Source of the DNA: a candidate division WOR-3 bacterium
Lineage (GTDB): Bacteria; Hydrothermota; UBA3073
DNA length: 64,000 nucleotides
Assembly (NCBI GenBank): GCA_023129165.1
Contig: JAGMCL010000039.1
Span: 1,839 to 65,838, forward strand
Direction of reading: 5' to 3'
In this document: one piece after another, positions 1 through 64,000 of the stretch
Numbering within the stretch: the first letter of the stretch is position 1
How the letters are laid out: each line of letters starts with the position of its first letter
Notes under the pieces: model-generated
The model's input: the letters and a program-made list of their open reading frames with translations, nothing else
Databases searched by the model: none
What the model was told of the DNA's origin: nothing
Program-made: the position numbers and the translations under genes

Positions 1-487
1 GTAATTTTCCACACTCATCACACTGGTCACCCCTCGCACCTTCTGAACCACAATAAGGACAATCTCCCTCTACATATCTATCTGGAAGAAATCTCTGGCA
101 ATTCTGGCAAAAGAACTGTTTCTCTATTTTTGGTACTATATAACCCTTGCTGTGAAGCTTAAGAAAGAAATCCTGAGAAGTTTTATGATGGAGTGGTATT
201 GAGGTTCTTGAAAAGTTGTCGAATATTATACCAAATTTGGTGAAACTCTCCTTAATACTTTTGTAGAAATAATCAACGAGTTCCCGTGGAGTCTTTCCCT
301 CTTGCTCTGCCTTTATCGTTATTGGCACCCCATTTTCATCGGTTCCACCTATGTGTATACAATTCCTCCTCTTCAATCTCTGATATCTTACATAGACATC
401 AGCAGGCAGGTAGCATCCTGCAAGGTGACCAAGGTGGATTGGACCATTTGCATATGGTAGGGCAGTTGTAACGAGTATTCTACCCAT
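1..487 (-). CDS. metG: Methionyl-tRNA synthetase, N-terminal part; the gene continues beyond the window start.
   Basis: Minus-strand translation from the ATG (complement of 485-487) reads MGRILVTTALPYANGPIHLGHLAGCYLPADVYVRYQRL... This includes the class I HIGH motif, followed by a CPYCG...CDECG zinc knuckle typical of MetRS. The ORF runs off the window edge. An AGGAG-like RBS lies upstream. Confidence 0.85.
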   Translation of the reverse strand, partial: MGRILVTTALPYANGPIHLGHLAGCYLPADVYVRYQRLKRRNCIHIGGTDENGVPITIKAEQEGKTPRELVDYFYKSIKESFTKFGIIFDNFSRTSIPLHHKTSQDFFLKLHSKGYIVPKIEKQFFCQNCQRFLPDRYVEGDCPYCGSEGARGDQCDECGKL

Positions 488-490
488 ATT

Positions 491-1321
491 TTATCTCCTT
501 CTAAATAGATTACCTTTCAGTATTACCATTGGGGGGTTAGATATTTGTTTTATTTCATCGAGAGTGGTCGGTATCTTTTTTCCATCACTAAGTCTGATAA
601 TAACAGTTTCAGTAACCAGATTTCTATCTATAACTGTTCCCTTGCCCTTCTCCGTGTTCACTAAAGAGCCAACAAGTGGGAATTTTTTCCCCTGTTCTTG
701 ATAAAATTTTTCTTCGTATTTAAGACAACACATAAGTTTACCACAGAGACCTGTAGCCTTATCAGTACCACATGCAATATCCTGTAACCTGAGTAAAGTT
801 GTAGCAATAGATTCAAAACTATTGAGGTGTCGGGAACAACAGGTTTGTAAACCACATACACCATATTCTATATAACTCTTTGCATAATCCCTTGCACCTA
901 TCTGTTGAAATTCTACCCTCATACCCCAGCTTTTGGAGAGATGTTTAACCAGTGATCTATAATCAAGCTTTGTTTCTGCCAGAAAGTAAAATTTTATCTT
1001 TCTCCGATCGAATTGAATATGGCATCCGACGATTTTCATCTGAAGGTTAAATTTGGGCAGAAGAGAGATACACTCTTTAGTGTTTTTTATTTTCTCTTTC
1101 TCGAGTTGTTCAATTTTCTGCTTATGCTCGTAAGTAGCAACACAAGCAAATCTATAGGAGACTATATGAGATTTAGGCAGTATATCTATAACATGTCCTA
1201 TATCTTTGCCGCTTTCAGTTTTGTATATTATATAATCACCCTTGGATATTCCTATGTCTGGAGCCTTCACGACCCTTGTTTCCTGTTTCCCACAAGTAAC
1301 TTTAAATAACATAAAAAACAC
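491..1321 (-). CDS. PSP1 C-terminal domain protein (YaaT/RicT-like).
   Basis: 276 aa ORF containing the cysteine-rich GLCGKLMCCL motif characteristic of PSP1/YaaT. It sits immediately downstream of holB, the gene order seen with yaaT in many bacteria. Its stop abuts the metG start. Confidence 0.7.
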   Translation of the reverse strand: MFFMLFKVTCGKQETRVVKAPDIGISKGDYIIYKTESGKDIGHVIDILPKSHIVSYRFACVATYEHKQKIEQLEKEKIKNTKECISLLPKFNLQMKIVGCHIQFDRRKIKFYFLAETKLDYRSLVKHLSKSWGMRVEFQQIGARDYAKSYIEYGVCGLQTCCSRHLNSFESIATTLLRLQDIACGTDKATGLCGKLMCCLKYEEKFYQEQGKKFPLVGSLVNTEKGKGTVIDRNLVTETVIIRLSDGKKIPTTLDEIKQISNPPMVILKGNLFRRR

Positions 1322-1424
1322 CTCCAGAAATTAATTTTATATTGTAAATTTTATTTATGTAGGGGCACGGGGCACCTTGAATGGTGAATATTATAACATA
1401 GATTTGAGGAATTGTCAATAAAAT

Positions 1425-2363
1425 TTAAATCAATTCCGGAAGTTTATAAGATAGACGATATAATACATTTTCTGAATTTACATTATACTTTAAAGCAAGC
1501 ATAGCCTCGCGTATTACATCCATCCCCTTCAGGCTCAAGGGTAATTCTTTATCTGATAAATCTATATCTGTATTTCTCACCTTGAGACCAAAATGCTTGA
1601 CAAGCACATCACCATAAAGTACATAGAGAGAATCGAGGAACTCTTCTATAGATATATCTTTTAAGTTGCGAACAACAGAAAGGCGTTTTCTAACTGGAAA
1701 GTGGGCAAATTTTATTGCTTCTTTTCTAACAGGAGATTCCGAAAGACGAACTGCCTTCCCTATACTCCCGCCTGAAAGGTTTGCAAGTAATTTGTGATTT
1801 TTTATACCATGCTTCTTTAGTAAGATTTCAAGCTCGGATATATTTAATCTCCCGAATTTCACAATTTTACATCTTGAGATTATGGTTGAAAAGAGATAAT
1901 TTAGATTTGATGATATAAGAATGATTGTAGTATCAGGTGGTGGTTCTTCAAGTGTTTTTAAGAATGCGTTTTGTGCTTCATCATTCATTGTTTCTGCATC
2001 ATCAATTATAACAACTCTTTTTGCTGTTGTCCTGAGAGAGAGTATCTGCTTTAGTTCTCTTATTCTGTCGATCTTAATATTCCCCTTTTCGTTTGGAGAG
2101 ATAAGAATAAGATCAGGAAAGTGACCTTTGTCAATAAGCTTGCAAATAACACAATCATCACAGGGTTCAGACATTTTCTTAAGGCAATTAAGTGTCTTTG
2201 TAAGGTTAATAGCTGTAAGCTTTTTGCCCACACCATTAGGTCCTACAAAAAGATAGGATGAGGCTACCCTCCCTTTGATTATATCTTTTTGAATTATTTC
2301 CTTGGCAATATCCTGACCTATGATATCATTGAAAGACATAATACTAAAATATTCATTAACCAC
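1425..2363 (-). CDS. holB: DNA polymerase III delta-prime subunit. The true start may be the internal Met at about 2339.
   Basis: Walker-A-like FVGPNGVGKKLTA motif, a CxxC zinc module (CDDCVICKLIDKGHFPDL) and the family-typical SRC-like motif (ISRCKIVKF). Confidence 0.75.
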   Translation of the reverse strand: MVNEYFSIMSFNDIIGQDIAKEIIQKDIIKGRVASSYLFVGPNGVGKKLTAINLTKTLNCLKKMSEPCDDCVICKLIDKGHFPDLILISPNEKGNIKIDRIRELKQILSLRTTAKRVVIIDDAETMNDEAQNAFLKTLEEPPPDTTIILISSNLNYLFSTIISRCKIVKFGRLNISELEILLKKHGIKNHKLLANLSGGSIGKAVRLSESPVRKEAIKFAHFPVRKRLSVVRNLKDISIEEFLDSLYVLYGDVLVKHFGLKVRNTDIDLSDKELPLSLKGMDVIREAMLALKYNVNSENVLYRLSYKLPELI

Positions 2364-2549
2364 AGATAGTTAAGACTGAAGACTACAGACCGAAGACCAC
2401 AGACTAAAATGACCAATAAATGCACAAGGAAATATAAAAAGTACTATGTCTTTGGTCTTGTGTCTCTGGTCTTTCGTTTCTTGTGAAATCCCTGTCCTAT
2501 GAAATAAATTATTTCACAGGGTGAATGGTTTCTTAATACATATTATATA

Positions 2550-3617
2550 TTACTTTAATAAAGTCAATGGGTCAATTGCACGTCCATCCCTTCTGATTTC
2601 AAAGTGGAGAGTTGACTCTGTTACCATTCCTGATGAACCAACCTTTCCTATTATTTCACCCTTGTCTACCATTTCTCCATTTATTACATTAATAACCAAG
2701 AGGTGTGCATAGAGTGTATGGTATCCATTTTCATGGTCAATTATGATGATATTTCCATATCCATAGAACCTATCTGCATATACTACACTACCGCCATAGG
2801 AGGCGATCACAGTAGAACCTTCGCTGGTCTTTATGTCTATACCATTATTTAATAGTTTAGTACCATAAATAGGATCAACAATAGTTCCAAATTTCGACGT
2901 TACTGTTCCCTGTGAAGGCCAGATAAAATTATCGACCTTACCTGTTACTTTATCCCTTACCATTCGTAGGATAAATTGCTCTAACTCCTCTCTTGAACGT
3001 TTGAGTTCTTCAACAAGTTTTCCAAGTTCACTCTGCTTGCTTTTAACATTCTTTAATAAATTTTCTTTTGCATTCTTCTGATCAAGAATATTTTTCCTTA
3101 CAGATTTCTCTTCCTTTTCCAGGGCGATTAGAGCGCTGAGTTCTTCCCGGGCTATGTTCTTTGATATGAGGATTGAATTTCTTCTCACAGATAGACTGTC
3201 TAAAAAGGTCTTCTCTTGATTGAGAAATATATTAAGACAAAAGATATTCTCCTCTCTCTGCCTGCAAAGTGTGACATCAAAAGAGGGTGTTGTGTAATAC
3301 TCCCTGTATAATAGAAGTATAGCTTCATCGAGATTCTTAGTTTCCTTGTCTACGGATTCCTTAATTGAAGTTTCATCTTTAATCAAAAAATCTATCTTCT
3401 CACGCAGGCTTTTTTTATCTCTCTCTATTTGCGACAGCTTTCTTCTCTGCCTTTCCTCTTCTCTCTCTATTTTCTCGAGCCCCTGTAATATTCCTCCCTC
3501 ATCCTGTTTAAGGAGTTCCAATTCTTCTTGAGTTTCCGTTAGCCTTTCCTCTATTTTATTGAGCTCTCCATGGTAGTCTGAAGAGAGAATCAATATAAAT
3601 ATGAAAATACAAAGCAT
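2550..3617 (-). CDS. Coiled-coil M23 family metallopeptidase (EnvC/NlpD-like murein hydrolase activator).
   Basis: N-terminal signal/TM segment, a long charged coiled-coil region, and a C-terminal LytM/M23 domain (GIDIKTSEGSTVIASYGGSVVYAD...GYGNIIIIDHENGYHTLYAHL). Confidence 0.7.
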   Translation of the reverse strand: MLCIFIFILILSSDYHGELNKIEERLTETQEELELLKQDEGGILQGLEKIEREEERQRRKLSQIERDKKSLREKIDFLIKDETSIKESVDKETKNLDEAILLLYREYYTTPSFDVTLCRQREENIFCLNIFLNQEKTFLDSLSVRRNSILISKNIAREELSALIALEKEEKSVRKNILDQKNAKENLLKNVKSKQSELGKLVEELKRSREELEQFILRMVRDKVTGKVDNFIWPSQGTVTSKFGTIVDPIYGTKLLNNGIDIKTSEGSTVIASYGGSVVYADRFYGYGNIIIIDHENGYHTLYAHLLVINVINGEMVDKGEIIGKVGSSGMVTESTLHFEIRRDGRAIDPLTLLK

Positions 3618-3740
3618 ATGTAAATTATATCTTATTTTTGTATAATTGTCAAGAAAAAAATTATATTAATAATCAGGTGTATAATACATAGATATCATAT
3701 TATTAATTCATTATGGTTCAAAGATAGGTAAGAATCATAT

Positions 3741-3897
3741 TACAATGAGATTGCTTCGTCCGTCAAGAAGAGCTACGGACTCGCAATGACAGAGACTGTA
3801 ATGAGATTGTTCGTCCGTCAAGAAGAGCTACGGACTCGCAATGACACTTTTATTATCGTCATTGCGAGCCGCAGGCGAAGCAATCGCATTATTAAGG
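3741..3897. repeat. Intergenic repeat cluster: a tandem about 50 bp unit x2 ending in GGACTCGCAATGACA, an 11 bp-stem hairpin, and one copy of the dispersed GTCATTGCGAG...GAAGCAATCGCATTATTAAG element.
   Basis: 3741-3791 and 3799-3846 are near-identical. ctcgcaatgac (3835-3845) and gtcattgcgag (3858-3868) are inverted. gaagcaatcgcattattaagg (3877-3897) recurs at 10509-10528 and 46862-46874. Confidence 0.8.
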
Positions 3898-4094
3898 ACT
3901 AATGGAATAATATAAGGAATATAAACGAACTGCCTGCTATTTTGGCGTACACCATAGAGTATTCTATGGAGTGCCTGCCTGCGGTAGGCAGGCGTTAACC
4001 ATGTTAACGCATAGCTGTGACCCCATAGAGTATTTCTCCACAGGGTAAACGCGGTCACAGCACTCCAAAAATGGTTTGAGATAGTGCTGAGTAG

Positions 4095-7000
4095 TTAATT
4101 TGTGGAGTATACAGGAAGGAAGACCTTAAAAACAGAACCTTTACCCAACTCACTTTCGACATTTATCCAGCCATCGTGTTGTTTAATAATACCAAAAACA
4201 GTAGATAAACCAAGTCCGGTACCCTTTCCAACATCTTTAGTACTAAAAAAAGGCTCGAAGATGTGTGAAATGATTTTCCTATCCATACCGATTCCTGTGT
4301 CTGTAACAGATAGGCAGACAAATTTTCCGGGTCGTGCTTCGCGTATGGTTTGACAATCCTTTTTCTTCAGGGTCACATTTTCTGTTTTAATAGTGAGCTT
4401 TCCTCCTTTAGGCATGGCATCTTTGGCATTGACTCCCAGATTCATGATTATCTGTTCAATATTTCCTTTATTGCCCTGTACCATCCAGATGTCGGATTGC
4501 AGCTCAATGTTAACTTTGATATTTTTACCAAAGAGCTGGCTGAGCATTTTTAATAAATCATCAACTATTTCATTTATGTTAAGGGAGGTGAACTCTATTG
4601 GCTCTCTACGACTGAAAAGGAGTAACTGGTTTGTGAGACCTGTTCCACGTTTAGAAGCATCATTTATGTGGCATAGAAACTTATGTAGAAGGTCCGTGTT
4701 TTTTATATTCTCAATCGACAGGTCAGTATACCCTTTGATAGTCGTCAACAGGTTGTTGAAATCATGAGCAATTCCTCCGGCTAATCTCCCTATAGATTCC
4801 ATCTTTTGTGCCTGTAAAAACTGGTCACGTATCTTCTCTTTTTCTTCTTCTGCCTTTTTACGATCCTTCATCTCTTTCCTCAATTGCTCATTGGTAATAC
4901 TTAATTCGGAAGTTCGCTCATCTACTCTTATCTCTAATTCTTCTTTGATCTTTTCTACCTTCTCTTTTTCCTCTTTTAATTGTCTGGTTCGGACATCAAC
5001 TTCCTTCTCTAATATTCTTTGTCGTCTTTCCAAATTTACGATACGCATTTTGACAGAAGCATAAATGGTACCTATCCCTACTATTATACAAAATAGATAA
5101 AACCACCAGGTTCTCCAGAAAGGAGGGATTATTCTAAAACTATAGGTAGATAGATTTTTATTCCATAGACCATCACCGTTGCAAGCTTTTACCTTGAATG
5201 TATATTTCCTGGATGGCAAATTTGAGTAGGTAATATAGGTTTCTTTAGTTATTGGTGACCAATTTTTATCAACTCCTTCAAGTTTATATTGATATCTTAC
5301 TTTTTCAGGGTTGGTTAGACTTATGCCTATGAAATCAAACGTTATATGGTTTTGGTTATAGAGTAATTTCAAGCCAATTGGTAAACCTGATTTTTTACTG
5401 ATACTATCGGTGTAGGTAGACCAATCGACATCTTCGAAAAAGAGACGCAAATTTGTAATATGTGTGAGTGGTTCCACTGTATTTGGCTTATCTTCCCTGG
5501 GGTTGTATTTCACAACTCCTTTTATTGTGCCAAACCATATGTTGCCTTTACTATCTTTACAAACTGCGTTTTGATTACATTCTATACCGATAAAACCCTC
5601 TTCTTTACCATAATGTTTGAATGTTTTTTTTCCTGTTTTATTATACTCTGAAATATCGAGTTTGTCTATTCCCCTGTTTGTACCTATCCATAGGTTCCCT
5701 GTGTCATCAAAAACCATTGAAAGTACTGCATCGTCACATAAGCCAACCTCGGATGTGAAGGTCTCAAATGAGCCAGGCTCTCCATTATTAGAATAAATAT
5801 GTTTTAAAACCCCACCACCATAGGTACCAATCCATATATTTCCTTCCTTATCTTTCCTAAGACACATAATAGCATTACTACTTAGGCCCTCTTTTGTGGT
5901 ATAATTAATAAACGCTTTGCCATCATATTTACTTATACCACCACCATCAGTTCCAAACCACATATTTCCGTCTTTATCTTCCAAAATAGACATTACAATA
6001 TTATTACCTAAGCCATCTTTTGTAGTAAAGCTTATAAAGGATTTTCCATTATATCTACATACACCACCACCATCAGTTCCAAACCACATATTTCCTTTTT
6101 GGTCCTCAGTAATAGAATGTATGCTATTACTACTCAATCCCTCTTTTGTAGTATAATTAGTAAAAGTATCTCCATCATATTTAATTAAACCACCGCTATT
6201 ACAACCAAACCACATATTTCCTTTTTGGTCCTCAAAAACAGACATAATAAAATCGTCGCTTAAGCCATCTTTTATTGTATAGTTAATAAAATTTCTTCCG
6301 TTATATTTACTTACTCCCCCTCCGTATGTTCCAAACCACATATTTCCTTTTTGGTCCTCAAAAATAGAATAGATAGTATTATTATTTAGACCATCTTTAG
6401 TAGTATAATAGATAAAAGTATCTCCACCATATTTACATACACCACCATCAGTTCCTATCCATATATTTCCTTCTCTATCCTCTAAAAAATACCATATTGA
6501 ATTATTACTTAACCCATCTTTTGTGGTGTAGTTAATAAAGGTTTTTCCATCGTATTTATATACACCTTTGCCATTAGTCCCAAACCACATATTTCCTTCC
6601 TGATCCTCTAAAATAGAGTAAATTGTATTTTCAGCTAACCCTTTTTCTAAAGTGAAATCTGTAAAGGTTATTCTGTCATATTTACTAATACCAACATCAG
6701 ACCCAAACCATAGGTTTCCTTTACTATCTTCAAGGATATAAAAGATGTTATTACTATTAAGACCATCTTTAGTTGTAAAATTAGTAAAGGTTGCTCCATC
6801 ATATTTTGTTACACCACCGCCGCCAGTCCCAAACCATAGGTTACCATCTTTATCCTCTAAGATCGACCAGATTGTATTATTACTTAAGTTCTCGTTTGTG
6901 GTTATTGTAGTGAATTTCGCTCCGTCATAATTATTTACACCTTCACCAGTCCCAAACCATAGGTTACCATCTTTATCCTCTAAGATCGACCAGATTGTAT

Positions 7001-7358
7001 TATCGTTTAGTCCCTCTTCAGCTGTAAAATTTGTAAAGGTTTCCCCATCATATTTACTTAAACCAACATCTGTTCCGAACCACGTATTCCCTTTTCTATC
7101 TTCTACAATAGACAAGATTATATTATTACTTAAGCCATTTTTTGTAGTTAGGTTAGTAAAATTTACCCCATCATATCTGCTAACTCCTCCTCCATTTGTG
7201 CCAAACCACATATAACCTTTGCTGTCCTGATAAATAGCCATTACCTGAGATTGTGCCAGGCCGTCTTCTACCGAGTAGATCTTGAAATTATAATGTTGAC
7301 CGGAAATAGTCTGGGGTAAGTTTAATAATGTTATGAAAGTGTAAAATAAAATACGCAT
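4095..7358 (-). CDS. Large sensor histidine kinase: periplasmic two-component-regulator propeller repeats plus Y_Y_Y domain, TM, HisKA and HATPase_c. No receiver domain.
   Basis: About 20 tandem beta-propeller repeats (G(N/Y)(L/M)WFGT...GGGV(S/C)(K/R)YDG). A Y_Y_Y-like segment (PSRKYTFKVKACNGDGLWN) is followed by a TM helix (WWFYLFCIIVGIG) and a coiled coil. H-box IAHDFNNLLTTI, then a GHKL ATPase region (GxGxG near the C-terminus). The repetitive DNA generates many spurious overlapping ORFs. Confidence 0.8.
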   Translation of the reverse strand: MRILFYTFITLLNLPQTISGQHYNFKIYSVEDGLAQSQVMAIYQDSKGYMWFGTNGGGVSRYDGVNFTNLTTKNGLSNNIILSIVEDRKGNTWFGTDVGLSKYDGETFTNFTAEEGLNDNTIWSILEDKDGNLWFGTGEGVNNYDGAKFTTITTNENLSNNTIWSILEDKDGNLWFGTGGGGVTKYDGATFTNFTTKDGLNSNNIFYILEDSKGNLWFGSDVGISKYDRITFTDFTLEKGLAENTIYSILEDQEGNMWFGTNGKGVYKYDGKTFINYTTKDGLSNNSIWYFLEDREGNIWIGTDGGVCKYGGDTFIYYTTKDGLNNNTIYSIFEDQKGNMWFGTYGGGVSKYNGRNFINYTIKDGLSDDFIMSVFEDQKGNMWFGCNSGGLIKYDGDTFTNYTTKEGLSSNSIHSITEDQKGNMWFGTDGGGVCRYNGKSFISFTTKDGLGNNIVMSILEDKDGNMWFGTDGGGISKYDGKAFINYTTKEGLSSNAIMCLRKDKEGNIWIGTYGGGVLKHIYSNNGEPGSFETFTSEVGLCDDAVLSMVFDDTGNLWIGTNRGIDKLDISEYNKTGKKTFKHYGKEEGFIGIECNQNAVCKDSKGNIWFGTIKGVVKYNPREDKPNTVEPLTHITNLRLFFEDVDWSTYTDSISKKSGLPIGLKLLYNQNHITFDFIGISLTNPEKVRYQYKLEGVDKNWSPITKETYITYSNLPSRKYTFKVKACNGDGLWNKNLSTYSFRIIPPFWRTWWFYLFCIIVGIGTIYASVKMRIVNLERRQRILEKEVDVRTRQLKEEKEKVEKIKEELEIRVDERTSELSITNEQLRKEMKDRKKAEEEKEKIRDQFLQAQKMESIGRLAGGIAHDFNNLLTTIKGYTDLSIENIKNTDLLHKFLCHINDASKRGTGLTNQLLLFSRREPIEFTSLNINEIVDDLLKMLSQLFGKNIKVNIELQSDIWMVQGNKGNIEQIIMNLGVNAKDAMPKGGKLTIKTENVTLKKKDCQTIREARPGKFVCLSVTDTGIGMDRKIISHIFEPFFSTKDVGKGTGLGLSTVFGIIKQHDGWINVESELGKGSVFKVFLPVYSTN

Positions 7359-7629
7359 TGTATTCTCCTTGAGGAATGAGTGGGATTAAAATATATCTTT
7401 TTATTTATTGTTGAGTTTCCTTAATGTTTATCCTGCTTAAACTTCTATTATTAGAATCCAGCCAGAGTGGGTGCAGTAAATTTTGTAAAGAATTATATTA
7501 TCTCTAAAACATATTATAACAGAAGTAAGACTAAAAGTCAAGCTTTTTTATGTAGATGACAGATTCCTTAAAACTACCTTTGAACTCTCTTGATTTTCGG
7601 ATTTTTTTCAGAAATCTCAAGGAAAAAAC

Positions 7630-7658
7630 TTGACAGACTGAAATTTTTGTGGTATGAT
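7630..7658 (+). promoter_or_regulatory. Consensus sigma70 promoter for the TonB-dependent receptor gene.
   Basis: TTGACA (7630-7635), 17 nt spacer, TATGAT (7653-7658), with an extended -10 TG. About 130 nt upstream of the start codon. Confidence 0.6.
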
Positions 7659-7788
7659 ATAAACATCCCTTATTTAAAGTAGGAAAAGGTATAATACGCC
7701 CTTAGAATCTGAACAGTTCCGAGTTTTCCAAGGTTAAGATTCATTTTTATATATTAATTTTACTACCGAAAGACAAACCTTAAAAAGG

Positions 7789-10473
7789 ATGAAACCCTTA
7801 GCATGTATTTTGCTATATCCCGCCATTTTGTTACTTTCTCAGGGTGTTCTTCATTCTCAAACCTCAGAATATAATATAGTAGGATATGTATATGATGCTG
7901 TATCAGGTGTTGGTTTACCTGGTGTCAATCTTGTGCTCGAAGGAACTACTATGGGAGCAAGCACAGATTTAGATGGAGCATTTAAGATTAGTGGTATAAA
8001 GTCCGGTGTATATACACTCACAGCAACTATGATGGGTTATAAAAATAAAAGTTACAGGTTAGATTTATCAGGCGATAAAACGGTTAGAACTGATTTCTAC
8101 CTTGAGGAGAAGGTTATAGAGATGAAAGGAATTGAGGTAGTGGGGGAGAGACCAATGATAGAAAAGGATATGACTGCCTCCCAAAGGGTTATGGATAAAC
8201 GTACACTCGAAGCTTTACCCATTCAGGATGTGAGAAGCGCCCTTACAACCCGAGCTGGGATATCTGGTGAGGGAACTGATATACACATAAGAGGAGGAAG
8301 GTCGAATGAAATTCTTACAATAGTTGACGGTATGCCTATTCGGGACCCCCTTTCTGGTTCCGCCTTTGGGATGTATCTTCCCATTTCTTCAGTCAGTGAA
8401 GTGGAGGCTCTCACAGGCGGTTTCAATGCAGAGTACGGTCAGGCCATGTCAGGAGTGGTAGAAGTAAGATTAAAAGAGGGCGGTGATATCTACCATGGTG
8501 AGATTGAATTTTCTTCAACCACACCATTTGGTTATTCTGAGAACATCATGATACTACAATTAGAAGGGCCTGAGTTCTTAACCAAAAGTCTTCTACCTAT
8601 TTTTGGTATTCGCATGCCTGGTAGGGTTTCATTCTTTTCGAATCTCTATATAAGATTTTCTGATACATATCTACCTCATGCAGACAATCTTTACTCGAGT
8701 GTTTTTAAATCATCATCACTATCTCCATGTGAGGAAAATACTATGTCAGGTGTATTGAAATTCACCTGGTCTCCAAGTAATAAGCATAAGTTTGCTCTAT
8801 CCTTTTCAAGATCAATGGAGATAAACCAGGGTTATTTCCTCTCGAGAAGTGATTATCCTTTTTCATATGGGTTTCCATACAGATATATTAATATACTTGA
8901 TAATTATCCAACGTTTACCAGGGATGGCAACCAGATAACGATCTCATACCACAGTGTTCCAGCTCTTAATACCTTTTATGATATAAAATTTTCAAGATTC
9001 TTTACAAATCTTCATATAGATGTAGCAGGAAAGCATTGGTCAGAATACGATGAGCTGTTGGATATATTTCCGGTAGGTGACACTCTTAAGCCTGCTGGTG
9101 ATGGGTTCTGGGATGTTGGTGATGCCCCTTACTGGCATGACCATTATGTTGAGACATACACAGGTAAGTTTGATTTATCAAGGGCAATAAGTTCTCTCTA
9201 TAACGTCAAAGTAGGGCTTACCTTACAGAGTTCTGAAATTCAATGGATAGATATCCACTACCCATGGTTTGCATCACCTGGAGGTCTGGGATTAAACCAG
9301 GATATATACAGGGCAAGGGAATTTGATGGTGGGGTTTACTTTCAGAATCAGATAACCTTCGCAGGTATGATCGCAAATCTTGGTGCAAGACTCGACTTCT
9401 GGGTTCCTGGAAGATACCTTGAGGATGGTGTTAGAAGTGCTCTTCAGGATGAGGACATACCACCAATAGTAGAACAGCAATATAGTGCCTATCTGAACGA
9501 AAATCCTAAAATACCCTTTACAGATTATCACATTAAGGCACACCTATCTCCAAGGGTTGGTATATCATACCCTGTTACGGATAGAGATAAGGTTTTCTTT
9601 TCCTACGGGCATTTTTCACAACTCCCTGATAGAAAATTTGTATATTCAAAACTGGGAAGACGAGCAACCTCAACATATGAGCTTGTTGGTAATCCTAACC
9701 TGAATCAAACGATTACTGTTGCCTATGAGCTTGGGTTGGAACATCTTTTTGGTGAATATACAAAGCTTGTAACTACAGCCTATTATAAAGATGTCTTTAA
9801 CTATCCAACTGCTTTAAAGGTTCCTGGAATTCCACCAAATCCAGATTTCTGGATGTACTTCAACTCGGACTATTCGAGGTCACTGGGAATTGAAATCACT
9901 CTTGAGAGAAGGTTATTTAAAAATTGGTATGCTGACATTGAATTAACTATTTCACAAAGTAAGGGTAGGACATCTACAGCTGAGGACATATACTGGAGAG
10001 GAGAGGAAGAGACCCTTAAGGAATGGTATCTAAAGTGGGATAGACCAATTAAATTTTTTGGCTCAGTTGCCTATATTTTAAATGAGGATGAGAAACTCAA
10101 TATTTTAGGCATAACCATACCAGGGGATTTAAGAGCCAATTTCTCCCTCTCTTTACAATCAGGACGGAGATATACACCACAGGATAATTATGGCAATAGA
10201 GGGGAGGTAAACTCGGGTATTGGACCATACTGGAGTAGGGCAGATATTGGGTTGGAGAAAGGGATGAAAATATTTGGTTTAAAATTAAAATTATTTTTTG
10301 AGGGTAAGAATATTTTCAACCACAGGAATGTCTATTATATTAATCCTATTACTGGTAGGGATTACAGACTTGGTGACCCGCTTCCTCCATATACAGATGA
10401 GGAAGATATGCTCAGTCCCGCAAGATACAGAGAGGGGAGAAAGTTAAGACTTGGGCTTGTTCTTGAACTTTGA
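7789..10473 (+). CDS. TonB-dependent outer-membrane receptor with an N-terminal carboxypeptidase-regulatory-like domain (SusC/RagA-like architecture).
   Basis: Signal peptide; CarbopepD_reg-like segment (IVGYVYDAVSGVGLPGVNLVLEGTTMGASTDLDGAFKI); TonB plug region (TLEALPIQDVRSALTTRAGISG...IHIRGGRSNEILTIVDGMPIRDP); then about 650 aa of beta-barrel-like sequence. A consensus promoter lies upstream at 7630-7658. Confidence 0.75.
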   Translation: MKPLACILLYPAILLLSQGVLHSQTSEYNIVGYVYDAVSGVGLPGVNLVLEGTTMGASTDLDGAFKISGIKSGVYTLTATMMGYKNKSYRLDLSGDKTVRTDFYLEEKVIEMKGIEVVGERPMIEKDMTASQRVMDKRTLEALPIQDVRSALTTRAGISGEGTDIHIRGGRSNEILTIVDGMPIRDPLSGSAFGMYLPISSVSEVEALTGGFNAEYGQAMSGVVEVRLKEGGDIYHGEIEFSSTTPFGYSENIMILQLEGPEFLTKSLLPIFGIRMPGRVSFFSNLYIRFSDTYLPHADNLYSSVFKSSSLSPCEENTMSGVLKFTWSPSNKHKFALSFSRSMEINQGYFLSRSDYPFSYGFPYRYINILDNYPTFTRDGNQITISYHSVPALNTFYDIKFSRFFTNLHIDVAGKHWSEYDELLDIFPVGDTLKPAGDGFWDVGDAPYWHDHYVETYTGKFDLSRAISSLYNVKVGLTLQSSEIQWIDIHYPWFASPGGLGLNQDIYRAREFDGGVYFQNQITFAGMIANLGARLDFWVPGRYLEDGVRSALQDEDIPPIVEQQYSAYLNENPKIPFTDYHIKAHLSPRVGISYPVTDRDKVFFSYGHFSQLPDRKFVYSKLGRRATSTYELVGNPNLNQTITVAYELGLEHLFGEYTKLVTTAYYKDVFNYPTALKVPGIPPNPDFWMYFNSDYSRSLGIEITLERRLFKNWYADIELTISQSKGRTSTAEDIYWRGEEETLKEWYLKWDRPIKFFGSVAYILNEDEKLNILGITIPGDLRANFSLSLQSGRRYTPQDNYGNRGEVNSGIGPYWSRADIGLEKGMKIFGLKLKLFFEGKNIFNHRNVYYINPITGRDYRLGDPLPPYTDEEDMLSPARYREGRKLRLGLVLEL

Positions 10474-11104
10474 AAATTGTCGTTGCGAGACCCGATTGAC
10501 GTCGGGACGAAGCAATCGCATTATTAAGACGGGGGATCCTACTCTGCGGGAAATTTGTGCTTATAAAAACCTATAAATAATAAAGGTAATTATAAGACGT
10601 TTGACACAAAGAGAGTTATATACATCAATATTAGTCGTAGTTTTTGTTGTTTCACCTTCATTTCTTTTGCTTGCCCCGTGGAATAGATAGTATTATGTTT
10701 GGGGAACTCCTTGCAATATGTTTTATTCCACAGGGCGGGCCCAAAAGAAACGAAGCAAAGAAAAAGGCACCCCAATGTTTTTCTTAACGGCAGATTGACT
10801 GCGTCTTATGGCTAATTTCCAGAACTCGCTTCGCTCAAACACCTGTAAATCTTGACGCCAACGCCTTGCAATCTGCCTAAAAAACAACATGGGGATTTAA
10901 AAGAAAAGTTAACTTTTAACATCGGTTAGCTATTGTCTTAATACGTAATAACATATAATTTAGTATCAAATCTTTTATAATTACCTTAAGTTATTATGTA
11001 ATTGTAGGAGGGACTTCATAGTCCCGATAACACATTTAAAAAATGTAGGCACGCCTGCCTGACGGCAGTCAGGATTTCAAATCGTGCTGGCTAACAAATA
11101 AGTA

Positions 11105-12073
11105 ATGAAATACAAAACAGGCATCATATTTTTAGCAATAGTACTTGTATCCTTTCCCCTTCATGCGGATATCTTCGAGATACTCGGGGGCCAGAAGGTA
11201 GGTACTACATCACTCACATTCCTTAAAATAGGTGTCGATATAAGGTCTGAGGGGATGGGACAGACACTCGTCTCTACAACAAGAAATGCATCTGGTGTAT
11301 ATTTTAATCCTGCAAATGCGGTATTTGCAATAAATAGCATGACATTTTCCCATACTTTATGGCTTGCAGATATCAGTTATAACTATATTGGTTTTGTTAA
11401 GAATGTCGGTAATAGTGCAATTGCACTTCAGGTTTCGAGTCTATCAAGTGGTTATATTGAAGAGACCGACGAACTGCATCCAACAGGAACAGGAAATCAT
11501 TTCAGATTTGCTGACAACCTTCTCTCTCTATGCTATGCATTTAGAATTACAGACAGATTTGCCATAGGCATTACAACAAAAGGAGTAATGGAAACTCTTG
11601 CAGATATTCATTCTTATTCCCTGGTGCTGGATATAGGAACTGTTTATAATGTAGGTTATAGAGATATAAAAATTGGAATGTCTCTTTTAAATATGGGTTC
11701 TGATGTAAGACCAACTGGTGAATACTCCATTGATGGTGTAGATTATTCTTATGAGGCTTATCCTCTTCCAATTGTTTATAGAATTGGAGTCTCTGGAAAA
11801 ATTTTTAAGAATCTTCTTTTTGCCATCGAAATGGATAAACCCTCAGATAATGTAGAGGCATTTAAGATAGGTTGTGAATTCTCACTATCTTCTTTTCTGG
11901 CACTCAGGGGTGGATATAGATTAAATTCAAAAGCATCGGGAAGTAGTGGTTTATCTTTTGGAGCTGGATTTATTATCCCCTGGCATAGCAAGGAGTTCTT
12001 TTTAGATTATGCATTTACTGAGATGGGTTATATAGGGGGAACTCATAGAATGGGAGTAAGTCTAAAATTATGA
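11105..12073 (+). CDS. FadL-like/PorV-PorP-like outer-membrane beta-barrel protein; putative T9SS-associated.
   Basis: Signal peptide. N-terminal motif LKIGVDIRSEGMGQTLVSTTRNASGVYFNPANA resembles the G-x-R-x-x-GMG-x-A...YNPA signature of PorV/UPF0164/FadL-like OM proteins. An alternating hydrophobic beta-strand pattern runs to the C-terminal aromatic residue. The gene is adjacent to T9SS cargo genes. Confidence 0.4.
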   Translation: MKYKTGIIFLAIVLVSFPLHADIFEILGGQKVGTTSLTFLKIGVDIRSEGMGQTLVSTTRNASGVYFNPANAVFAINSMTFSHTLWLADISYNYIGFVKNVGNSAIALQVSSLSSGYIEETDELHPTGTGNHFRFADNLLSLCYAFRITDRFAIGITTKGVMETLADIHSYSLVLDIGTVYNVGYRDIKIGMSLLNMGSDVRPTGEYSIDGVDYSYEAYPLPIVYRIGVSGKIFKNLLFAIEMDKPSDNVEAFKIGCEFSLSSFLALRGGYRLNSKASGSSGLSFGAGFIIPWHSKEFFLDYAFTEMGYIGGTHRMGVSLKL

Positions 12074-12981
12074 GATATTCTATATCCATATTGTTCTTTT
12101 TTCTTCTTGTTGGTTGTGGAAAGAAATATCCTATACCACCTGAGTACGACTACAGCCTACCACCTGAGGAATCGTATGTACTTGTGGATACCTGGACAGG
12201 TGATGGTGAATATGTTTTGGATAATATGGTTGATGTAATTGTTGGAACTGATGGTTTTATTTATGCCCTGACGGATAATGACGTAAAGAAATTGTATGAA
12301 AATGGACAGCTTAATAAAATAATAATTGAAGACCTATTCTTACCTTCTGCAATATATCAAGATATAAAGCGGAATATTTTTATATCAGATGGTAATATAA
12401 TAAGGTTATTCGACAGGGAGGGGGATTCGATTTTTGCCTTCCAGGATACAGCAGTAGCTGTTTCAGCTGGTATATCCTCGGTTGATGATAAGATTTTTAT
12501 GTCAGATAGTGAAAGGGACCTGGTTTTATCATATGATACTCTGGGAAATCTTATAGATACATTGTCATCTTTTGGGGCAGGCATCCTCAACGTTGATAAA
12601 CCATTGGATTTGTGCATCTGGGAGAACAGAATCTTTATCGTCTCATCAGAACACAATTGGGTTGAAGCAATCTCGACATATACACCAAGGGTAAACCTTC
12701 TACACCTGGGTGGAGAGTCTCATGAGGGGGATACGCTTCCTGGTTATTTTATTAATCCTGTGGATGTGGCAGTTGATGATTCGGGTTGTGTCTATGTAGC
12801 AGAAACTGGTAACCAGAGGATACAGAAGTTCGATATGTATGGCGATTTTATAGTAGAGACAAAACTATCTGAGGCACCGGTAAGTGTGGCTGTGTCGCGT
12901 GATGGTATGAGTCTATATGTAGCTTTTACAGACAGGATAGAGAAATATAAAAGACCCGAGACGCCCGGGGCGCCGGAGTAG
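12070..12981 (+). CDS. NHL-repeat (six-bladed beta-propeller) lipoprotein.
   Basis: Lipobox LLVGCGKK, then NHL-like repeats (e.g. VDVAVDDSGCVYVAETGNQRIQKFDMYGDFIV). Its start overlaps the upstream stop by 4 nt (ATGA), consistent with translational coupling. Confidence 0.5.
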   Translation: MRYSISILFFFLLVGCGKKYPIPPEYDYSLPPEESYVLVDTWTGDGEYVLDNMVDVIVGTDGFIYALTDNDVKKLYENGQLNKIIIEDLFLPSAIYQDIKRNIFISDGNIIRLFDREGDSIFAFQDTAVAVSAGISSVDDKIFMSDSERDLVLSYDTLGNLIDTLSSFGAGILNVDKPLDLCIWENRIFIVSSEHNWVEAISTYTPRVNLLHLGGESHEGDTLPGYFINPVDVAVDDSGCVYVAETGNQRIQKFDMYGDFIVETKLSEAPVSVAVSRDGMSLYVAFTDRIEKYKRPETPGAPE

Positions 12982-13125
12982 CAATCAGACCGAAGACCAC
13001 CCTGTAAAACTCCTTCGGAGCAACGGGGCAAGCAGATATGAGACAAAAGACCAAAGACATAAAAATAATAAAAGAATTTCGTGTATTTCGTGTTTTTCGT
13101 GGGTAGATTATCCGTAGAAATGTAT

Positions 13126-14973
13126 ATGAGGAAGTTGCTCATCATATTTCTCTTCCCCCTGGTGGTTTTTGCAAAGACTGACAATTCGAAGTATACGATT
13201 GCTGGAAATGTCCACCTTACTGTTACGAATTTCGGAATGTTAGGTACGGGTTTCAGGGTGTGGAACCCTGAGACAGGTGAACCTCAACCATCCTGTGAGT
13301 ATCCTGTTGGTACCAGGACTGAGCATCTCTATAGAGCTGGACTTTGGGTGGGTGCTGTCTCTCCCCAAGGAATTAATGTCACCACAGGAGTGAACGATGC
13401 AACTTCAGTAACACCCGGTTCCAGTGAGGGATTCGAATTCTATCCTACAAGAAGCTCTGATGATGTGGTAATAGAGAAATCCAATCTTATGACATCACAG
13501 TATTATTCACTGGATGCAGTATCTGAGCAGGATTTTTACGCAGTGTATTATGATACTTCTTATGTAGTTAATCACACTTCGTTGGGATTATGTATAAAAC
13601 AGACGTCTTATGTATGGTCCTACTCATATATTGATGATGTTGTAATTGTTACATATAGTATAAAGAATATTGGAGATGCAGATTTAGAGGATATCTATGT
13701 TGGCATTTATGCAGAGATGGTATCAGGTAATCGGGATTTCTGGGGCGACGATTTCAATTCAACACCATTTTTCGGTCATAAACGCATCTTCTATAATGAT
13801 ACTCTATATCTTATGTATGAGAGAAACGATGGATTCGATTACCTTGCGAAGGGTTTTGTTGGTATAGGTTTTTTAGGAATTGAGACTAATGCTGGTCAGA
13901 TAGAACTTGACAGTCTTAAAAAAACTTTTTACTGGTGGAAGTGGAGAGAGATGGAAGGTGATGTATCAGACCTTCGGAGATATGAAATTATATCAAGTGG
14001 TATAAGGAAGCCTGATATGGATGATGTATATTACTATGAAAATGGATATCCAGACCCCATACCTCTCATTTCTATGGGAGCCATTCCCTATCTTAATATG
14101 CAAGATTCCATCACTTTAACAATTGCACTATGTTGCGGGATAACAGATAATGAGTTGTTTCAGAACTTCGGTTGGGCAAGGAAGGCATATGAATCAGATT
14201 ATGTTTTACCTGCTCCACCCCCATCTCCAAGACTCGTCATAATACCTGATTCAAGGAAGGTCACTCTTCTATTTGATGATTCTCCTGAGTTTGTGAGAGA
14301 CCCTTCACCACCAAACTTAAGAGATTTTGAGGGATACAGGATATATAGAAGCGAGACAGGTTTGGCTGACCCGGATGAGTGGATACTCCTATATCAGTTT
14401 GACAAGACACCTGATGATTCAATACAGGATGTTGACCACTCCCAGGGTTTTAATACTGGTATGCCAGAGAAGGAAACTGAGGGTGAGCATGAGGGATGGT
14501 ATAAGATAATTGACCAGGGTGTGAGAAATGGGTTCAGGTACTATTATACTGTGACGTCTTATGACGTTGGGAATCCAGAGATAGGTCTTCCTCCTCTTGA
14601 ATCCGCATTAAGGCAAAATATGGTTGAGGTCATTCCAGGTACACCACCTACTTCTGAACCCGACAAAGCAGTAGGTGTTTATCCAAATCCATACAGAATG
14701 AGTTCTATGTGGGACACAGGTTCACCAAGGGGAAGGGTAATCAGATTTTTCAATCTACCGGAAAACACTACAATATACATATATAACCTTGCCGGAGATC
14801 TGGTTAAGACTTTAGAACACAAAGGCGTTTTAGAAGAAGGAGCAGGTGGTGAGGCAGTATGGGATCTTATTACAGATAGAGAGCAGGCAGTTGCAACAGG
14901 ACTCTATATATTCTGCGTTAAGGACCATAATACCGGGAGAATTAAGAAGGGAAAGTTTTTAGTGATAAAATAA
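13126..14973 (+). CDS. Secreted protein with a T9SS (Por) C-terminal sorting domain and an FN3-like region. The ORF-track start at 13081 is probably too far upstream; the signal peptide begins at MRKLLIIFLFPLVVFA.
   Basis: C-terminal about 80 aa (VGVYPNPYRMSS...TIYIYNLAGDLVKTLEH...GLYIFCVKDHNTGRIKKGKFLVIK) matches the T9SS CTD pattern (YPNP...IYNxxGxxV...GxYxxxx...KxxxxK). An FN3-like stretch (DFEGYRIYRSETG) is also present. Confidence 0.6.
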   Translation: MRKLLIIFLFPLVVFAKTDNSKYTIAGNVHLTVTNFGMLGTGFRVWNPETGEPQPSCEYPVGTRTEHLYRAGLWVGAVSPQGINVTTGVNDATSVTPGSSEGFEFYPTRSSDDVVIEKSNLMTSQYYSLDAVSEQDFYAVYYDTSYVVNHTSLGLCIKQTSYVWSYSYIDDVVIVTYSIKNIGDADLEDIYVGIYAEMVSGNRDFWGDDFNSTPFFGHKRIFYNDTLYLMYERNDGFDYLAKGFVGIGFLGIETNAGQIELDSLKKTFYWWKWREMEGDVSDLRRYEIISSGIRKPDMDDVYYYENGYPDPIPLISMGAIPYLNMQDSITLTIALCCGITDNELFQNFGWARKAYESDYVLPAPPPSPRLVIIPDSRKVTLLFDDSPEFVRDPSPPNLRDFEGYRIYRSETGLADPDEWILLYQFDKTPDDSIQDVDHSQGFNTGMPEKETEGEHEGWYKIIDQGVRNGFRYYYTVTSYDVGNPEIGLPPLESALRQNMVEVIPGTPPTSEPDKAVGVYPNPYRMSSMWDTGSPRGRVIRFFNLPENTTIYIYNLAGDLVKTLEHKGVLEEGAGGEAVWDLITDREQAVATGLYIFCVKDHNTGRIKKGKFLVIK

Positions 14974-14977
14974 TCGG

Positions 14978-15196
14978 GACGCAGATGTGCGCAGATATAC
15001 AGGATAAGAATTTTATATATAAAGGACTAACTGGAAAAATTATAAACATTTTCTTTAGGATTTAAAACAAACTTGGATATGGGCTTTCTGGAAAATTATG
15101 CGAAAATACATTAATGATAGAGTTAAAAAAATAGGCATTTGATAACAGCAGAAAATAAAAATAAAGAATCATGATAATCTGCGTTTATCTGCGTCC
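14978..15196. repeat. MITE-like element: 20 bp terminal inverted repeats flanking about 180 bp of AT-rich sequence between two plus-strand genes.
   Basis: ggacgcagatgtgcgcagat (14978-14997) and atctgcgtttatctgcgtcc (15177-15196) are inverted. A solitary third copy, atctgcggcaatctgcgtcc, lies at 42436-42455 just 3' of rocA. Confidence 0.5.
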
Positions 15197-15209
15197 TAAA
15201 AAGAGCTAT

Positions 15210-16523
15210 ATGAAGAAATTCATTATCATATTTATTGCAGTAATAGCCTTTATAAGCTGTAAGAGGGAGCCGCCTATTGAGCCTGTCTTGAATATACCAC
15301 CTGAAACCCACATATATGTTGAAGGTTTAGTTGATACAGTTCCTGCAAGGCAGGTAATCCACTGGTGGGGAAATGACCCTGATGGATGGGTGGTTGGTTA
15401 TCATTATAACTGGGATGGTAATGAGGATACAGTATTTACTACACTGACCTGTGACACCTTTATTCTGACAGCAGAGGATACTGTGAATTTTCATACGATT
15501 AGTGTATGGGCAGAGGATAATGAGGCAGCAGTAGATACGACTCCAGCAGTATTGACAATACCAGTTATGAACAGCCCACCTATGGTCTATTTCAAGGAAG
15601 GAAGTTTACCAAAGGATACTACATTTTCAGTTGTTACATTCTATCTGGAAGCAGAAGATGTAGATGGAAATGAAAGCATAAAGGGTTTCTATTATAGACT
15701 TGATACCGATGTATCTATGAATTTCATTCCTATAGATACACCCTATATAACCCTCAGAGATATTCAAACTGATGAGAGAACGTTTTTTGCATGGGCAGTG
15801 GATGAGTCGAATGCCATATCTGATTCTATAAGCCATACCTGGTGTGTAGAGGAAGTAGTATCAAACATCCTTCTCGTTGATGAAGAACCTGGTACTGGAG
15901 CAAGGCTGTTCTACATAGGGATATTAGAATCAATAGGATTGACCTATAATCTATGGAGGATTGAGGATGCTCTTCCGTATTCACCATTTGATGTGGATAT
16001 AACTGTAAATGAGCTTGGATTTAATACTATTATCTGGTTCACAGGTAGGGATGTAAGTCAGATACCACATGTCCAGATGACAATAGAGAAATATCTTGAC
16101 GATGGGAAGAACCTTCTCCTTGTGAGCCCTTCTGTCTTGAACGGGTTCTACGATCCAGAGATTCCTTCGCTATTTCCCCATAACTACCTTTGTGTTGATT
16201 CTGCCACTGTTGTGTGGGATAAATTTATCCCAGCTGATTCTATTATCTCACGCGATACCCTTATAACTGGCTATCCTGAGATGCTTGAGGTGTCTACATT
16301 CATATCAAGGTTTGATGCCTTTGAGGCGATTGAGGGGGCAGAAATCATATACAGATTACCAGAATCAGGATTGTGGGAAGGGACACCTGGTGTAGCAGTT
16401 AGATGTCCAGCACAAAATGTAAATCTTGTCTTCTTCTCAATTCAAATAGATAAGTTAAATGGTATGGGTAATGCTGGTGAAGTAGTTGGGTATGTTCTTG
16501 AAAATGAGTTTGGTCTGAAGTGA
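15210..16523 (+). CDS. Hypothetical lipoprotein. Start taken at MKKFIIIFIAVIAFISCK; the ORF-track start at 15171 is likely spurious.
   Basis: Lipoprotein signal peptide ending ISC. Acidic, Ig-like/cadherin-like composition. No recognisable catalytic motif. Confidence 0.4.
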   Translation: MKKFIIIFIAVIAFISCKREPPIEPVLNIPPETHIYVEGLVDTVPARQVIHWWGNDPDGWVVGYHYNWDGNEDTVFTTLTCDTFILTAEDTVNFHTISVWAEDNEAAVDTTPAVLTIPVMNSPPMVYFKEGSLPKDTTFSVVTFYLEAEDVDGNESIKGFYYRLDTDVSMNFIPIDTPYITLRDIQTDERTFFAWAVDESNAISDSISHTWCVEEVVSNILLVDEEPGTGARLFYIGILESIGLTYNLWRIEDALPYSPFDVDITVNELGFNTIIWFTGRDVSQIPHVQMTIEKYLDDGKNLLLVSPSVLNGFYDPEIPSLFPHNYLCVDSATVVWDKFIPADSIISRDTLITGYPEMLEVSTFISRFDAFEAIEGAEIIYRLPESGLWEGTPGVAVRCPAQNVNLVFFSIQIDKLNGMGNAGEVVGYVLENEFGLK

Positions 16524-16663
16524 TGGCAAGAGGGAAATGTTTAATGTTGTATGTTAAATGTTAAAAGATAGATAGTAGGAGCGACTTCCCAGTCGCGATA
16601 GTTGATTAGTTAATTAGTTGAATAGTTGATTTTTGAATTTTGCAGTGAAAAAAAGGGGGTAGT

Positions 16664-18529
16664 ATGTATAAAGGAAGCATAGTGTTTTTAGTTCTCCTTA
16701 TCGCAGTTGCGTGCTTTGGTCAGCATGTAACAACGATATACGAGATTCAGTCAAATAGGGACCCTGTTACTCAATGGACCAACTGGATAGATTCTCTTGT
16801 AATTGTAGAGGGTATAGTGACCTGTGACTATGGAGTAACTGGTAGTTATAACTTCTTCCTTGAAATGAAACAGGGAGGACCCTGGAGTGGTATAATGGTG
16901 TATGTTCCAGAGACACCTGCAGGTTGTTTTGAGGTTGATGTGGGTGATTCACTCATTGTTACCGGCACTGTGCTCGAATATTATGACAATACAGAACTTA
17001 GGATTGACGATACAACACTGGTTGAACGATGCGGTTCTATAGGTTTACCACCTGTTACAGTAATATCAGCAGCACATCTTGATACTACGTTATCCTCGTC
17101 ACTATATCTATATCAACCAGACTCTGCCGAAAAGTATGAAGGTGTATTAGTTCAGGTACAGAATGCATTCGTAACAGATCCATTGGATGTAAACAATAAT
17201 TGGGAGATATCTGATGGTTATGGTTACGCAACTGTTCTTAATAATTACACATATACGCCGGGAGTTGGTGATTTTCTCAATGTCGCTGGTATAGTGCACA
17301 CCCACTACGATATTTACAAGATAAGACCAAGAGATATAAATGATATAGAAGTCCTTGGTGAGGGTCGTCTATCTGTTGTATACTCAACATCAAGGACAGG
17401 AGTAAATGTTCAATTCACCAGAGACGTTGATGATGTTACTGCAGGTAATACGGCTAACTATGAGATAATACCCGTAGTGACTGTAACAGGTGCATCACGG
17501 GATGCTGATGACTTTTCTCTTGTCCATCTTGTTACAGGTACACAAACTGATGCGCAATTATGCACACTTGTCGTTGATGGTGTTGAAGATATTGGAGGGA
17601 ATCTAATATGTGATACGATGACTTTTTACAGCGGATTTGTCCCAATAACAACCATACAGAGTGATACTGCATCCGGGGACCCTGAGTTTGCAAGTCTCTG
17701 GGATGGACGCCTTGTTACCCTTACTGGTATCATTACTGCTGAAAGTGAATGCTTCTATATTCCTGCATGGTACTGGATACAGCAGGTTGAAGGTCCATGG
17801 TCTGGTATAATGGCGTACCATCCAGGTCATACTTACATAACAACAAGGGGTGACTCAGTGGTTATAGCTGGTGGGATAGAAGAATACTATGGTATGACAG
17901 AGATTTTGGATATTATCTATTATAATATTGAATCCTCTGGTAATACAATCCTTCCTTCAGAGGTTAACTCAGGAGATTTAAACGCCGTCACAGGTGCAAT
18001 TGCTGAGCAGTGGGAGGCTGTACTTGTAATGGTTGATACTGCTGAAGTAGTTGATGCAGGAACTGACCCTGGTAACTCCCCGTGGGATATTGATGATGGA
18101 ACTGGTCGGTGTATTGTAAGCAACTATGAAGCGTATACCTATGAACCTGATAGTGGAAATCTCGTAAATGTTACAGGTGTAACAAGGTTTGACAATGGGT
18201 TCAACCTCTATCCAAGGGATGATGGAGATATAGACCTGCTGCCACACGGTATTGAAGACCATAAAGTAGGGTATTTTGATATTGCTCTCTTATTCAATCC
18301 TGTATCTCGCTCATCTGGGGTGCTCCTCACCATTCCCAAAAGGTCTTCTGTAGAGCTGTCGTTATATAACCTCGCAGGTCGACGAATCGCGGATATAAAG
18401 CAAGGTATACTAGAAGCCGGTGTCCATGAATTGACCTTGGACATAAGGGAAATACCAAATGGTGTTTACTTCTACCGTTTTAAGACAGAGAATAGAAGTC
18501 TTACGAGAAAGGTTGTAATATTGAAATGA
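16664..18529 (+). CDS. Secreted T9SS cargo protein with two copies of an OB-fold-like N-terminal module (similar to the ExeM/NucH extracellular-nuclease N-terminal module) and a Por C-terminal sorting domain.
   Basis: Signal peptide. Two repeats of the pattern I.EIQS...V.GIVT....G...FF.Q....PWSGI.VY (residues about 25-90 and about 330-400). C-terminal T9SS CTD (LLFNPVSRSS...SLYNLAGRRIADI...GVYFYRFKTENRSLTRKVVILK). A rho-independent terminator lies at 18623-18652. Confidence 0.55.
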   Translation: MYKGSIVFLVLLIAVACFGQHVTTIYEIQSNRDPVTQWTNWIDSLVIVEGIVTCDYGVTGSYNFFLEMKQGGPWSGIMVYVPETPAGCFEVDVGDSLIVTGTVLEYYDNTELRIDDTTLVERCGSIGLPPVTVISAAHLDTTLSSSLYLYQPDSAEKYEGVLVQVQNAFVTDPLDVNNNWEISDGYGYATVLNNYTYTPGVGDFLNVAGIVHTHYDIYKIRPRDINDIEVLGEGRLSVVYSTSRTGVNVQFTRDVDDVTAGNTANYEIIPVVTVTGASRDADDFSLVHLVTGTQTDAQLCTLVVDGVEDIGGNLICDTMTFYSGFVPITTIQSDTASGDPEFASLWDGRLVTLTGIITAESECFYIPAWYWIQQVEGPWSGIMAYHPGHTYITTRGDSVVIAGGIEEYYGMTEILDIIYYNIESSGNTILPSEVNSGDLNAVTGAIAEQWEAVLVMVDTAEVVDAGTDPGNSPWDIDDGTGRCIVSNYEAYTYEPDSGNLVNVTGVTRFDNGFNLYPRDDGDIDLLPHGIEDHKVGYFDIALLFNPVSRSSGVLLTIPKRSSVELSLYNLAGRRIADIKQGILEAGVHELTLDIREIPNGVYFYRFKTENRSLTRKVVILK

Positions 18530-18622
18530 GATGAAAAATTGAATAGCAAAAGAGGTTGTTGAGGAAGGAGTGGTTTAATTTATTATATTATTTGTGTTAT
18601 GATCACGAAACAATAAGCAGTA

Positions 18623-18652
18623 GGGGGACAAAGCTTGTCCCCCTTGTTTTTT
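18623..18652 (+). terminator. Rho-independent terminator after the T9SS cargo gene.
   Basis: GGGGGACAA-agc-TTGTCCCCC forms a 9 bp GC-rich stem, followed by TTGTTTTTT. Confidence 0.7.
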
Positions 18653-18828
18653 ACCAGTTGAAAGTTAATTCTTTTTTAACTTATTTTCTTACAGTTACAA
18701 AATGAGTTATAAAAATGGTGTGTAAAGGGATTTTTGATTTTTAGATGATGATATTCTAATTGGGAATTTAATAAAATAGAGAATGTTATTTACATATGCC
18801 TCACTCAATACAGGATTTATAGTTAGCT

Positions 18829-21828
18829 CTATTTCATTAATACGAATTTTTTTGTTATCTTATACTTATCTGATACAAACTTTGCAAAATAGATTCCAGA
18901 TGGAAGATTCTTACTATTTAGTGTTATATTATGATAACCAACATCAAGTTTATTGTCTTCAAGTGTCTTTACTTCTTTTCCTAATACATCATAAATCTTG
19001 AGAGAAACTTTCTTCTTCTTTGGAACACAAATCCTGATAGTCATATCATTCATTGCTGGATTTGGGTATAAAGATAGAGAATGAATAAGAGGTGTATCCT
19101 CCAATGCAGTTTGTGAACCACCTTTATAATATATACGTCTGACAAGCCTTTCTTTAAATGCAACCTTATCCACATAAGTATATAACATCTGTAAATAGAC
19201 ATCAGTATACTCACCAGGTACTATAGTAGATCGGATGGCGATGTGAGGAGGCTTATTGGGAATAGGACCCTCTAGTTTGATACCATTAAGTAGGGATAGT
19301 GAAACCCAGTTTATTGCTTGCTCCGCTTTATAGCTATACCATACACCAGGATCAAAATATGTTGAAGTAAACGATAATAAATAAAGATAACCATTGTTCT
19401 TTGCCATATTGACCTGTTGTGGCTGATGTCCGTCTGGGTTATCTATCACTCTTACCCCCCAAGAGATACCCCCCATCGAGGTATCTGGATAGAACCCGTA
19501 GTATATTCTAAGAGGAGGACGTGGTTCGTGTAGGTCCTTTCCGATCCATACCATAGTAACATATTCTTCATTATCATGAGATATAGAAAATGGATCGCGC
19601 CTCGCTGAATAAAGTTCATCAACGAACCATGGACCTTGCCATTCATTAGCATGGGTTTTTGAGGCATACTTTAGGAAATCGTAGTCATAGTAGTCCTCAT
19701 ATTTCCTCCATAGTACTATTTTGTTATCATATACTTCTCTTCTTACAATTGACGGTTGTACGTATTCGGTCCAACCCGAACCATTTGAAATAAAGGTGCT
19801 GTCTAAAAAACTTTTGGCTGGTCTAAGAAGATAAATATATATTTCATGATATGTACCGTTTTTAGCATCAAACACAAGATCTGCTCCTCCAGAATATTTG
19901 TTTTCACACAGACTTGGATACCTTGCATTCCAAGAAGAAGGTACGTCAATAGTTGAGATAGAATTCCAACCGGTAGATGTGAGATAGCGGTATTTAATTG
20001 AGGTAAGTTCAGACCATGCTACTACTGGTCCGTAACCATAGAAATAAGAAAGCGCCGGATCTTGTGCAATATTCTCGTCATCAGATATCTGATAAGGCTC
20101 CGACCATGTTCTTCCATTGTCTAAAGACGAAATATACCATATCTTATTTTGATGCTGGTATACTGCATGTAAGCAACTATTTTTATCACGAAGCAGGTTC
20201 TTTCCGTTAACTCCTCCCGTTGTTCCAGTAAATGTAGGATTTAGCATTACTAATGCCTCATTGGAAAAGTCTGAACATCCTCCTCCATCAATCTCAGCAT
20301 ATACTCTGTAATAATAGTCATAACTGAATAATAAATCCTTTGTATCAGTGTAAGTAGTAACATTGGCGGGCACGCTACCAATAGTTTCCCATTCTCCACC
20401 TACTGGCTTCCTCTGAATTATGTAGTAATCCTCATAATTTGAGTTATCCTCCCAGTTAAGTACTACTTTATCATATGATACAACATCTGCAATGAGGTTG
20501 GTGGGGGCATGTAATATAATGACTGTAGCTGTGCCCTCAAAAGGAATATAATTGTTAGCAGTTACAGTTACAGACATATCACCTGATTGCTGTGGATATA
20601 TTGATAAATTCACTTCTCCTTGTGCATCTGTATATTCATATGCGTATATGTCCTCACCCATCATAAGGCAAACGAGTGCATTAGGCACAGGGGAGGAGTC
20701 ACCACTATTATGGACATTAACTGCAAAGATTAGGGTACCCAAAGCTATAATTTCTGGATATGATACTGTAAGAACTTCAGGTGTAAATGTCCAAAGATTT
20801 AATTCTGGATCACCAAGACAGATGAAACTGTTATAATGCTCTATACTATTGTATAAGTTATAAACTTTCTTTCGACCTTCCTCACAGGATAGGCCAAGAT
20901 TAAGTGAATGTTCGAACATCCCTTCAACAAAACCTCTCGCAAGTGCGCTTCTAAAACATGCCAAATCAACGCCAATAATTGTCGTTCCAGCAAATCCAAC
21001 AGCCCCTCTTGGTGAGTCTACTCCACCAGCCGTCAGAAGTTCATAGCCAATTCCATGACATGTAGCGCAGGTGGCTGACACTATAACCGGTAGTTTAAAT
21101 TCGCAGACCATATCATTTGGATCTATATCAAATGGTTGCCACCAATATGCGACAGACGATCCTCTAAACTGCACAAATGTCCTTCCATTTGTCACGGCAT
21201 CTTCTACATCATCTGCATTATCACCTTCTAATCCAGAGAAGGTGTCAATAAGGGTATAACCGCACTCTAACATTTTATCTATAGCAAAAAAAGCATCACC
21301 CCAATAGATATCATCATCACCACTTCCATCTAAATCTTCCCTCACTATAACTGTTCCCTGCCTAAACCAAAGTGGGTCGTCGATATAGGGTGTTTTCTCA
21401 TATCCTAGTGTCTTGGAAACCATTGTGCCTACATGATTCTCATGCACTGCAGGGAATCTACCCGGTATTATCTCATTGTAAAAGTCACTTTCTATATCTG
21501 TATAATAATTATCAGAATTAGGCGCACCACCATATTCCGGCATCTCTATTTTGCTGTCATCACCTACTAAAAGTAGATATTCCGGTTTTGTTTCCCATTC
21601 GTTGTAAGCAACTGTTATATATGTCCTTATCTGGGATGCAGAATTGCCTATCTCTGAAAGTTTTACGACCTTAGCCAACATACCCTTTTTTGTCTTCCAT
21701 TCCGCAAGTGGACAAATTGCTTCATATAAATCGTCGTGAGTAATTATAAGATACCTTGCTCCTTCTGAGAAACAAAATGAATAAAGTAATAATGAGAAAA
21801 GAGCACAAGTTCTAAGTAGATTTTTCAT
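18829..21828 (-). CDS. Gingipain-like C25 family cysteine peptidase with a T9SS C-terminal sorting domain.
   Basis: Signal peptide. N-terminal C25 propeptide/catalytic-domain pattern (YLIITHDDLYEAICPLAEWKTKKGMLAKVVKLSEIG...YLLLVGDDSKIEMPEYGG). Cys/His-containing core. C-terminal CTD (LYPNPAMNDMTIRI...SLKIYDVLGKEVKTLED...GIYFAKFVSDKYKITKKFVLMK). Confidence 0.65.
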   Translation of the reverse strand: MKNLLRTCALFSLLLYSFCFSEGARYLIITHDDLYEAICPLAEWKTKKGMLAKVVKLSEIGNSASQIRTYITVAYNEWETKPEYLLLVGDDSKIEMPEYGGAPNSDNYYTDIESDFYNEIIPGRFPAVHENHVGTMVSKTLGYEKTPYIDDPLWFRQGTVIVREDLDGSGDDDIYWGDAFFAIDKMLECGYTLIDTFSGLEGDNADDVEDAVTNGRTFVQFRGSSVAYWWQPFDIDPNDMVCEFKLPVIVSATCATCHGIGYELLTAGGVDSPRGAVGFAGTTIIGVDLACFRSALARGFVEGMFEHSLNLGLSCEEGRKKVYNLYNSIEHYNSFICLGDPELNLWTFTPEVLTVSYPEIIALGTLIFAVNVHNSGDSSPVPNALVCLMMGEDIYAYEYTDAQGEVNLSIYPQQSGDMSVTVTANNYIPFEGTATVIILHAPTNLIADVVSYDKVVLNWEDNSNYEDYYIIQRKPVGGEWETIGSVPANVTTYTDTKDLLFSYDYYYRVYAEIDGGGCSDFSNEALVMLNPTFTGTTGGVNGKNLLRDKNSCLHAVYQHQNKIWYISSLDNGRTWSEPYQISDDENIAQDPALSYFYGYGPVVAWSELTSIKYRYLTSTGWNSISTIDVPSSWNARYPSLCENKYSGGADLVFDAKNGTYHEIYIYLLRPAKSFLDSTFISNGSGWTEYVQPSIVRREVYDNKIVLWRKYEDYYDYDFLKYASKTHANEWQGPWFVDELYSARRDPFSISHDNEEYVTMVWIGKDLHEPRPPLRIYYGFYPDTSMGGISWGVRVIDNPDGHQPQQVNMAKNNGYLYLLSFTSTYFDPGVWYSYKAEQAINWVSLSLLNGIKLEGPIPNKPPHIAIRSTIVPGEYTDVYLQMLYTYVDKVAFKERLVRRIYYKGGSQTALEDTPLIHSLSLYPNPAMNDMTIRICVPKKKKVSLKIYDVLGKEVKTLEDNKLDVGYHNITLNSKNLPSGIYFAKFVSDKYKITKKFVLMK

Positions 21829-22267
21829 AAATACCCCCATTTTACTGTGAATTTAATCACAACTAAAACATCCTCAATAATATAATACAATCTCTACCCA
21901 GCAGTGAGCAGCGCAAGCTTTATGTTTACTTTATTGTAAAGATGAAGCTTTACCCTACAGTTTGCTCTGATATAGATATTATACTACAAAAGTGATGATT
22001 TGTCAAGTAAAACATTTTAAAATTCAATACTTATTGAAGTTAAAAATTACTTTTTACAACTTAAAGCATAATTTGGGACATTGTCTAACAATGAACGTCA
22101 TTGTGTTTATAAAAACGATTTTATTTAACAGGCTTTATCAATGCACTAAAATAACAATGCATTTGAGAGACGAAATCAGATACATTTGTAGCTTAAAAGA
22201 AGGTATAAGATTAGTCTTGTGAGAGGTCACAACATCTGTGGTTAAGTTTATTACAATAAACGTAAAT

Positions 22268-22301
22268 AAAAGAGGGGGGCATACTCTATGCCCCCCTCTT
22301 T
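22268..22301 (-). terminator. Strong hairpin terminator after the lipoprotein gene.
   Basis: aaagaggggggcat-actct-atgcccccctcttt forms a 14 bp perfect stem. It lies 19 nt downstream of the minus-strand gene ending at 22320. Confidence 0.6.
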
Positions 22302-22319
22302 ATCTGTTGGTGTAATGTG

Positions 22320-23138
22320 TCATTCAACCCTGTAAGGTAATATCCATGCATTTGAGTCATACGGATATTCACTGTCTAGCAAAGTAGGTTGTGCAATCAT
22401 GTCTATGGCTATATGGTGAACTCCATCCCTGGCACAGAGACACCAACCATGATATGTGCCATTGCCGTACTGGAGTCTCCAGCGATGTGGATGGCCATAT
22501 TTTGGTGTGTGGAGAAATACAAATGCCGGGACATCGTTCGTATATACGGTAATAATCAATTCCTCATTTGGGCTGAATGTGAGAACCTCATCCCTATTCT
22601 GTAATTCAAGAGGGTCGGTTATCATTTCTATATTACCATTCCATTCGATCTGTATACTGTCGATATCTACTGTGTTTGTATCTGATATTACCTCTATGCC
22701 AGAAAGTGCATATAATCTCCATCCTCTGAAGTATGAGGGTAAAGTATCCTTTTTAAAGATTGCATACCTTTTACCATAGTCTATATAGGGCTTTTTATAT
22801 AGTGTGATTGTAGTATCACCGAAGCTATCTACTGCCTGGATGAACAAGGTGTCGTATATGGTTGTATTTATCTCTACGAAAGCAGAATCATCAACTATAG
22901 TGATATAGATTTCACGTTCAATTTTTGCAGGTCTTCCCCTCCACCAGAATATTGGTAGTATATCATCCTTGGTATCCTCTGCTTCTTCGTTACCGTAATG
23001 CTCATCTGTGGTCAGGTATGCGGAACTTTCTATTAGCGATTCTAATGCAGCCCTGTCCTGATCAACCCCTTCAAGTCCCTGTTTACCACACCCAAAAATT
23101 AGAACTATGGGTATTATTAGCAGCAGCAACCATTTCAT
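22320..23138 (-). CDS. Hypothetical lipoprotein.
   Basis: Lipobox LIFGCGKQ after MKWLLLLIIPIV. No recognisable domain. A strong terminator hairpin follows at 22268-22301. Confidence 0.4.
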   Translation of the reverse strand: MKWLLLLIIPIVLIFGCGKQGLEGVDQDRAALESLIESSAYLTTDEHYGNEEAEDTKDDILPIFWWRGRPAKIEREIYITIVDDSAFVEINTTIYDTLFIQAVDSFGDTTITLYKKPYIDYGKRYAIFKKDTLPSYFRGWRLYALSGIEVISDTNTVDIDSIQIEWNGNIEMITDPLELQNRDEVLTFSPNEELIITVYTNDVPAFVFLHTPKYGHPHRWRLQYGNGTYHGWCLCARDGVHHIAIDMIAQPTLLDSEYPYDSNAWILPYRVE

Positions 23139-23483
23139 ATAACCTCCTTTTGATAAAAACATAATAAAAAAATAAATCCATTAGACAGATTAACAATTTT
23201 TAAGTCTTCATTTATATAAACGAGGAACTATTGTCTTTATTTTGTTTTTTTGTTACAAGAAACTATTATTTAACAGGGACTTGCCCGTCAGCTGACGGGC
23301 AGGTAAGAGACTTTCAGGAGACTAATATATGGATTGTTACCTCAACAGAGTAAGTATAACTACAATATGCTATGAATAATTACGATAACTCCTTATAACA
23401 GCGTAAACGCTGTCACTCCGCATATTGTGGGAATACCCTTAGGGTGGTAGACTTTAGACTGTTAAAGAGGAGGGTGATAGGAA

Positions 23484-24524
23484 TTATTCCTTCTTTTTAT
23501 TCATATGTATTGTCCTTATAGGAAATGGTATTTCAATTCCTTCTTCGTTATATTTTTTATGGAGTTTCTTTATAAACTCATGTTTTAGGATATACTTGTC
23601 GAGGAACTCCCTGACACGCATTATAACACTGAAGTTGATGCTGAAATCGTCAAATGTATGGTATCGAATGAAGGGTGTAAATTCAGAAACACCGCCATGA
23701 ACTTCTTCCATTACCTCCTTTGCTATATCAATTGTTACCCTTTCAACCTTAGCAAGGTCACTATCATAACTTACTCCAACCTGAACAATTACTGACATCT
23801 CTCTTGCTGGTTGGTTGTAGTTTATAACTATTGTTGATGCCAACTTAGAGTTTGGGACTATGACCATATTATTTGGGAGTGCTCTGATTGTGGTGTTTCT
23901 CCATGTTACATCTGTAACGTAACCTTCTTGACCGGTTTCAAGCTGTATGTAGTCCCCTGGTTTCACCTGTCTTGATATTAATATCTGTAATCCAGAAAAG
24001 AGGTTTGAGAGTGTGTCTTGAAGTGCAAGGGCTACTGCGAGCCCACCGATTCCTAAAGCAGTAATAAGAGGTGTTATTGAAACTCCAAGTGATTGGAGTA
24101 TGATTAGTATTCCTATTACAAAAACCAAAATCCTTGTTATATTTACAAATATTGAACTCTGGGGTAATAAACCTTCTGTTTTCTTACTATATACATTGAC
24201 AAAACCAGATGCAAGTCTTGCTAAAACAATGGTCCCTGATATTATAATGATTACCAATAGGATTTTCTGCAGTATATTCAATATATCAGGCCTAATTGAT
24301 GTTCTTAGTATCGCAACATAAATACCTGCAAGAACAAACCAGAGGATGCTAACTCCTCGAAGCGAACCAATGATTATTTCATCATAACTCCATCTTGTCC
24401 TTTTAGCAATTTTTCTAATCCTGGTTAAGATAAACTTTTCAAAGATAAATCCGAGTATAAGTGCTCCCACTATTATAGAAGCTGGTATTATAAATTGTAT
24501 TAATTTAAGAATTTCTTCATTCAT
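23484..24524 (-). CDS. Small-conductance mechanosensitive channel (MscS family).
   Basis: Multiple N-terminal TM helices. Conserved MscS beta-domain segment VKPGDYIQLETGQEGYVTDVTWRNTTIRALPNNMVIVPNSKLASTIVINYNQP. Confidence 0.8.
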   Translation of the reverse strand: MNEEILKLIQFIIPASIIVGALILGFIFEKFILTRIRKIAKRTRWSYDEIIIGSLRGVSILWFVLAGIYVAILRTSIRPDILNILQKILLVIIIISGTIVLARLASGFVNVYSKKTEGLLPQSSIFVNITRILVFVIGILIILQSLGVSITPLITALGIGGLAVALALQDTLSNLFSGLQILISRQVKPGDYIQLETGQEGYVTDVTWRNTTIRALPNNMVIVPNSKLASTIVINYNQPAREMSVIVQVGVSYDSDLAKVERVTIDIAKEVMEEVHGGVSEFTPFIRYHTFDDFSINFSVIMRVREFLDKYILKHEFIKKLHKKYNEEGIEIPFPIRTIHMNKKKE

Positions 24525-24672
24525 AACAACTCCTGGTTTGATAGAATGGCTTCTTTATGAAAATTTAATTCTATATATAAACCAAATAATTCCTATTTTA
24601 TTTTTTTATCTCTTATGTTCTCTTTAAATCCCTGTCGTTTTTTTTCTTTTATATTTTTTAAAAAGGCTGGTT

Positions 24673-27594
24673 TTACTGGCTTGATTCTATGAGTTCCTTA
24701 ATAATTTTTAACAGCTCTGATAAGGCATAGGGCTTGTTAATGAATCGAAAATTACTCTCGCGGATTTTGGACAATTGTGATAGTTGTTCGGTGTAACCAC
24801 TACACAATAAAGCTGGTATTTTTGGATTGGAAGATTGTATCTGCTCAACCAGTTCAATACCATTTATATCTGGCAGAACCACATCGCTGAAAATTAGTTG
24901 GAAATTCTCTTGCTCTCTTTTAAAAATTTCTAGCGCTTTTTTTGCATCAGCAGCCTCAAATATCGTATAACCATGTTCTCTAAGCCCTCCCACTGCAAAT
25001 TCACGTACAATATTATTATCTTCGATTAGAAGAATCCGTTTACCTTTACCATGGAGTTCTATTAGTGGGATTTTAACCCTTGCTTTTTTTAAGGTCTCAT
25101 CTGGAAACGCTGGCAGGTAGACCTTGAATGTACTTCCCTTATCGGATTTACTGTAGACATTTATCCAGCCATCGTGTTGTTTAATAATACCGTATGCAAC
25201 AGATAAGCCAAGACCTGTTCCCTTTCCAGATTCTTTCGTGCTAAAGAAAGGTATAAAAATATGGTCAATAATATCTTTATCAATACCCAATCCTGTATCA
25301 GAAACTGATAGACAGACAAATTTACCCATCCTGGATTCAGGGATATTTTTAGATTGCTTTATATTTATTTTTACATTTTCTGTTTTAATCATCAACTTAC
25401 CTCCATTTGGCATGGCATCTCTGGCATTAAGTGCTAAATTCATAATAACTTGTTCTATATTTGCTACATCTGCCTTTATATTCCAGATATTAGAATCCTG
25501 TTTGGTTTTAATATCGATAGTCTCGGTTATAACGCGAGAGAGCATATTTATCAAACCATTAACTGTTTGGTTAATGTTAATCAGGGAGAGTTTCATTGGC
25601 TGTTTACGACTAAAAAGGAGTAATTGACGGGTTAGACCGGCTGCACGTATTGAGGCCCGGTGTATATTTTTTAGATATTTATGCAAGGGATTTTTCTCTT
25701 CAACCTTCATCAACATCAGGTCAGTATAACCCTGAATAGCAGTAAGTAAGTTGTTAAAATCATGGGCAACACCTCCTGCAAGTGTTCCTATAGCTTCCAT
25801 CTTTTGAACCTGTAGAAGTTGTGTATGCATCCTTTCTTTCTCCTTTTCTGCCTTTTTACGCTCAGTGAATTCTTCTATAAGTTGATCAATGGCTTTACTG
25901 AGTTTGGAGGTACGCTCTTCTACTCTTGTCTCAAGCTCTTCTTTAGTTTTTTGTAGTAACTCTTCGGCTTGCTTCTGTTGGGTTATATCTTTGTATAAGA
26001 CCATAACACCAATAAGATCACCTTCAATTGTGATAGGCGCTGCCGATATAGAAACAGGAACTAAAGAACCGTTTTTCTTTTGTCTAAAAGTATCGTGTGA
26101 TACATAACCTGTAACAGATTTTTTATCTAACAACTTTGCTTCTTTCATCCTTTTTTTCTGAACTATCATGTCATTAATGTATTTGCTTTTTAGTTCATCT
26201 ACACTATATCCGAAAAGTTCACAGAAGCGGGGATTAACATTAAGTATTTTACCATCCGGGTTTATGTAAACTGAAGCCTCGGGATTGTTCATAAACAACC
26301 TCTGGAATTTTTCTCGGCTTTCCCGAATAGCTTTTTCTGCCTTCTTTCGCTCAATAGCCATTGCAATTTGCGTCGAAACAAACGTAAGTATATTTTTATC
26401 TTCATCCCCATATATGATGTCTTTTGTATAGCTCTGAACAGCAAGAACACCAATAGTCCTATCTTTTGTCTTTAAGGGTACGCCGAGCCAGTAAAAGGAA
26501 TGCTTACCAATAAGGTCAATTTTCCCTTCCTTTGCAAGCCTATTATACACATTTGGTGAAGCCAGTAGGGGCTTTTCAGTTTTAAAAACATACTCTGTTA
26601 ATCCCTTGCCCATTTTTTTGATAGGAGGTTGTAAATCGTATTCATCGACATAGTAAGGAGAACTAAGCATATCATTATCATCATAAAGGGCAATATAGAA
26701 ATTTTCTGCTGGCATTAATTCACATATGGTTTTATGAATTGTCTTGTATAACTCTCCCATGTCTGTGGTAGATAATACCGCTCTTGATATCCTGTTGATT
26801 GAACTACGGAGTTTTTCTGCACGTTTTTGTTCTATTTTCTCCTCTGCTCTTTTACGTTCAGTTATGTCTGTTACAATTCCCCGGGTATGAGGTTTACCTT
26901 CGTACATCACCCTGGTTAATGATAATTCCAGGAAAATATCTTTTCCGTCTATTCTTTTTGCTCTCACATCATATCTGTATTCAGATATTTTATCCTTAAG
27001 AGTCCTTTGTATATCCTTTTGTATTTTTTTTGCAGTTTTACTCTCTATGAATTCAAGGAAATTTTTATTTTTAAGTTCCGAAAAGGTTTTTACTCCTAAG
27101 GTTTTTAGTAATGTAGAATTTGTATAGACAAATTTAAAGTTGAAAGCAAGAAATATTCCTTCCATTGATTGCTCTACAAGTATATGGTATTTTTCCTCAC
27201 TGTCCCTTAACTTTTTGTTAAACTTATATTTATAAAGAGCCATTTCAATTGTAAAGTATAGTTCTTTTTCTTCGAAGGGTTTATGTATATATCCAAATGG
27301 TCCTGTTATTTTTGCTCTTTCGAGGGTTTTGTCTTCTGTATATGCTGTTAGATATACAATAGGAATATCGAAATGAGTGTTTAGGTAGTTAGCAGTTTCT
27401 ATACAATCCATTACTCCTTCGAGAACAATATCCATAAGTATCAAATCAGGGCGTGTCTCTTTAACCTTTGCAACAGCTTCTTCTCCTGTATAGGCAATAG
27501 CTGAAACAGTATATCCAAGATTTTCTAGTGTGTTTTTTATGTCCTTTGCAACTATACTTTCATCTTCTACGACTAATATTTTAGTCTTTGACAT
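24673..27594 (-). CDS. Hybrid sensor histidine kinase: REC-PAS-GAF-PAS-HisKA-HATPase-REC.
   Basis: N-terminal receiver (KILVVEDESIVAKDI...DLILMDIVLEG). PAS/GAF-like segments. H-box VAHDFNNLLTAI. GHKL ATPase G-boxes (DTGLGI, GKGTGLGLS). C-terminal receiver (KRILLIEDNNIVREF...LIFSDVVLPDINGIEL). Confidence 0.8.
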   Translation of the reverse strand: MSKTKILVVEDESIVAKDIKNTLENLGYTVSAIAYTGEEAVAKVKETRPDLILMDIVLEGVMDCIETANYLNTHFDIPIVYLTAYTEDKTLERAKITGPFGYIHKPFEEKELYFTIEMALYKYKFNKKLRDSEEKYHILVEQSMEGIFLAFNFKFVYTNSTLLKTLGVKTFSELKNKNFLEFIESKTAKKIQKDIQRTLKDKISEYRYDVRAKRIDGKDIFLELSLTRVMYEGKPHTRGIVTDITERKRAEEKIEQKRAEKLRSSINRISRAVLSTTDMGELYKTIHKTICELMPAENFYIALYDDNDMLSSPYYVDEYDLQPPIKKMGKGLTEYVFKTEKPLLASPNVYNRLAKEGKIDLIGKHSFYWLGVPLKTKDRTIGVLAVQSYTKDIIYGDEDKNILTFVSTQIAMAIERKKAEKAIRESREKFQRLFMNNPEASVYINPDGKILNVNPRFCELFGYSVDELKSKYINDMIVQKKRMKEAKLLDKKSVTGYVSHDTFRQKKNGSLVPVSISAAPITIEGDLIGVMVLYKDITQQKQAEELLQKTKEELETRVEERTSKLSKAIDQLIEEFTERKKAEKEKERMHTQLLQVQKMEAIGTLAGGVAHDFNNLLTAIQGYTDLMLMKVEEKNPLHKYLKNIHRASIRAAGLTRQLLLFSRKQPMKLSLININQTVNGLINMLSRVITETIDIKTKQDSNIWNIKADVANIEQVIMNLALNARDAMPNGGKLMIKTENVKINIKQSKNIPESRMGKFVCLSVSDTGLGIDKDIIDHIFIPFFSTKESGKGTGLGLSVAYGIIKQHDGWINVYSKSDKGSTFKVYLPAFPDETLKKARVKIPLIELHGKGKRILLIEDNNIVREFAVGGLREHGYTIFEAADAKKALEIFKREQENFQLIFSDVVLPDINGIELVEQIQSSNPKIPALLCSGYTEQLSQLSKIRESNFRFINKPYALSELLKIIKELIESSQ

Positions 27595-27622
27595 TTTGAA
27601 TTCCCCACTTTAATATTTATTA

Positions 27623-28024
27623 TCAACCAATTCTTCTTGTTGCTATCAAGAATTTCTCTCCCCCAACTCCTCTACCAATATCCATTATCTGGACGAGCTT
27701 ATCAATGGTTACAGATTTATCTGCCCTTATGATTACTATCTTCTCATCACTTTCCTTTATCAAAGTTTCCAGTTGTGTAGAAAGGTCATTTAATGTTACC
27801 TCTTTGTCATTCAAATACAGTTTGCCTTCAGCGCTTATGGTGACCTGTATATCTTTCATTGAAACCACATCACTCGTATATGCTCGTGGGAGTTTAACTC
27901 TAATACCAGGTTCGAGTACATATGTAGATGTGAGCAGGAAGAATATGAGGAGAAGAAATATAATGTCAGCAAGGGAAACAGGAGAGAATGCAGACAATTT
28001 TTTATGATGTAGTTCTATATTCAT
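27623..28024 (-). CDS. exbD: Biopolymer transport protein ExbD/TolR. Start taken at the internal MNIELHH, which has a GGAGG RBS.
   Basis: Single N-terminal TM (ADIIFLLLIFFLLTSTYV), then a periplasmic domain with the ExbD pattern (IRVKLPRA...ISAEGKLYLNDKEV...VIIRADKSV). Confidence 0.7.
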   Translation of the reverse strand: MNIELHHKKLSAFSPVSLADIIFLLLIFFLLTSTYVLEPGIRVKLPRAYTSDVVSMKDIQVTISAEGKLYLNDKEVTLNDLSTQLETLIKESDEKIVIIRADKSVTIDKLVQIMDIGRGVGGEKFLIATRRIG

Positions 28025-28285
28025 AAAACCTCCATAAACCAAAGTAGTTATTGTCAAAAATCTAACCACAGATTAACCCTGTTAAATATCTTAACGATTA
28101 ATGTCAGAAGGCTACAGTAAACGTTTCTATTAAACAGGGTGAACCCTGTCAAATATTTACAAAATTAAGTACAAGTAATCATCTCTGGTACTTTATCTAA
28201 CAGGGGAGCCACAGGGAATTAATTTTATTTGTGAGATTCAATGAACTTAGCTCCCATTAGTAAAGCTCACTGGTTCTATTGCCTG

Positions 28286-28885
28286 TTACATTTTTTGAAT
28301 CATTATGCTTGATATAGCATCAGTGTTTGTTTCGATCTCCTCTTTTATGCTTTGTATCCTTCCAATAAAGTAGTTATAAAAAATATAGGATATTATACCC
28401 ACCCCAAGACCAACGGCTGTAGTTATCAGGGCTTCCCAAATTCCTCCTGCAAGTACTGATGCATTCACATTTCCCCCCAGTCGTTCAACCTGCATAAAGG
28501 CCCTTATCATCCCAGTTACAGTTCCAAGAAATCCAAGAAGGGGGGAGACACCAGCAACTGTTGCAAGGCCGGTGAGATATCTTTCAAAGGCTAAAATTTC
28601 CTTCTTTGCTTCAGTCTCCATTATCTTCTCTTTTTCCTGTTCAGATTTAAGACCAGCATATATTATTCTTGTCAGGGGAGTATCGGTTTTGTGGCAGATT
28701 TGTATAATGGATTCGATGTCGCCATCCCTAAGTCTCGACTTGCATCTATTGAATACATCTCTGGGTGTTCTTGTTTTTCGATAGTATATAAATCTTTCTA
28801 TAATTATAGCTATGCCAAAAAGTGAAGCGATGGCTATAGGTATCATCATGTAACCACCCTTTATCAAAATTTCCAGTAGATTCAT
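28286..28885 (-). CDS. exbB: MotA/TolQ/ExbB proton-channel family protein.
   Basis: Three TM helices and the conserved TolQ/ExbB C-terminal region (TVAGVSPLLGFLGTVTGMIRAF...LAGGIWEALITTAVGLGVGI). Confidence 0.75.
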   Translation of the reverse strand: MNLLEILIKGGYMMIPIAIASLFGIAIIIERFIYYRKTRTPRDVFNRCKSRLRDGDIESIIQICHKTDTPLTRIIYAGLKSEQEKEKIMETEAKKEILAFERYLTGLATVAGVSPLLGFLGTVTGMIRAFMQVERLGGNVNASVLAGGIWEALITTAVGLGVGIISYIFYNYFIGRIQSIKEEIETNTDAISSIMIQKM

Positions 28886-29194
28886 ATCAACCTCCCTTTT
28901 AGAACAGTAAAATGCTTTTTTCGAGTTTCGTTATTAGTGCTATGTTAGCAAAGCTAATTTCGCTTTTTTATGAGTATGGTAGGCGCAGGCTTCAGCCTGC
29001 GAATTACAACGCAACCTGAAGGTTGCGGCTACCTCTAAAATGTAACATACCTTACTTTACACAGTACCAGCTTCCACACCGTTTACCCTGTTAAATAATA
29101 TAACAATAAATGTCAGGGTTCCACAGTAACCGCTTCTATTTAGCGGGGTGACCCGAGTTTCGATATACTAAGTTGTATAAAGGTTTAATTTTGT

Positions 29195-30260
29195 TTAGGT
29201 ATTCTTTGACAGCAGGTACTCTTTTATAAAGTCATCTATTTCTCCACCCATAACTCTCTCAACATTGCCAGTCTTATGACCAGTGCGATGGTCCTTTATA
29301 AGCTTATATGGATGAAGCACATAAGAACGTATCTCTCTACCCCAGCCAATTTCTTTCTTGTCCTTCTCGAGCTTCTTTAATTTCTTCCTTTCCTCTTCTC
29401 TCTTTATCTCATAGAGTTTTGCTCTTAGAACCTTTAATGCGTTTACTCTGTTTTGATACTGTGAGCGTTCACTCTGGCAGGTTACAACTATTTTGGTTGG
29501 AATATGAGTAATTCTAACTGCAGTGCTTAATTTATTCACATTCTGTCCTCCTGGTCCAGATGAACGGAATGTATCCATCCTTAATTCAGTCTCTTTAATT
29601 TCTATTTCTGCCGTATCTTCGATGACAGGATATACAAAACAGGATGCGAATGATGTGTGTCTTCTCGCCCCAGAATTAAAGGGAGATATACGCACTAATC
29701 TATGAATGCCTGTTTCAGATTTTAGATATCCGTATGCATATTCTCCCTTTATTTCGATTGTGACATCCTTGATGCCTGCAACGTCTCCTGGTTCAAGGTC
29801 GAGAATATTGGAGGAGAATTTATGCCTTTCTACCCATCTTAGATACATACGAAGAAGCATCTCTGCCCAATCACATGCCTCTGTTCCTCCTGCACCAGGA
29901 TGTATGCTGAGTATGGCATCGTTTTTATCATCTTTATTGTTCAGGGTAAATTGTATCTCAAAATCATCTATTTTTTTTTCGAGTGTCTCTATTTCCTCTG
30001 TAACCTCTTCTGTGTCTTCTATCATGGAAGTTAATTCTTTAGTATCTATTATGTCTTTTTTCAGATTCTCAAAAGTGGACAGAATATTTTTGATATTAGA
30101 TAATTCTTTTGTAATTTCCTGAGCTCTAATATTATCGTTCCATAAATCAGGTTTTACAGCCTTTTTTTCGAGTTCAGAGAGTCTTTTCCTTAATTTATCT
30201 AGGTCAAAGAAACCTCCCGAGCTTATCTACTCGCTCAATCAATGTATCTATATTACTCAT
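29195..30260 (-). CDS. prfB: Peptide chain release factor 2, requiring the conserved programmed +1 ribosomal frameshift at CTT TGA C (complement of 30203-30209).
   Basis: Frame 0 from the ATG (complement of 30258-30260): MSNIDTLIERVDKLGRFL, then in-frame TGA, with an SD-like GGGAGG 3 nt upstream of CTT. The +1 frame continues DLDKLRKRLSELEKK... into the 276 aa ORF. That ORF carries the SPF motif (ISPFNSGARRHTSF) and GGQ (SGPGGQNVNK). AGGAGG RBS before the ATG. Confidence 0.85.
30203..30209 (-). promoter_or_regulatory. prfB: prfB programmed +1 frameshift site CUU UGA C, with an upstream SD-like GGGAGG.
   Basis: Read directly: ...CTC GGG AGG TTT CTT TGA CCT AGA TAA. The +1 frame continues into the RF2 body. 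Confidence 0.85.
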
Positions 30261-30353
30261 AATTCCTCCTATAAATTAAAAAAGTATTGTCAAAAAACTT
30301 TTGCCTATTTTCTTCTAATTCGTTAGCTAACGAATAACCTACAATTTTACAAG

Positions 30354-30652
30354 CAGTTATCTACTTTTTGCTTGCCTCCCCCTGATTCTTGTAGGGGTCG
30401 GATTCATCCGATCCGTTTCTTTTGTGGGTTCGATAAATCGAACCACTACATTTTTGCTTTCATATTCTTTCATATTATTTTGACACTATTTTAAACAGTT
30501 ATCTACTTTTTGCTTGCCTCCCTCTGATTCTTGTAGGGGTCGGATTCCCGTCTACCGTCGGGCGGGTATCCGACCCGTTTCTTTTGTGGGTTCGATAAAT
30601 CGAACCACTACATTTTTGCTTTCATATTCTTTCATATTATTTTTCGCAGTAT
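30354..30652 (-). repeat. Two tandem copies (142 and 157 bp) of a structured repeat upstream of prfB. A third copy lies at 52785-52934 upstream of ppiD.
   Basis: Unit cagttatcta...ttgcttgcctccccctgattcttgtaggggtcggattcccgtctaccgtcgggcgggtatccgacccgtttcttttgtgggttcgataaatcgaaccactacatttttgctttcatattctttcatattatttt. It contains hairpins GGGTCGGAT...ATCCGACCC and GGGTTCGAT-aaa-ATCGAACCC. Copy 1 has a deletion in hairpin 1. Confidence 0.85.
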
Positions 30653-30815
30653 CATTAAAAGAAATTGTACAACATTTGACACTACAGGTTAATGGTAATG
30701 AAAGACGTACTTTGTTGAATTTATGAACTTAATGGAAATTTATTATACCACAATTTTTTACCATTGTCAAGCCTTTTTAAAAAAGTCACATAAAGAAATA
30801 TATCTTATTTTTTCC

Positions 30816-30844
30816 TTGACACATGCTGCCATATATGATATAAT
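30816..30844 (+). promoter_or_regulatory. Consensus sigma70 promoter for the 2-hydroxyacid dehydrogenase gene.
   Basis: TTGACA, 17 nt spacer, TATAAT (30839-30844). Confidence 0.6.
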
Positions 30845-30879
30845 ATATTAAATTGGACTTTTTAGATGGGAGATTAATG

Positions 30880-31839
30880 TCAAAAATATTTCTTACAAGG
30901 AGAATTCCAAAGCCCGGGTTAATGAAATTAAATGAATATACTGATGATTATGCCATCTTTCCTCCTGATAAGCCTATTACAGAGAAAGAGTTGATAGAAG
31001 ATATTAGTAGTGTAGAAGGGCTTATTTGTCTTCTTACAGACCCGATTACAAGAAATGTTATAGATAGTGGTCGAAAACTGAGGATTATAGCTAACTATGC
31101 CGTGGGATATGATAACATTGATATAGACTATGCCACTAATAAGGGGATTATAGTAACAAATACACCGGGTGTTCTTACTGATGCAACTGCTGAGCTTACG
31201 TGGGCTCTTCTCTTTGCCTGCACGAGAAGGATTGTCGAGGCAGATATGTTTTCAAGAGAAGGAAGATTTGACGGATGGTCGCCAACTCTTTTGCTGGGAA
31301 AGGGATTAAAGGGAAAGATTCTTGGTATCATTGGAGCCGGAAGGATAGGCACTGCCTTTGTCCTCAAGGGAATAGGATTTGGTGTTAAAGTTCTATATAG
31401 TGATCCGTATATAAATGAGGTCCTCGAGAAAAAAACTGGGGCGAAGAGGGTAAAGATGGAAGAGTTATTAAGGAAATCCGACTTCATTTCATTACATATA
31501 TCTTTAAAAGAAAGTACCCATCATTTAATAGGTGCAAGGGAAATTTCTCTATTAAAACCGAGTGCTTGTCTTATCAATACGTCAAGAGGACCAATTGTAG
31601 ATGAAAAGGCGCTTATACGAGCATTGAAGGATGGTAAAATAGGTGGAGCGGGTCTGGATGTTTATGAAGACGAACCAAATATTCCCGAGGAATTGATTGA
31701 ATTAACTAATGTGGTCTTGTTACCTCATATAGGCAGTGCTACCCATGAGGCAAGGAATAAGATGGCTGTAATGGCAGTCGAAAACCTGATTGCAGGTCTT
31801 GAGGGTAAGAAACCACCCAACCAGGTGAATATAAAATAA
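30880..31839 (+). CDS. D-isomer-specific 2-hydroxyacid dehydrogenase (glyoxylate/hydroxypyruvate reductase-like). An alternative upstream start at 30853 is possible.
   Basis: NAD-binding GxGxxG (LGIIGAGRIGTAFV) and the catalytic His/Glu/Arg region of the family (LLPHIGSAT...). A consensus sigma70 promoter lies at 30816-30844. Confidence 0.8.
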   Translation, partial: SKIFLTRRIPKPGLMKLNEYTDDYAIFPPDKPITEKELIEDISSVEGLICLLTDPITRNVIDSGRKLRIIANYAVGYDNIDIDYATNKGIIVTNTPGVLTDATAELTWALLFACTRRIVEADMFSREGRFDGWSPTLLLGKGLKGKILGIIGAGRIGTAFVLKGIGFGVKVLYSDPYINEVLEKKTGAKRVKMEELLRKSDFISLHISLKESTHHLIGAREISLLKPSACLINTSRGPIVDEKALIRALKDGKIGGAGLDVYEDEPNIPEELIELTNVVLLPHIGSATHEARNKMAVMAVENLIAGLEGKKPPNQVNIK

Positions 31840-31948
31840 GAGGATAGATAAGTTTTTGTAAAAAGAAATTAGCTTACCACGTCCATCAAGAAGTATATGC
31901 GAGAGAGAAGCAATCATTTTTTAAAGTAAATGTTGGGTTTTGAATCAA

Positions 31949-33358
31949 CTAAATAGTGGATGAACCTACTATGTTGATTAACCTGCCCACAGGTGTCCAT
32001 CCAGAGATTGATTCGACATAGACTCTGGTAAAATCTCCAATATTTAAGGTTTTAATATCATTCCAGGGGCTTTTAATTATTACCTCCTTATTTGTTCTGG
32101 TTTTACCCATTGGAAGACCATCTCTCCTGCTTTTTCCTTCTATAAGAATTTCTACATCCTTTCCCACAAGTTCTTTATTTTTTTCTTTTGTCATTTTGTT
32201 CTGGAGTTCTATTAACTCTTTGAGTCTTTTCTTCTTCACCTCGACTGGGATATCATTAGAAAATCCTGCTGCCTTTGTGCCTTCTCTCTTTGAGTACATA
32301 AACATATATGCGAAGTCAAATCTTTCCTCTCTAACAATATCGAGTGTTTTTTGGAAATCTTCTTCTGTCTCTGTGGGAAATCCGACTATAATATCTGTAG
32401 TTATAGTAATGTCTGGAATTCTTTCTCTCATTATCTGAATCCATTTTCTGTATGTGTCTACCGTATACCTTCTTTCCATCATATTAAGGATTCTATCTGA
32501 GCCAGATTGGATTGGCAGATGAATATTCTCACATACAGAATCGCATTTTGCCATTGAATCTATAAGTTCATGGCTCATATATGCAGGATGCGAGGTAAGG
32601 AATCTAATTCTTATTCCATTTGATACTTTGTCTATCATTTTTAGGAGAGCTGAAAAATCAAATTGGTTCCATCGGTATTCATTTACACTCTGACCAAGTA
32701 GTGTTACTTCCTTTATACCTCTACTTTTTAGGAATTCTAATTCGTCAAGAATATCATAAGGATTTCTTGATGTTGCTTCTCCTCTTACATAAGGAACAAC
32801 ACAGTAGGAGCAAAAGTTATCACATCCCCTCATTACAGGAAGAAAGGTAGATGTGTCTTTATCAGGGTTAGGATAGGGAGGAGGAGGTTTTCGCCCCGCC
32901 AAAGGCGGAGCTCCTACTGGCATGCTGCATACTGCATACTGCGTATTTATCCCGTGGAATGCTTCAACTATTCCACTGGGACTGCTTACTATATTTTTTA
33001 TAATCTCATCCAATCTATCGTATTTCTTTGGACCTATAAAAAAATCTGCCCCGACGATATTATCGCCGAGGCGCTCTGCCATACATCCAATCACTCCAAT
33101 TTGGAGTGTTGGCCTTTCTCTCCTTAATTTTTGGAGACTCGATATTCTACCAAGTGCCCTTTGCTCTGCATGTTCTCTTACACTACAGGTATTTATAATT
33201 ATTATATCAGCATCTTCTTGATTATCAGTCTCTTTAAGTCCTTCACCTTCAAACAGGGATGCAACCATCCTTGAATCATACACATTCATCTGACAACCAT
33301 ATGTCTTAATATAGAATGAAGGCTTTTTGACGCCGAAAGTCTTTAATTCTGTTGACAT
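31949..33358 (-). CDS. miaB: Radical-SAM methylthiotransferase of the MiaB family, with an unusual Pro-rich linker insertion.
   Basis: N-terminal MTTase domain (YIKTYGCQMNVYDS), radical SAM CxxxCxxC (GCDNFCSYCVVPYVRG) and a C-terminal TRAM domain. The inter-domain linker carries PVGAPPLAGRKPPPPYPNP, encoded by locally GC-rich, repeat-containing DNA (about 32860-32950). Confidence 0.75.
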   Translation of the reverse strand: MSTELKTFGVKKPSFYIKTYGCQMNVYDSRMVASLFEGEGLKETDNQEDADIIIINTCSVREHAEQRALGRISSLQKLRRERPTLQIGVIGCMAERLGDNIVGADFFIGPKKYDRLDEIIKNIVSSPSGIVEAFHGINTQYAVCSMPVGAPPLAGRKPPPPYPNPDKDTSTFLPVMRGCDNFCSYCVVPYVRGEATSRNPYDILDELEFLKSRGIKEVTLLGQSVNEYRWNQFDFSALLKMIDKVSNGIRIRFLTSHPAYMSHELIDSMAKCDSVCENIHLPIQSGSDRILNMMERRYTVDTYRKWIQIMRERIPDITITTDIIVGFPTETEEDFQKTLDIVREERFDFAYMFMYSKREGTKAAGFSNDIPVEVKKKRLKELIELQNKMTKEKNKELVGKDVEILIEGKSRRDGLPMGKTRTNKEVIIKSPWNDIKTLNIGDFTRVYVESISGWTPVGRLINIVGSSTI

Positions 33359-33391
33359 CTGTAAATTTTCTCCTGTTTAAATAATCCTTTT

Positions 33392-33978
33392 TCACAGCAT
33401 AGCTTCCAATCTTGGCTTTATGATATTATCAACACGGCAAATCTTGGCGTATTGCATAATCTCTTTTGGCTTTGTGCCTTTCTCCGTTACAGCCACCTTG
33501 AGAGCTTTCCGTGCAGTATTTATACCTATTCTATTGCGAAACTTGAAACAATCGGCAATAGTTTTGGCAAGATTGTAAACTCTGATTTTATGTCCCTCGA
33601 GTTTATATTCCTCTATCTCTGCTTTCCATACCTCGGGCGCAAAGCGGTAAAACTTGACTGGAGGATATTTAATTCTATTTGCATGGGTACTCTGTGGAAT
33701 AGCAATTTCCACATATTTGGGGATTTCACTGGTTGCTTCGTAAAAAGACAAAGCGGAAAGAAGACAAATAACGCCCCGTGGTGCCTGAAGAGATGCAATA
33801 ATTAGATCAGGATGAGACCCTGGTTCGTAATCAACTACGCGATAAAGACCTTGGGCAATCCTTTCGACTTTTCCCTCTTTTTCAGGAGCAATAAGCGAAT
33901 CCGGATGAAACCCAGCCTTTCAGTATAGCAGAAAACCTAACCACGCCGCCCTGGTTCTGGAAAAAACTCATAAGCTCC
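33392..33978 (-). pseudogene. AbiEi-family (type IV TA antitoxin/COG5340-like) gene, interrupted by a 1-nt frameshift near 33915. No AbiEii partner is present.
   Basis: From the ATG (complement of about 33976-33978): MSFFQNQGGVVRFSAILK, then a frame change, then AGFHPDSLIAPEKEGKVERIAQGLYRVVDYEPGSHPDLIIASLQAPRGVICLLSALSFYEATSEIPKY... This continues into the 119 aa ORF. It matches the AbiEi N-terminal wHTH pattern (G.VR...L...G.....L..L...G.LER..RG.YR...........L......P.GVICLLSAL.FH.LT). Frame 0 hits TGA after ...GFAYCS. Confidence 0.5.
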
Positions 33979-34277
33979 TGTGTTCTCGTGTTCACCTAAC
34001 CTCCGTAGAATTTCTTACTACTTGCGAATAAGTATATATAATTTATACGGTATGTCAATGTTTTTTTGGCTTCATAAATCAACAAGATAATTGAGAGAGA
34101 ACAGGCAGAAAATGCCGGTTTCGGGCGAGGGAACTTTCGTAACCGGTAATTCCTGCTCTCAATCAAACAATTGCGATGCGGATTGACCAAAGGGCAAAAG
34201 GTATCAAGTCCACTACGAATAACGCCGAAGGCGGTTGAAGTCGGACGACTACAATTACCGAAGGTGAGAAATGGCAC

Positions 34278-34727
34278 TTATATATATTGCTTTAATTGCT
34301 TTTTTCTTCTCGCCAAAGCATTCGTAACTTCTTTGGCACATAATAGCGCGTCTTTCTTTATTTTGAAATCCCAAAATCTAAAAACTTTCCAGCCATCTTT
34401 TCTTAATTTTCTATTGACTCTTTTGTCTCGGGCGATATTGTCTTCGATTTTTTTGTACCAAAAACTTTTTCTGACTTTTATTTTTTTCTTTTCCTTCGAC
34501 CAATTGAAACCGTGCCAAAATGAGGAATCGCAAAAAACTGCAATCTTCTGCAGTCTCCAACAGAAATCGGGCGTGCCGAGTACACCCCTTTTATTTTTAC
34601 GATAGCCCCGCAAACCAGACGCCCAAAGCGCTCGCCCCATGATCTTTTCAATTTCGGTCCCTTTTGCCCTTACATGGGACATTTTGTAGGCGACAATTTC
34701 CTTTTTACTTCTCTTCAAATGAGTCAT
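34278..34727 (-). CDS. vsr: Very-short-patch repair endonuclease (T:G mismatch endonuclease).
   Basis: MSHVRAKGTEIEKIMGRALW...TPDFCWRLQKIAVFCDSSFWHGFNWSK...FWYKKIEDNIARDKRVNRKLRKDGWKVFRFWD matches the Vsr pattern (MS.IR.K.T.PE...R..L...G.R.......GKPD.V.P..K.A.FV.GCFWH.H.C......K....FW..K...N..RD......L...GW.VL.VWE). Confidence 0.8.
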   Translation of the reverse strand: MTHLKRSKKEIVAYKMSHVRAKGTEIEKIMGRALWASGLRGYRKNKRGVLGTPDFCWRLQKIAVFCDSSFWHGFNWSKEKKKIKVRKSFWYKKIEDNIARDKRVNRKLRKDGWKVFRFWDFKIKKDALLCAKEVTNALARRKKQLKQYI

Positions 34728-34749
34728 TACATATAAAGCTATTCTAGTA

Positions 34750-36636
34750 TCAACTATTTTTTATATCTACATAATCTTTTATTTTGCGGATGTTTTCTTC
34801 CCGAGTTCTTTTTTTATATTCCAATCTGTTACACATATCCTCGACTTTTGACGCAAATTTATCGCATTCAACCCTAGTCATAGATAAACCGTCTTTGGTT
34901 CGAATGCTAGTATGCCATTCAACATCTGTATTGAGAGGTCTAGCAGGTGTATGTCCCTTGATATTAAAAACCTTATGATCCCTACGTGTTATCCAACCAG
35001 CTCCAACTTCTGTTACAGCACCCCATGCTTTCGCCATATCTTTACTGGTTACATAAATAACATATATTTTTTCGGCTGAATAACTTTCAACGAAAAATGT
35101 TCTTAAATAATCATATACTTCTACCCCTTCAGGGATTCTGCTAATTTCATCATCACAATTTGTATATATGATATCTTCTGGAGGAACACGATTAAACAAC
35201 AATAAACTGTAGATAACGTCCGATAGGTCTTTGTCATCTTTTGTGTGGCATATTAGAATCTTCTTTTTCTGAGCATCTACCTTCTTTTTTATCCCAACGA
35301 TAGGAAGAAAAATATTCATCTCATCTTCAATGATTTTCTTCATTTTTGTCAATGTATTTTTATCACTTTGATTTATCATTTCGGTAATTCTCCTGGTCGC
35401 GCTACCAGATGTTTCTTTCTTATATTTATCAACCAATTTTCTTAGCTCTCTTTCTTTTTGTTCTTGTTTCTTTAATTTCTCTTTTTCTTTCTCCTCTTTG
35501 TGATAGTTAGCATAAACGGTTCTAATTTCGACAATGTCGGGTAATAATTTTTTGGCAACAAACGAAATCACTTCCTGATATCTCGGATCATCTGTTTTAT
35601 ATCCCTGCCGATTACTTAATGCCATATCCGGCAACTCTGTCTCTTCAAATAAATCCACATGAAGTTGACCAACAACATAAACTTCTTGAAGCTTATTTTT
35701 TCCGACAACGGGTAGTATATTATACTCACCAATTTTGCTATTGGATAACAACGAAATAAAATTGTCAGGAAAGTCGCCATGCATTGCTTTCCTTCCTCTT
35801 GTGGTCTTGTATGCGCCAACCCAACCTTTTATGATAAGATTGTATTCCTTTTCTTTTCCATCTTTATTTCTAAGTTTCATTGGCTTCTTTTTTTCTTTTC
35901 GCACTTGCAATAATTTCTTTTCTTTGTCTGGATAATCGTTATTAAAAAAGTTAGCCAAGTATTCAAAATCGCTACCAATAATAATTAGTCCCCCCAGTTG
36001 CTTAATCATTTCTCGATCAAAGCTTTTTATGATTTCCTCTTTGTCATTCTGGATTATATGTATTCTAAAATTTCTGTTTATAAGAGGGAATATTTTGAGT
36101 AGATTTTTCTTAATCGTCTCAAAGCTTTTATTCAATCCATAATGAGGCTCTTTCATTATTATTGAGGTACCGTGTTTTTTAATCTTTTCAAATCGCATGT
36201 CTTTCTCTTCCAAGGGATCCAGAATTCTGTCATCTCTAACGTATATTGTAAAAATGAATCCTAATTTTTTACCGTCTTTGATTGTCTGAACCCATATATT
36301 GTCCGAAACCGAAAGTGCTGCCAGTTTTCCAACGCCTTTTCTACCTATTTTCCGGCGCCCTTTTTTTGTATACGAATCTTTTTTTGTTGTACGAGTTTCA
36401 GCTGCCACATTCAAGTATATTTTTGTATCTTCATATGACATCCCAATTCCATCATCCTCAACAATAATGGAATCAGGTTTTGCTATAATATATACATTTC
36501 TTGCATCGGCATCATAAGCATTGGCAATCAACTCAGCAAGAATATAATAAATATTCGTGTAAAGACTTGGCCCCAATAACCTCAATATTTTAGGATCAAG
36601 TTGCAATTCATATTTACGTTCTGATTGGTTATTCAT
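34750..36636 (-). CDS. GHKL-superfamily ATPase (MORC/MutL-like HATPase_c_3) with a long Lys-rich middle region and an unassigned C-terminal domain of about 180 aa. Candidate restriction/effector partner of the adjacent Dcm.
   Basis: Bergerat fold boxes: N-box ELIANAYDADA, G1 DDGIGM, G2 GRKGVGKLAA. Lys/Glu-rich coiled-coil-like segment (EKEKEKLKKQEQKERELRKL). The C-terminal segment (KKKILICHTKDDKDLSDVIYSLLLFNRVPPEDIIYTNCDDEISRIPEGVEVYDYLRTFFVES...) begins like a TIR-like/alpha-beta nucleotide-binding fold, but I cannot assign it confidently. The gene overlaps the dcm stop by 4 nt. Confidence 0.6.
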   Translation of the reverse strand: MNNQSERKYELQLDPKILRLLGPSLYTNIYYILAELIANAYDADARNVYIIAKPDSIIVEDDGIGMSYEDTKIYLNVAAETRTTKKDSYTKKGRRKIGRKGVGKLAALSVSDNIWVQTIKDGKKLGFIFTIYVRDDRILDPLEEKDMRFEKIKKHGTSIIMKEPHYGLNKSFETIKKNLLKIFPLINRNFRIHIIQNDKEEIIKSFDREMIKQLGGLIIIGSDFEYLANFFNNDYPDKEKKLLQVRKEKKKPMKLRNKDGKEKEYNLIIKGWVGAYKTTRGRKAMHGDFPDNFISLLSNSKIGEYNILPVVGKNKLQEVYVVGQLHVDLFEETELPDMALSNRQGYKTDDPRYQEVISFVAKKLLPDIVEIRTVYANYHKEEKEKEKLKKQEQKERELRKLVDKYKKETSGSATRRITEMINQSDKNTLTKMKKIIEDEMNIFLPIVGIKKKVDAQKKKILICHTKDDKDLSDVIYSLLLFNRVPPEDIIYTNCDDEISRIPEGVEVYDYLRTFFVESYSAEKIYVIYVTSKDMAKAWGAVTEVGAGWITRRDHKVFNIKGHTPARPLNTDVEWHTSIRTKDGLSMTRVECDKFASKVEDMCNRLEYKKRTREENIRKIKDYVDIKNS

Positions 36637-37772
36637 AAATACCCCTCAAAATGTTTAATAATGCTTTTTCCGATTATCTCACCCAAGCGAACCGGCACAG
36701 CATTTCCTATGTACTTCCCCAATCTTTTAAGTTCTACCGGTGAAGTAAAAGGGATAAATTTATATTTTTTAGGAAAAGTTTGTAAAATTGCGCCCTCACG
36801 TATTGATATGGCTCGATCTTGTTCGGGGTGACCAAATCGTCCCGTCCCAAAACTAAAAAACTGTGTTGTAATCGTAGGTGCTGGTTTATCCCACTCCATC
36901 CTTGCATAAACAGAACCATATGTGTTGCCGGTTTCTTTTCTATGACAATCTGCTCTTAGATTCACATCCCAATCTCTCCATGAACCACCTGGTACCGATT
37001 TCTTTATTCTCTTGAGATTGACTTTCGAGAGAGTTGCCGATTTATGCAATCTATCTTTTTTTGATGAAGTACCGGCTTTAATTGGCTCTAAATTACCGGT
37101 AGCCATTTTGACTGTTTTATAATTTTCCGGCTTATGTGTCGGAGCTATTAATTTTATTTCTCCTAACTGCGAAGCCAATAATACCAACCTTCTTCTATTT
37201 TGTGGAATTCCGTAATCGGGGCAATAAACATTTTGCCAATTGATATAATACCCTTTTGATTTGAGACCGTCGACAAAATCGGAGAAAACTGTATGTTTAA
37301 TTATTTGAGGAACATTTTCCATCGAAACAACATCAGGTTCCACTTCCTTAATCAATTTTATAAAATGATAAAGCAATCCCCAATCGTCTTTAGTCTCTCT
37401 ATCTTTTTCCTTTTGAGTATACTTGGAGAATGGTTGACAGGGAGCACAACCTACCAAAACCATCAGACTTTCAGCAGGATATAGTTTTGAAATTTCCTTT
37501 GATGTGATTTCTTTGATACTCTTGTGAATAAACGATGCGCCATTATTCTCTTCAAATGCAAACTTACATTTTTCATCGACATCAACTCCGGCTACGACTT
37601 TAATACCTGACTTCTGCAAACCATAAGTCAAACCCCCAACTCCACAGAACAAATCCACCGCAACTATGGATAACTTCTTTCTTTTTCTAATCATTGCCTT
37701 TTCTTCCTCTCCACTAAAATTGTTTCTCATACCAGACCTTAATAATTCAATCATTGATTTCTTATTCCTCAC
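36633..37772 (-). CDS. dcm: DNA (cytosine-5)-methyltransferase, Dcm-type.
   Basis: Motif I (VDLFCGVGGLTYGLQKSG), motif IV PC (GCAPCQPFS), motif VI ENVPQI. Followed by the GHKL gene and vsr. Confidence 0.85.
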   Translation of the reverse strand: MRNKKSMIELLRSGMRNNFSGEEEKAMIRKRKKLSIVAVDLFCGVGGLTYGLQKSGIKVVAGVDVDEKCKFAFEENNGASFIHKSIKEITSKEISKLYPAESLMVLVGCAPCQPFSKYTQKEKDRETKDDWGLLYHFIKLIKEVEPDVVSMENVPQIIKHTVFSDFVDGLKSKGYYINWQNVYCPDYGIPQNRRRLVLLASQLGEIKLIAPTHKPENYKTVKMATGNLEPIKAGTSSKKDRLHKSATLSKVNLKRIKKSVPGGSWRDWDVNLRADCHRKETGNTYGSVYARMEWDKPAPTITTQFFSFGTGRFGHPEQDRAISIREGAILQTFPKKYKFIPFTSPVELKRLGKYIGNAVPVRLGEIIGKSIIKHFEGYL

Positions 37773-37778
37773 GATTAA

Positions 37779-39212
37779 TTATTTTATACTTAGCTTTTTT
37801 AATTCCGAGTCCATCCACATTTGGGCTTGCTGTTCGTCTTTTTCGATAGCCATTTCAACGCCTTGTTTAGCAATGTCAAGTAACCGCTTTGAAAACTCAC
37901 GATTGCAAAAGGAATCATTAACCGTTTCGGCGATTTTCTTTTGTTTCCCAATTGGTAAAACAGGAATAAGTGTATTCTTAACCTGATCCACACGCCAGTG
38001 ATTTATAACCGAACCACCAGCGTCACGCTCTATCTGTTTTTGTACAATTACCGAATTCAACACCAGTGTCAAATACTCTGGATATAATTTATCTTCATCT
38101 TCAACTGTTAACCGCAATATGCCACCTGACGGAATCATTTTTTCTGGCTCATCTTTCAAATAATATGCAATGCCCGGAGTGGCGTCTTTTGATAACAATA
38201 TTTCACCCTTTTTCGGTTGATTTTGTTTTATTGTCCTGTATAATTCCTCGCTTAAATACTGTTGATTGCCATCCTTTAAGCCAAACTTTGAAAGATTGCT
38301 CACGCGCAAGAATAAAATTCCACTTTCTTGATATGCTCCACTTCCGGGCTCAATACATTTATTAATCGAGACTAAATCACCCAAACAATAATACCCTTTT
38401 GTTGAGATAATCCTTTGTACTATCTCATCATACACAGGCTGAAAGTACTCGGCATCATTTCGATCTGCGGATTGCGTGTCGGAGTAATTCTTCACAAATG
38501 AAAGCCGATGTTTCGGCCTCCAGTTTAACAAGTTAAGCTCGGATAAGAGCATCTGCTCGGCTTGAGAATAAAAAAGATGAGCAGATTGAATTTTATTGAA
38601 TGCTTTTGTGACTAAACCTGAGACAACTTTATAAAATATATCTAAAAAAACAGGTAAGCGTAAATTCTCAATGTCAGAAACATTTAATTTTGGCTGTGCG
38701 TTTCCGCTGATCAATCTTAATACTTGTATTTGACCAATTTTAGAATTTAAGTGGGATAAAATATAGTCTCTATAAAAATCCGGTAAATTCTCCGGTAATC
38801 TTATTCCAAGATTATTCTCGCTTATATTACAATTGCCGATTTCGGGTGTTACTTTTGAAACAACACCAATTGTATTACCAACTTTTGAAAGAACTAAGTC
38901 CCCAATTTTTAGTTGAGACGATGTGAGTCTTTTATTATCTTCTTCAGATATATAAATCAAATCATCTTTGGATATAAAAAAATCTTTTAAATCGGATATT
39001 CTGACAAATGGTATCCCGTTTGTTAGATATGCTTCGCTTTTTAAAGATGAGCCGAATGGTCCACTTACGACCTTACACCCTATCTCTTTTAATGTTTTTC
39101 CATGACGCTGGCTAATAATGCTTTCATACTTTAAGGCAGTAGGGTGAAAATATTCAGCATCAAGCCTGAATATACCTTTTACATCTTTAAATTTTACAAC
39201 TGAATATTGCAT
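37779..39212 (-). CDS. hsdS: Type I-like restriction-modification specificity subunit with two target-recognition domains.
   Basis: 477 aa with duplicated Methylase_S architecture: two variable TRDs separated by the conserved central/distal repeats (LSELNLLNWRP and the C-terminal EMAIEKDEQQAQMWMDSELKKL coiled coil). N-terminus typical of HsdS (GIFRLDAEYF...). Confidence 0.8.
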   Translation of the reverse strand: MQYSVVKFKDVKGIFRLDAEYFHPTALKYESIISQRHGKTLKEIGCKVVSGPFGSSLKSEAYLTNGIPFVRISDLKDFFISKDDLIYISEEDNKRLTSSQLKIGDLVLSKVGNTIGVVSKVTPEIGNCNISENNLGIRLPENLPDFYRDYILSHLNSKIGQIQVLRLISGNAQPKLNVSDIENLRLPVFLDIFYKVVSGLVTKAFNKIQSAHLFYSQAEQMLLSELNLLNWRPKHRLSFVKNYSDTQSADRNDAEYFQPVYDEIVQRIISTKGYYCLGDLVSINKCIEPGSGAYQESGILFLRVSNLSKFGLKDGNQQYLSEELYRTIKQNQPKKGEILLSKDATPGIAYYLKDEPEKMIPSGGILRLTVEDEDKLYPEYLTLVLNSVIVQKQIERDAGGSVINHWRVDQVKNTLIPVLPIGKQKKIAETVNDSFCNREFSKRLLDIAKQGVEMAIEKDEQQAQMWMDSELKKLSIK

Positions 39213-39214
39213 AG

Positions 39215-40051
39215 TTATTTATTAGTTATTTGAAAGATCGCCAACTTCAAAACCTGCCAGCATAATTTAGCCGTGTGCTCATCTGGATTAAATTGCTGAT
39301 TTGCTTGCTGATATGGGTGAATATAATTTCTAAAATCTCTCAATGAATGGCTGAATTTCTTTACATCTTCTTTTAAAAACCCAATTTCCTTAGCAACATC
39401 TATAAAATTACTTAGCGTCCATTTATGAAATTGTAAAACTTTTCCGTTTTTATCTTTTGGACTGGTTTTTGCCATATTGAATTTTTGCGGATTGCTTGTT
39501 GCAACACCAAGCAATATTCCTTCAAGCGTGCTTCCGCATAGAAAGATTGTTGCTAAAGCCGCTTTTGAATTTAAGCATTTTTTAATTTCTTCAAGTCTCT
39601 GCTCAAGTATACTCGTTATTATCCCATCTAATTTTAACGAACCAATTGAAACTTCATTAAATTCCTTTTTTAAAAATTCATCCTCTGTAATGTTTTTGTT
39701 TTGCGTTTGTTTACCAAGCAATCTATCACTAATCTTCTTAGCCTTGTCAATAAGATTTTGAGGGAAATCGTTTTGTTGAAGATTGTCAATTAAAATTTGG
39801 TTTTCAATGTACTCAACAAGTTTTTCTATAGATTTGCCAACTAAAGAATCGCCAGCCACTTGCCAAAAACCTCTCATGCAATTGGCTTTTGATCCGCTTG
39901 CATAGTTATATTTTTCATCGTAGATATTAATGCCGACATCATCATTAAAAAACTCCCCCATTGTCCTATCGGAGAAATTAAGGACATAACCTCCGCTCAT
40001 TTGAAAAAGCTTCTCTAACGCTTGCTTATCGTTTGTAGTTAGACTTGCCAT
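39215..40051 (-). CDS. HEPN-like (Abi/DUF4145-like) protein inserted between hsdM and hsdS.
   Basis: The C-terminal about 120 aa (ALATIFLCGSTLEGILLGVA...KFSHSLRDFRNYIHPYQQ...AKLCWQVLKLAIFQI) contains an R-x(4-6)-H HEPN-type motif in an all-helical context. The position between M and S genes matches the known tendency of HEPN/Abi genes to embed in type I RM operons. The N-terminal 150 aa is unassigned. Confidence 0.35.
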   Translation of the reverse strand: MASLTTNDKQALEKLFQMSGGYVLNFSDRTMGEFFNDDVGINIYDEKYNYASGSKANCMRGFWQVAGDSLVGKSIEKLVEYIENQILIDNLQQNDFPQNLIDKAKKISDRLLGKQTQNKNITEDEFLKKEFNEVSIGSLKLDGIITSILEQRLEEIKKCLNSKAALATIFLCGSTLEGILLGVATSNPQKFNMAKTSPKDKNGKVLQFHKWTLSNFIDVAKEIGFLKEDVKKFSHSLRDFRNYIHPYQQANQQFNPDEHTAKLCWQVLKLAIFQITNK

Positions 40052-40054
40052 GGA

Positions 40055-42145
40055 CTATCTCCAAAAACTTAATTTCTCTTTTTTCGCCCAATCAATAAAC
40101 GCTTCGGCAATACCATCTGCAAGCTCGCCGTTGTGATTTTGCAAGTCATGATCCACAATCAAATGACCAAATTTATCCAACATAGGCTTACCGTCACAAT
40201 TTTTGACATAAATATAATCCCCTGAATTATCTTTCCCCGCCTTCTCTGATACACCAAAAAATATTGGGTAATCTTTCTGTTTGGGACATAATTCATCATC
40301 CCATTTCTGAACGAACAACATGCTTGTCTTTGTGCCGGTATGAGGTTTAAAAGTATTTACATGCAGACCCACAACCGCAATGATTCGCGCCTTATCGGCA
40401 ATATATTCCCGAATGTCTTTATCCGATGTATTGTTAAATCTTCCTTGAGGTAAAACAATCGCCATACGTCCACCGGGCTTGATAAAATCAAGATTACGCT
40501 CGATAAAAAGAATATCCCGACCGACCTTTGACTTGGGCTTGTTTTTATTATTATAACCAAGCTCGTATTTATGGATTATACGGGATTCCTTAATATCTCC
40601 GGCAAAGGGTGGATTTGCCATCAAAATATCAAACAGAAAATCTGTATTTCCTTCGCTGTTTTTTTTCAATTCTTTTAAACGCTTATATCCGCCTCCATAA
40701 GTCTCGATCCAATTCGGATTTTTCGTTGTCTCGTCCCAACGGTCATAATCAAGTGTGTTTAAATGTAAAACATTTGTCTCACCGTCTCCTGCAATGAGAT
40801 TTAAGGTGCGTGCCACACGCACCACTTTCTCGTCGAAATCGATGCCGAACACTTTCAATACATCTTCTTTTTCTTCGGCAGATATCTCCTTGTTTTCGAA
40901 CAAATGGCCAGTTAAATAAAAAATTGTATGAACGGTAAATCCGCAGGATCCGGCAGCAGTATCGATCATATATTCGCCCTTTTTGGGATTGAGCATCTTA
41001 ACGCACATATCGATTACGTGACGAGGCGTAAAATACTGCCCTTTTTCACCTTTGGAAGATTTGCTGACCAAATATTCGAATGCCTCATCGATAACCTGTA
41101 AATTGGAATTGAAAAGCTTTACGTCTTGAAGGCTCGATATACATATGGAAAGATGCGAAGGTGAAAGATCGATTTTACTTTCATCGGGAAACACACCGGT
41201 CCATTTCCTTTTTGCTTCATCGAATAGCTTTTGAATTTTCTTTTTTAATTCTCCTTCCGACTGACCGGTATTCCTGAATTCCAGGATCCTGAACGATGAA
41301 TCATCCACCCCTTGAATAGCTTCTTTGATTTCATCGAATGAATTTTCTTTCGGCTTTCCATATTTAGCTTTAGGCTCGGCAATCATAGGATAATCTTTAT
41401 CCCTTAAAAAATAATTTATAACCACCCTATCCTTCTGGCTTTTGTGTTCATCATATAATTTAGTGAATATCAGCTTAAAAACTTCTTCGAATACATCGAC
41501 TCCAGCATTGGCAAGAACCTCATCTTCCATATCCTGGATAATCGTCTTGAGGGATTTCCCCTCCGAAGGAATTTTATCTTTGATAATTAGGTCTTTAATC
41601 GTATATCGTTCTTTAAGGATATCCGCAAGAGTCTGACTGGCATTTGGAATATCGGTTATATCCTCGAAAAAATTAGGGTCTTTGCGGTTATAATGGGAAA
41701 TCTGACCTCCGTTTGTCCATACGGCTATAGGCGCACCAGTAGCATTACAATAACTCTTGAGCTGTTCCTTGCCATCTTTCAGCTTGGGTTTTTTAACCTC
41801 GATGATGATATATTCGATGGTCGGACGCTCTTTATCGAAAACTACGATATCGGAAGATTTCGTCTGCCGTCCAAACTGCACAGGATGCTCGAATCTAATT
41901 CTTTTCTTGGGATAGCCATAATAATTTATCAATTTTGCAGTATAAAGCTGGCGTACGACTTCTTCGGGTTTAAGTTGAATTTCCTTTTCTCGAATTATGC
42001 ACTCCACATATAGCTTGCCTTTTTTTTCGATAATCTTTTTCTCAAGAACCGTTATTTCTTCAGGCGCAAATATCGAAAGATTGTATTGTGAATCTTTTAA
42101 TATGGAAAGCAGAGTAATTTTATCGTCACTTTTTGCCATAAACAC
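40055..42145 (-). CDS. hsdM: N6-adenine DNA methyltransferase (HsdM-like, gamma class) fused to an N-terminal PD-(D/E)xK (HSDR_N-like) nuclease domain.
   Basis: N-terminal about 170 aa: ...SDIVVFDKERPTIEYIIIEVKKPKLK (D...E-V-K nuclease signature) within an HSDR_N-like fold. Then the HsdM N-domain and catalytic domain with motif I (IDTAAGSCGF) and motif IV NPPF (MANPPFAGD). 696 aa, versus about 500 aa for a plain HsdM. Confidence 0.75.
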   Translation of the reverse strand: MFMAKSDDKITLLSILKDSQYNLSIFAPEEITVLEKKIIEKKGKLYVECIIREKEIQLKPEEVVRQLYTAKLINYYGYPKKRIRFEHPVQFGRQTKSSDIVVFDKERPTIEYIIIEVKKPKLKDGKEQLKSYCNATGAPIAVWTNGGQISHYNRKDPNFFEDITDIPNASQTLADILKERYTIKDLIIKDKIPSEGKSLKTIIQDMEDEVLANAGVDVFEEVFKLIFTKLYDEHKSQKDRVVINYFLRDKDYPMIAEPKAKYGKPKENSFDEIKEAIQGVDDSSFRILEFRNTGQSEGELKKKIQKLFDEAKRKWTGVFPDESKIDLSPSHLSICISSLQDVKLFNSNLQVIDEAFEYLVSKSSKGEKGQYFTPRHVIDMCVKMLNPKKGEYMIDTAAGSCGFTVHTIFYLTGHLFENKEISAEEKEDVLKVFGIDFDEKVVRVARTLNLIAGDGETNVLHLNTLDYDRWDETTKNPNWIETYGGGYKRLKELKKNSEGNTDFLFDILMANPPFAGDIKESRIIHKYELGYNNKNKPKSKVGRDILFIERNLDFIKPGGRMAIVLPQGRFNNTSDKDIREYIADKARIIAVVGLHVNTFKPHTGTKTSMLFVQKWDDELCPKQKDYPIFFGVSEKAGKDNSGDYIYVKNCDGKPMLDKFGHLIVDHDLQNHNGELADGIAEAFIDWAKKEKLSFWR

Positions 42146-42463
42146 CTCGTTTCTTCAAAAACTTTTCGATGTGATAGGACTGTATCTTGTTAGGATTGTT
42201 GGAATGTCAATATGTACAACATATTATAACACGAAACTCAGAGAATGTCAAGCAATTGAGTTAAATTGTCGTATTACTAAACTATACAATAGTTTACAAC
42301 AATTTTATGGTTCATAAATGGACAATTCTCAAGAATTTTTTAGTGTTTTTCGGATTAGATTCAAGATACATAATAATCAATACTGAAGAATTTAGAAACA
42401 GGTCTTCCAGTATGAAGAGTGAAGAAACAATTGTAATCTGCGGCAATCTGCGTCCTATTATTC

Positions 42464-44011
42464 TCACACCTTCTCTGTTATAGCCTTTGCCTGGAGGAAA
42501 AAGAGAAGATAATCCCTTGAGCCTGTTTTCGTATCAGTTCCAGAAAGGTTAAACCCGCCAAAAGGATGAACTCCTACAAGAGCACCTGTGCATTTTCTGT
42601 TTATATATAGGTTTCCAACATGGAATTCTACCTTTGCCCTTTCTATCTTTTCTCTGTTATTTGTATATACTGCACCAGTTAGTCCATAATCCGTACCATT
42701 TGCTATATCCATAGCATCATCGAAATCCTTTGCGGGTATGACTGCAAGTACTGGACCAAATATCTCTTCCTGTGCTATTCTTGCGTTGGGGTTTAAATCG
42801 GTTATTATAGTGGGCTTTATATAGTATCCATCGCCTTCAGCAGGTTCACCACCAAGAACGAGTTTTCCTTCTTTTTTACCAACTTCTATATATTCAAGAA
42901 TGCTTCTATATGCCCGTTCATTTATTACTGCACCCATGAAGTTTTCAGGGTCTTCTGGTGGTCCTTGTTTTATCTTCTTTCCTTTTTGTACAAGTTTATC
43001 GATGAATTCGTTGTAAATTTCATCAAGAACTATAGCTCTTGAACAGGCTGAGCATTTCTGACCCTGGTATCCAAATGCTGCTACAATTACTCCATTCACT
43101 GCAGAATCAAGGTCTGTTTCAGAATCCACTATAATCGTATCTTTACCACCCATCTCAGCTATAACTCTCTTTATCCATTTCTGACCTTTGGATAGTTTGG
43201 CAGCAAGCTCCACTATTCTTAGGCCTACTGCCTTAGAACCTGTAAATGTTATAAATCGTGTCTTTGGAGAATTCACAAGAATATCACCAATCTTACCTCC
43301 GCTTCCTGGTAGGTAGTTTACAACACCATCAGGTACACCAGCTTCCTCAACGATTTCCATGAACTTCGCACCTGTAACAGGAGAATCACTTGATGGTTTT
43401 AAAACAACAGTGTTACCTGCTCCAAATGCAGCGGCTGTCATACCAGTAAGTATAGACATTGGAAAGTTCCAGGGTGGTATAGATACTCCAACTCCAAGTG
43501 GTATATACCACATCTCAGGCTTTTCACCAGGAAATGGAGTTATATCGCCTCCCTTACCGTATCTAATGACCTCCCTGGCATAATAGTCAAGAAAGTCTAT
43601 TGCTTCTGCAATATCTCCATCTGCCTCAGGCCAGGATTTTCCAACTTCATATACGAGCCAGGCATCAAGTTCGTATCTCATTCTTCTCATTATATCTGCC
43701 ATTTTAAAGAGGTATTCTGCTCTTTCCTCTGCTTTTGTATATCTCCATTTTTTAAAGGCCTCCGTTGCTACTTCGAGTGCTCTCTCTGCGTCTTCTACAG
43801 ATGAGTTCTCAACTATTCCTACAACATCGTCCTTGTGGGATGGATTTATAGATTTTATAGGTGTTACAATTTTACCTTTCTTTCCCCCGATTATGTTGGG
43901 ATACTCTTTGCCCAATTCACCCTTTACTTTTGTCAGGGCATTCTGCATCATTTTTTTATTCTCGTCGTTTTTGAAGTCTATAATAACTTCGTTTTTGAAA
44001 TCTCCCCTCAT
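42464..44011 (-). CDS. rocA: L-glutamate gamma-semialdehyde (1-pyrroline-5-carboxylate) dehydrogenase, aldehyde dehydrogenase family.
   Basis: 515 aa. The N-terminus (KNEVIIDFKNDENKKMMQNALTKVKGELGKEYPNIIGGKK) matches RocA/PruA. Catalytic Cys region (GQKCSACSRAIV) and Glu (AEMGGKD). Confidence 0.8.
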   Translation of the reverse strand: MRGDFKNEVIIDFKNDENKKMMQNALTKVKGELGKEYPNIIGGKKGKIVTPIKSINPSHKDDVVGIVENSSVEDAERALEVATEAFKKWRYTKAEERAEYLFKMADIMRRMRYELDAWLVYEVGKSWPEADGDIAEAIDFLDYYAREVIRYGKGGDITPFPGEKPEMWYIPLGVGVSIPPWNFPMSILTGMTAAAFGAGNTVVLKPSSDSPVTGAKFMEIVEEAGVPDGVVNYLPGSGGKIGDILVNSPKTRFITFTGSKAVGLRIVELAAKLSKGQKWIKRVIAEMGGKDTIIVDSETDLDSAVNGVIVAAFGYQGQKCSACSRAIVLDEIYNEFIDKLVQKGKKIKQGPPEDPENFMGAVINERAYRSILEYIEVGKKEGKLVLGGEPAEGDGYYIKPTIITDLNPNARIAQEEIFGPVLAVIPAKDFDDAMDIANGTDYGLTGAVYTNNREKIERAKVEFHVGNLYINRKCTGALVGVHPFGGFNLSGTDTKTGSRDYLLFFLQAKAITEKV

Positions 44012-44100
44012 AAAACCCCCGATATAAAATCAAAAATCAAATATTAAATATTAAAATTAGACATTATCCTAAAGTGTTGTGATGACTAACAATAGGGCAA

Positions 44101-44243
44101 CTGTCATTGCAAGTCTCTACGAACTTGGCAATCTTATCTACTCAATCTGTCATTGCGAGTGAATAAAATGAACGCGGCAATCTCATATGTGATATAATTC
44201 AGTAAAAAGCGATTGCTTCATCCTTACGGATTCGCAATGACAG
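44101..44243. repeat. Cluster of GTCATTGCGAG-family motifs in both orientations, between radC and rocA.
   Basis: ctgtcattgcaag (44101), ctgtcattgcgag (44147), gcgattgcttc (44209) and ggattcgcaatgacag (44228). Related copies lie at 10478-10528, 46840-46874 and 57954-57969. Confidence 0.75.
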
Positions 44244-44328
44244 AAAAGACCCGTATCACGTAACTTTGAGACACTCCCTAAAATCAAATATCAAAAATAA
44301 CCCAATGACGAGTGACCAATGATCGACT

Positions 44329-45012
44329 TTATAGCAATTTCTCAGATGCAAAGCTGAAGTATTTATTATCTCCAATTATAATATGGTCCAAAACCCTAAT
44401 ATCTACTGGGTTAAGTGCATTTACAACATCTTGAGTTATCGTTTTGTCTTCAGGTGATGGGGTTGGATCTCCTGATGGATGGTTGTGTACGAGAATGACA
44501 GAACTTGCGTTCTTTTTTAAAGCAGTTTTTACAATTTCCCTGGGATAAACAGCTGATGAGTCGACTGTTCCATTAAATAGATTATCTATATCAAGTAGCC
44601 TGTTTTTGATATCTAAAAAAAGAATTTTGAAGACCTCTTTTTTAATACCTCTCATTGAAACATATAGATAGTCAAATACATCCTGTGGATTTTTATAAAC
44701 ATCATTCTTTAAAATTTTATCTTTGAGATATCTTTCTGTTACCTCTTTTATTAATCTTATACCGAAGATATTTTTAGGACCTATACCACATACCCTCCGT
44801 AGCTCATCAGGTTCTCCCTCTATAACACCACGCAATGTCTTGAATTTTTTTATAAGTATCTTGGCTTCTTGTTTACAATCCTTTCTCGGAGTACCAAGGG
44901 TTAGTAAGAGTTCTACAATCTCATAATCATGCAACCCTAATAGTCCCGACATAATAAATTTATCTCGCAGTCTCTTCCTATGTCCTTCTCTGGTATCCAT
45001 AATAGATATCAA
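44329..45012 (-). CDS. radC: RadC-like JAB/MPN domain protein (UPF0758).
   Basis: C-terminal JAMM-like motif (ASSVILVHNHPSGDPTPSPEDKTITQ) plus the N-terminal helix-hairpin-helix region typical of RadC. Confidence 0.8.
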   Translation of the reverse strand: MISIMDTREGHRKRLRDKFIMSGLLGLHDYEIVELLLTLGTPRKDCKQEAKILIKKFKTLRGVIEGEPDELRRVCGIGPKNIFGIRLIKEVTERYLKDKILKNDVYKNPQDVFDYLYVSMRGIKKEVFKILFLDIKNRLLDIDNLFNGTVDSSAVYPREIVKTALKKNASSVILVHNHPSGDPTPSPEDKTITQDVVNALNPVDIRVLDHIIIGDNKYFSFASEKLL

Positions 45013-45047
45013 AATTGCAAATCAAAATTCAAAAACTTGGGCAACAC

Positions 45048-45773
45048 CTACACCTCAAAAACATTTATAACCTCTTCCCCAAGCATATCAATGATTTTTA
45101 CTGCAACTTGGGTTTTAGATTCTGGGATTTCAATTTCATATTTTCCTTTTACTAAGTCGTTTTTTCTTTCTGGAACATCGGAGTAAACGATATGGAAGGT
45201 TTTGCCATCGTAATTTTTATCAATTAAAACTGTATCAATCATAGATCTATAATCGGGGATTTTTACCTTGAAGAGTTTATTGTCAATGTTAAGACGTTCA
45301 ATTATTGTGGGAGAGATAAAGTTCTGAATCTCCACTAATGTCTTTGTCTTATCAATCCTTTCAACTTTTATTTTTGCTTCTGCGGGCTTGTGGATTAAGA
45401 AATTACCATATTTTTTATTTGTCTTTAACTCAATTACTTTAATCTTATTTACAGGATGTTTCTTGTTCCACTCATCAATCCAGGGGTCAACCGCTAATTC
45501 TTTGCCAAGACAGACAATAGTTATATCCCTATCTTCAGTTGGTCTTTTCTTTAATTCATCTTGAAGAAGTTGTAAGTCAAGAAGTGTTAGGGGATGATTA
45601 AAATCAATAATTTTTACGAGATTTTTCCCTAAATATCCATCAAAAAATCTATCGGTTCGTGTCCTTTGAATTCCAATATGCTGGACTGCAAGTTCAATTG
45701 CCTCGGTTTTTAAAAGTTGCAAATCATAGTCGTTAACCTTATAGATACCGAAAGAATAATACTTCTTACACAT
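45048..45773 (-). CDS. Hypothetical protein in the defence operon; unassigned.
   Basis: 241 aa. Overlaps the upstream DUF1016 gene by 8 nt. I recognise no motif. Confidence 0.3.
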   Translation of the reverse strand: MCKKYYSFGIYKVNDYDLQLLKTEAIELAVQHIGIQRTRTDRFFDGYLGKNLVKIIDFNHPLTLLDLQLLQDELKKRPTEDRDITIVCLGKELAVDPWIDEWNKKHPVNKIKVIELKTNKKYGNFLIHKPAEAKIKVERIDKTKTLVEIQNFISPTIIERLNIDNKLFKVKIPDYRSMIDTVLIDKNYDGKTFHIVYSDVPERKNDLVKGKYEIEIPESKTQVAVKIIDMLGEEVINVFEV

Positions 45774-46800
45774 CTTTTGCCTCCAGTTTTAATTGTGCAG
45801 TTTGTATGGCTTTATGTAATTTTTCAGCAAATAATTCTTTTGGTGGCAATTTTGTCAGGTATTCCGCTACTTTTATTCTATCCTTTGGTAAAAATAGAAG
45901 TTCTATCTGCTCTTTACCTTTTTCAGCACAGAGTATAAGTCCAACAGGTGGATTCTCTCCTTCAAGCATTTCATATTTCTCTAAATATCTGAGATAAAGT
46001 TCCATCTGACCTTTGTAGTCTGCTTTAAATTTCCCAAGTTTTAAGTCTATCACTATGAAGCATCTTAATTTTCTGTGGTAAAATACCAAATCCATATAGT
46101 AATCCTCGTTATCAACAGTAATTCTTTTCTGTCTTGCCACAAAATAGAAATCTTTTCCTAATTCAAGGATAAATTTCTCAAGGGCATTCAATATTGCTCT
46201 TTCTAAATCTCTTTCACTATAAGTATCGCTGAGTTCTAAAAAGTCCAATACATAAGGGTCTCTAAAAACTAATTCTGGTGTCATTTTGTCTTTTTCTTTT
46301 AGTTCTTTTAATTGCATTTTTATAGTCTTTTCTGGAAGTTTTGACAATGCGGTTCTTTCATAAAGCATACTATTCATTCTTTCCTGAAGTGTGCGTGTGC
46401 TCCAGTGTTCTTTCAAGCATAAGGTAGCGTAAAATTCTCGTTTTAATTTATCTTTTGTTGGCAAAAGAGTTCTAATATGTGTCCAACTCAGCCCTTCTAA
46501 TTCTCCACGCAGTGCGTGGAGAATTGGGTAGCTTTCATATAACTGAATCATATACCACAAATTTTGTGTTGAATATCCTTTACCGTATTTTTGTGTTAAT
46601 AGTGAACTAACCGAGTTCACTATCTTTTTCCCATACTCAGCCCTATATGACTTTATTATCTCTTCTTTGACTGTCTTACCTATGTTCCAGTAGAGCAACA
46701 CCATCTCCTGATTGATAGTAGTGGCAACTTTTCTTCTTGCCTGTTCTATCAAGCCAGAAATTTTGTCAAACAGACCTTTACCTTTCTCAATTTTATTCAT
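45766..46800 (-). CDS. DUF1016/YhcG-family PD-(D/E)xK nuclease-fold protein.
   Basis: Matches the YhcG pattern: N-terminal helical domain (LSWTHIRTLL) and C-terminal PDDEXK core (GKDFYFVARQKRITVDNEDYYMDLVFYHRKLRCFIVIDLKLGKFKADYKGQMELYLRYL). Confidence 0.7.
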   Translation of the reverse strand: MNKIEKGKGLFDKISGLIEQARRKVATTINQEMVLLYWNIGKTVKEEIIKSYRAEYGKKIVNSVSSLLTQKYGKGYSTQNLWYMIQLYESYPILHALRGELEGLSWTHIRTLLPTKDKLKREFYATLCLKEHWSTRTLQERMNSMLYERTALSKLPEKTIKMQLKELKEKDKMTPELVFRDPYVLDFLELSDTYSERDLERAILNALEKFILELGKDFYFVARQKRITVDNEDYYMDLVFYHRKLRCFIVIDLKLGKFKADYKGQMELYLRYLEKYEMLEGENPPVGLILCAEKGKEQIELLFLPKDRIKVAEYLTKLPPKELFAEKLHKAIQTAQLKLEAKDV

Positions 46801-47957
46801 TAACTAATTCCTTTTTTTTGATTTGTTGAAGTTCTTCCACTGTCATTGCGAGGCATAGCCAAAGCAATCGCATTTTTTATCTGCTCTTGTATTATTCCCT
46901 GCAATCTCTTGCTCGTTATCTGAATTGCTCCCTTGTTTATATCACACCCAATCCATCGCCTGCCAAGTGCTTGGGCAACCGCAAGAGTTGTGCCTGAACC
47001 GATGAAGCAGTCAAGGACTATTCCATTTTCATTGGAAGCGGCTTTTATAATACGCTTAAAAATCATATCATGCTTTTGTGTTTGAAAACCCGTTTTACTA
47101 TCACCCCTAATCGCTGGTACTTCGATAAAATTATCTGCTTTTTCTTCATAAACTAAAAAGTACCTTATTTTACCGTCTTTATCTCTGATCCTTTCTGCTT
47201 TGCCCATTTTTTCATTCCATTGATGCATACTTGCTTTTCTTGGCTTATCTAACTTTTCGTAAACTTCATTGTAGATATGTGATCCTTTATGTTTTGCGTA
47301 CCATAGAATATTCTCTGTATTTTGATGAAATTTCTTCGATTTCGCCTTTAGTCCCACAGCTGTATAATGAACAATCACTTCATTTAAAAAGTTATCTTCA
47401 CCGAATATTTCATCTATGAGCAGCTTTACATAGTGAGCCATACGCCAATCCAGGTGCACATAAATAGAGCCTGTATCTGCTAACAACTCCTTTAAAAGTA
47501 TCAATCTCTCATACATAAACTGCAAATAAGTATCATTATTCCAAATATCAAAATACATTGTCTGTTGTAAGATAGATGCTTCATCTTCTTCTATCCGCCC
47601 TAAATTTTTTAGTCCTCTGAGTTCAACTTTTCTTACATAATCCGCCCCGCTTTTAAATGGTGGGTCTATATAAATCAAATCAATCTTTCCTCTGAATCCT
47701 AATTCAAGAAGTGTTGCTAAAATATCCTTATTATCTCCGTGAAATAGTAAATTATGCCAATTATCTTTGAGATTCTCATATGAGATTGCTTCGCCTTTGG
47801 CTCGTAATGACAAATCGCCTGGCGGGTCAAAGACTTCTACAAGTTGGGCAGGAAATCCTTTAACATAATCGAGCGGCTTTTTACCTACCCAGTTAAGCAT
47901 TGGTCGTCCTTTAGCAGAAGAGATTTTGATTTTATTTTCTGCCATTATAGCCCCCAT
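46800..47957 (-). CDS. Beta-class N6-adenine/N4-cytosine DNA methyltransferase (Type III Mod-like; short).
   Basis: N-terminal LNWVGKK. Motif IV DPPF (IDLIYIDPPFKSGADY) precedes motif I near the C-terminus (LDCFIGSGTTLAVAQALGRRWIGCDIN), which is beta-class order. The last about 25 codons overlap a dispersed repeat copy. Confidence 0.75.
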   Translation of the reverse strand: MGAIMAENKIKISSAKGRPMLNWVGKKPLDYVKGFPAQLVEVFDPPGDLSLRAKGEAISYENLKDNWHNLLFHGDNKDILATLLELGFRGKIDLIYIDPPFKSGADYVRKVELRGLKNLGRIEEDEASILQQTMYFDIWNNDTYLQFMYERLILLKELLADTGSIYVHLDWRMAHYVKLLIDEIFGEDNFLNEVIVHYTAVGLKAKSKKFHQNTENILWYAKHKGSHIYNEVYEKLDKPRKASMHQWNEKMGKAERIRDKDGKIRYFLVYEEKADNFIEVPAIRGDSKTGFQTQKHDMIFKRIIKAASNENGIVLDCFIGSGTTLAVAQALGRRWIGCDINKGAIQITSKRLQGIIQEQIKNAIALAMPRNDSGRTSTNQKKGIS

Positions 47958-50538
47958 ATTTATATATTGCTTCTCTAACTTTATTCAAACCTTCAAAAGT
48001 TAGTTGCTCCCCCTTCGTCTCTACAATTTCATACTTCAATCTATCAGGGTTCAGTCCTTCAATTCTTCTCATTTCCTTTTCCTTTGCTTCATCTTTAAAT
48101 CGTTCAGCTTTTATCTCAATGATTAGCATTTTGCCATTTTTCCTTCTTATTAAAAAATCAGGTGAGTAATTATGATACCCGCCATCTTTACCTTTATATT
48201 CAAAGAGAAAATCGGTCTTTTTAGGGTCGTCAATTGCTCCTGTAAAATAAACATCCTCAACATCTGCTGGGTTTTCATTTAACATTGCTAACAGTTGCTG
48301 GAAGAAATCTACTTCAGGATTAGAATCAAACTTATAGGGATTATAGTGAAAACCAAAATCTCGTTTATTTAATTCTTTAAATTCCTCATACCTTTTAAGC
48401 AAATGTTCTTTATCTTTGTGATAAATTATTTCTGTCACATAGTTCTCATCTTTCTTATTGAAACCAGCAGTTTTCACAAGTGCCAATGCAGACTCAACTT
48501 CTTCCTCTATTATTTTATAATTTTTTAGTTGTCTCTCAATTTGTTTTTTAATTTCATGGGTATCATTGCTGGACATTTCTCCATCAGGATATAAATTCTT
48601 TAGTTTTTCATGTACTGGCATAAGCGGTAATCTATACAGAGCTGAAAGCTCAACAGCAAAAGAATAGGCATCAACAAAATCTTCTTCTGTTATTAGTTTT
48701 TCATCTTTCTGTGCTATCAAAACACCTTTTCTATCAGGAATTTCTTTTAGGTCATAGAAAATCTTTTTGACCTCATCTATAGAAATATCAGGTTTTTGTA
48801 ATTCTATTTGAGTGATATCAATTTCTTTATCAACTGGGATAACTTTTTGAATCTTTTTTCTGAGTAAAACGGGTGGTATCTCCACTTTTCTTAAAATTAG
48901 TCTATCCTTTCTTATATCTTGTGGAGTTCTATTTAAATCTTCAAGAGTTTCACCATAGGTCTCTTTAAGTTGTGTGTCTAAAATTCCGACATTATCTTTT
49001 GAAAGGTAGATTTTTGCCTTGTGTATATTGCCAGTAGTTTGTCTGAGGCAGCGGGAAGCAGCTTGAAGGCAAAAGTTATTACTTGCTGTCAGTTTTCGTG
49101 CTAAGGCAGTAGAAAAAAGAGATAAGCAATTCCATCCCTCAGTCCCTTTATTAACAAGAAGAAAAATGCGGTAAAGTAGGTGTGGGTCATTTATTCGGTT
49201 ATCAAATAAATCCTTAACCTCTTGTTTTGACTCATTATGCACTTCTAAAACTATAGAAGGATCAAAGCCGAGCTCTATTAAGGTTTTTTCAACAACTGGC
49301 TTGGCATTTGTTAAATCCTCTATTTTTGGAAAATATATTGCCAGTTTAGAAGGACTACCATCATAGATCTTTACATCTTTATAACTCTTAAAGAAATCTG
49401 TAATAACATCTTTTAGAAAATCTCTATCCGTTACTTCTGAATAAGATACAATATTGCCCCGGACTTCTTTCAATATTCCATCTTTTATCCCTTGCGATAG
49501 ACCATACCAACAAACAACATCTTTAAGGATCTGTCTTTTATAATATGGAGTCCCAGTGGTGTTTACCACAACTAAAACATTTGTCTCTTCTGATAAATAA
49601 TTAACTGTTTGTCTCACTCTCTTCAGTTCTTTACCGAGTGCCAGTCCATAGGTATGGTGTGCTTCATCAGAAAAGATAGCAAGATTTGGAAGAGAGGCAA
49701 TTGTTTGCAATCTCTGATTGGCTATCACCTCCTTTACCTCATCTTCTCGGGATGGGTCAACAAATAAATCTTTGATTAAAGATTTGGTTATTGATTGTTT
49801 TTGTATTCTAATCTTTTCTGTATTAGTTACCACGATATTATAACTTGAACCTTTGATTATTGGAATGTCTTTTTCGCCATCGCGAGTATAGGTAAATTTT
49901 GTAGTGGTTATAAACTGTTTATAAAGCCTTTCAGGCAATATTTTCTCATAAGGAACATCCGATAGCTCTTTTAATGCTCCTAAGATGGTCTTGCCTGGCG
50001 CAAATACCAGGGCATTTTTGACAAAGTAATCCTCTGGATATTCAAGAGCCATTGCAAATTCTGTAGCGATAATAGCGCCAATTAAAATGGTCTTACCTGC
50101 TCCCATCGCCAATGCTAATATGTAGCTGGAGTAAGACAGGATTAGTGTTTCTCTGAGAGCTTGTAACCTATATTTTTTTACAAAGGCGTCGTCGTCTCTT
50201 ATTTTTTTAAATATTGAATTTATTCCGCCACCAGAGATAGCAATTTTTTTCCAGTCTTCATCTGTTAGTTTAATACCCAGAGCATCTAAAAGGTCATTTG
50301 GAGGAAAGATTTTTTTGTATAAATCAAAAATATGTGGAGTTTTTTCAATGAGTCTTAAATACCAGTAAGTTTCAAGGGCATCAAATTGGGCTTTTCGTAA
50401 GAAACGAAGGTTTTGGGTTCCTGAATTATAGTTGAAATTGAGAATTTCACCAATAACAGAATACCCTGTATTATAACTGTTATTTCTCCATTCAGACACT
50501 CTTGTTCTTAGTGTATCATGTAAATACATAACAGGCAA
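47932..50538 (-). CDS. SF2 helicase with a C-terminal PD-(D/E)xK nuclease motif (Type III Res-like restriction subunit).
   Basis: Walker A (AMGAGKT), DEAH box (FSDEAHH), motif III (TGTP), motif VI (QAASRCLRQ). C-terminal YSPDFLIRRKNGKMLIIEIKA (D...E-I-K). Overlaps the methyltransferase start by 26 nt. Confidence 0.65.
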   Translation of the reverse strand: MPVMYLHDTLRTRVSEWRNNSYNTGYSVIGEILNFNYNSGTQNLRFLRKAQFDALETYWYLRLIEKTPHIFDLYKKIFPPNDLLDALGIKLTDEDWKKIAISGGGINSIFKKIRDDDAFVKKYRLQALRETLILSYSSYILALAMGAGKTILIGAIIATEFAMALEYPEDYFVKNALVFAPGKTILGALKELSDVPYEKILPERLYKQFITTTKFTYTRDGEKDIPIIKGSSYNIVVTNTEKIRIQKQSITKSLIKDLFVDPSREDEVKEVIANQRLQTIASLPNLAIFSDEAHHTYGLALGKELKRVRQTVNYLSEETNVLVVVNTTGTPYYKRQILKDVVCWYGLSQGIKDGILKEVRGNIVSYSEVTDRDFLKDVITDFFKSYKDVKIYDGSPSKLAIYFPKIEDLTNAKPVVEKTLIELGFDPSIVLEVHNESKQEVKDLFDNRINDPHLLYRIFLLVNKGTEGWNCLSLFSTALARKLTASNNFCLQAASRCLRQTTGNIHKAKIYLSKDNVGILDTQLKETYGETLEDLNRTPQDIRKDRLILRKVEIPPVLLRKKIQKVIPVDKEIDITQIELQKPDISIDEVKKIFYDLKEIPDRKGVLIAQKDEKLITEEDFVDAYSFAVELSALYRLPLMPVHEKLKNLYPDGEMSSNDTHEIKKQIERQLKNYKIIEEEVESALALVKTAGFNKKDENYVTEIIYHKDKEHLLKRYEEFKELNKRDFGFHYNPYKFDSNPEVDFFQQLLAMLNENPADVEDVYFTGAIDDPKKTDFLFEYKGKDGGYHNYSPDFLIRRKNGKMLIIEIKAERFKDEAKEKEMRRIEGLNPDRLKYEIVETKGEQLTFEGLNKVREAIYKYGGYNGRK

Positions 50539-50577
50539 CCTTTAAGAATTGAGTTGTAAAAAATTTGTTTAACACCC

Positions 50578-50633
50578 TGCCCCTGGAGGGATTCGAACTC
50601 TCGCTAACCCGGTTCCGACCCCACACCGCTTTA
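50578..50633 (-). other. tRNA-like 3'-half fragment (T-arm plus acceptor 3' strand) immediately 3' of tRNA-Arg.
   Basis: Minus strand ...GGGTTAGCGAGAGTTCGAATCCCTCCAGGGGCA carries a TTCGAAT T-loop and acceptor strand CAGGGGC. The T-stem has one mismatch. Confidence 0.3.
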
Positions 50634-50707
50634 TGCCCCGAGCAGGATTCGAACCTGCAACGCTCGGTTCCGAAGACCGACGCTCTTATCCATTGAGCTA
50701 CCGGGGC
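50634..50707 (-). tRNA. tRNA-Arg (anticodon TCG).
   Basis: Minus-strand sequence GCCCCGGTAGCTCAATGGATAAGAGCGTCGGTCTTCGGAACCGAGCGTTGCAGGTTCGAATCCTGCTCGGGGCA folds as a canonical cloverleaf. 7 bp acceptor stem (one G-U pair). D arm GCTC/GAGC. Anticodon stem TCGGT/ACCGA with loop CTTCGGA. T arm GCAGG-TTCGAAT-CCTGC. No encoded CCA. Confidence 0.8.
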
Positions 50708-50710
50708 CCC

Positions 50711-50747
50711 TGAAATGGTGTGGGGCTATCCACTGAGCTACAGGGGC
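50711..50747 (-). other. tRNA-like 5'-half fragment (acceptor 5' strand plus D-loop) immediately 5' of tRNA-Arg.
   Basis: Minus strand GCCCCTGTAGCTCAGTGGATAGCCCCACACC is 22/26 identical to the 5' part of the adjacent tRNA-Arg. Its acceptor GCCCCTG pairs perfectly with CAGGGGC of the downstream fragment. CCCCACACC / GGTGTGGGG form a 9 bp helix bracketing the intact tRNA-Arg. Confidence 0.3.
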
Positions 50748-50981
50748 AGTCGCCAAAATCAAATATCAAAAATCAAATATAAAAATTGTAATCACAGCTT
50801 ACACAGATTTTATCAGATTAAATAATTTTTCCCAGTCAGTGAAGTCCTTGCCTACCGGCTGGTAGCTGTGGCTCTTAAAGAAAAAAATCTGTTTTATTAT
50901 TTTTCTCTGTGCCCTCTGTGGTTTTATTAACGCATATTTTAGGATAATTTTAATTTTTGCATTTTGATTTTTAACTTGTAT

Positions 50982-52691
50982 CTAATATCTATAGTCTTCT
51001 ATCTTTGATAATTCTATCTGGGACTTGAGCCATTCATTAAATGCTTTATCTCTTCTTTCCTTCCATAACTCAACCTGAAACTCAGAAAATTTCTCCTGTA
51101 TTGTTTCTATCTCTGGTTCTTCTCTTTTTATACATTTAATTATAAAACAAGCGTCTTTTCCAATGACCGGGTTGCTTACGTTTCCTTCAGAGGTTACCCA
51201 AATTGCTCCATAAAATGTGGGATCTGTGGGCATATCAATTGGAGGATTTACTATAGAGAATTTGTCAACCTTTTTATATTTAATGTCTTTCAATGCCCTA
51301 TTAAATGTAGTTCCATATTCTACATTATTTTTAACTTCTATTAGTATAGTTTTTATAATCGCTTCCCTTTTCTCCTTTAAATAACTTTCCTTAACTTCCT
51401 CTTTTATCTCACTGAAGGGTGGTATTGTTTCAGGTATTGTGCCTCTATTTGTCCATACATAGATACCATCTTTTCTGCGGATAGGCTGGGATATTTTGCC
51501 TATCTTTGATGTGAGAAGAAGATTTGATATATCAAAACCATCTAATTCTTCAGATGTGGTTTCTTGAAGTTCGAGGTTCATAGCTTGTGCTCCATTTTCG
51601 AATCCATTCTCCTGTGCAAGTTCTATGAATGAGAAGGCATTATCCATAGCTAAACCAATTGTTTCATAAGAGGGAACAAGTCTCAGGTAGATTTGAGAAA
51701 TTTCAACGGAATCTCTTGTCCTACTATAGCATTTAAAGATATAAACTCCATCTTCTGTTTTTATAGGACCATATATGTCATCCCTGGACATTGAGAATAT
51801 TGCCTTTTCAAGCTTGTTGCTTAATTTACCCCTTTTAACAAAACCGATATAGCCAAATTCTCTTTTGGTTTTTGAATCGTCAGAAAAACGGAGAACAAGT
51901 GTGTCAAACGATTCACCTGAATGTAGTTGTGATATAATATCCGTTGCTTCTTCTATTAGCATGTTCTCATCTTCAAGTGATGCCGATAGATTGAATTTAA
52001 CATACTGTACGAGTATAGCTTTAGGTCTTTTAAAGAGCTCTTTTTCTCTCTCATAGTATTCCTGCAAATCGCTTTCATCAAAATCAACAATTATGTCCTC
52101 TGTGTGTATCTCTCCATACTCTACAGTAAACAGTGTATTTCTCTTAAAATATTCATTAATTGATGCTGTAGGTTGTACTGTTGAGAGCACCTGCATATAG
52201 AGTCGTTGTCTGGGTATTATATCTCTTATCCAGGATTCGTACTGTCTAAAGTATCTTATGTTTTGAGGATTTTGAAATAATTCTGCATACTTCAGGTAGT
52301 CAAACTCCCCACTGGTATAGAAGGTTGTGTCCTGCAGTATCTGTGGGGGAGGATTGGTCTTTATTGCATCTACAACCTCCTTATCACTGGGGATTAGTCC
52401 AACCTTTTGGTAATAGTCTCTTAAGATTGTTGCCTCAACAAGTGTATTGAATGCCGAATCTGATGCCTCATCCTCAGTATAGCCCATCTCCATGTAATTT
52501 CTTACGAGATTGCTATAGGCAATAGAAGAGATTTCTTTACCATTTACCTCTGCTATAACCCCTTTCTGTAGTTGTGTCATTGATCGAGAGCTGGCAAATC
52601 GCATACCCCATTGAAAGAAGATGAATGCAACAAATATTGCAACGGCAAACCACAAGAAGACGGTAATCTGTTTTCTCAATCTTTGTATCAT
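50982..52691 (-). CDS. Periplasmic chaperone / peptidyl-prolyl cis-trans isomerase, PpiD/SurA-like.
   Basis: N-terminal TM anchor, a SurA_N-like chaperone region, and a parvulin (PpiC-type) domain (IGFVKRGKLSNKLEKAIFSM...GPIKTEDGVYIFKCYSRT). Confidence 0.7.
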   Translation of the reverse strand: MIQRLRKQITVFLWFAVAIFVAFIFFQWGMRFASSRSMTQLQKGVIAEVNGKEISSIAYSNLVRNYMEMGYTEDEASDSAFNTLVEATILRDYYQKVGLIPSDKEVVDAIKTNPPPQILQDTTFYTSGEFDYLKYAELFQNPQNIRYFRQYESWIRDIIPRQRLYMQVLSTVQPTASINEYFKRNTLFTVEYGEIHTEDIIVDFDESDLQEYYEREKELFKRPKAILVQYVKFNLSASLEDENMLIEEATDIISQLHSGESFDTLVLRFSDDSKTKREFGYIGFVKRGKLSNKLEKAIFSMSRDDIYGPIKTEDGVYIFKCYSRTRDSVEISQIYLRLVPSYETIGLAMDNAFSFIELAQENGFENGAQAMNLELQETTSEELDGFDISNLLLTSKIGKISQPIRRKDGIYVWTNRGTIPETIPPFSEIKEEVKESYLKEKREAIIKTILIEVKNNVEYGTTFNRALKDIKYKKVDKFSIVNPPIDMPTDPTFYGAIWVTSEGNVSNPVIGKDACFIIKCIKREEPEIETIQEKFSEFQVELWKERRDKAFNEWLKSQIELSKIEDYRY

Positions 52692-52784
52692 ATATCCTCC
52701 TTATAGAAAAAAAGGTATTGTCAAAAAACTTTTGCCTATTTTCTTCTAATTCGTTAGCTAACGAATAACCTACAATTTTAAAAG

Positions 52785-52934
52785 CAGTTATCTAATTATT
52801 GCTTGCCTCCCCCTGATTCTTGTAGGGGTCGGATTCCCGTCTGCCATCGGGCGGGTATCCGACCCGTTTCTTTTGCGGGTTCGATAAATCGAACCCCTAC
52901 ATTTTTGCTTTCATATTCTTTCATGTTATTTTTC
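52785..52934 (-). repeat. Third copy of the structured repeat, upstream of ppiD. It is followed by the same about 75 bp leader seen at prfB.
   Basis: About 95% identical to the unit at 30496-30652. The shared flank tattgtcaaaaaacttttgcctattttcttctaattcgttagctaacgaataacctacaatttta(c/a)aag is also present (52716-52784 vs 30285-30353). Confidence 0.85.
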
Positions 52935-53175
52935 ACATTATCTTAATTACGGTGTTGTCAAAAACTAACCACAGACCTGCCTATGGTCATACAAGCGAAT
53001 TTATTAACAGTTCAAGCCAGTTTCGAAATCCTTCTTGTTTAACGTTGTCGATACTTGCCTGCCTGCGGTAGGCAGGTATCGGTGCTCGATATTTTGATGC
53101 TCGAAGCTCGTCTCCACTTGTCGCTTATTATATCATAAAATGCAAAAAAAGTCAAGGAAAAAGAGGGTGGGTGTA

Positions 53176-54012
53176 TTATTGACTTTGTAGTATTTGCTTT
53201 AGTCTCCTGTATGATTCAATCGCACGCTCTTTTGGTCTCACCTCTATTATAAAGTATATATCAAGATTTACAAGTTTTGACAGATAGAAGAGGAAGTCTA
53301 TGTTTCCTTCGCCTATTATATTATGTTCATCCCATTCTCCATGATTATCATGGAGATGGCAGTTTCGTATAAGATGTAAGTAATCTTGCATAAACTCGAT
53401 TTCTTTTATTTTTTTATTACCTTTCAGCTCGTTAGTATGTCCAATATCCCATGTAAGGTATAACTGCTCTTTATTTAGAAAGTCTCTCAATACCTTCTTG
53501 GATAAATCATATCTTGAACTAGATGTATTCTCTACACATAGAAATGTCTTATCCTTTGCATATTCTGATAATCTCGTTAGAGAAGACCTCAGCGCATATT
53601 CGTATTCTTGTGGAAAGAATTCATGTATAAGTGTAAGCTTTCCACCCACTGATATGCGATATGAGGAGCCAAGATGTATAGTAACACATCTTGCTCTAAT
53701 CTCATCTGCAAAGTCTATAATTTCACAAAGCCTATCTACTGTTGCCTCAAGTGGTTTATTATGAAGATTAAAAAATGAAAGTCCATCAGGTGCATGTAAT
53801 AGGATTGGAATTTGTGATGATGAGAGGATTTTTCGTGAATCTTCATCTATATTCTCTGGGAAGAATGCCGGGGATGACATATTGAGCTCAATGGCAGCAA
53901 ACCCATGATTTAATGAATATTTAAGTGCATTTTCAGGGCTTTTAAAATCAAATAATAGCTGTATCCCTATTCTTTTTTCTATATCAGCGACATCTATCTT
54001 CATATTTAACAT
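53176..54012 (-). CDS. Sugar-phosphate isomerase/epimerase-like TIM-barrel protein (xylose isomerase-like/AP endonuclease 2 fold).
   Basis: 278 aa with the beta/alpha alternation and conserved His/Glu positions of the family (AIELN..., HAPDG..., VTIHLGSS..., IIEVRP). Confidence 0.55.
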   Translation of the reverse strand: MLNMKIDVADIEKRIGIQLLFDFKSPENALKYSLNHGFAAIELNMSSPAFFPENIDEDSRKILSSSQIPILLHAPDGLSFFNLHNKPLEATVDRLCEIIDFADEIRARCVTIHLGSSYRISVGGKLTLIHEFFPQEYEYALRSSLTRLSEYAKDKTFLCVENTSSSRYDLSKKVLRDFLNKEQLYLTWDIGHTNELKGNKKIKEIEFMQDYLHLIRNCHLHDNHGEWDEHNIIGEGNIDFLFYLSKLVNLDIYFIIEVRPKERAIESYRRLKQILQSQ

Positions 54013-54068
54013 GAATGGTAAGATTAGAGAAAAAGACTTTAGACTACGGATAAAGAGAATGAAGGTAT

Positions 54069-55289
54069 CTATTCTGGCGAAACTATCGAGACTGCGAATT
54101 GGTCTTTGTTGAAGAATTCTCTCGCAAGAGATATAACCTCATCCTCTTTCACATTTTCAATCGATTGCAGTATCTTATCAATTGAAATTTCCTTTTGGAG
54201 ATACATTTCCTCTTTCAGTATTCTTACCATTCTATTAACTGTTGATTCAAGCCCAAGTATAAATCCCCCTTTCAAGTGCTCTTTGGTGTTCTTTAGCTCG
54301 TTCTTATTCAACCCATCTTTTGTTAATCTTTTTAATTCCTTAAGAACTAAATCGATCGCTTTTTTCTGTTTTGAAGGATTTGTTGCGAGATATATTCCTA
54401 TGATTCCAGTATTACTAAAGAATTGAAGAAATGAGAATATATTATATGCAAGTCCTTCTGTCTCACGTAGACGTTGAAAAAGACGTGAACTCATTGAACC
54501 GCCCAAAAGGGTGTTTAGGATGAGTGCCGGATATCTGTAAGGTGAGTTATATTTGAAGGTCCTTCTTCCTATTGCAATATGAGCCTGTGATATGTCCTTT
54601 TTTTTCTTCTCCTTGAATTTTATAGTCTCTTCTGGAAATGGTTTTGAGGTTGTTTTCTGTACATTGTTGGGAAGTGATGTAAGTGTTGAGGCAACAAGTT
54701 CCTTTATCCTATCAAAAGAGAGTTTTCCAGAAGCAGCCACTATTGCATTGTTACCACAATATCTTTTATTTTTGAATTCGATTAGATTTTTTCTTTCTAT
54801 TTTTCTTACGGTATCCTCTTGCCCTAATATAGGAGATGAGATGGGATGACCGGAATAAAGACAGTTCGATAACTGCCGGAAGACTTCCTCTTCAGGGGAA
54901 TCTTTTGAGTTTCTTATTTCTTCAATAACCACACCCTTTTCTTTTTCTAAATCTTCCCTGTTGAATAAAGGATTGAGTATTATATCTGTAAGTATGTCCC
55001 AAACCTTCTCTAAATATTGGTCAAGAAATCTTGCATAGTAGTAGGTAAACTCCTTTGTTGTAAAGCCGTTAAGCTCAGCACCCAGAGAATCAGCCTCGAC
55101 TGCTATCCTGTAGGCATCTCTTTTCGGAGTACCCTTGAAAAGCATATGTTCTATAAGGTGTGATATACCAGACTGCCTTTTATCCTCGTGTACAGAGCCT
55201 GTTTGGAATGCAATTCCGAGTGACACAGACCTTACACCTTTTACCTCTTCATTAACCAATCTCAACCCGTTGTCAAGACAAGTCTTCAT
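54069..55289 (-). CDS. M16 family zinc peptidase (insulinase/pitrilysin-like).
   Basis: Inverted zinc motif HxxEH (SHLIEHMLFKGT) and downstream Glu (ELNGFTTKE). Peptidase_M16 N- and C-lobes. The ORF-track start at 55295 is a TTG; the ATG is at 55289. Confidence 0.75.
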   Translation of the reverse strand: MKTCLDNGLRLVNEEVKGVRSVSLGIAFQTGSVHEDKRQSGISHLIEHMLFKGTPKRDAYRIAVEADSLGAELNGFTTKEFTYYYARFLDQYLEKVWDILTDIILNPLFNREDLEKEKGVVIEEIRNSKDSPEEEVFRQLSNCLYSGHPISSPILGQEDTVRKIERKNLIEFKNKRYCGNNAIVAASGKLSFDRIKELVASTLTSLPNNVQKTTSKPFPEETIKFKEKKKKDISQAHIAIGRRTFKYNSPYRYPALILNTLLGGSMSSRLFQRLRETEGLAYNIFSFLQFFSNTGIIGIYLATNPSKQKKAIDLVLKELKRLTKDGLNKNELKNTKEHLKGGFILGLESTVNRMVRILKEEMYLQKEISIDKILQSIENVKEDEVISLAREFFNKDQFAVSIVSPE

Positions 55290-55407
55290 AAACAACTCCT
55301 GAGAAAAGTTATAGTATTGTTAAAAATCTAACCACATACCTGCCCTACACCCCTCTTCGTCCGTCAAACGACGGACTCCTACCTTTTATCGTCCCGCCAG
55401 ATGTGGG

Positions 55408-55883
55408 GCTCCTACATTCCCTTTCCGGTAGGAGGGGTTTCCTAACCCCGATTAAATTATCGCGACGGGGACGTTGCTCCTACCCTGTATCGCGACTAGG
55501 AAGTCGCTCCTACATTCCCTTTCCGGTAGGAGGGGTTTCCTAACCCCGATTAAATTATCGCGACGGGGACGTTGCTCCTACCCTGTATCGCGACTAGGAA
55601 GTCGCTCCTACATTCTCCTTTCCGGTAGGAGGGGTTTCCTAACCCCGATTAAATTATCGCGACGGGGACGTTGCTCCTACCCTGTATCGCGACTAGGAAG
55701 TCGCTCCTACATTCTCTTTCCGGTAGGAGGGGTTTCCTAACCCCGATTAAATTATCGCGACGGGGACGTTGCTCCTACCCTGTATCGCGACTAGGAAGTC
55801 GCTCCTACATTCTCCTTTCCGGTAGGAGGGGTTTCCTAACCCCGATTAAATTATCGCGACGGGGACGTTGCTCCTACCCTGTA
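55408..55883. repeat. Tandem array of a 98-99 bp unit, about 4.8 near-identical copies, each with three hairpins.
   Basis: Unit gctcctacattccctttccggtaggaggggtttcctaaccccgattaaattatcgcgacggggacgttgctcctaccctgtatcgcgactaggaagtc repeats at 55408, 55506, 55604, 55703 and 55801. It is truncated in the fifth copy. Copies differ by 1-nt indels at cattccc / cattctcc / cattctc. Confidence 0.9.
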
Positions 55884-56035
55884 ATTAGTCTGATGTCTTA
55901 CTAAATACGCTCTATGGAGTGCATTTACCATGTCGATGCATATTATGAAATTGTATTTTAACGTGCGTAGATTATACCATATTTAAGGGTTTTTGTCAAG
56001 CAAAAAAGCAGAGAGTTACTTACGTTTGTTTTTTC

Positions 56036-56064
56036 TTGACATTTAGGCTTTTTTCATTTATAAT
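56036..56064 (+). promoter_or_regulatory. Consensus sigma70 promoter for the permease-EIIA gene.
   Basis: TTGACA (56036-56041), 17 nt spacer, TATAAT (56059-56064). Confidence 0.6.
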
Positions 56065-56089
56065 AGATAGCGTGTATTAGAAGTTAATA

Positions 56090-57952
56090 GTGAGTACAGA
56101 TAAAGTTATGGTTAAGTTGTTAAAATTCAGGCGTCTAAAAAAGCAGTTATCTTTGTTTGATGTCTTTGCCATCAGTACGGGGGCAATGGTAAGCTCAGGC
56201 TTATTTCTTTTGCCCGGGTTGGCTGCGGCAAAGGCTGGACCTGCTGTTATTATTGCCTATTTATTATCAGGTATATTGATTCTACCAGCACTTCTAAGTA
56301 AGGCTGAGCTTTCTACTGCAATGCCTCGTGCCGGCGGGACATATTATTTTACGAGTCGAAGTCTGGGTCCACTTTTTGGGGTGATTGATGGAATTGGTGC
56401 ATGGTTGAGTCTTGTTCTAAAGAGTAGTTTTGCTATCGTGGGATTAGCAGCCTATCTTGTATATTTTATAGGATTGCCTGTTAAGCCAGTTGCTATTTCT
56501 GGTTGTATTTTGTTTACAATACTCAATGTATTCGGAGCACGAGAGGCTGCACGTTTACAGGTCTTGATGGTGGTTGTACTTATAGGTTGCCTGATTTACT
56601 TTATAGGTCGCGGTCTATTTCATATAGATACAGCTAATTTTACACCATTTGTACCATTCGGTGGTTTATCCGTTCTTGGAACAGCAGGTTTTGTATTTGT
56701 CTCTTATATCGGTTTGACCAAGGTTTCCAGTGTTTCAGAAGAGATTAAGAATCCTGAGCGTAATATTCCTCTTGGAATGTTACTTTCACTATTTACTGCA
56801 ATAATAATTTACACCTTAGGCACACTGGTGATTGTTGGTGTAGTACCTGCAGATAGGTTATTCCATAACCTGACACCTGTAGAGACAGCAGCTTCTCTTT
56901 TTCTTGGGAGTACAGGTATTATTATAGTTAGCATTGCCGCCATCCTTGCCTTTGCTACCACGGGTAATGCCGGTATCCTGTCTGCCTCCCGTTATATCTT
57001 AGCAATGGGGCGTGATGGTGTAGTACCATCTGCTTTATCTCGTGTGGGTCGATTTCGTTCTCCATTAAACTCTATTATTTTAACATCGATTGTAATCCTC
57101 CTTGCAATCGTATTTCTCGATGTAGAAAACATCGCTAAATTAGCTGGTAGTTTTCAGTTACTGGTATTCGCTTTTATTAATGTTTCTGTAATTTTAATGC
57201 GTGAAAGCAAGATAAAGTCGTATGATCCAGGGTTTCGCTCACCTGGTTATCCATGGGTTCAAATTATGGGTATAATAGTTTCTCTTGTTTTGATTCCCCT
57301 GTTAGGAAAAATCTCATTGTTATTCACAGCTGGTGTAGTTTTACTTGGTCTTGGTTGGTATTTTTGTTATGCACGTTCCAGGGTAACAGGTTCAGGTGCT
57401 ATAGTGCACGTAGCAGAACGTGTTGCAAATTTACTTCGTCGCGATGCTTCTGAACTCGGTCTGGAGCGTGAGCTGCGGGAAATTTTAAAAGAGAAGGGTC
57501 TGCGGTCAGATGATCCCTATAAAGAGGTTGTTATTCGAGCCTCTATCCTTGATGTAGGACCCGATACGAGATGGGATGAAATTATAATTAGTGCATCCGA
57601 TTTGTTGGCAGAGCGTTTCGGGGGTTTTGATATTGATATTCGTCGTGGTCTTTTGGATTGCAGCGGACCCGGCAAGACACCGTCTGAAGCAGGTATAGCA
57701 CTTCCTCATGTTCGCTTATCAGGTATAGACCACCATGAGTTAGTTATAGTACGTTCCCGTACTGGCTTTTATCTGCCAGGAGCTGATTCTCTGATATATG
57801 CTGCTTTTATACTGATTGGTTCACTTGACAACCCACGTAGACATTTACGCTTTCTTGCTGAACTTGCGAGACGAACTGATATCCCTGGATTTTTAGAAAG
57901 GTGGCTTGTAGCTGATGGTTTGGATGAATTAAGGGAAGTGTTGCTGGATTGA
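56090..57952 (+). CDS. APC-family amino-acid permease fused to a C-terminal PTS EIIA(Ntr/fructose)-type regulatory domain.
   Basis: About 12 TM helices in the first 440 aa with the APC N-terminal signature (FDVFAISTGAMVSSGLFLLPG). The C-terminal about 170 aa carries the PTS_EIIA_2 pattern with its phosphorylatable His (EAGIALPHVRLSGIDHHELVIVRS). A consensus promoter lies at 56036-56064. The coding sequence is noticeably GC-richer than its surroundings. Confidence 0.7.
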   Translation: MSTDKVMVKLLKFRRLKKQLSLFDVFAISTGAMVSSGLFLLPGLAAAKAGPAVIIAYLLSGILILPALLSKAELSTAMPRAGGTYYFTSRSLGPLFGVIDGIGAWLSLVLKSSFAIVGLAAYLVYFIGLPVKPVAISGCILFTILNVFGAREAARLQVLMVVVLIGCLIYFIGRGLFHIDTANFTPFVPFGGLSVLGTAGFVFVSYIGLTKVSSVSEEIKNPERNIPLGMLLSLFTAIIIYTLGTLVIVGVVPADRLFHNLTPVETAASLFLGSTGIIIVSIAAILAFATTGNAGILSASRYILAMGRDGVVPSALSRVGRFRSPLNSIILTSIVILLAIVFLDVENIAKLAGSFQLLVFAFINVSVILMRESKIKSYDPGFRSPGYPWVQIMGIIVSLVLIPLLGKISLLFTAGVVLLGLGWYFCYARSRVTGSGAIVHVAERVANLLRRDASELGLERELREILKEKGLRSDDPYKEVVIRASILDVGPDTRWDEIIISASDLLAERFGGFDIDIRRGLLDCSGPGKTPSEAGIALPHVRLSGIDHHELVIVRSRTGFYLPGADSLIYAAFILIGSLDNPRRHLRFLAELARRTDIPGFLERWLVADGLDELREVLLD

Positions 57953-58021
57953 CGGACTCGCAATGACAGGAGTACTTTTTTCTGTAATTATTTGAGTTTG
58001 AAACATTCTCTATTATTTATT

Positions 58022-58585
58022 ATGCGGCTTTTTATTGCAATAGAGATACCAGAGGATATAAAAGATGAGATTGTAGGGATTGAAGAAGAGCTTCGCACTT
58101 TCTGGAGTGCGAAATGGGTTGAAAGAGATAACATTCATCTCACACTAAAATTTTTGGGTGAGATTGAAGATGGTAGAATAGAAGAGGTAAAAAGGATTGT
58201 GTCCGAGACATCCCAAATGAATCACGGGTTTTCACTCAATCTGGAAAACATTGGGGGATTCCCGAATCTTAAAAAGCCGAGGATAATATGGATTGGTGTA
58301 AGAGAGGTAGATAAATGTGTCGTGAATATCATGGAGAACCTTGAGGAGAAATTTATCAAATTTGGTATAGAACCAGAAAGAAAGAAGAAGACCCCACATA
58401 TAACCATAGGCAGGATAAAGGGATATTCAAGGAAATATAGTGAAAAAGAGAGTAAGGTTATAGATGGATTGATATATAAGAGTAGAATATTCAGGGTTGA
58501 ATCAATTTCTGTTATAAAGAGTGTACTAACACCAAAAGGAGCGATTCACACTGTTATTAAGCAGTACCCACTGAAGACATTATGA
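58022..58585 (+). CDS. thpR: RNA 2',3'-cyclic phosphodiesterase (2H phosphoesterase, LigT/ThpR). The ORF-track start at 57992 is probably upstream of the true start MRLFIAIEIP.
   Basis: Two H-x-T/S-x motifs (HLTLKFLG and HITIGR) with the typical about 80 aa spacing. Confidence 0.75.
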   Translation: MRLFIAIEIPEDIKDEIVGIEEELRTFWSAKWVERDNIHLTLKFLGEIEDGRIEEVKRIVSETSQMNHGFSLNLENIGGFPNLKKPRIIWIGVREVDKCVVNIMENLEEKFIKFGIEPERKKKTPHITIGRIKGYSRKYSEKESKVIDGLIYKSRIFRVESISVIKSVLTPKGAIHTVIKQYPLKTL

Positions 58586-59286
58586 TATTTATTCTTCTCT
58601 CCCTTATATTATCCCAGGCGTTTGACGATGTAAATGATTTCGTAACCTCAGTTCCCTCTGATTTTATTTATGGAGCATCATTCCCGTTTAGGCTTGATAA
58701 AAGGGGATGTGTCATTACTACTACTTTTCTATCACTTACAGGATTAACGGTATATCTTGATGAGGATATAAATAAGAGGGTTGGGAATTATTGTAATAAA
58801 AACCCGCAGATCCTGGATTTTAGTTCGAGGTTGTCAAAGCTTGGTAAAGGTGAATGGGGGGGACTTGTTATTGCAACAATGGGTGCTGTTGGTTATACAA
58901 CTAACAATCGTAGATTACAGAATACATTCTGGTTAAGTTTAGAAAGTGCCTTGATTTCAAGTGCATATTCGGATATTAATAAGATATTGTTTGGACGTGA
59001 AAGACCATACAGTAACTCGCAGGGTGATTTTAAGGGTCCTTGCTATGGAATAAAGGGAAGTGAATATCATTCATTTCCATCCGGGCATGCATCACTTGCC
59101 TTTTCAATTGGTACGGTAGTAGCCGAACAATATAGTGATAATTTATGGGTAAAGGTGCTGGTGTATACACTTGCATCAGGGATAGCACTGTCCAGAGTCA
59201 TAGAAAATAAGCACTATCTATCAGATGTTATTGTGGGAAGTGCCATCGGATATGCGACAGCGAAGATGGTTATATCGCTACACTAA
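58582..59286 (+). CDS. PAP2-family membrane phosphatase.
   Basis: PAP2 motifs: KxxxxxxRP (KILFGRERP), PSGH (SFPSGHAS) and SRxxxxxHxxxD (SRVIENKHYLSDV). Overlaps the thpR stop by 4 nt. Confidence 0.75.
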   Translation: MIFILLSLILSQAFDDVNDFVTSVPSDFIYGASFPFRLDKRGCVITTTFLSLTGLTVYLDEDINKRVGNYCNKNPQILDFSSRLSKLGKGEWGGLVIATMGAVGYTTNNRRLQNTFWLSLESALISSAYSDINKILFGRERPYSNSQGDFKGPCYGIKGSEYHSFPSGHASLAFSIGTVVAEQYSDNLWVKVLVYTLASGIALSRVIENKHYLSDVIVGSAIGYATAKMVISLH

Positions 59287-59443
59287 TTACCAATAATTAT
59301 TTCAAAAATAATAGTTCCACCACCCGTATATTTGCAGGGGTCTAGACATTGTATGTAGGCATTTAAGGTCTTTTCTTTGGACAATCCAAGAGATTTTGGC
59401 GAGATTCCTCTTGATAAAGGGATGTAATATGGCATATAGGTTC

Positions 59444-59926
59444 TTATCTGATTTGAAACTTCTCCCGTAACTTATCCTGGACAATCTTTGGTACAAATTT
59501 GCTCACATCACCTCCCAATGAGGCGATTTCCTTCACACTCGATGCTGAGAGGTAGAAATATTCTTCACCAGGCATCAAGAACACAAATTCAACTGAAGGA
59601 TGGAGTTTTCTGTTCATAAGTGTCATCTGAAACTCATAGTCGAAGTCAGATACAGCTCTTAAACCTCTCATAACTATTTTCAGGTTATTCTTCCTTAAGT
59701 AATCCGAGAGTAGGCCATCAAATCCATCACACTTCACTCCTTCAATACTATCAATGGCAATTTTGACGATATTCAACCTCTCTGTGAATGAAAAAAGGGT
59801 ATTTTTATTGATATCCTTTGCTACAAGAACTCTTACACAGGGAAACAGACACATAGCTCTCTTTATTAAATCAATATGTCCATTAGTTATTGGGTCAAAT
59901 GTTCCAGGATATATACATATATTCAT
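59444..59926 (-). CDS. coaD: Phosphopantetheine adenylyltransferase.
   Basis: MNICIYPGTFDPITNGHIDLIKRA carries the T/HxGH nucleotidyltransferase motif. About 160 aa, as expected for CoaD. Confidence 0.85.
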   Translation of the reverse strand: MNICIYPGTFDPITNGHIDLIKRAMCLFPCVRVLVAKDINKNTLFSFTERLNIVKIAIDSIEGVKCDGFDGLLSDYLRKNNLKIVMRGLRAVSDFDYEFQMTLMNRKLHPSVEFVFLMPGEEYFYLSASSVKEIASLGGDVSKFVPKIVQDKLREKFQIR

Positions 59927-60234
59927 TTTATCTTTAATGTGCATTTCTCACCCTCCTTAATCATACCATAGGTTTGTCTCAAAACCATCTGCATGTATGT
60001 TGAGTCAGTCTCCATGTTATTTTTATCAATGGTGAGTGCTTCTTTTATGGCTGAGGAAACGGCAATCTGTCTCTCTATTTTGCTTATTTTATTTGAAAGT
60101 ATTAGGATCTTTATCAGACCATATCCCCCAAAAAAGAAGATATAGATTAATAGAAAAATTCCAAGTATGATAAACACATGTTTAAACCTTTTGATTTTTT
60201 TAAAAAGAGAGGTAACACCCGAATTAGAATTCAT
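59923..60234 (-). CDS. Small bitopic membrane protein with a coiled coil (FtsB/DivIC-like septum formation initiator candidate).
   Basis: Single TM (VFIILGIFLLIYIFFFGGYGLIKILIL) followed by a short coiled-coil segment. Overlaps the coaD start. Assigned from architecture only. Confidence 0.3.
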   Translation of the reverse strand: MNSNSGVTSLFKKIKRFKHVFIILGIFLLIYIFFFGGYGLIKILILSNKISKIERQIAVSSAIKEALTIDKNNMETDSTYMQMVLRQTYGMIKEGEKCTLKIK

Positions 60235-60335
60235 AAGATTTTAGAACAAATAAAGGTAAAACAACCACTACTATCGGTTTAATTAGCTTTCTTAGTGTCA
60301 AATGTTCTATAATCGCCAAAATATATAAATAAGTA

Positions 60336-61661
60336 TTATAACCCGTTTAAAGGGATACCGCATCCAAGCAGGACTATCTTTTTCCTTCCCTCCTTTACCA
60401 TCTTTGTAGCGTTTCTGGTATCGATAATCAGCCTTGCTTTCTTGACAATAAATTTATAATCAAAGGAGGAGTGGTCAGTTATTATTAGTGAGCAATCAGA
60501 CTCTTTGAGTATTTTTTCATTGAGTGCAACAGCCTTATAGGTACAATCTTTTAATGTTAATGTATTTATGAATGGGTCTGAATATGTTATCCTGCTGACC
60601 TTATTCTTTAATATCTCAATGATCTTAAGGGAAGGAGAATCTCTCATGTCACCCACATCCCTTTTGAATGTAACACCAAGTATGTGCAACTTTGCATCCT
60701 TGGGACAAACTCCTGTATTTGAAAGGGTAGAGATCACTAAATTCGCCACGTAGTAGGGCATTCCCTCGTTTGTCTCTGCTGAGAGCTCTATAAAGTCTGT
60801 ATGAAAGTCATACTCCTTTGCCTTCCATGAGAGGTAGTACGGATCTATGGGTATACAGTGACCCCCAACACCAGGACCGGGATAGAAGGGCATAAATCCG
60901 AATGGTTTTGTTTTGGCTGCATCTATAACCTCCCATATGTTTATACCCATCCTGTCTGTCATCATGGCGAATTCGTTGAGAAGGGCAATATTTACATTAC
61001 GGAAGGTATTTTCAAGGAGCTTTGTAAGTTCTGCTGCCTCTGTAGATGATACCTTATGAACATTACCAACGACCTTTTTATAGAGAAGATAAGCAAGTTC
61101 CGTTGAGGTCTCACCGACTCCACCGACAACAACTGGTGTGTTGCCTACTGTATATTTCTTGTTTCCTGGGTCGACCCTTTCAGGTGAAAAGGCAAGAAAC
61201 AAGTCTTTGCCAACTTTTAGTCCTGAACCCTCAAGTATCGGAAGTACAACCTCTTTGGTTGTCAAGGGAAAGGTCGTGGACTTTAGTATGACCAGTTCAT
61301 CTGGATGGAGTATGCTGGAAAGTTTTTTTGAAGTTGCTACAATATAGGATATATCAGGGACTTTATTTTCAGTAACAGGTGTAGGTACACATATCTGGAC
61401 GACATCGCAGTTCTTCAAGTCTTTATAATCTGTACTCGTCCTTATCATTCCTTTTCTGGTGAGGTTTCTTAATTCAGATGAAGATGTATCCTGTATGTAG
61501 CTTTCACCACGGTTCACTGAATTTACTCGTGACCTCTTTCTGTCAATCCCAATAACCTTGAACCCTTTTCTGGCAAAAGAACAGGCAAGCGGTAATCCCA
61601 CATAACCCAATCCAATTATTCCAATTACAGCAGATTTGTTATCTATTTTCTGCCTGAGCAT
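60336..61661 (-). CDS. Nucleotide-sugar dehydrogenase (UDP-glucose/GDP-mannose dehydrogenase family; UDP-GlcNAc/ManNAc 6-dehydrogenase-like).
   Basis: N-terminal Rossmann GxGxxG (IGIIGLGYVGLPLA). Catalytic Cys region (GFMPFYPGPGVGGHCIPID). The C-terminal UDP-binding domain is present. Confidence 0.8.
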   Translation of the reverse strand: MLRQKIDNKSAVIGIIGLGYVGLPLACSFARKGFKVIGIDRKRSRVNSVNRGESYIQDTSSSELRNLTRKGMIRTSTDYKDLKNCDVVQICVPTPVTENKVPDISYIVATSKKLSSILHPDELVILKSTTFPLTTKEVVLPILEGSGLKVGKDLFLAFSPERVDPGNKKYTVGNTPVVVGGVGETSTELAYLLYKKVVGNVHKVSSTEAAELTKLLENTFRNVNIALLNEFAMMTDRMGINIWEVIDAAKTKPFGFMPFYPGPGVGGHCIPIDPYYLSWKAKEYDFHTDFIELSAETNEGMPYYVANLVISTLSNTGVCPKDAKLHILGVTFKRDVGDMRDSPSLKIIEILKNKVSRITYSDPFINTLTLKDCTYKAVALNEKILKESDCSLIITDHSSFDYKFIVKKARLIIDTRNATKMVKEGRKKIVLLGCGIPLNGL

Positions 61662-61694
61662 GAATCCCCCATTTTTTAGGTGAATTGTCCAGAA

Positions 61695-62087
61695 CTATCT
61701 CTTTGAGAACTGGAATCTCTTTCTTGCTTTAGGATGACCGTACTTCTTTCTTTCTACCTCTCTCGGGTCCCTTGTAAGTAGACCCTCTTTCCTAAGAGTA
61801 GGCTTGACTTCAGGGTTTAGTTCTACGAGTGCCCTTGCAATACCAAGTGAGATCGAATCAGCCTGACCTCTAATACCCCCACCCTCAACCTTAACCTTTA
61901 TATTGAACTTAGCCATTGAATCAGTAACCCTGAGAGGGGATTCTGTTTTATGTATAAGGTCATCCCTTCCTCCAAAGAAGTCCGAAAGCTCTTTCCCGTT
62001 TACCATGATTTTCCCTTGTCCTTCTGTGAGTTTTACACGCGCAGTCGCTCGCTTACGCCTTCCTGTTTTTAGTAATATACCTGCCAT
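61695..62087 (-). CDS. rpsI: 30S ribosomal protein S9.
   Basis: GRRKRATARVKL... ending ...KYGHPKARKRFQFSKR, a diagnostic S9 C-terminus. Start taken at the internal MAGILLK to give a length of about 130 aa. Confidence 0.9.
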   Translation of the reverse strand: MAGILLKTGRRKRATARVKLTEGQGKIMVNGKELSDFFGGRDDLIHKTESPLRVTDSMAKFNIKVKVEGGGIRGQADSISLGIARALVELNPEVKPTLRKEGLLTRDPREVERKKYGHPKARKRFQFSKR

Positions 62088-62121
62088 ATAACCTCCGTAT
62101 AAAAATAAAAATTCAGTTATA

Positions 62122-62529
62122 CTATTTGATCTCCTGCTCAAACTTTATTGGATTTTGTGCCTTATGAGGATGTTTGCTCCCTGGATAGACCTTTAGTTTC
62201 TTAATCATTTTTCTACCAAGTGGTCCCTTGGGGAGCATCCCTTTAACAGCATGATGAATTATTTGTTCCGGTTTCTTCTCTCGCATCTGTTTAAGCGTGG
62301 TCTTTTTCAATCCTCCAGGATATCCTGTATATCTTGTATAAATCTTATCTGTTTCCTTTTTACCCGTGACCTTTACCTTGCTTGCATTTATACAGATGAT
62401 GTAATCACCCATGTCCACATTTGGCATAAATTCTACCTTATGTTTACCTCGTAAAATTGTGGCAATACGGGTTGCAAGCCTCCCGAGTATCTGACCATTT
62501 GCATCTATAATATACCATTTTTTTTCCAT
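62122..62529 (-). CDS. rplM: 50S ribosomal protein L13.
   Basis: [31 protein letters not shown]...[22 protein letters not shown] matches L13 along its whole length. It sits upstream of rpsI, the conserved rplM-rpsI operon order. Confidence 0.9.
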
Positions 62530-62652
62530 AAAACCCCCATATAGCAAAAATTAAATATTAAAGATTAAAATGCAAAGATTTTAAAAAAATTAATTGGCTG
62601 ATTGATAATTCTAACCAACCAGCTAACCAACCAACTAACAAACTAACTAAGT

Positions 62653-63159
62653 TTACTTTCTTTCTCTCACCTGATACGCTGGCAGATTTGGATTGTATTC
62701 AAGATGAAATCTTAAAAGTTCATCCTTTGGTAGAAAATCAATTATCAATCTACCATCAAGGTGGTCTACTTCATGTTGTATTACCCTTGCAAGGAGGTCT
62801 TTAGCCTTGAATTGGATCTCTTTGCCCTCTAAATCATAGCCTTTTATTGTTATTGCAGAGGGTCGTATTATTTGTATAAATGTTCCTGGTATAGAGAGAC
62901 ATCCCTCCTCAAAGGTCTCCTCTGCTTTTGTTTCCACTATCTCAGGATTAACAATAAATATAGGTTTCTGTCCTGTATCTGCCAGAATAATTCTCTCGGA
63001 GACTCCAATTTGAGGTGCGGCAAGACCTATTCCATTCAACCGTTGTATGAAGTTTCTCATAGAAGTAGCTATTTTCTTCACTCCCTCGTTGAACACAGTA
63101 ATAGGCATGGATTTTTCTCTTAGTATTGGGTCTGGATATGTGCGTATATTTAATTCCAT
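62653..63159 (-). CDS. def: Peptide deformylase.
   Basis: Motifs GIGLAAPQIG, EGCLSIP and HEVDHLDG (the three PDF motifs). Start taken at MELNIRTYPDPIL. Confidence 0.85.
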   Translation of the reverse strand: MELNIRTYPDPILREKSMPITVFNEGVKKIATSMRNFIQRLNGIGLAAPQIGVSERIILADTGQKPIFIVNPEIVETKAEETFEEGCLSIPGTFIQIIRPSAITIKGYDLEGKEIQFKAKDLLARVIQHEVDHLDGRLIIDFLPKDELLRFHLEYNPNLPAYQVRERK

Positions 63160-63394
63160 TTTTAATAACTTCGCCACCAAGTCCGTTAGCTAACGGAAAG
63201 GCACTAAGTTTTTTCTATTCAAATAACGAATAAAATATAACAACAAGCAATTTCTTTGTGCCTTCGTGGCAATATAGAAACCACAAAGGCACTGAGTTTA
63301 TAAGTTATTCTTTTGTTTTTTTTCAAATAATAATTTAAATCTTTTCTTTGTGTCTTTGTGCCTTCGTGGCAATATAGAGGCTACCAATCACTAA

Positions 63395-64000
63395 TTACCG
63401 ATTAACAGGAGATTTAATTCCTATCCTGAGCTCCCTTAATTTTTCCTCATCTATCTCTGATGGTACATTCTCCATGAGACCGAAGCCCGTGGTTGTCTTT
63501 GGGAATGGTATTACCTCCTGGATAGATTCCTCATTCAGTAGAATCATAAGTAGCCTATCGAGTCCAATTGCTATTCCACCGTGGGGTGGGGCACCATATT
63601 CAAGAGCAGAGAGTAAGAATTCATATTCCCTGCTCCTTTTATCTTTACGGATGTTGCCAATCTCCATCATCTTTTCCTGAAGGTCTCTTCTGTGGATTCG
63701 AATACTACCAGACCCGAGTTCCACACCATTTAACACAAGGTCGTATTGTTTGCCTATGATTTTGGATGGGTCTTTAAAATTGTCCGTATTTGGCATCGTG
63801 AATATGTGATGACATGGTACCCAGGTGTCAGATTCATCGTCGTATTCGAAAAGTGGAAAATCTGTGACCCAGAGTAGTTTATATTCATCCTTTGTAGCAT
63901 TTTCTATGTTTATTCGATTTCTTATTGCACCAAGTGTCTCAAGTGTCCTTTTCCATTTTCCTGCACAGAAGACAACAGTCTTTTCGGTGTCTATTGGTAG
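63395..64000 (-). CDS. aspS: Aspartyl-tRNA synthetase, C-terminal part; the 5' end lies beyond the window.
   Basis: Class II motif 3 and C-terminus: GSGSIRIH...[37 protein letters not shown]. The reading frame stays open upstream to the window edge. Confidence 0.8.

Follow-up and report, generated by a model that had tools for sequence, protein, structure and literature searches.

Does a methyltransferase that carries its own nuclease domain form a complete restriction enzyme together with a specificity subunit, or only one part of a larger system? This question is raised by positions 37779-42145 of the 64-kb stretch of DNA analysed here (hereafter the window), in which the original prediction recognised an HsdM-nuclease fusion and a two-TRD HsdS without HsdR, resembling BcgI and other Type IIB enzymes. 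We consider it likely, though well short of certain, that the product of the locus is a Type IIB restriction-modification enzyme ("RM + S" kind), self-contained and working without a translocase, and that a further gene, X278, is mobile cargo likely encoding a HEPN RNase. The original prediction had described two genes. Both M and S are found at the coordinates it gave, but the ORF list showed three minus-strand genes in the order RM, X278, S, and the 278-aa ORF in the middle (39215-40051) had been overlooked. The features of the locus are as follows.

37779-39212, minus strand: S (specificity) subunit gene, 477 aa (Methylase_S, PADLOC Specificity_I models)
37782-37916, minus strand: CR2 of S
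37917-38477, minus strand: TRD2 of S
38478-38642, minus strand: CR1 of S
~38643-39212, minus strand: TRD1 of S
39215-40051, minus strand: X278, putative cargo gene between M and S, 278 aa
40055-42145, minus strand: RM subunit gene, nuclease-methyltransferase fusion, 696 aa (Pfam, PADLOC, PDB relatives)
40058-40165, minus strand: C-terminal tail of RM, with one helix predicted at aa 679-689 (AF2 model, low confidence)
40166-41095, minus strand: gamma-class N6-adenine methyltransferase domain of RM, aa 351-660 (N6_Mtase)
41096-41644, minus strand: helical connector between nuclease and methylase, aa 168-350 (AF2 at low confidence, partial BsaXI alignment)
41645-41968, minus strand: N-terminal PD-(D/E)xK nuclease domain of RM, aa 60-167 (HSDR_N_2; E86, D99, E116, K118)
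42223-42251, minus strand: promoter-like site upstream of the RM gene (consensus match only)

The count of 696 aa for RM runs from a GTG start. Because its relatives are 694 aa long, the true start is probably the ATG at 42139, two codons downstream. The promoter-like site (TTGACA-17-TATAAT) matches the consensus perfectly (12/12). Its -10 hexamer is preceded by TG, its end lies about 78 nt upstream of the RM GTG, and it was the top-scoring site within 34000-42600. No ORF fitting a controller gene was found in the 318-nt gap upstream of M. A small HTH gene is present upstream of M in two related loci (L002 and L003).

The D...E-V-K nuclease motif read in the N-terminal part of RM was located at aa 98-104 (SDIVVFD) and aa 113-119 (IIIEVKK). 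As predicted, the domain that holds it is HSDR_N-like (Pfam HSDR_N_2, aa 60-167, E 2.6e-27) and is followed by a gamma-class adenine methyltransferase (N6_Mtase, aa 351-660, E 1.2e-34), in which the motifs FTPR (372), DTAAGS (395) and NPPF (511-514) were found. Pfam also gave a match to Eco57I, and the PADLOC model PDLC03034 matched RM with 982 bits. No Pfam match to HsdM_N was obtained for RM, the N-terminal part of the protein being HSDR_N_2. The RM family is large: a search of 90%-identity clusters gives at least 8000 matches (E <= 1e-20). Its members, which come from many bacterial phyla and one archaeon, show 65-97% identity. Publicly, relatives are annotated as "N-6 DNA methylase" or "type I restriction enzyme M protein", and PADLOC places the family among Type I methyltransferases.

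We checked whether the N-terminal domain could be a degenerate, catalytically dead remnant. Among 80 relatives, the four catalytic residues are kept almost without exception (E86, E116 and K118 in 80/80, D99 in 79/80), and the methylase residues NPPF, F372/T373, D395 and G399 are invariant. Mean conservation among these relatives is 0.77 for the nuclease domain, 0.79 for the methylase, 0.65 for the connector (aa 168-350) and 0.77 for the C-terminal tail. Judged by this alignment, the nuclease domain is under purifying selection and is conserved as well as the methylase.

Comparison with known structures pointed to the Type IIB enzyme BsaXI. The best PDB relative of RM by profile was RM.BsaXI (E 1.1e-22), with Type I HsdM chains at 2e-14 or weaker. 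The nuclease segment of BsaXI is itself a member of Pfam HSDR_N_2 (E 8.6e-10), and E86, D99, E116 and K118 align with BsaXI E73, D90, E105 and K107, in a nuclease-domain alignment that is weak on its own (8.7 bits). Alanine substitution of any of these BsaXI residues abolishes cleavage (PMC11997821). BsaXI also ranked first when the AF2 model of RM was searched with Foldseek (E 3.7e-10, about 17% identity over the alignment), a rank that is suggestive only; the TM-scores of this comparison are uninformative owing to the poor model. The full-length RM model indeed has a pLDDT of 51; the likely cause is an alignment limited to sequences 76-95% identical to RM. The domain arrangement is read from the sequence. 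Values of 72-92 are reached over roughly aa 11-120 and are lower beyond; the confidently modelled part is the first half of the nuclease domain only. The connector is mostly helical in this model, at low confidence, and matches BsaXI residues 260-360 in part by profile alignment. A C-terminal helix is modelled at aa 679-689, where confidence is below 50. The RM subunits of RM+S Type IIB enzymes bind the conserved regions of S through a lone C-terminal helix (PMC11997821), and by analogy we infer the same S-binding role for the helix seen here.

The two TRDs proposed for the partner protein are well founded: S has a Pfam match to Methylase_S, PADLOC Specificity_I models match it in two stretches, and its halves align with each other at 31% identity (E 1e-12). 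A search of S against the PDB gave one marginal match and none that was Type IIB-specific. M and S are adjacent, or parted only by cargo, in related loci. TRD1 was found at 50% identity or more in 3 of 64 relatives and TRD2 in 25 of 64, with M staying at 65% or above. This disparity shows TRDs to be shuffled among loci, as would be expected of an active specificity system.

The absence of an HsdR subunit from the neighbourhood, claimed in the original prediction, held throughout the window: none turned up when all ORFs of 450 aa or longer were scanned with Pfam. The sole SF2 helicase in the window is a Type III Res (47932-50538) that adjoins its own Mod gene. Likewise, no HsdR candidate was found in the available flanks of 88 related loci, 42 of which hold at least 20 kb of sequence, using a screen that recovers one true HsdR and one Type III Res as positive controls. 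Eight large neighbours flagged for DExH motifs were rejected as HsdR, one of them having no Pfam match. Six DExH neighbours were assigned to a TOTE helicase, a Type ISP enzyme, RecG, ClpB, UvrC and DNA polymerase III tau, and two further large neighbours scanned with this set had no HsdR domains. On the screens of the window and of the related loci, a classical Type I system with a nearby HsdR was rejected.

Relatives of RM at 60-69% identity are single chains in which the nuclease and methylase are followed by one or two TRDs. An example is WP_012308631 (1179 aa), encoded on plasmid pAQ6 of Picosynechococcus PCC 7002; others are P0244, P0247, P0252, P0248 and P0256. The methylome of PCC 7002 lists unassigned bipartite motifs, none of them tied to the pAQ6 fusion protein (PMC12362590). 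Taken with the closest structure, the catalytic residues and the absence of HsdR, these fusions support the BcgI-like, Type IIB-like reading.

The overlooked gene, X278, encodes a two-domain helical protein whose C-terminal half (~aa 140-278) is DUF4145/HEPN-like. Its own match to DUF4145 (PF13643; E 0.004, 17.6 bits) is below the Pfam gathering cut-off of 23.1, and 50 of 52 family members match this domain at E < 0.1, the best at 2.8e-5. The conserved Arg...His motif of the HEPN kind (Rx4-6H) is present as R238-x6-H245 within LRDFRNYIHP, and all 52 sequences compared keep R238, R241, N242 and H245. The AF2 model has a pLDDT of 86 and gave no significant structural match; the N-terminal 115-aa helical domain had no match, and neither PADLOC nor NCBIfam matched X278. 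In PHROGs a single marginal match was obtained (E 0.0013), the family carrying the label "DNA binding protein". DUF4145 is one of the HEPN families and frequently shares operons with RM systems (PMC3710099). X278 most likely encodes a HEPN-type RNase. Its family is large and unnamed (> 5000 members); some members stand by themselves, others neighbour Type III systems or lie within a classical Type I locus, and they reside in defence islands.

Three other explanations of the locus were weighed. The nearest NCBIfam models are those of MADS, namely Mad2 for M (E 3.4e-90) and Mad5 for S (E 1.3e-41), and the PADLOC models mad2 and mad5 also match, the former aligning to RM aa 61-657. The M/S pair could accordingly serve for recognition and modification within a dispersed system, Type I or MADS-like, whose effector (an unlinked HsdR or MADS-like partners) lies elsewhere in a genome viewed here through a 64-kb window. 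In MADS, the M/S pair alone gives no defence, five further genes are needed and the model of its authors requires Mad6-8 (bioRxiv 10.1101/2023.03.30.534895), so a homologous pair is not necessarily sufficient on its own. However, both matches score far below the NCBIfam equivalog cut-offs (303 vs 720 bits for Mad2, 143 vs 400 for Mad5), and no other mad model matched among the ten proteins scanned around the locus, on which grounds an identity with MADS was rejected. Moreover, neither HsdR nor a recurrent large partner appeared in the 88 loci, and the single-chain R-M-S fusions argue for self-sufficiency, which leaves a dispersed system improbable. A comparably small chance is given to an M2S complex that is a sequence-specific adenine methyltransferase only, with the N-terminal domain serving as a non-catalytic DNA-binding or regulatory module. 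The public names of the family and its filing by PADLOC agree with such a role, but the invariance of the catalytic residues and a nuclease domain conserved like the methylase, across 80 species of many phyla, are hard to explain for a dead remnant, and the presence of these modules in variable defence islands also speaks against it.

The remaining alternative concerns X278, which could be an integral third subunit of an M-X-S system, for instance an RNase or regulator activated by the RM complex. The gene is tightly packed, 3 nt from the M stop and 2 nt from the S start, and reuses a Shine-Dalgarno-like GGAG in the last M codons. The same M-X278-S arrangement is found in locus L019, with a homologue 81% identical. 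On the other hand, these are the only 2 of 89 loci with X278 in the M-S slot. It is missing from a 97%-identical Stahlbacteria locus, and in the closest M relatives (95-97% identity) M is directly followed by S. About 40% of related loci hold another defence gene in the slot, drawn from more than 20 unrelated families, and X278 relatives also occur outside this type of RM system, as described above. A three-component system is therefore very improbable. Because of its occurrence in only 2 of 89 loci, X278 is, by this distribution, mobile cargo rather than a core subunit. X278 was rejected as one of eight clear DUF4145 cargos, the X278-family profile having matched only L019 among the cargo proteins.

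The preferred reading thus remains a Type IIB-like RM+S enzyme with X278 as cargo that is probably translationally coupled; the enzyme would be a previously uncharacterised system of a known kind, with cleavage predicted. If it works as BsaXI and BcgI do, two RM chains would assemble with one S, probably through the RM C-terminal helix and the S conserved regions. S would read a bipartite asymmetric site, and each methylase domain would flip and methylate one adenine per half-site, with AdoMet. If the DNA is unmethylated, the nuclease domains tethered to the methylase would cleave it outside the site, at fixed short distances and probably to either side, without ATP-driven translocation, and TRD swapping would alter the specificity. 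X278 would provide a second, abortive-infection layer of defence. A bolder and rather unlikely extension is that the RM-S junction is a dedicated slot where translationally coupled defence genes are exchanged, making RM+S a widely transferred carrier of second-line effectors and X278 a new HEPN-type suicide RNase tied to a restriction enzyme. Its activity or dosage could then be linked to RM, for example through activation whenever a phage blocks or circumvents restriction, in the manner of PrrC and EcoprrI.

Members of the RM family routinely appear in annotations as plain methylases or Type I M subunits. Should they be helicase-less restriction enzymes of the Type IIB kind, a substantial share of the metagenomic calls of "incomplete Type I" or "orphan M+S" would represent complete restriction systems, and the free shuffling of TRDs would make the RM+S family rich in new bipartite specificities. 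BsaXI has a "knob" and a C-terminal "paddle" implicated in cleavage, and how Type IIB enzymes cut both strands was left open by the structure paper (PMC11997821). With 696 aa against the 916 aa of BsaXI, RM probably lacks a paddle of that type, and would then help settle the question of double-strand cutting. The cargo slot and the 278-aa HEPN-like family are also candidate new abortive-infection elements.

Among known systems, BsaXI (Type IIB, RM+S; PDB 8w0p/8w2p/8w2q; PMC11997821) has the same chain order of nuclease, connector and gamma-class adenine methylase. It, too, lacks a translocase and has S, with two TRDs, as a subunit of its own, but it is longer than RM and shares only about 17% identity with it, and activity here is predicted from sequence. 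BcgI A (~637 aa) is similar in size to RM. BcgI, BaeI, BveI and others, likened here by description, are also built of R, helical connector and M domains, and RM+S Type IIB enzymes have an EcoKI-like methylase fold (PMC11997821). The single-chain R-M-S Type IIB/IIG enzymes differ from the locus in the window, where S is separate and a cargo gene intervenes. Classical Type I enzymes (EcoKI, EcoR124I; HsdR2M2S) share the TRD1-CR1-TRD2-CR2 layout of HsdS and the gamma-class HsdM-like catalytic domain, but carry the nuclease domain on HsdR, whereas here it is fused to M. MADS recognises a bipartite site and is encoded by an 8-gene, 22-kb operon (bioRxiv 10.1101/2023.03.30.534895); its Mad2 likewise spans an N-terminal domain and a methylase. 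For X278, the nearest parallels are RAZR, an abortive-infection RNase (PMC13017515), PD-T7-4 and other DUF4145 HEPN proteins, which share the C-terminal DUF4145-like helical domain with its invariant Arg and His. Like RAZR and PD-T7-4, X278 is a single-gene element of defence islands, but it has no zinc-finger domain. A further parallel is the PrrC anticodon nuclease, a suicide RNase whose gene is embedded in the EcoprrI Type I locus. Although PrrC is not a DUF4145 protein and adjoins hsdR, the two loci have in common an RNase-type suicide effector gene, predicted in the case of X278, inside a restriction-modification operon.

The M and S genes lie among six minus-strand genes arranged head to tail, with intergenic gaps of -4 to +22 nt:

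40055-42145, minus strand: M, nuclease-methylase of 696 aa
39215-40051, minus strand: X278, 278-aa ORF between M and S
37779-39212, minus strand: S, HsdS-like partner of 477 aa with a Methylase_S match
36633-37772, minus strand: C5-cytosine methylase, directly 3' of S
34750-36636, minus strand: GHKL-ATPase protein of 628 aa, BbrUII/HgiDII restriction-enzyme family
34278-34727, minus strand: Vsr

The last three genes (34278-37772, minus strand) form a second, separate system packed tightly against S; the GHKL protein has a further match, to the PADLOC SpbK model, over residues 380-558 (E 1.9e-15). A perfect match to the TTGACA-17-TATAAT consensus is found upstream of M, at a distance of about 78 nt. 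Some close relatives carry an HTH_3 gene of 74-77 aa that overlaps the M start (L002, 156-389; L003, 140-364), which suggests a putative controller protein; the 318-nt gap upstream of M in the window holds no HTH_3-type ORF and has the consensus promoter-like site instead.

The original prediction read M and S as a BcgI-like or Type IIB-like arrangement, with a nuclease-HsdM fusion, a two-TRD HsdS and no HsdR. Every feature that it listed is present, but the gene between M and S was overlooked. Pfam searches of M identified an HSDR_N_2 domain at aa 60-167 (E 2.6e-27) and an N6_Mtase domain at aa 351-660 (E 1.2e-34), and the predicted motifs SDIVVFD, IIIEVKK and NPPF were found in place at positions 98, 113 and 511. 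Among solved structures, M is most closely related to RM.BsaXI, from a Type IIB enzyme, with an E-value of 1.1e-17 in a single-sequence search and 1.1e-22 with a family profile; in both searches RM.BsaXI outranks every Type I HsdM chain (best 2e-14). BsaXI also came first in a Foldseek search with the M model (E 3.7e-10), the full-length model being poor (pLDDT 51) and confident only at about aa 11-120. Since a pairwise alignment of the two nuclease domains alone gives a weak match (8.7 bits), the aligned BsaXI segment was scanned against Pfam and proved to be an HSDR_N_2 member itself, above the cut-off (E 8.6e-10).

In BsaXI, the substitutions E73A, D90A, E105A and K107A each abolish cleavage (PMC11997821). 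The profile alignment pairs these residues with E86, D99, E116 and K118 of M, which are kept in 80/80, 79/80, 80/80 and 80/80 distinct relatives, respectively, drawn from 88 loci. Mean column conservation across the 80 relatives is 0.77 for the nuclease domain versus 0.79 for the methylase domain, a pattern that a decayed remnant would not be expected to give.

The M family is very large, with at least 8,000 clusters matching at E 1e-20 or better, and the best 120 cluster matches span many phyla and are 76-95% identical to M. More than 572 loci were recovered when one genome per species was scanned; 80 of them were kept, with M 65-97% identical. The kept loci include CPR bacteria, Poribacteria, cyanobacterial relatives and a Methanoperedens archaeon; among L009-L088, hosts belong to Omnitrophota, Elusimicrobia, CPR/Patescibacteria, Poribacteria, Nitrospirota, Planctomycetota and Gastranaerophilales, together with a mussel symbiont and the Methanoperedens archaeon. 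Such conservation across phyla (65-97%) is unusually high for a restriction-system gene. Taken together, spread and conservation imply that horizontal transfer has been frequent and purifying selection strong. S is located downstream from M on the same strand in related loci, and in about half of them the two genes are no more than about 130 nt apart. In the closest relative, a Candidatus Stahlbacteria MAG (L059, 2899-4988, 97%), the M frame is split into ORFs of 500 and 188 aa, reflecting an inactivating frameshift or else a misassembly, and an 817-aa ORF without a Pfam match replaces the Dcm/REase/Vsr module downstream of S.

Several close relatives, taken from representatives of 50%-identity clusters, are far longer than M. 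According to Pfam, these single chains combine HSDR_N_2, N6_Mtase and Methylase_S, either in 1,139-1,210 aa, a length sufficient for two TRDs, or in about 906 aa with one TRD. The other known layout of Type IIB enzymes joins nuclease, methylase and specificity in a single chain (PMC11997821), and the fusions argue that the three activities would work together without further subunits. A cultured example is WP_012308631 (1,179 aa, 60% identical to M), encoded on plasmid pAQ6 of Picosynechococcus PCC 7002 (L098, 7001-10540), a genetically tractable host. The methylome of this strain contains bipartite m6A motifs without an assigned enzyme, e.g., GGA(N5)CTTC, none of which is tied to WP_012308631 in that paper (PMC12362590). 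A separate M+S pair, 55% identical and with no HsdR alongside, was found on a Klebsiella IncF plasmid.

The two TRDs predicted in S were borne out, because the two halves of the protein align with each other (31% identity, E 1e-12). The window's TRD1 is common to 3 of 64 distinct S proteins and its TRD2 to 25 (at least 50% identity), while M identity stays at or above 65% throughout the comparison set. The Stahlbacteria locus L059 and L001, with M 97% and 95% identical, share TRD2 of the window and not TRD1. This is the exchange of TRDs between loci that a functional specificity subunit would be expected to show.

X278 is separated from the M stop by 3 nt and from the S start by 2 nt; the M-S gap in L001 is 4 nt. 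X278 is thus a precise insertion between the two genes, and L019 is the only other locus among the 88 with a homolog (81% identical) in this slot. Its family comprises more than 5,000 unnamed members, 60-95% identical across phyla and nearly constant in length (277-282 aa). X278 itself matches DUF4145 below the Pfam cut-off (E 0.004), and 50 of 52 aligned family members match this domain, with a best E-value of 2.8e-5. An LRDFRNYIHP segment, including the unvarying R238, R241, N242 and H245, is invariant in the family alignment. No search gave a match to the N-terminal domain (about 115 aa), which holds an invariant GSKA...R...W segment. DUF4145 is a HEPN family often found beside RM systems (PMC3710099), and RAZR, a DUF4145 protein, is an abortive-infection RNase (PMC13017515). 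X278 is most likely a HEPN-type effector. Elsewhere, its relatives stand alone or on an integrative element, neighbor Type III systems, or lie within a classical Type I locus; we conclude that X278 is mobile cargo rather than a restriction-enzyme subunit.

A cargo slot is a general feature of related loci, as one to three co-oriented genes separate M from S in 33 of the approximately 80 loci where both were found. DUF4145 accounts for 8 of 41 slot proteins; the others include AAA_15/AAA_21 proteins, some with an OLD-like TOPRIM domain, YhcG/DUF1016, Fic, PIN, RhuM, a DpnII-MboI nuclease, PDDEXK_3, a Schlafen AlbA_2 protein, a Pycsar-type effector (PycTM) and AbiU2. Cargo from many unrelated defense-type families is inserted very precisely at this junction. 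Upstream of M, an overlapping four-gene block (45048-50538, minus strand) encodes a Type III Res (868 aa), a short Mod (385 aa), a YhcG/DUF1016 PD-(D/E)xK protein (344 aa) and an ORF of 241 aa that matched nothing in the libraries searched. In the syntenic L059 (74-124), about 9 bp stand in place of the entire block of about 5.6 kb, so the miaB-radC region is a variable defense island. A RadC/JAB-domain gene (44329-45012, minus strand) lies between this block and the proline-pathway dehydrogenase gene preceding M, and a RadC N-terminal fragment (UPF0758_N) is located immediately upstream of M in L005-L007 too.

Could M and S depend on a motor subunit? As predicted, the 64-kb window contains no HsdR, its sole SF2 helicase being the Type III Res (47932-50538) beside its own Mod gene. 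All ORFs of 550 aa or longer across the 88 loci were then checked for a DExH motif and candidates were submitted to Pfam, a screen that caught both a genuine HsdR (L104) and the Type III Res of the window. No HsdR was found among the candidates, which were a TOTE-system helicase, a separate Type ISP enzyme, RecG, ClpB, UvrC and DNA polymerase III tau; Pfam-annotated contigs agree. A classical Type I system is excluded because HsdR is absent and no Pfam HsdM_N match was reported for M. The nearest named models belong to MADS, the methylation-associated defense system, namely Mad2 (303 bits, cut-off 720) and Mad5 (143 bits, cut-off 400). Both scores are below cut-off, no further MADS component was matched in a scan of ten proteins around the locus and the authors' model requires Mad6-8; MADS was therefore rejected. 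The homologous M/S pair of MADS can nevertheless depend on extra effectors, which keeps alive the explanation that M and S work with an unlinked partner.

The Type IIB-like reading is supported by BsaXI as closest solved relative, the retained catalytic residues, the absence of a linked HsdR in 88 loci and the R-M-S fusions. Judged from sequence, the locus is best described as a helicase-less Type IIB-like restriction system that pairs a nuclease-methylase with S and carries a HEPN-like cargo gene; we infer its cleavage geometry, recognition site and cargo function. M is too distant from BsaXI for sequence-family membership beyond the shared domains, and it probably lacks the paddle, the C-terminal element of BsaXI implicated in cleavage, since the two proteins differ in size. 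Layout and catalytic residues are nevertheless the same as in the Type IIB RM+S group. The family is very widespread and so far uncharacterized, and the kind of system is already known.

Follow-up and report, generated by a model that had tools for sequence, protein, structure and literature searches.

The window analysed here, the whole stretch of 64,000 nt of DNA from a candidate division WOR-3 bacterium, probably contains a two-gene Type III-like restriction–modification (RM) system in which the methyltransferase gene (mod) has been split by a cassette carrying a YhcG/DUF1016 cargo gene, and in which the adjacent radC gene is a mere neighbour. The locus appears to be an example of cargo embedding in RM systems, a known phenomenon, here with a split Mod.

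Organization of the locus

The locus comprises five ORFs on the minus strand, and its layout and motifs agree with an earlier note on this DNA, made from the sequence alone. The features are as follows.

Res, 50529..47932, minus strand: 865 aa from the ATG at 50529 (NCBI call); SF2 DEAH helicase with C-terminal PD-(D/E)xK
ModN (methyltransferase), 47957..46800, minus strand: 385 aa; N6_N4_Mtase 2.7e-43
YhcG/DUF1016, 46800..45766, minus strand: 344 aa; PD-(D/E)xK nuclease fold; putative cargo gene
ModC (241-aa ORF), 45773..45048, minus strand: predicted C-terminal domain of Mod as its own polypeptide
RadC, 45012..44329, minus strand: 227 aa; RadC profile 8.8e-47
Inserted cassette, 46841..45768, minus strand: 1,074 nt, equal to 358 codons
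ModC translational restart, 45784..45771, minus strand: GGAGG at 45784–45780 and ATG at 45773–45771

The coordinates bear out the five same-strand ORFs and the overlaps described previously. Res and the methyltransferase overlap by 26 nt, the methyltransferase and YhcG by 1 nt (TAATG), and YhcG and the 241-aa ORF by 8 nt; a gap of 35 nt separates the 241-aa ORF from radC. An in-frame TTG at 50538, upstream of the Res ATG, would extend Res to 868 aa (50538..47932). Promoter and terminator scans of the locus gave results at shuffle level and are uninformative. A search of positions 44000–51100 against Rfam returned a single match, a tRNA. A tRNA-linked island was rejected as a family trait, since a tRNA is found within 1.5 kb in just four of about 52 family loci.

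Affinity of Res and Mod to Type III systems

The earlier description of Res as a helicase with a C-terminal PD-(D/E)xK domain holds. Pfam ResIII matches at 1e-06, and the motifs GAGKT (aa 146), DEAHH (aa 291) and PD...EIK (aa 793–810) are present; GAGKT, DEAHH and D794/E808/K810 are invariant across 14 homologues. The architecture, an SF2 helicase core and then a C-terminal PD-(D/E)xK, is that of a Type III Res. Membership of a recognized Type III Res sequence family was nevertheless rejected. The PADLOC REase_III models gave no match to Res even at E<=1, in a search in which the canonical Res of locus L100 scored 1.6e-230, and neither the single sequence nor a Res profile found a sequence match in the PDB. 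The NCBIfam model BPTD_3080 reaches only 70 bits against a cut-off of 800. NCBI labels an identical 865-aa protein 'DEAD/DEAH box helicase family protein', and the label given by JGI to homologues of Res, of which there are at least 2,968 in public data, is 'type III restriction enzyme'.

ModN represents the N-terminal 372 aa of Mod, comprising an N-terminal domain (NTD), a beta-class methyltransferase (MTase) core (DPPF, FxGSG) and a variable target recognition domain (TRD). It ends in a 13-aa tail (SGRTSTNQKKGIS) and a stop codon, both of which come from the insertion. The 385-aa MTase with LNWVGKK and DPPF noted previously was recovered, with LNWVGKK at aa 21 and DPPF at aa 98. This motif IV precedes motif I (FIGSGTT, aa 318), which is the beta-class order, and the TRD lies between the two motifs, where aa ~200–290 vary among homologues. 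The PADLOC model MTase_III PDLC03633 matches ModN at 1.1e-66, with profile positions 43–359 of 616 alone covered. When a profile of the Mod family was searched against the PDB, the best match was EcoP15I Mod (4ZCF_A, 1.2e-35), over the NTD–MTase–TRD part only, followed by 6K0W_B (annotated as Mod; 1.1e-28) and 7DSU_A (Mbo45V; 2.8e-22). The MTase part is closest, among solved structures, to EcoP15I Mod; this supports the divergent Type III variant that had been suggested as one of two readings, and the locus appears to encode a divergent Type III-like RM system. Searches with the PADLOC models matched the MTase and YhcG (see below), but not Res.

In the window, as in every one of the 59 related loci holding both genes, Res precedes Mod. 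The inverted order remarked on in the earlier note is real but is not peculiar to this locus; res followed by mod is the normal order throughout this large family. Other genes stand between Res and Mod in 33 of the 59 loci, and this intergenic cargo includes OLD-like, HEPN+MNT, Fic and DUF3800 genes, among others.

Interruption of the mod gene

The 241-aa ORF, initially an unknown, encodes the C-terminal domain of the methyltransferase (ModC). It has 313 homologues, the majority of them fused behind PF01555, and in a library of 1.84 billion proteins the domain forms the C-terminus of proteins of 600–700 aa. Of 91 related loci, 72 encode ModN and ModC together as a single uninterrupted Mod. The homology of ModN to contiguous Mods stops at ...AIALAMPRND (aa 372), and Mod sequence is uninterrupted across the junction in proteins P0002, P0027, P0032 and P0009. 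The impression of a very short Mod is therefore an artefact: Mod appears short because its gene is split, and ModN together with the 241-aa ORF makes up the usual ~600-aa Mod of the family. An AF2 model of ModC (pLDDT 82.8) predicts an alpha/beta subdomain and an Ig-like beta-sandwich; similarity between ModC and the C-terminal domain (CTD) of EcoP15I Mod was undetectable. EcoP15I ModA dimerizes through its NTD and MTase domain, and its CTD makes contact with Res (PMC4490356). Because its position matches that of this Res-docking domain, ModC probably links the methylase to Res.

The YhcG cassette sits in the flexible linker between ModN and ModC, so that an inserted DUF1016 nuclease gene divides the mod gene. 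Three elements make up the cassette: a short leader, in which the ribosome-binding site AAGGA lies, the YhcG ORF, and the restart signals for ModC. Its exact removal (358 codons) would give an in-frame Mod, ...PRND|KKYYSF.... The empty sites compared were those of L013 and L019 (...CCTCGC AATGAC^AAGAAG CAC TAC...), the sequence around the insertion point being ...GCTATGCCTCGCAATGAC|AAGAAGTATTATTC..., and the cassette boundary is ambiguous by about 1 nt. At the downstream end, GGAGG stands six nt 5' of the ModC ATG, both within the final codons of YhcG, and the YhcG stop codon TAA (45768–45766) overlaps codons 2–3 of ModC. The GGAGG-N6-ATG-N-GTAA arrangement is also found in L001, L003, L005, L095 and L114, and a restart end of similar form, GGAGG-N5-ATGAGTAA, occurs in L027, whose cargo is a different one. 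A Shine–Dalgarno (SD) sequence plus ATG restart is conserved across all split loci.

Examination of the cassette ends for terminal inverted repeats (TIRs) and target-site duplication (TSD) found none, and no recombinase is present among the annotated window genes flanking the locus; a transposon was rejected on these grounds. An intron or intein was also rejected, given that Rfam shows a tRNA only, that the YhcG frame differs from that of Mod and that ~40 nt of the insert are non-YhcG.

The YhcG gene and its relatives

Both Pfam domains of YhcG (DUF1016_N, 1.4e-44; YhcG_C, 6.7e-51) are full length and far above gathering thresholds, and D237, K254 and Q265 are conserved in at least 95% of 31 homologues. 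The protein matches the PADLOC candidate PDC-S02 (PDLC04807) at 4.2e-129 over residues 5–340 of 344. DUF1016 has been associated with restriction MTases, ResIII and HsdS, and prior reports place it adjoining or amid the core genes of Type I and Type II systems (PMC3424549; PMC9881135). A limited literature search found no report of DUF1016 interrupting a mod gene, and a search for experimental reports of anti-phage activity of PDC-S02/YhcG found none.

Comparison of the related loci suggests that YhcG arrived by insertion as cargo and moves horizontally; most relatives, including the closest, do not have it. About 90% of family members lack the gene, and in the relative closest by Res (86%) Mod is unsplit, without the insertion. 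Of the res-mod-DUF1016 synteny whose recurrence the earlier note had wished to see checked, the res-mod part recurs throughout, and the DUF1016 part in a small minority of relatives. As is characteristic of embedded genes, YhcG lies amid the RM core on the same strand and is missing at the site in 72 of 91 loci.

Close relatives of this YhcG (77–91% identical) are mostly either solitary or flanked by mod and res of a canonical Type III system, and several stand alone beside housekeeping genes. In about 18 loci, relatives 74–85% identical lie between or directly beside canonical Type III Mod and Res; these hosts match PDLC03634 (5.8e-168) and PDLC03647 (1.6e-230). The closest relative found, in L094 (91% identical), is on a 1.6-kb contig without Mod or Res on either side.

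Origin and possible function of the split locus

In the explanation that we favour, the locus belongs to a widespread res-then-mod family with a beta-class, N6-adenine-type Mod of ~600 aa, in which a flexible linker joins an EcoP15I-like NTD–MTase–TRD part to a C-terminal domain of ~235 aa that is specific to the family. The cassette entered the linker, ended ModN and brought its own ribosome-binding site and ATG for YhcG, and its last codons (GGAGG plus ATG) restart ModC, which yields tightly coupled ModN, YhcG and ModC ORFs. ModN may retain the capacity for dimerization, target recognition and methylation, and ModC may rejoin it non-covalently. If, by analogy with EcoP15I, ModC bridges methylase and Res, as is probable, the system would still restrict as a Type III enzyme. 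YhcG would be a hitch-hiking 'embedded defence gene', a mobile single-gene nuclease usually housed in Type III operons, and would most likely act as an independent or back-up nuclease rather than as a subunit.

Between split loci, dN/dS is 0.04–0.21 for Res, ModN, YhcG and ModC (0.06–0.2 for YhcG and 0.04–0.17 for ModC), with dS saturated, and the dN of YhcG and that of ModC co-vary. Res is intact in the window, L001 and L005; in L114 it is truncated by the contig, with aa 326–859 visible only. Purifying selection acts on Res, YhcG and both parts of Mod, and it is therefore probable that the split system works, although some of this signal could be older than the insertion, should the insertions have been recent and independent events.

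It is possible, if on balance unlikely, that YhcG is instead a selfish, homing-endonuclease-like gene, whose product cleaves uninterrupted Type III mod/res junctions or linkers, allowing the gene to insert a copy of itself through recombination. On this view, the stop codon, SD sequence and ATG would be adaptations that neutralize damage to the host gene, as for mobE in nrdA of phage Aeh1, and a nuclease gene within a coding sequence, with both halves intact and with insertion-made tails, does parallel mobE/nrdA (PMC3045599). The spread of the gene is patchy: split loci are scattered in a neighbour-joining tree of 235 aa of ModC (the resolution of which is too low to distinguish single from repeated insertion), and the closest relatives by Res are unsplit. 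One YhcG lineage (77–91% identity) occupies several contexts, there are three YhcG paralogues within the one RM locus of L005, and at the identical Mod linker site L027 carries a GIY-YIG gene, a classical homing-endonuclease fold. The lack of transposase, TIR or TSD would also fit. However, comparison by eye of the flanks of the three context types (Mod linker, canonical mod-res junction and solitary) found no common motif that could represent a shared target. The co-varying divergences of YhcG and ModC, with dS saturated, fit long vertical linkage better than frequent re-invasion, and YhcG is at the Mod linker in just one of 80 GTDB species-representative loci, so that invasion, if any, is rare. 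To our knowledge, YhcG/DUF1016 has never been demonstrated to be a homing enzyme. Homing and our favoured explanation overlap in part; they differ in the reason for the presence of YhcG and in its mode of movement.

A further cargo at the same linker is DUF4258+DUF2283, a toxin–antitoxin pair, in L026. The linker may be a second cargo slot, repeatedly hit by unrelated nuclease or toxin genes, with a self-mobilizing, Type III-specialized YhcG and guard-type defence; we consider this extended reading a speculative one, of low probability. Every landing (YhcG, GIY-YIG or DUF4258/DUF2283) would leave a translationally restarted ModC, and through the split, ModN would be responsible for methylation and ModC, separately, for Res docking. 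Restriction would accordingly rest on a regulatable, non-covalent assembly that an embedded nuclease could monitor.

YhcG could be wired into the RM complex as a latent nuclease checked by Mod/Res and freed by phage inhibition of the RM system, in the manner of the PrrC/EcoprrI guard, a precedent discussed by Payne et al. (bioRxiv 10.1101/2024.01.29.577857). Placement between ModN and ModC would secure stoichiometric co-expression, translational coupling is tight at both YhcG ends, and the link between this YhcG lineage and Type III operons is strong, specific and seen in two layouts unrelated to each other. We think such a role improbable, as the solitary relatives beside housekeeping genes indicate that an RM partner is not required, and the L094 protein likewise has neither Mod nor Res beside it.

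It is equally doubtful that the insertion inactivated the system and left a decaying RM remnant (an orphan ModN with inert Res and ModC, or a pseudogene operon) with YhcG as the sole functional newcomer. The covalent link between ModC and MTase has been lost, and decayed relatives exist: L003 holds YhcG-ModC alone, without Res and ModN, ModC is an orphan in L004, L008 and L010, the YhcG of L011 is broken by IS110, and the Mods of L013, L051 and L053 are frameshifted. Split loci can thus decay. In the window, however, the four ORFs are whole, the catalytic motifs of Res, ModN and YhcG are intact and the restart signals are kept, and among split loci dN/dS is ~0.05–0.2 per gene with dS saturated. 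Moreover, a Res without a working Mod could not locate its target, and nothing would then select for an intact Res. An origin of L003 by recombination between YhcG copies is not supported, since blastn homology to L005 stops at the FakA flank and resumes within YhcG-c.

The other reading in the earlier note, a five-gene helicase–methyltransferase–nuclease defence system including DUF1016, the 241-aa gene and RadC, is refuted by comparative synteny and is extremely improbable: the ORFs are all co-oriented, overlapping or closely spaced, and on their strand no terminator-like site lies between the genes (a scan at shuffle level), but the 241-aa gene belongs to Mod, most of the family is without YhcG, and among about 90 related loci there is none in which RadC adjoins the system. 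The window RadC is canonical and full length (NCBIfam PRK00024, 225.6 bits against a cut-off of 180). A RadC-like ORF is present in the flanks of one of 93 loci, L076, on the opposite strand and ~2.7 kb upstream of Res. RadC was rejected as a component of the system, being without conserved synteny with Res and Mod, and appears to be an unrelated housekeeping neighbour.

Comparison with known systems

The split disguises Mod as a short protein and its tail as a 'hypothetical protein', and because no PADLOC model matches Res, the PADLOC Type III rules would probably miss the system. The similarities to Type III systems (EcoP15I/EcoP1I, 4ZCF) lie in the N-terminal part of Mod, homologous across the NTD, beta-class core and TRD, in the order of SF2 DEAH helicase and C-terminal PD-(D/E)xK in Res, and in a C-terminal Mod domain after a linker, which in EcoP15I contacts Res. 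In contrast to the mod-then-res order of Type III systems, res precedes mod here and throughout the related loci, and Res has no PADLOC Type III Res or PDB sequence match. The C-terminal domain of the family Mod is also larger than that of EcoP15I (~235 aa, alpha/beta plus Ig-like sandwich), and at the window locus Mod is encoded as two polypeptides. This suggests that a Type III-like methylase core and its C-terminal domain can work as separate polypeptides, a natural experiment that could help to map which part of Mod talks to Res.

The window protein conforms to the YhcG/DUF1016 family (PF06250/PF17761) in its two full-length domains and in the reported RM association, and the link of its lineage to Type III systems in two layouts makes DUF1016, a very common protein, a concrete candidate for a defence or selfish nuclease.

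Payne et al. (bioRxiv 10.1101/2024.01.29.577857) described defence genes embedded in host orientation ('guilt-by-embedding'). The present locus is similar in having a host-oriented nuclease gene amid an RM core, in the match of YhcG to the embedded candidate PDC-S02 and in the typical embedded cargo that relatives carry between Res and Mod. In the cases of Payne et al. the embedding systems are Hma, BREX, DISARM and Type I RM, with the cargo placed between their genes, whereas here the host is Type III-like and the cargo is inside a coding sequence, at an interdomain linker, and supplies restart signals. Cargo embedding can thus extend into coding sequences where a flexible linker exists, and the insert itself can supply the signals that keep the host gene working.

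In Aeromonas phage Aeh1, nrdA is split by mobE, a free-standing endonuclease gene (PMC3045599). The resemblance includes an inserted gene of endonuclease fold, two intact and presumably co-expressed halves, short insertion-derived tails and presence or absence among relatives. Unlike nrdA, the host gene here is a cellular RM gene rather than a phage metabolic gene, and it is split at a domain linker rather than within a catalytic fold; YhcG, for its part, is not an established homing endonuclease, and a common target was not found across its contexts.

Gene content and flanking regions

The five head-to-tail ORFs described in the earlier note are all present on the minus strand at the positions that it gave:

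50538..47932, minus strand: Res-like helicase with a C-terminal PD-(D/E)xK domain, 868 aa from TTG, or 865 aa from the ATG at 50529 (NCBI annotation)
47957..46800, minus strand: methyltransferase (ModN), 385 aa
46800..45766, minus strand: YhcG/DUF1016 nuclease, 344 aa
45773..45048, minus strand: 'unknown' ORF (ModC), 241 aa
45012..44329, minus strand: RadC, 227 aa

Reading of the sequence also revealed the 26-nt overlap between the Res and methyltransferase ORFs, the other overlaps reported, and the LNWVGKK, DPPF, FIGSGTT, GAGKT, DEAHH and PD...EIK motifs. Pfam E-values for the domains range from 1e-06 (ResIII) to 6.7e-51 (YhcG_C); the 241-aa ORF has no Pfam match. The observation itself stands; the interpretation placed on it is supported in part.

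RadC is canonical and full length (PRK00024, 225.6 bits). It had been counted as part of the system, but is adjacent in none of approximately 90 related loci and is therefore a mere neighbour. It is followed downstream by an aldehyde dehydrogenase gene and then by a separate RM-like operon, the 'first defence operon' of the earlier note:

37779-42145, minus strand: RM-like operon, encoding
a 696-aa protein with HSDR_N_2, N6_Mtase and Eco57I domains
a 278-aa ORF with no Pfam match
a 477-aa protein with a Type I specificity (Methylase_S) domain

Upstream, the system is flanked by tRNA-Arg and by a gene for a SurA-like PPIase. An intact tRNA-Arg(TCG), at 50634-50707, has a tRNA-like half fragment on either side; the whole region (50572-50752, minus strand) ends approximately 45 nt before the start of Res. 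The ends of the outer half fragments pair like an acceptor stem (GCCCCTG/CAGGGGC), and a perfect 9-bp inverted repeat (CCCCACACC/GGTGTGGGG) lies on both sides of the arrangement. The region has an MFE of -76.7 kcal/mol (z = -2.07), and ARAGORN, with introns allowed, calls the inner tRNA only. Possible explanations are disruption of a tRNA gene, a scar left by integration, or nesting.

The interrupted mod gene

PDLC03633, the best of the PADLOC models for Type III Mod, has 616 positions, of which only 43-359 align to the 385-aa methyltransferase, so that the C-terminus is apparently missing. A search with the 241-aa ORF yielded 313 homologues, in most of which PF01555 precedes the matching region. 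These run without a break from the methyltransferase motif-I region into the 241-aa ORF (...LDCFIGSGTT...RRWIGCDINKGAIQ...RLQKII.EQIK-linker-K.YP[ST]F.IYKVNDYDLQLL...). ModN and ModC form a single in-frame ORF in 72 of the 91 related loci with a readable junction, and among 1.84 billion representative proteins searched with a profile, the ModC domain lies at the extreme C-terminus of proteins of 600-700 aa. On these grounds the 'very short Mod' and the 'unknown gene' together make up one normal Mod. The shortness of the methyltransferase ORF is a consequence of the split.

The ends of the insertion were set by direct comparison with two empty sites, in which the linker is uninterrupted (an empty-site duplex reads ...GCTATGCCTCGCAATGACAAGAAGTATTATTCTTTC...):

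empty site L013: ...EQIKTEIASALPRND^KKHYSFTIYKV
empty site L019: ...ASASPRNN^KGHYSFAIYKV
filled site of the window: ...EQIKNAIALAMPRND / SGRTSTNQKKGIS (stop) ... YhcG ... M-C / KKYYSFGIYKV

The insertion (45768..46841) is 1,074 nt, exactly 358 codons, so that precise deletion would give back an in-frame Mod. Its 5' end supplies a 13-aa tail and stop codon for ModN, the latter overlapping the YhcG start (TAATG). GGAGG, followed after 6 nt by the ModC ATG, lies entirely within the last YhcG codons, and the YhcG stop overlaps ModC codons 2-3. The right-hand junction is identical in layout in every other split locus (L001, L003, L005, L095 and L114). The mod gene is thus interrupted, in an unusual but explicable way, at the linker between its domains, by an embedded cassette that carries YhcG and its own restart signals. 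Linker length and composition vary widely among contiguous Mods, which is consistent with a flexible tether tolerating interruption.

YhcG is not an intein, as it is out of frame with Mod, and no intron-like RNA was found at the locus. The insert ends show neither terminal inverted repeats nor duplication of the target.

Relationship to Type III systems

A scan of GTDB species representatives with the ModC profile gave 424 confirmed matches, the best 80 of which come from many bacterial phyla and archaea, with 52-88 % ModC identity. ModC is more conserved than the ModN or Res of the same locus (L014-L093), and orphan ModC genes persist without Res or ModN (L004/L034, and L008/L010, where an IS110 element precedes them). 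ModC may therefore have a role, or be under a constraint, other than that of a simple tether.

Res precedes Mod in all 59 loci holding both genes; the 'inverted' order is thus real, but normal for the family. The best solved structure for the Mod family profile is EcoP15I Mod (1.2e-35), the alignment extending to residue 457 of 644 and spanning the N-terminal domain (NTD), methyltransferase core and target-recognition (TRD) insert. The next matches, 6K0W and 7DSU, are also annotated as Mod proteins. The Res helicase and PD-ExK motifs are invariant in 14 homologues. Public data contain at least 2,968 Res homologues, with the annotations 'DEAD/DEAH box helicase family protein' or 'type III restriction enzyme'. 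Res gave no match to the PADLOC Type III Res models, even at E<=1 (a canonical Res scored 1.6e-230 in the same search), and none to the PDB. Mod membership and Res architecture agree with Type III; Res family membership and gene order do not. The system is therefore classed here as Type III-like, within a large, poorly annotated res-mod family.

Gene anatomy, insertion, coupling signals, homologies and selection are established; a working scheme may be added by analogy. In EcoP15I, Mod dimerizes via the NTD and methyltransferase domains, the TRD reads the site, and the C-terminal domain (CTD) of one protomer is in extensive contact with Res (PMC4490356). ModN alone should likewise dimerize, recognize its target and methylate, since EcoP15I uses the NTD/methyltransferase and TRD for these functions. 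ModC, produced as a polypeptide of its own, would couple ModN to Res, and the docked helicase-nuclease would restrict unmethylated DNA in a Type III manner. ModC matches the EcoP15I CTD by position only, because its AF2 model (pLDDT 82.8; an alpha/beta subdomain and an Ig-like sandwich) had no specific match in structure comparison.

Distribution and origin of YhcG

Relatives of the window YhcG, nearly all 70-91 % identical, were found in 59 metagenomic loci, only three of which (L095, L114 and L139) have a split Mod. In approximately 18, YhcG is either flanked by, or immediately next to, a Mod of 580-660 aa and a Res of 854-872 aa; in one of these, L100, the pair is confirmed as canonical Type III in mod-res order (PDLC03634, 5.8e-168; PDLC03647, 1.6e-230; Pfam RE_endonuc). 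Several more carry short remnants of Type III Mod/Res flanks, and others are solitary beside housekeeping genes, e.g. smc, alr, ackA and pfl. The relative nearest in sequence, L094 (91 %), is on a 1.6-kb contig without Mod or Res sequence. From this range of contexts, the YhcG lineage is a single gene that moves horizontally and clearly favours Type III operons, and most likely not a dedicated subunit of the system in the window.

YhcG is most simply hitch-hiking cargo, which may act as a nuclease in its own right or as a back-up. A competing possibility is a selfish, homing-type origin, paralleled in phage Aeh1, where mobE splits nrdA and insertion-derived tails rescue function (PMC3045599); comparison of flanks across the three kinds of YhcG context revealed no obvious common target.

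A Cloacimonadota MAG (L005/L021, 1400-8732) carries three divergent YhcG paralogues in a single RM locus: one ahead of Res, a broken one between Res and Mod, and one in the Mod linker. In a related contig with the same FakA...DegV flanks (L003, 6974-8747), only YhcG-ModC is left, Res and ModN being deleted. Recombination between YhcG copies as the cause of this deletion finds no clear support, since blastn homology of L003 to L005 stops at the FakA flank and otherwise lies only within YhcG-c. In L095 (277-7224), two ISL3 transposase copies surround an OLD-like gene fragment and ModN-YhcG-ModC, without Res; on this contig, of the Parcubacteria group, part of a split system seems to have been captured in the manner of a composite transposon.

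Selection and decay

Pairwise dN/dS among split loci (the window, L001, L003, L005 and L011), in which synonymous sites are saturated, was 0.04-0.17 for ModC, 0.06-0.20 for YhcG, 0.09-0.21 for ModN and about 0.1 for Res. YhcG and ModC non-synonymous distances are closely parallel (e.g. 0.115/0.113, 0.087/0.101 and 0.075/0.072), which indicates a unit probably long co-inherited, with selection on ModC after the split. The catalytic motifs of the window proteins are all intact.

On the other hand, split loci are scattered in the ModC tree (low resolution), and in L153, the relative nearest by Res (86 %), Mod is unsplit and its linker is of another type; this requires that modules recombine, or that insertion is repeated or precisely lost. 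Some derivatives have decayed (L003, L011 and the orphan ModC genes). L153 (121-7759) comes immediately after a CBASS-like pair (CD-NTase and Cap15), and thus lies in a defence island. L084 (6689-8702) has probably arisen by deletion: its Res-like ORF is distant (27 % identity) and truncated, the Mod linker and ModC follow it directly, and both the nuclease domain and ModN are lacking.

Cargo slots and comparison with known systems

Extra DNA of 0.4-2.4 kb is present at the Res-Mod junction in 33 of the 59 loci, and in 28 of these all called junction ORFs are on the Res/Mod strand. The cargo ORFs tested comprise OLD-like ATPase-TOPRIM, HEPN and nucleotidyltransferase, DUF1828/1829, radical-SAM/DUF5131, Fic, DUF3800, MJECL33 and a second YhcG subfamily (about 43 % identical). 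A further slot, used less often, is the Mod linker, where besides YhcG a GIY-YIG gene (L027) and a DUF4258/DUF2283 pair (L026) occur.

The finding bears mainly on annotation, on how modular Type III Mod is, and on the function of DUF1016, for which it offers a lead. DUF1016 genes adjoining RM genes have been noted earlier (Steczkiewicz et al., 2012; PMC9881135). The window YhcG matches PDC-S02 (4.2e-129), one of the PADLOC PDC candidates originating from Payne et al. (2024), who described embedding in Hma, BREX, DISARM and Type I RM systems. The cargo slots of the present family match that pattern. RM-embedded cargo and genes-in-pieces are known phenomena, of which the split mod gene is a variant.

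Follow-up and report, generated by a model that had tools for sequence, protein, structure and literature searches.

A tandem repeat beside an M16 peptidase gene of a candidate division WOR-3 bacterium is very probably a BIME-like cluster of GTAG-type REP elements

REPs (repetitive extragenic palindromic elements) are small, non-autonomous mobile repeats that RAYT recognises as single-stranded DNA hairpins. RAYT itself is an HUH/Y1 endonuclease with kinship to the IS200/IS605 transposases. REPs are typified by a palindrome with a GTAG tag. In the GTAG-1 and GTAG-2 families an unpaired dinucleotide lies between GTAG and the stem, with a conserved 3-bp motif opposite (Di Nocera et al, 2013, PMC3733652), and the REPs known to flank RAYT genes include TGTAGGAGCGGATTCATCCGCGAT and GTAGGAGCGCACCtGGGCGCGAC (Nunvar et al, 2010, PMC2817692). 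In a BIME (bacterial interspersed mosaic element) the basic module holds an inverted REP between two direct ones and is repeated head to tail, and a rolling-circle form of RAYT strand transfer has been proposed (Nunvar et al, PMC2817692). The TnpA_REP of E. coli needs GTAG as well as the hairpin, its cleavage sites being CT dinucleotides that flank the REP (Messing et al, PMC3479197). REPs are more typically located downstream of genes (PMC3733652).

The window analysed here, the whole 64,000-nucleotide stretch from a candidate division WOR-3 bacterium, contains a tandem array that is very likely a BIME-like cluster of GTAG-type REP elements, a recent insertion specific to the strain and selfish DNA of a known kind. 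On this reading it is not a new RNA or regulatory system. TRF places the array at 55408-55883 with a period of 98, 99 % matches and a score of 931. The 4.8 copies that it reports agree with the original prediction of 4.8 copies of 98-99 bp, the copy number in both cases being that of one assembly. Splitting the array at GCTCCTACATTC gave units of 98, 98, 99, 98 and 83 (partial) nt. The sole variable spot among them is ATTC[CC/CC/TCC/TC/TCC]TTTCC, where the shorter variants lack 1 nt of the 99-nt form within the loop of the CTCCTAC...GTAGGAG hairpin, confirming the predicted 1-nt indels at one position. The kilobase around the array has a GC content of 0.47, against about 0.36 for the window.

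The 98-nt unit consists of three copies of one 25-nt module and is not itself the primary repeat. The module is made up of ATC, a 6-bp GC-rich stem, a 4-nt rGGr loop, the second arm of the stem and TCCTAC, which on the opposite strand reads GTAG-GA-stem-loop-stem-GAT. Module A lies on the minus strand at 55428..55452, 55526..55550, 55625..55649, 55723..55747 and 55822..55846; the plus strand reads GTAGGA-GGGGTT-tcct-AACCCC-GAT and the module's own strand carries the hairpin GGGGTT-agga-AACCCC. Module B, atc-GCGACG-ggga-CGTTGC-TCCTAC with one G.T pair in its stem, is on the plus strand at 55459..55483, 55557..55581, 55656..55680, 55754..55778 and 55853..55877. Module C, atc-GCGACT-agga-AGTCGC-TCCTAC, is also on the plus strand, at 55489..55513, 55587..55611, 55686..55710 and 55784..55808. 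The order is (A- B+ C+) four times, followed by A- B+, in which A and B are paired as an inverted doublet, GTAG ends outward, and C is a third, directly oriented REP. In the four full units and the partial one the spacers are constant, with 6 nt from A to B (TAAATT), 5 nt from B to C (CCTGT) and 12-13 nt from C to A, this last spacer holding the only variable position of the array. The three hairpins that had been predicted are all present, but a fourth, the GCGACG-ggga-CGTTGC of module B, had been missed, and the CTCCTAC...GTAGGAG hairpin proves to be the pairing of two module tails. Folding of the array as a single strand is dominated by the module hairpins and by a GTAGGAG/CTCCTAC helix that encloses A and B, with z-scores against shuffled sequences of -3.5 (215 nt as DNA) and -6.6 (561 nt as RNA).

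Two solo class-1 REPs on the plus strand abut the array, giving a full layout of [solo][C'](A B C)x4 A B. The first, ttc-GTCCGTC-aaac-GACGGAC-TCCTAC at 55356..55382, is the hairpin that was correctly predicted to precede the array. The same REP is seen at L029, which was considered as an orthologous locus and rejected, being a different intergenic region that shares REP types. The second solo, atc-GTCCCGCC-aga-TGTGGGGC-TCCTAC, follows at 55388..55415 in the module-C position of a 'unit 0', and its GCTCCTAC tail forms the first 8 nt of the array.

When the window was scanned for the class-1 form (ATC or TTC, a 6-8-bp stem, a 3-4-nt loop, the stem and TCCTAC) 19 modules were found, 14 in the array, two abutting it and three elsewhere. 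The TCCTAC tail, GTAGGA on the other strand, is present in all 19 and appears as TCCYAC in 110 other loci, and GA is unpaired between GTAG and the stem. The triplet before the stem is ATC (GAT on the other strand) in 16/19 and TTC in the remaining three; across the other loci the bases here are TATCG, CATCG, AATCG or GATCG. The stems vary in sequence and keep their complementarity, as in GCGACT/AGTCGC, GGGACT/AGTCCC, GGGGTT/AACCCC, GTCCGTC/GACGGAC and GCAACG/CGTTGC. These are the features of GTAG-type REPs: the GTAG terminus, the unpaired dinucleotide, the 3-bp motif and the compensated stems. A looser scan for a hairpin followed by CCTAC gave 24 matches in the window against 0.74 in shuffled sequence, and CTCCTAC itself occurs 21 times against 5.1 expected.

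Class-1 modules lie at five separate sites in the 64-kb window, one of them within an ORF and the other four intergenic, and there are also class-2 copies, in which the stem abuts CCTAC, near 1376, 18641, 29001 and 52878 for example. The predicted kinship of the hairpin modules with dispersed repeats is borne out by these, the same class-1 module being found elsewhere in the window. Two dispersed solo copies are intergenic and on the minus strand: atc-GGGACT-atga-AGTCCC-TCCTAC at 11004..11028, which has a compensated stem and is lacking at the orthologous site of contig L137, and atc-GCGACT-ggga-AGTCGC-TCCTAC at 16575..16599. A REP-like class-1 copy at 32890..32917 on the plus strand falls within a MiaB/RimO-like ORF, where it occupies the linker that joins UPF0004 to Radical_SAM.

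Other classes of repeat do not fit the array. Its spacers are identical between units, there are no cas domains among the array neighbours tested and Rfam gave no CRISPR match, the only hit above the gathering score in the window being a tRNA at 50634-50707. Pfam gave no match to the ORFs crossing the array (46-88 aa). From the lack of an Rfam family, of Pfam matches in the ORFs and of unique spacers it follows that the array is neither a CRISPR nor coding, both of which had been argued from the sequence at the outset.

The module is found far beyond this genome. In a species-representative genome collection the pattern TATCGCGACN6GTYGCTCCTAC matched more than 110 stretches from many phyla among the matches listed; the pattern has 19 specified bases and the count is a lower bound. 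The matches listed include five WOR-3 and Stahlbacteria genomes as well as Limnohabitans, Comamonadaceae, Methylotenera, Sulfuricella, Poribacteria, Geomesophilobacter and Halopseudomonas. The consensus over these loci reads wATC-G..stem..rGGr..stem..C-TCCYAC, with stems that vary yet remain complementary and with loops, in the CTCCTAC orientation over 110 loci, of AGGG, GGGG, GGGA and AGGA. Stem mismatches over the 110 loci are strand-symmetric, 31 being of the G.T type and 29 of the A.C type. The G.T pair of module B therefore carries no information on a plus-strand RNA, and a plus-strand RNA structure based on that pair was ruled out.

Running TRF on all the loci identified 41 tandem arrays outside the window with at least one REP head per unit. 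They have units of two or three modules, 2-13 copies and periods mostly of 86-146 nt, the largest copy numbers being 13.1 (L012) and 11.9 (L085), so that the array in the window is ordinary for the family in all but the 99 % identity of its units. A second scan, with the WOR-3-type module C, added 20 low-GC JGI contigs, and the 26-mer of module C is found identical in these and in other WOR-3 MAGs. An almost identical 26-nt REP is common to WOR-3, Poribacteria, Beta- and Gammaproteobacteria and Desulfobacterota. Between the WOR-3-type and betaproteobacterial RAYTs that were compared, identity is only 20-32 %. A REP that is nearly constant despite such divergence of the enzyme could mean that a conserved host factor also reads the module.

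Motif and tblastn scans of the DNA fetched for these loci revealed three ORFs with the MPDH[IL]H and Y[IV]xANPV motifs, at L044, L073 and L085 (Limnohabitans, Comamonadaceae and Methylotenera). With RAYTs called by NCBIfam NF047646, 'REP-associated tyrosine transposase', at a cut-off of 80 bits, they score 142-151 bits; Pfam Y1_Tnp also matches. Exact copies of the module are located directly beside or around all three genes. In Limnohabitans sp. WS1 the RAYT gene sits inside clusters of GTAGGAG-CGAC...GTCG-CGATA and ATCG-CCCCG...CGGGG-CTCCYAC. On L135, a low-GC JGI contig, a RAYT of 107 bits has class-1 REPs on either side. The L137 RAYT, at 111 bits, is flanked by class-2 REPs. This contig is syntenic with positions 4-16513 of the window at 70-78 % nucleotide identity, and its RAYT and REP cassette is inserted exactly at the overlap of the window genes 11105-12073 and 12070-12981. 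In all eight RAYTs the HUH histidines and the catalytic tyrosine are invariant; the WOR-3-type enzymes have a distinct C-terminal extension, and the module-associated enzymes fall below the IS200 cut-off, with 25-37 bits against 55.

No RAYT was found in the 64-kb window by Pfam on 30 ORFs, by regular expressions for the HUH and tyrosine motifs or by tblastn with three RAYTs. When the L135 RAYT was used as a query it identified a protein, P0123, on L139, a 1.3-kb unbinned contig from ENA sample ERZ23498683. The same sample yielded contig L001, which is 100 % identical to the window. The L139 gene is bracketed by class-1 doublets, including GCAACG-agga-CGTTGC-TCCTAC, and the stem of module B is one transition away from this RAYT-flanking GCAACG...CGTTGC REP, which is seen on L139 and at L029. 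L139 also shares 18-nt stretches with module B and with the class-2 stem-loop at window position 28984. With this shared sample, the shared REP types and the 18-nt identities, the L139 RAYT may, though not with certainty, belong to the chromosome of the window strain. A RAYT is presumably active in this genome.

The array is situated between two divergent genes. To its left, at 54069..55289 on the minus strand, is a gene for an M16 (insulinase-family) peptidase identical to the candidate division WOR-3 protein MCK4328721.1; to its right, at 56108..57952 on the plus strand, is an amino-acid permease fused to a PTS EIIA-2 domain. The predicted consensus promoter of the permease-EIIA gene is indeed present, a perfect TTGACA-17-TATAAT at 56036..56064 on the plus strand. 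A second perfect TTGACA-17-TATAAT promoter, TG-extended, had however been missed. It lies on the minus strand at 55971..55999 and points left through the array towards the M16 gene, so that the array is located between this promoter and the M16 start codon. Judged by sequence, the array probably belongs to an M16 5' leader about 680 nt long, and it does not simply lie upstream of the permease promoter as had been assumed.

Comparison with close relatives shows how the locus looks when the array is absent. Contig L141, on which a cluster-mate was found, is 75 kb long, comes from MAG CSMAG_2245 and runs collinearly with the window, nucleotide identity being 94-98 %. Both L141 and L142 have the permease and M16 genes as divergent neighbours with an annotated gap of 159 bp. 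What is absent from both is a 609-611-bp insert at 55301..55911 of the window (its end lying at 55909/11), bounded by a 2-nt CT ambiguity. From left to right it comprises 58 nt of non-REP sequence, the two solo REPs, the array and a further 28 nt. Both promoters are kept in L141 and L142, the minus-strand promoter base for base, and in L141 the latter is about 70 nt from the M16 ATG. The insert thus separates a conserved promoter from the M16 Shine-Dalgarno sequence, and the existence of an L141-type allele without the array makes the array a strain-level insertion. The CT/CT junction was considered as evidence of RAYT cleavage, with which it is compatible, but 2 nt are too short to count. REP content also differs between the window and L137 at orthologous intergenic sites, holB|M23 and the region upstream of PorV. 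As a separate observation, L141 has repeat-filled insertions of its own elsewhere, but 21 kb of it contain no tandem array.

The gene-proximal end of the insert (45 nt) contains on the minus strand, at 55310..55331, the motif TGTGGTTAGATTTTTAACAATA, also written TTAACAATA. Related motifs precede the Shine-Dalgarno sequences of three other genes (around 28060, 30296 and 52727), and the motif could be an alternative control element. The sequence TGTGGTTAGATTTTTrACAATA was tried as a sigma-70 promoter and rejected, with 13-15 nt to any -10-like hexamer and an empty promoter scan at this position. Given the non-REP nature of the left 58 nt and a motif shared with other gene-upstream regions, the insert may have arisen by recombination or replacement and not by simple transposition.

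It would seem likely that a RAYT acting on single-stranded hairpins seeded REPs between the M16 promoter and the ribosome-binding site. A REP-carrying mosaic of roughly 611 bp would have arrived, the three-REP unit being amplified in tandem afterwards or simultaneously, either through RAYT-mediated strand transfer or because 98-nt direct repeats underwent ordinary slippage or recombined unequally. The amplification is presumably recent, as the units are 99 % identical. If transcribed as the promoter predicts, the M16 message now probably begins with some 680 nt of leader in which 16 stable hairpins can form, and its stability or translation could change. Most likely the array has no dedicated function.

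Several features sit less comfortably with a REP cluster. Stems of 6 bp are rather short for REPs, the -,+,+ orientation within each unit is not the strict alternation of a classical E. coli BIME, a leader between divergent genes is a less typical site than one downstream of a gene, and the window has no detected RAYT gene. On the other side are the regular spacing of the REPs with constant inter-REP segments joined head to tail, as in BIMEs, and the two signs of a REP-RAYT system, namely RAYT genes flanked by cognate REPs in genomes that carry the module and presence or absence of REPs at orthologous sites. Of the three guesses in the original prediction a satellite came nearest; the prediction passed over the GTAG-tagged REP signature and the RAYT link that explain the element.

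It is unlikely that a very recent RAYT-driven amplification has placed the 16 hairpins in the leader of the M16 operon as a copy-number-dependent switch, a case of REP domestication; were this true, a REP would have been domesticated as a regulator in a phylum without described REP-RAYT systems. Rather improbable too, and slightly more so, is the idea that the number of 98-nt units tunes expression of the M16 operon or the permease in a phase-variable manner and that the array is maintained for this purpose. It would fit with the position of the array between a conserved promoter and the M16 Shine-Dalgarno sequence, with the liability of near-identical tandem units to slippage and with the difference between close relatives in whether the array is there. 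That difference, however, is one of presence versus absence. The comparison of copy number among strains that had been suggested showed the absence in L141 and L142 but no copy-number variants, and the contigs of the same strain break at the array. The unit of 98 nt is also far larger than the tracts of classical phase variation, the array leaves the -35/-10 spacing of both promoters unaffected, and these modules also occur dispersed over unrelated loci and next to RAYT genes, which explains the sequence without a regulatory role. A phase-variable effect is possible as a side effect of the REP cluster, and none of the results requires one.

A very improbable alternative is that the array, or its copy number, was produced by an assembler collapsing or expanding dispersed REP copies. 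Three short-read contigs of the identical strain (L001, L002 and L003, 100 %) all end at or inside the repeat, and that of a 96 % strain (L004) begins 80 nt beyond it. With a period of 98 nt and two identical consecutive units, short reads cannot count the copies reliably, and an exact probe for the A-B junction gave 0 matches in the JGI metagenomes, which therefore hold no independent assembly of the array. From the break in three assemblies of the same strain it follows that the repeat is real, but that 4.8 copies is a provisional figure from one assembly. L001, on the other hand, reaches 55 nt into unit 1 at 100 % identity before it ends, and an independent contig reading into the first unit makes a pure artefact unlikely. 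Moreover, the loop variants CC, TCC and TC order the units, which an artefact would not need, and comparable arrays are present in isolate genomes such as that of Limnohabitans sp. WS1.

Barely credible is the remaining proposal, of a structured RNA gene or array, such as a protein-titrating sRNA like the CsrB/RsmZ sponges for CsrA, for although the loops in the CTCCTAC orientation have purine-rich GG cores (AGGA and GGGA in the window), the RNA fold lies well below the shuffles (z = -6.6) and the G.T pair of one stem pairs only on the plus strand, the predicted sRNA array has no Rfam match, no plus-strand promoter feeding it and no terminator on either strand, one module in three per unit is reversed, the stem mismatches across loci are strand-symmetric, the modules are found beside transposase genes and take both orientations with respect to the genes around them, and a 94-98 % identical genome does without the array.

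Reading the array as a REP cluster makes sense of a conspicuous repeat with no need for a new RNA or defence system, and accounts for the short-read assemblies of this organism breaking at the locus. It also extends GTAG-type REP/RAYT systems to candidate division WOR-3; among the papers listed on RAYTs or REPINs, none was found that combines them with WOR-3. The kind of element is well known, and what is new in detail is its host phylum, the subgroup of WOR-3-type RAYTs and the location in a leader. The window and L141 form a clean natural pair of alleles with which the effect of a BIME in a 5' leader on the downstream gene could be measured.

The closest described relatives of the module are the GTAG-1 and GTAG-2 REPs of Pseudomonas, Xanthomonas, Thauera and Thioalkalivibrio (PMC3733652, PMC2817692). 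They have the same GTAG terminus, GA and GAT, the same compensated GC-rich stem of 6-8 bp with a short loop, and the same occurrence as solo copies, inverted dimers and tandem clusters. In Pent1 of P. entomophila, GTAGGAG-CGGATtcATCCG-CGAT, the head and tail are almost identical to those of the window module. In contrast to these systems, which have proteobacterial hosts and TY/CMA loops, the elements described here are in a WOR-3 host of about 37 % GC and have 4-nt rGGr loops. The WOR-3-type RAYTs, with their distinct C-terminal extension, are only 20-32 % identical to the proteobacterial ones.

At the level of the array, the E. coli BIME-2 and atypical BIMEs and the BIMEs of Stenotrophomonas have the same multi-REP units with fixed spacers, joined head to tail and variable between strains. 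The basic module of Nunvar et al corresponds here to C+ A- B+, which fits an 'atypical BIME' and not a classical BIME-2. The array differs in having three different stems in a non-alternating -,+,+ order, and in lying in a 5' leader between divergent genes where those clusters are downstream of genes. Similarly, the REPIN-RAYT systems (Bertels and Rainey, 2011, PMC3116915) share the inverted doublet, here A-B, 56 nt long with GTAGGAG...CTCCTAC ends. They share too the RAYT genes flanked by cognate REPs, seen here in relatives, and gain or loss at orthologous sites. Unlike REPINs, which form one long hairpin, the A-B heterodimer can form only a 7-bp outer helix and two local hairpins. The subterminal hairpins of IS200/IS605 elements, and their MITE derivatives, are alike in that a Y1 HUH enzyme recognises in single-stranded DNA an imperfect hairpin and an adjacent guide tetranucleotide, whereas here there is no transposase between the hairpins and the elements are 25 nt long and are not IS ends.

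A second class of REP, in which CCTAC is joined straight to the stem (GTAGG plus stem), is scattered through the intergenic DNA of the window at 1359-1376, 3985-4010, 18620-18641, 28984-29001, 30390-30411 and 52878-52900. Class-2 REPs are also present in L137, a syntenic relative of 70-78% nucleotide identity, at L137:8698-8830 and 9320-9410, where this genome's own RAYT (NF047646, 110.7 bits) is bordered by them. The lineage therefore seems to hold two REP-RAYT systems.

The stretches of about 400 nt that precede prfB and a surA-like gene (window 30257-30653 and 52688-52942) are 91-92% identical to one another and include a 76-nt segment, in three copies, that contains a class-2 REP. Both regions are downstream of consensus promoters, and long leaders laden with repeats may therefore be common in this genome. 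A motif, (TGTGGTTAGA)TTTTTrACAATA, is found 20-25 nt upstream of the SD in four genes, at 55310-55331, about 28044-28065, about 30283-30296 and about 52714-52727, in each case on the minus strand; a sigma-70 -35/-10 pair would need a different spacing. The release factor 2 gene itself (29195-30260, minus strand) is divided between two frames, the listed ORF holding PCRF domain positions 67-193, which fits the programmed +1 frameshifting that is usual in prfB.

REP sequence also occurs within genes. A class-1 REP-like copy at 32890-32917 lies in a MiaB/RimO-like radical-SAM gene (ORF 31949-33358, minus strand), where it encodes the peptide SMPVGAPPLAGRKPPPP in the linker from the UPF0004 to the Radical_SAM domain, and it is kept in the 98% identical gene of L141, a second WOR-3 genome. 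Two RAYT ORFs themselves carry in-frame insertions of a REP or REP doublet (L139:667-720, on a contig from the metagenome sample of the window strain, and L138:553-577). The insertion amounts to 30 aa in the RAYT of the former, P0123, and 8 aa in that of the latter, P0121, and leaves the HUH and Tyr motifs undamaged.

Other repeats are present in the window. A separate scattered family, GTCATTGCGAG-(variable hairpin)-GAAGCAATC, frequently in inverted pairs, bears no relation to the GTAG modules; it is found at 3774-3889, 10480-10520, 44225-44244, 47780-47811 and 57951-57970 and at L141:7380-7850, and one copy adjoins the permease stop codon. A 126-nt (42-aa) coding repeat, in 11 copies at 5812-7213 with about 68% identity between copies, is found in a 1087-aa protein (ORF 4095-7358, minus strand), the entire gene for which is missing from the syntenic position in L137.

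Two blocks of the window, at about 45013-50947 and about 33317-42466, are missing from L141 (94-98% identical) and are probably strain-specific islands. One is restriction-modification-like, with a ResIII helicase, an N6/N4 methyltransferase and DUF1016, and adjoins a tRNA gene (50634-50707); the second is 9 kb long. In L004, a 96% identical strain, most of the window's LigT-like 2',5'-RNA-ligase gene is missing, with about 220 bp (L004:1991-2210) in place of the about 514 bp at 57953-58466.

A near-identical 26-nt REP was found across WOR-3, Poribacteria, Beta- and Gammaproteobacteria and Desulfobacterota (loci L008-L117), with the head, the tail and even the CGAC...GTCG stem common to WOR-3 through Desulfobacterota. 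This similarity exists despite divergent RAYTs, the WOR-3-type proteins being only 20-32% identical to those of Methylotenera, Limnohabitans and Comamonadaceae (alignment A1), and could stem from horizontal transfer, from convergence or from a host factor that these lineages have in common.
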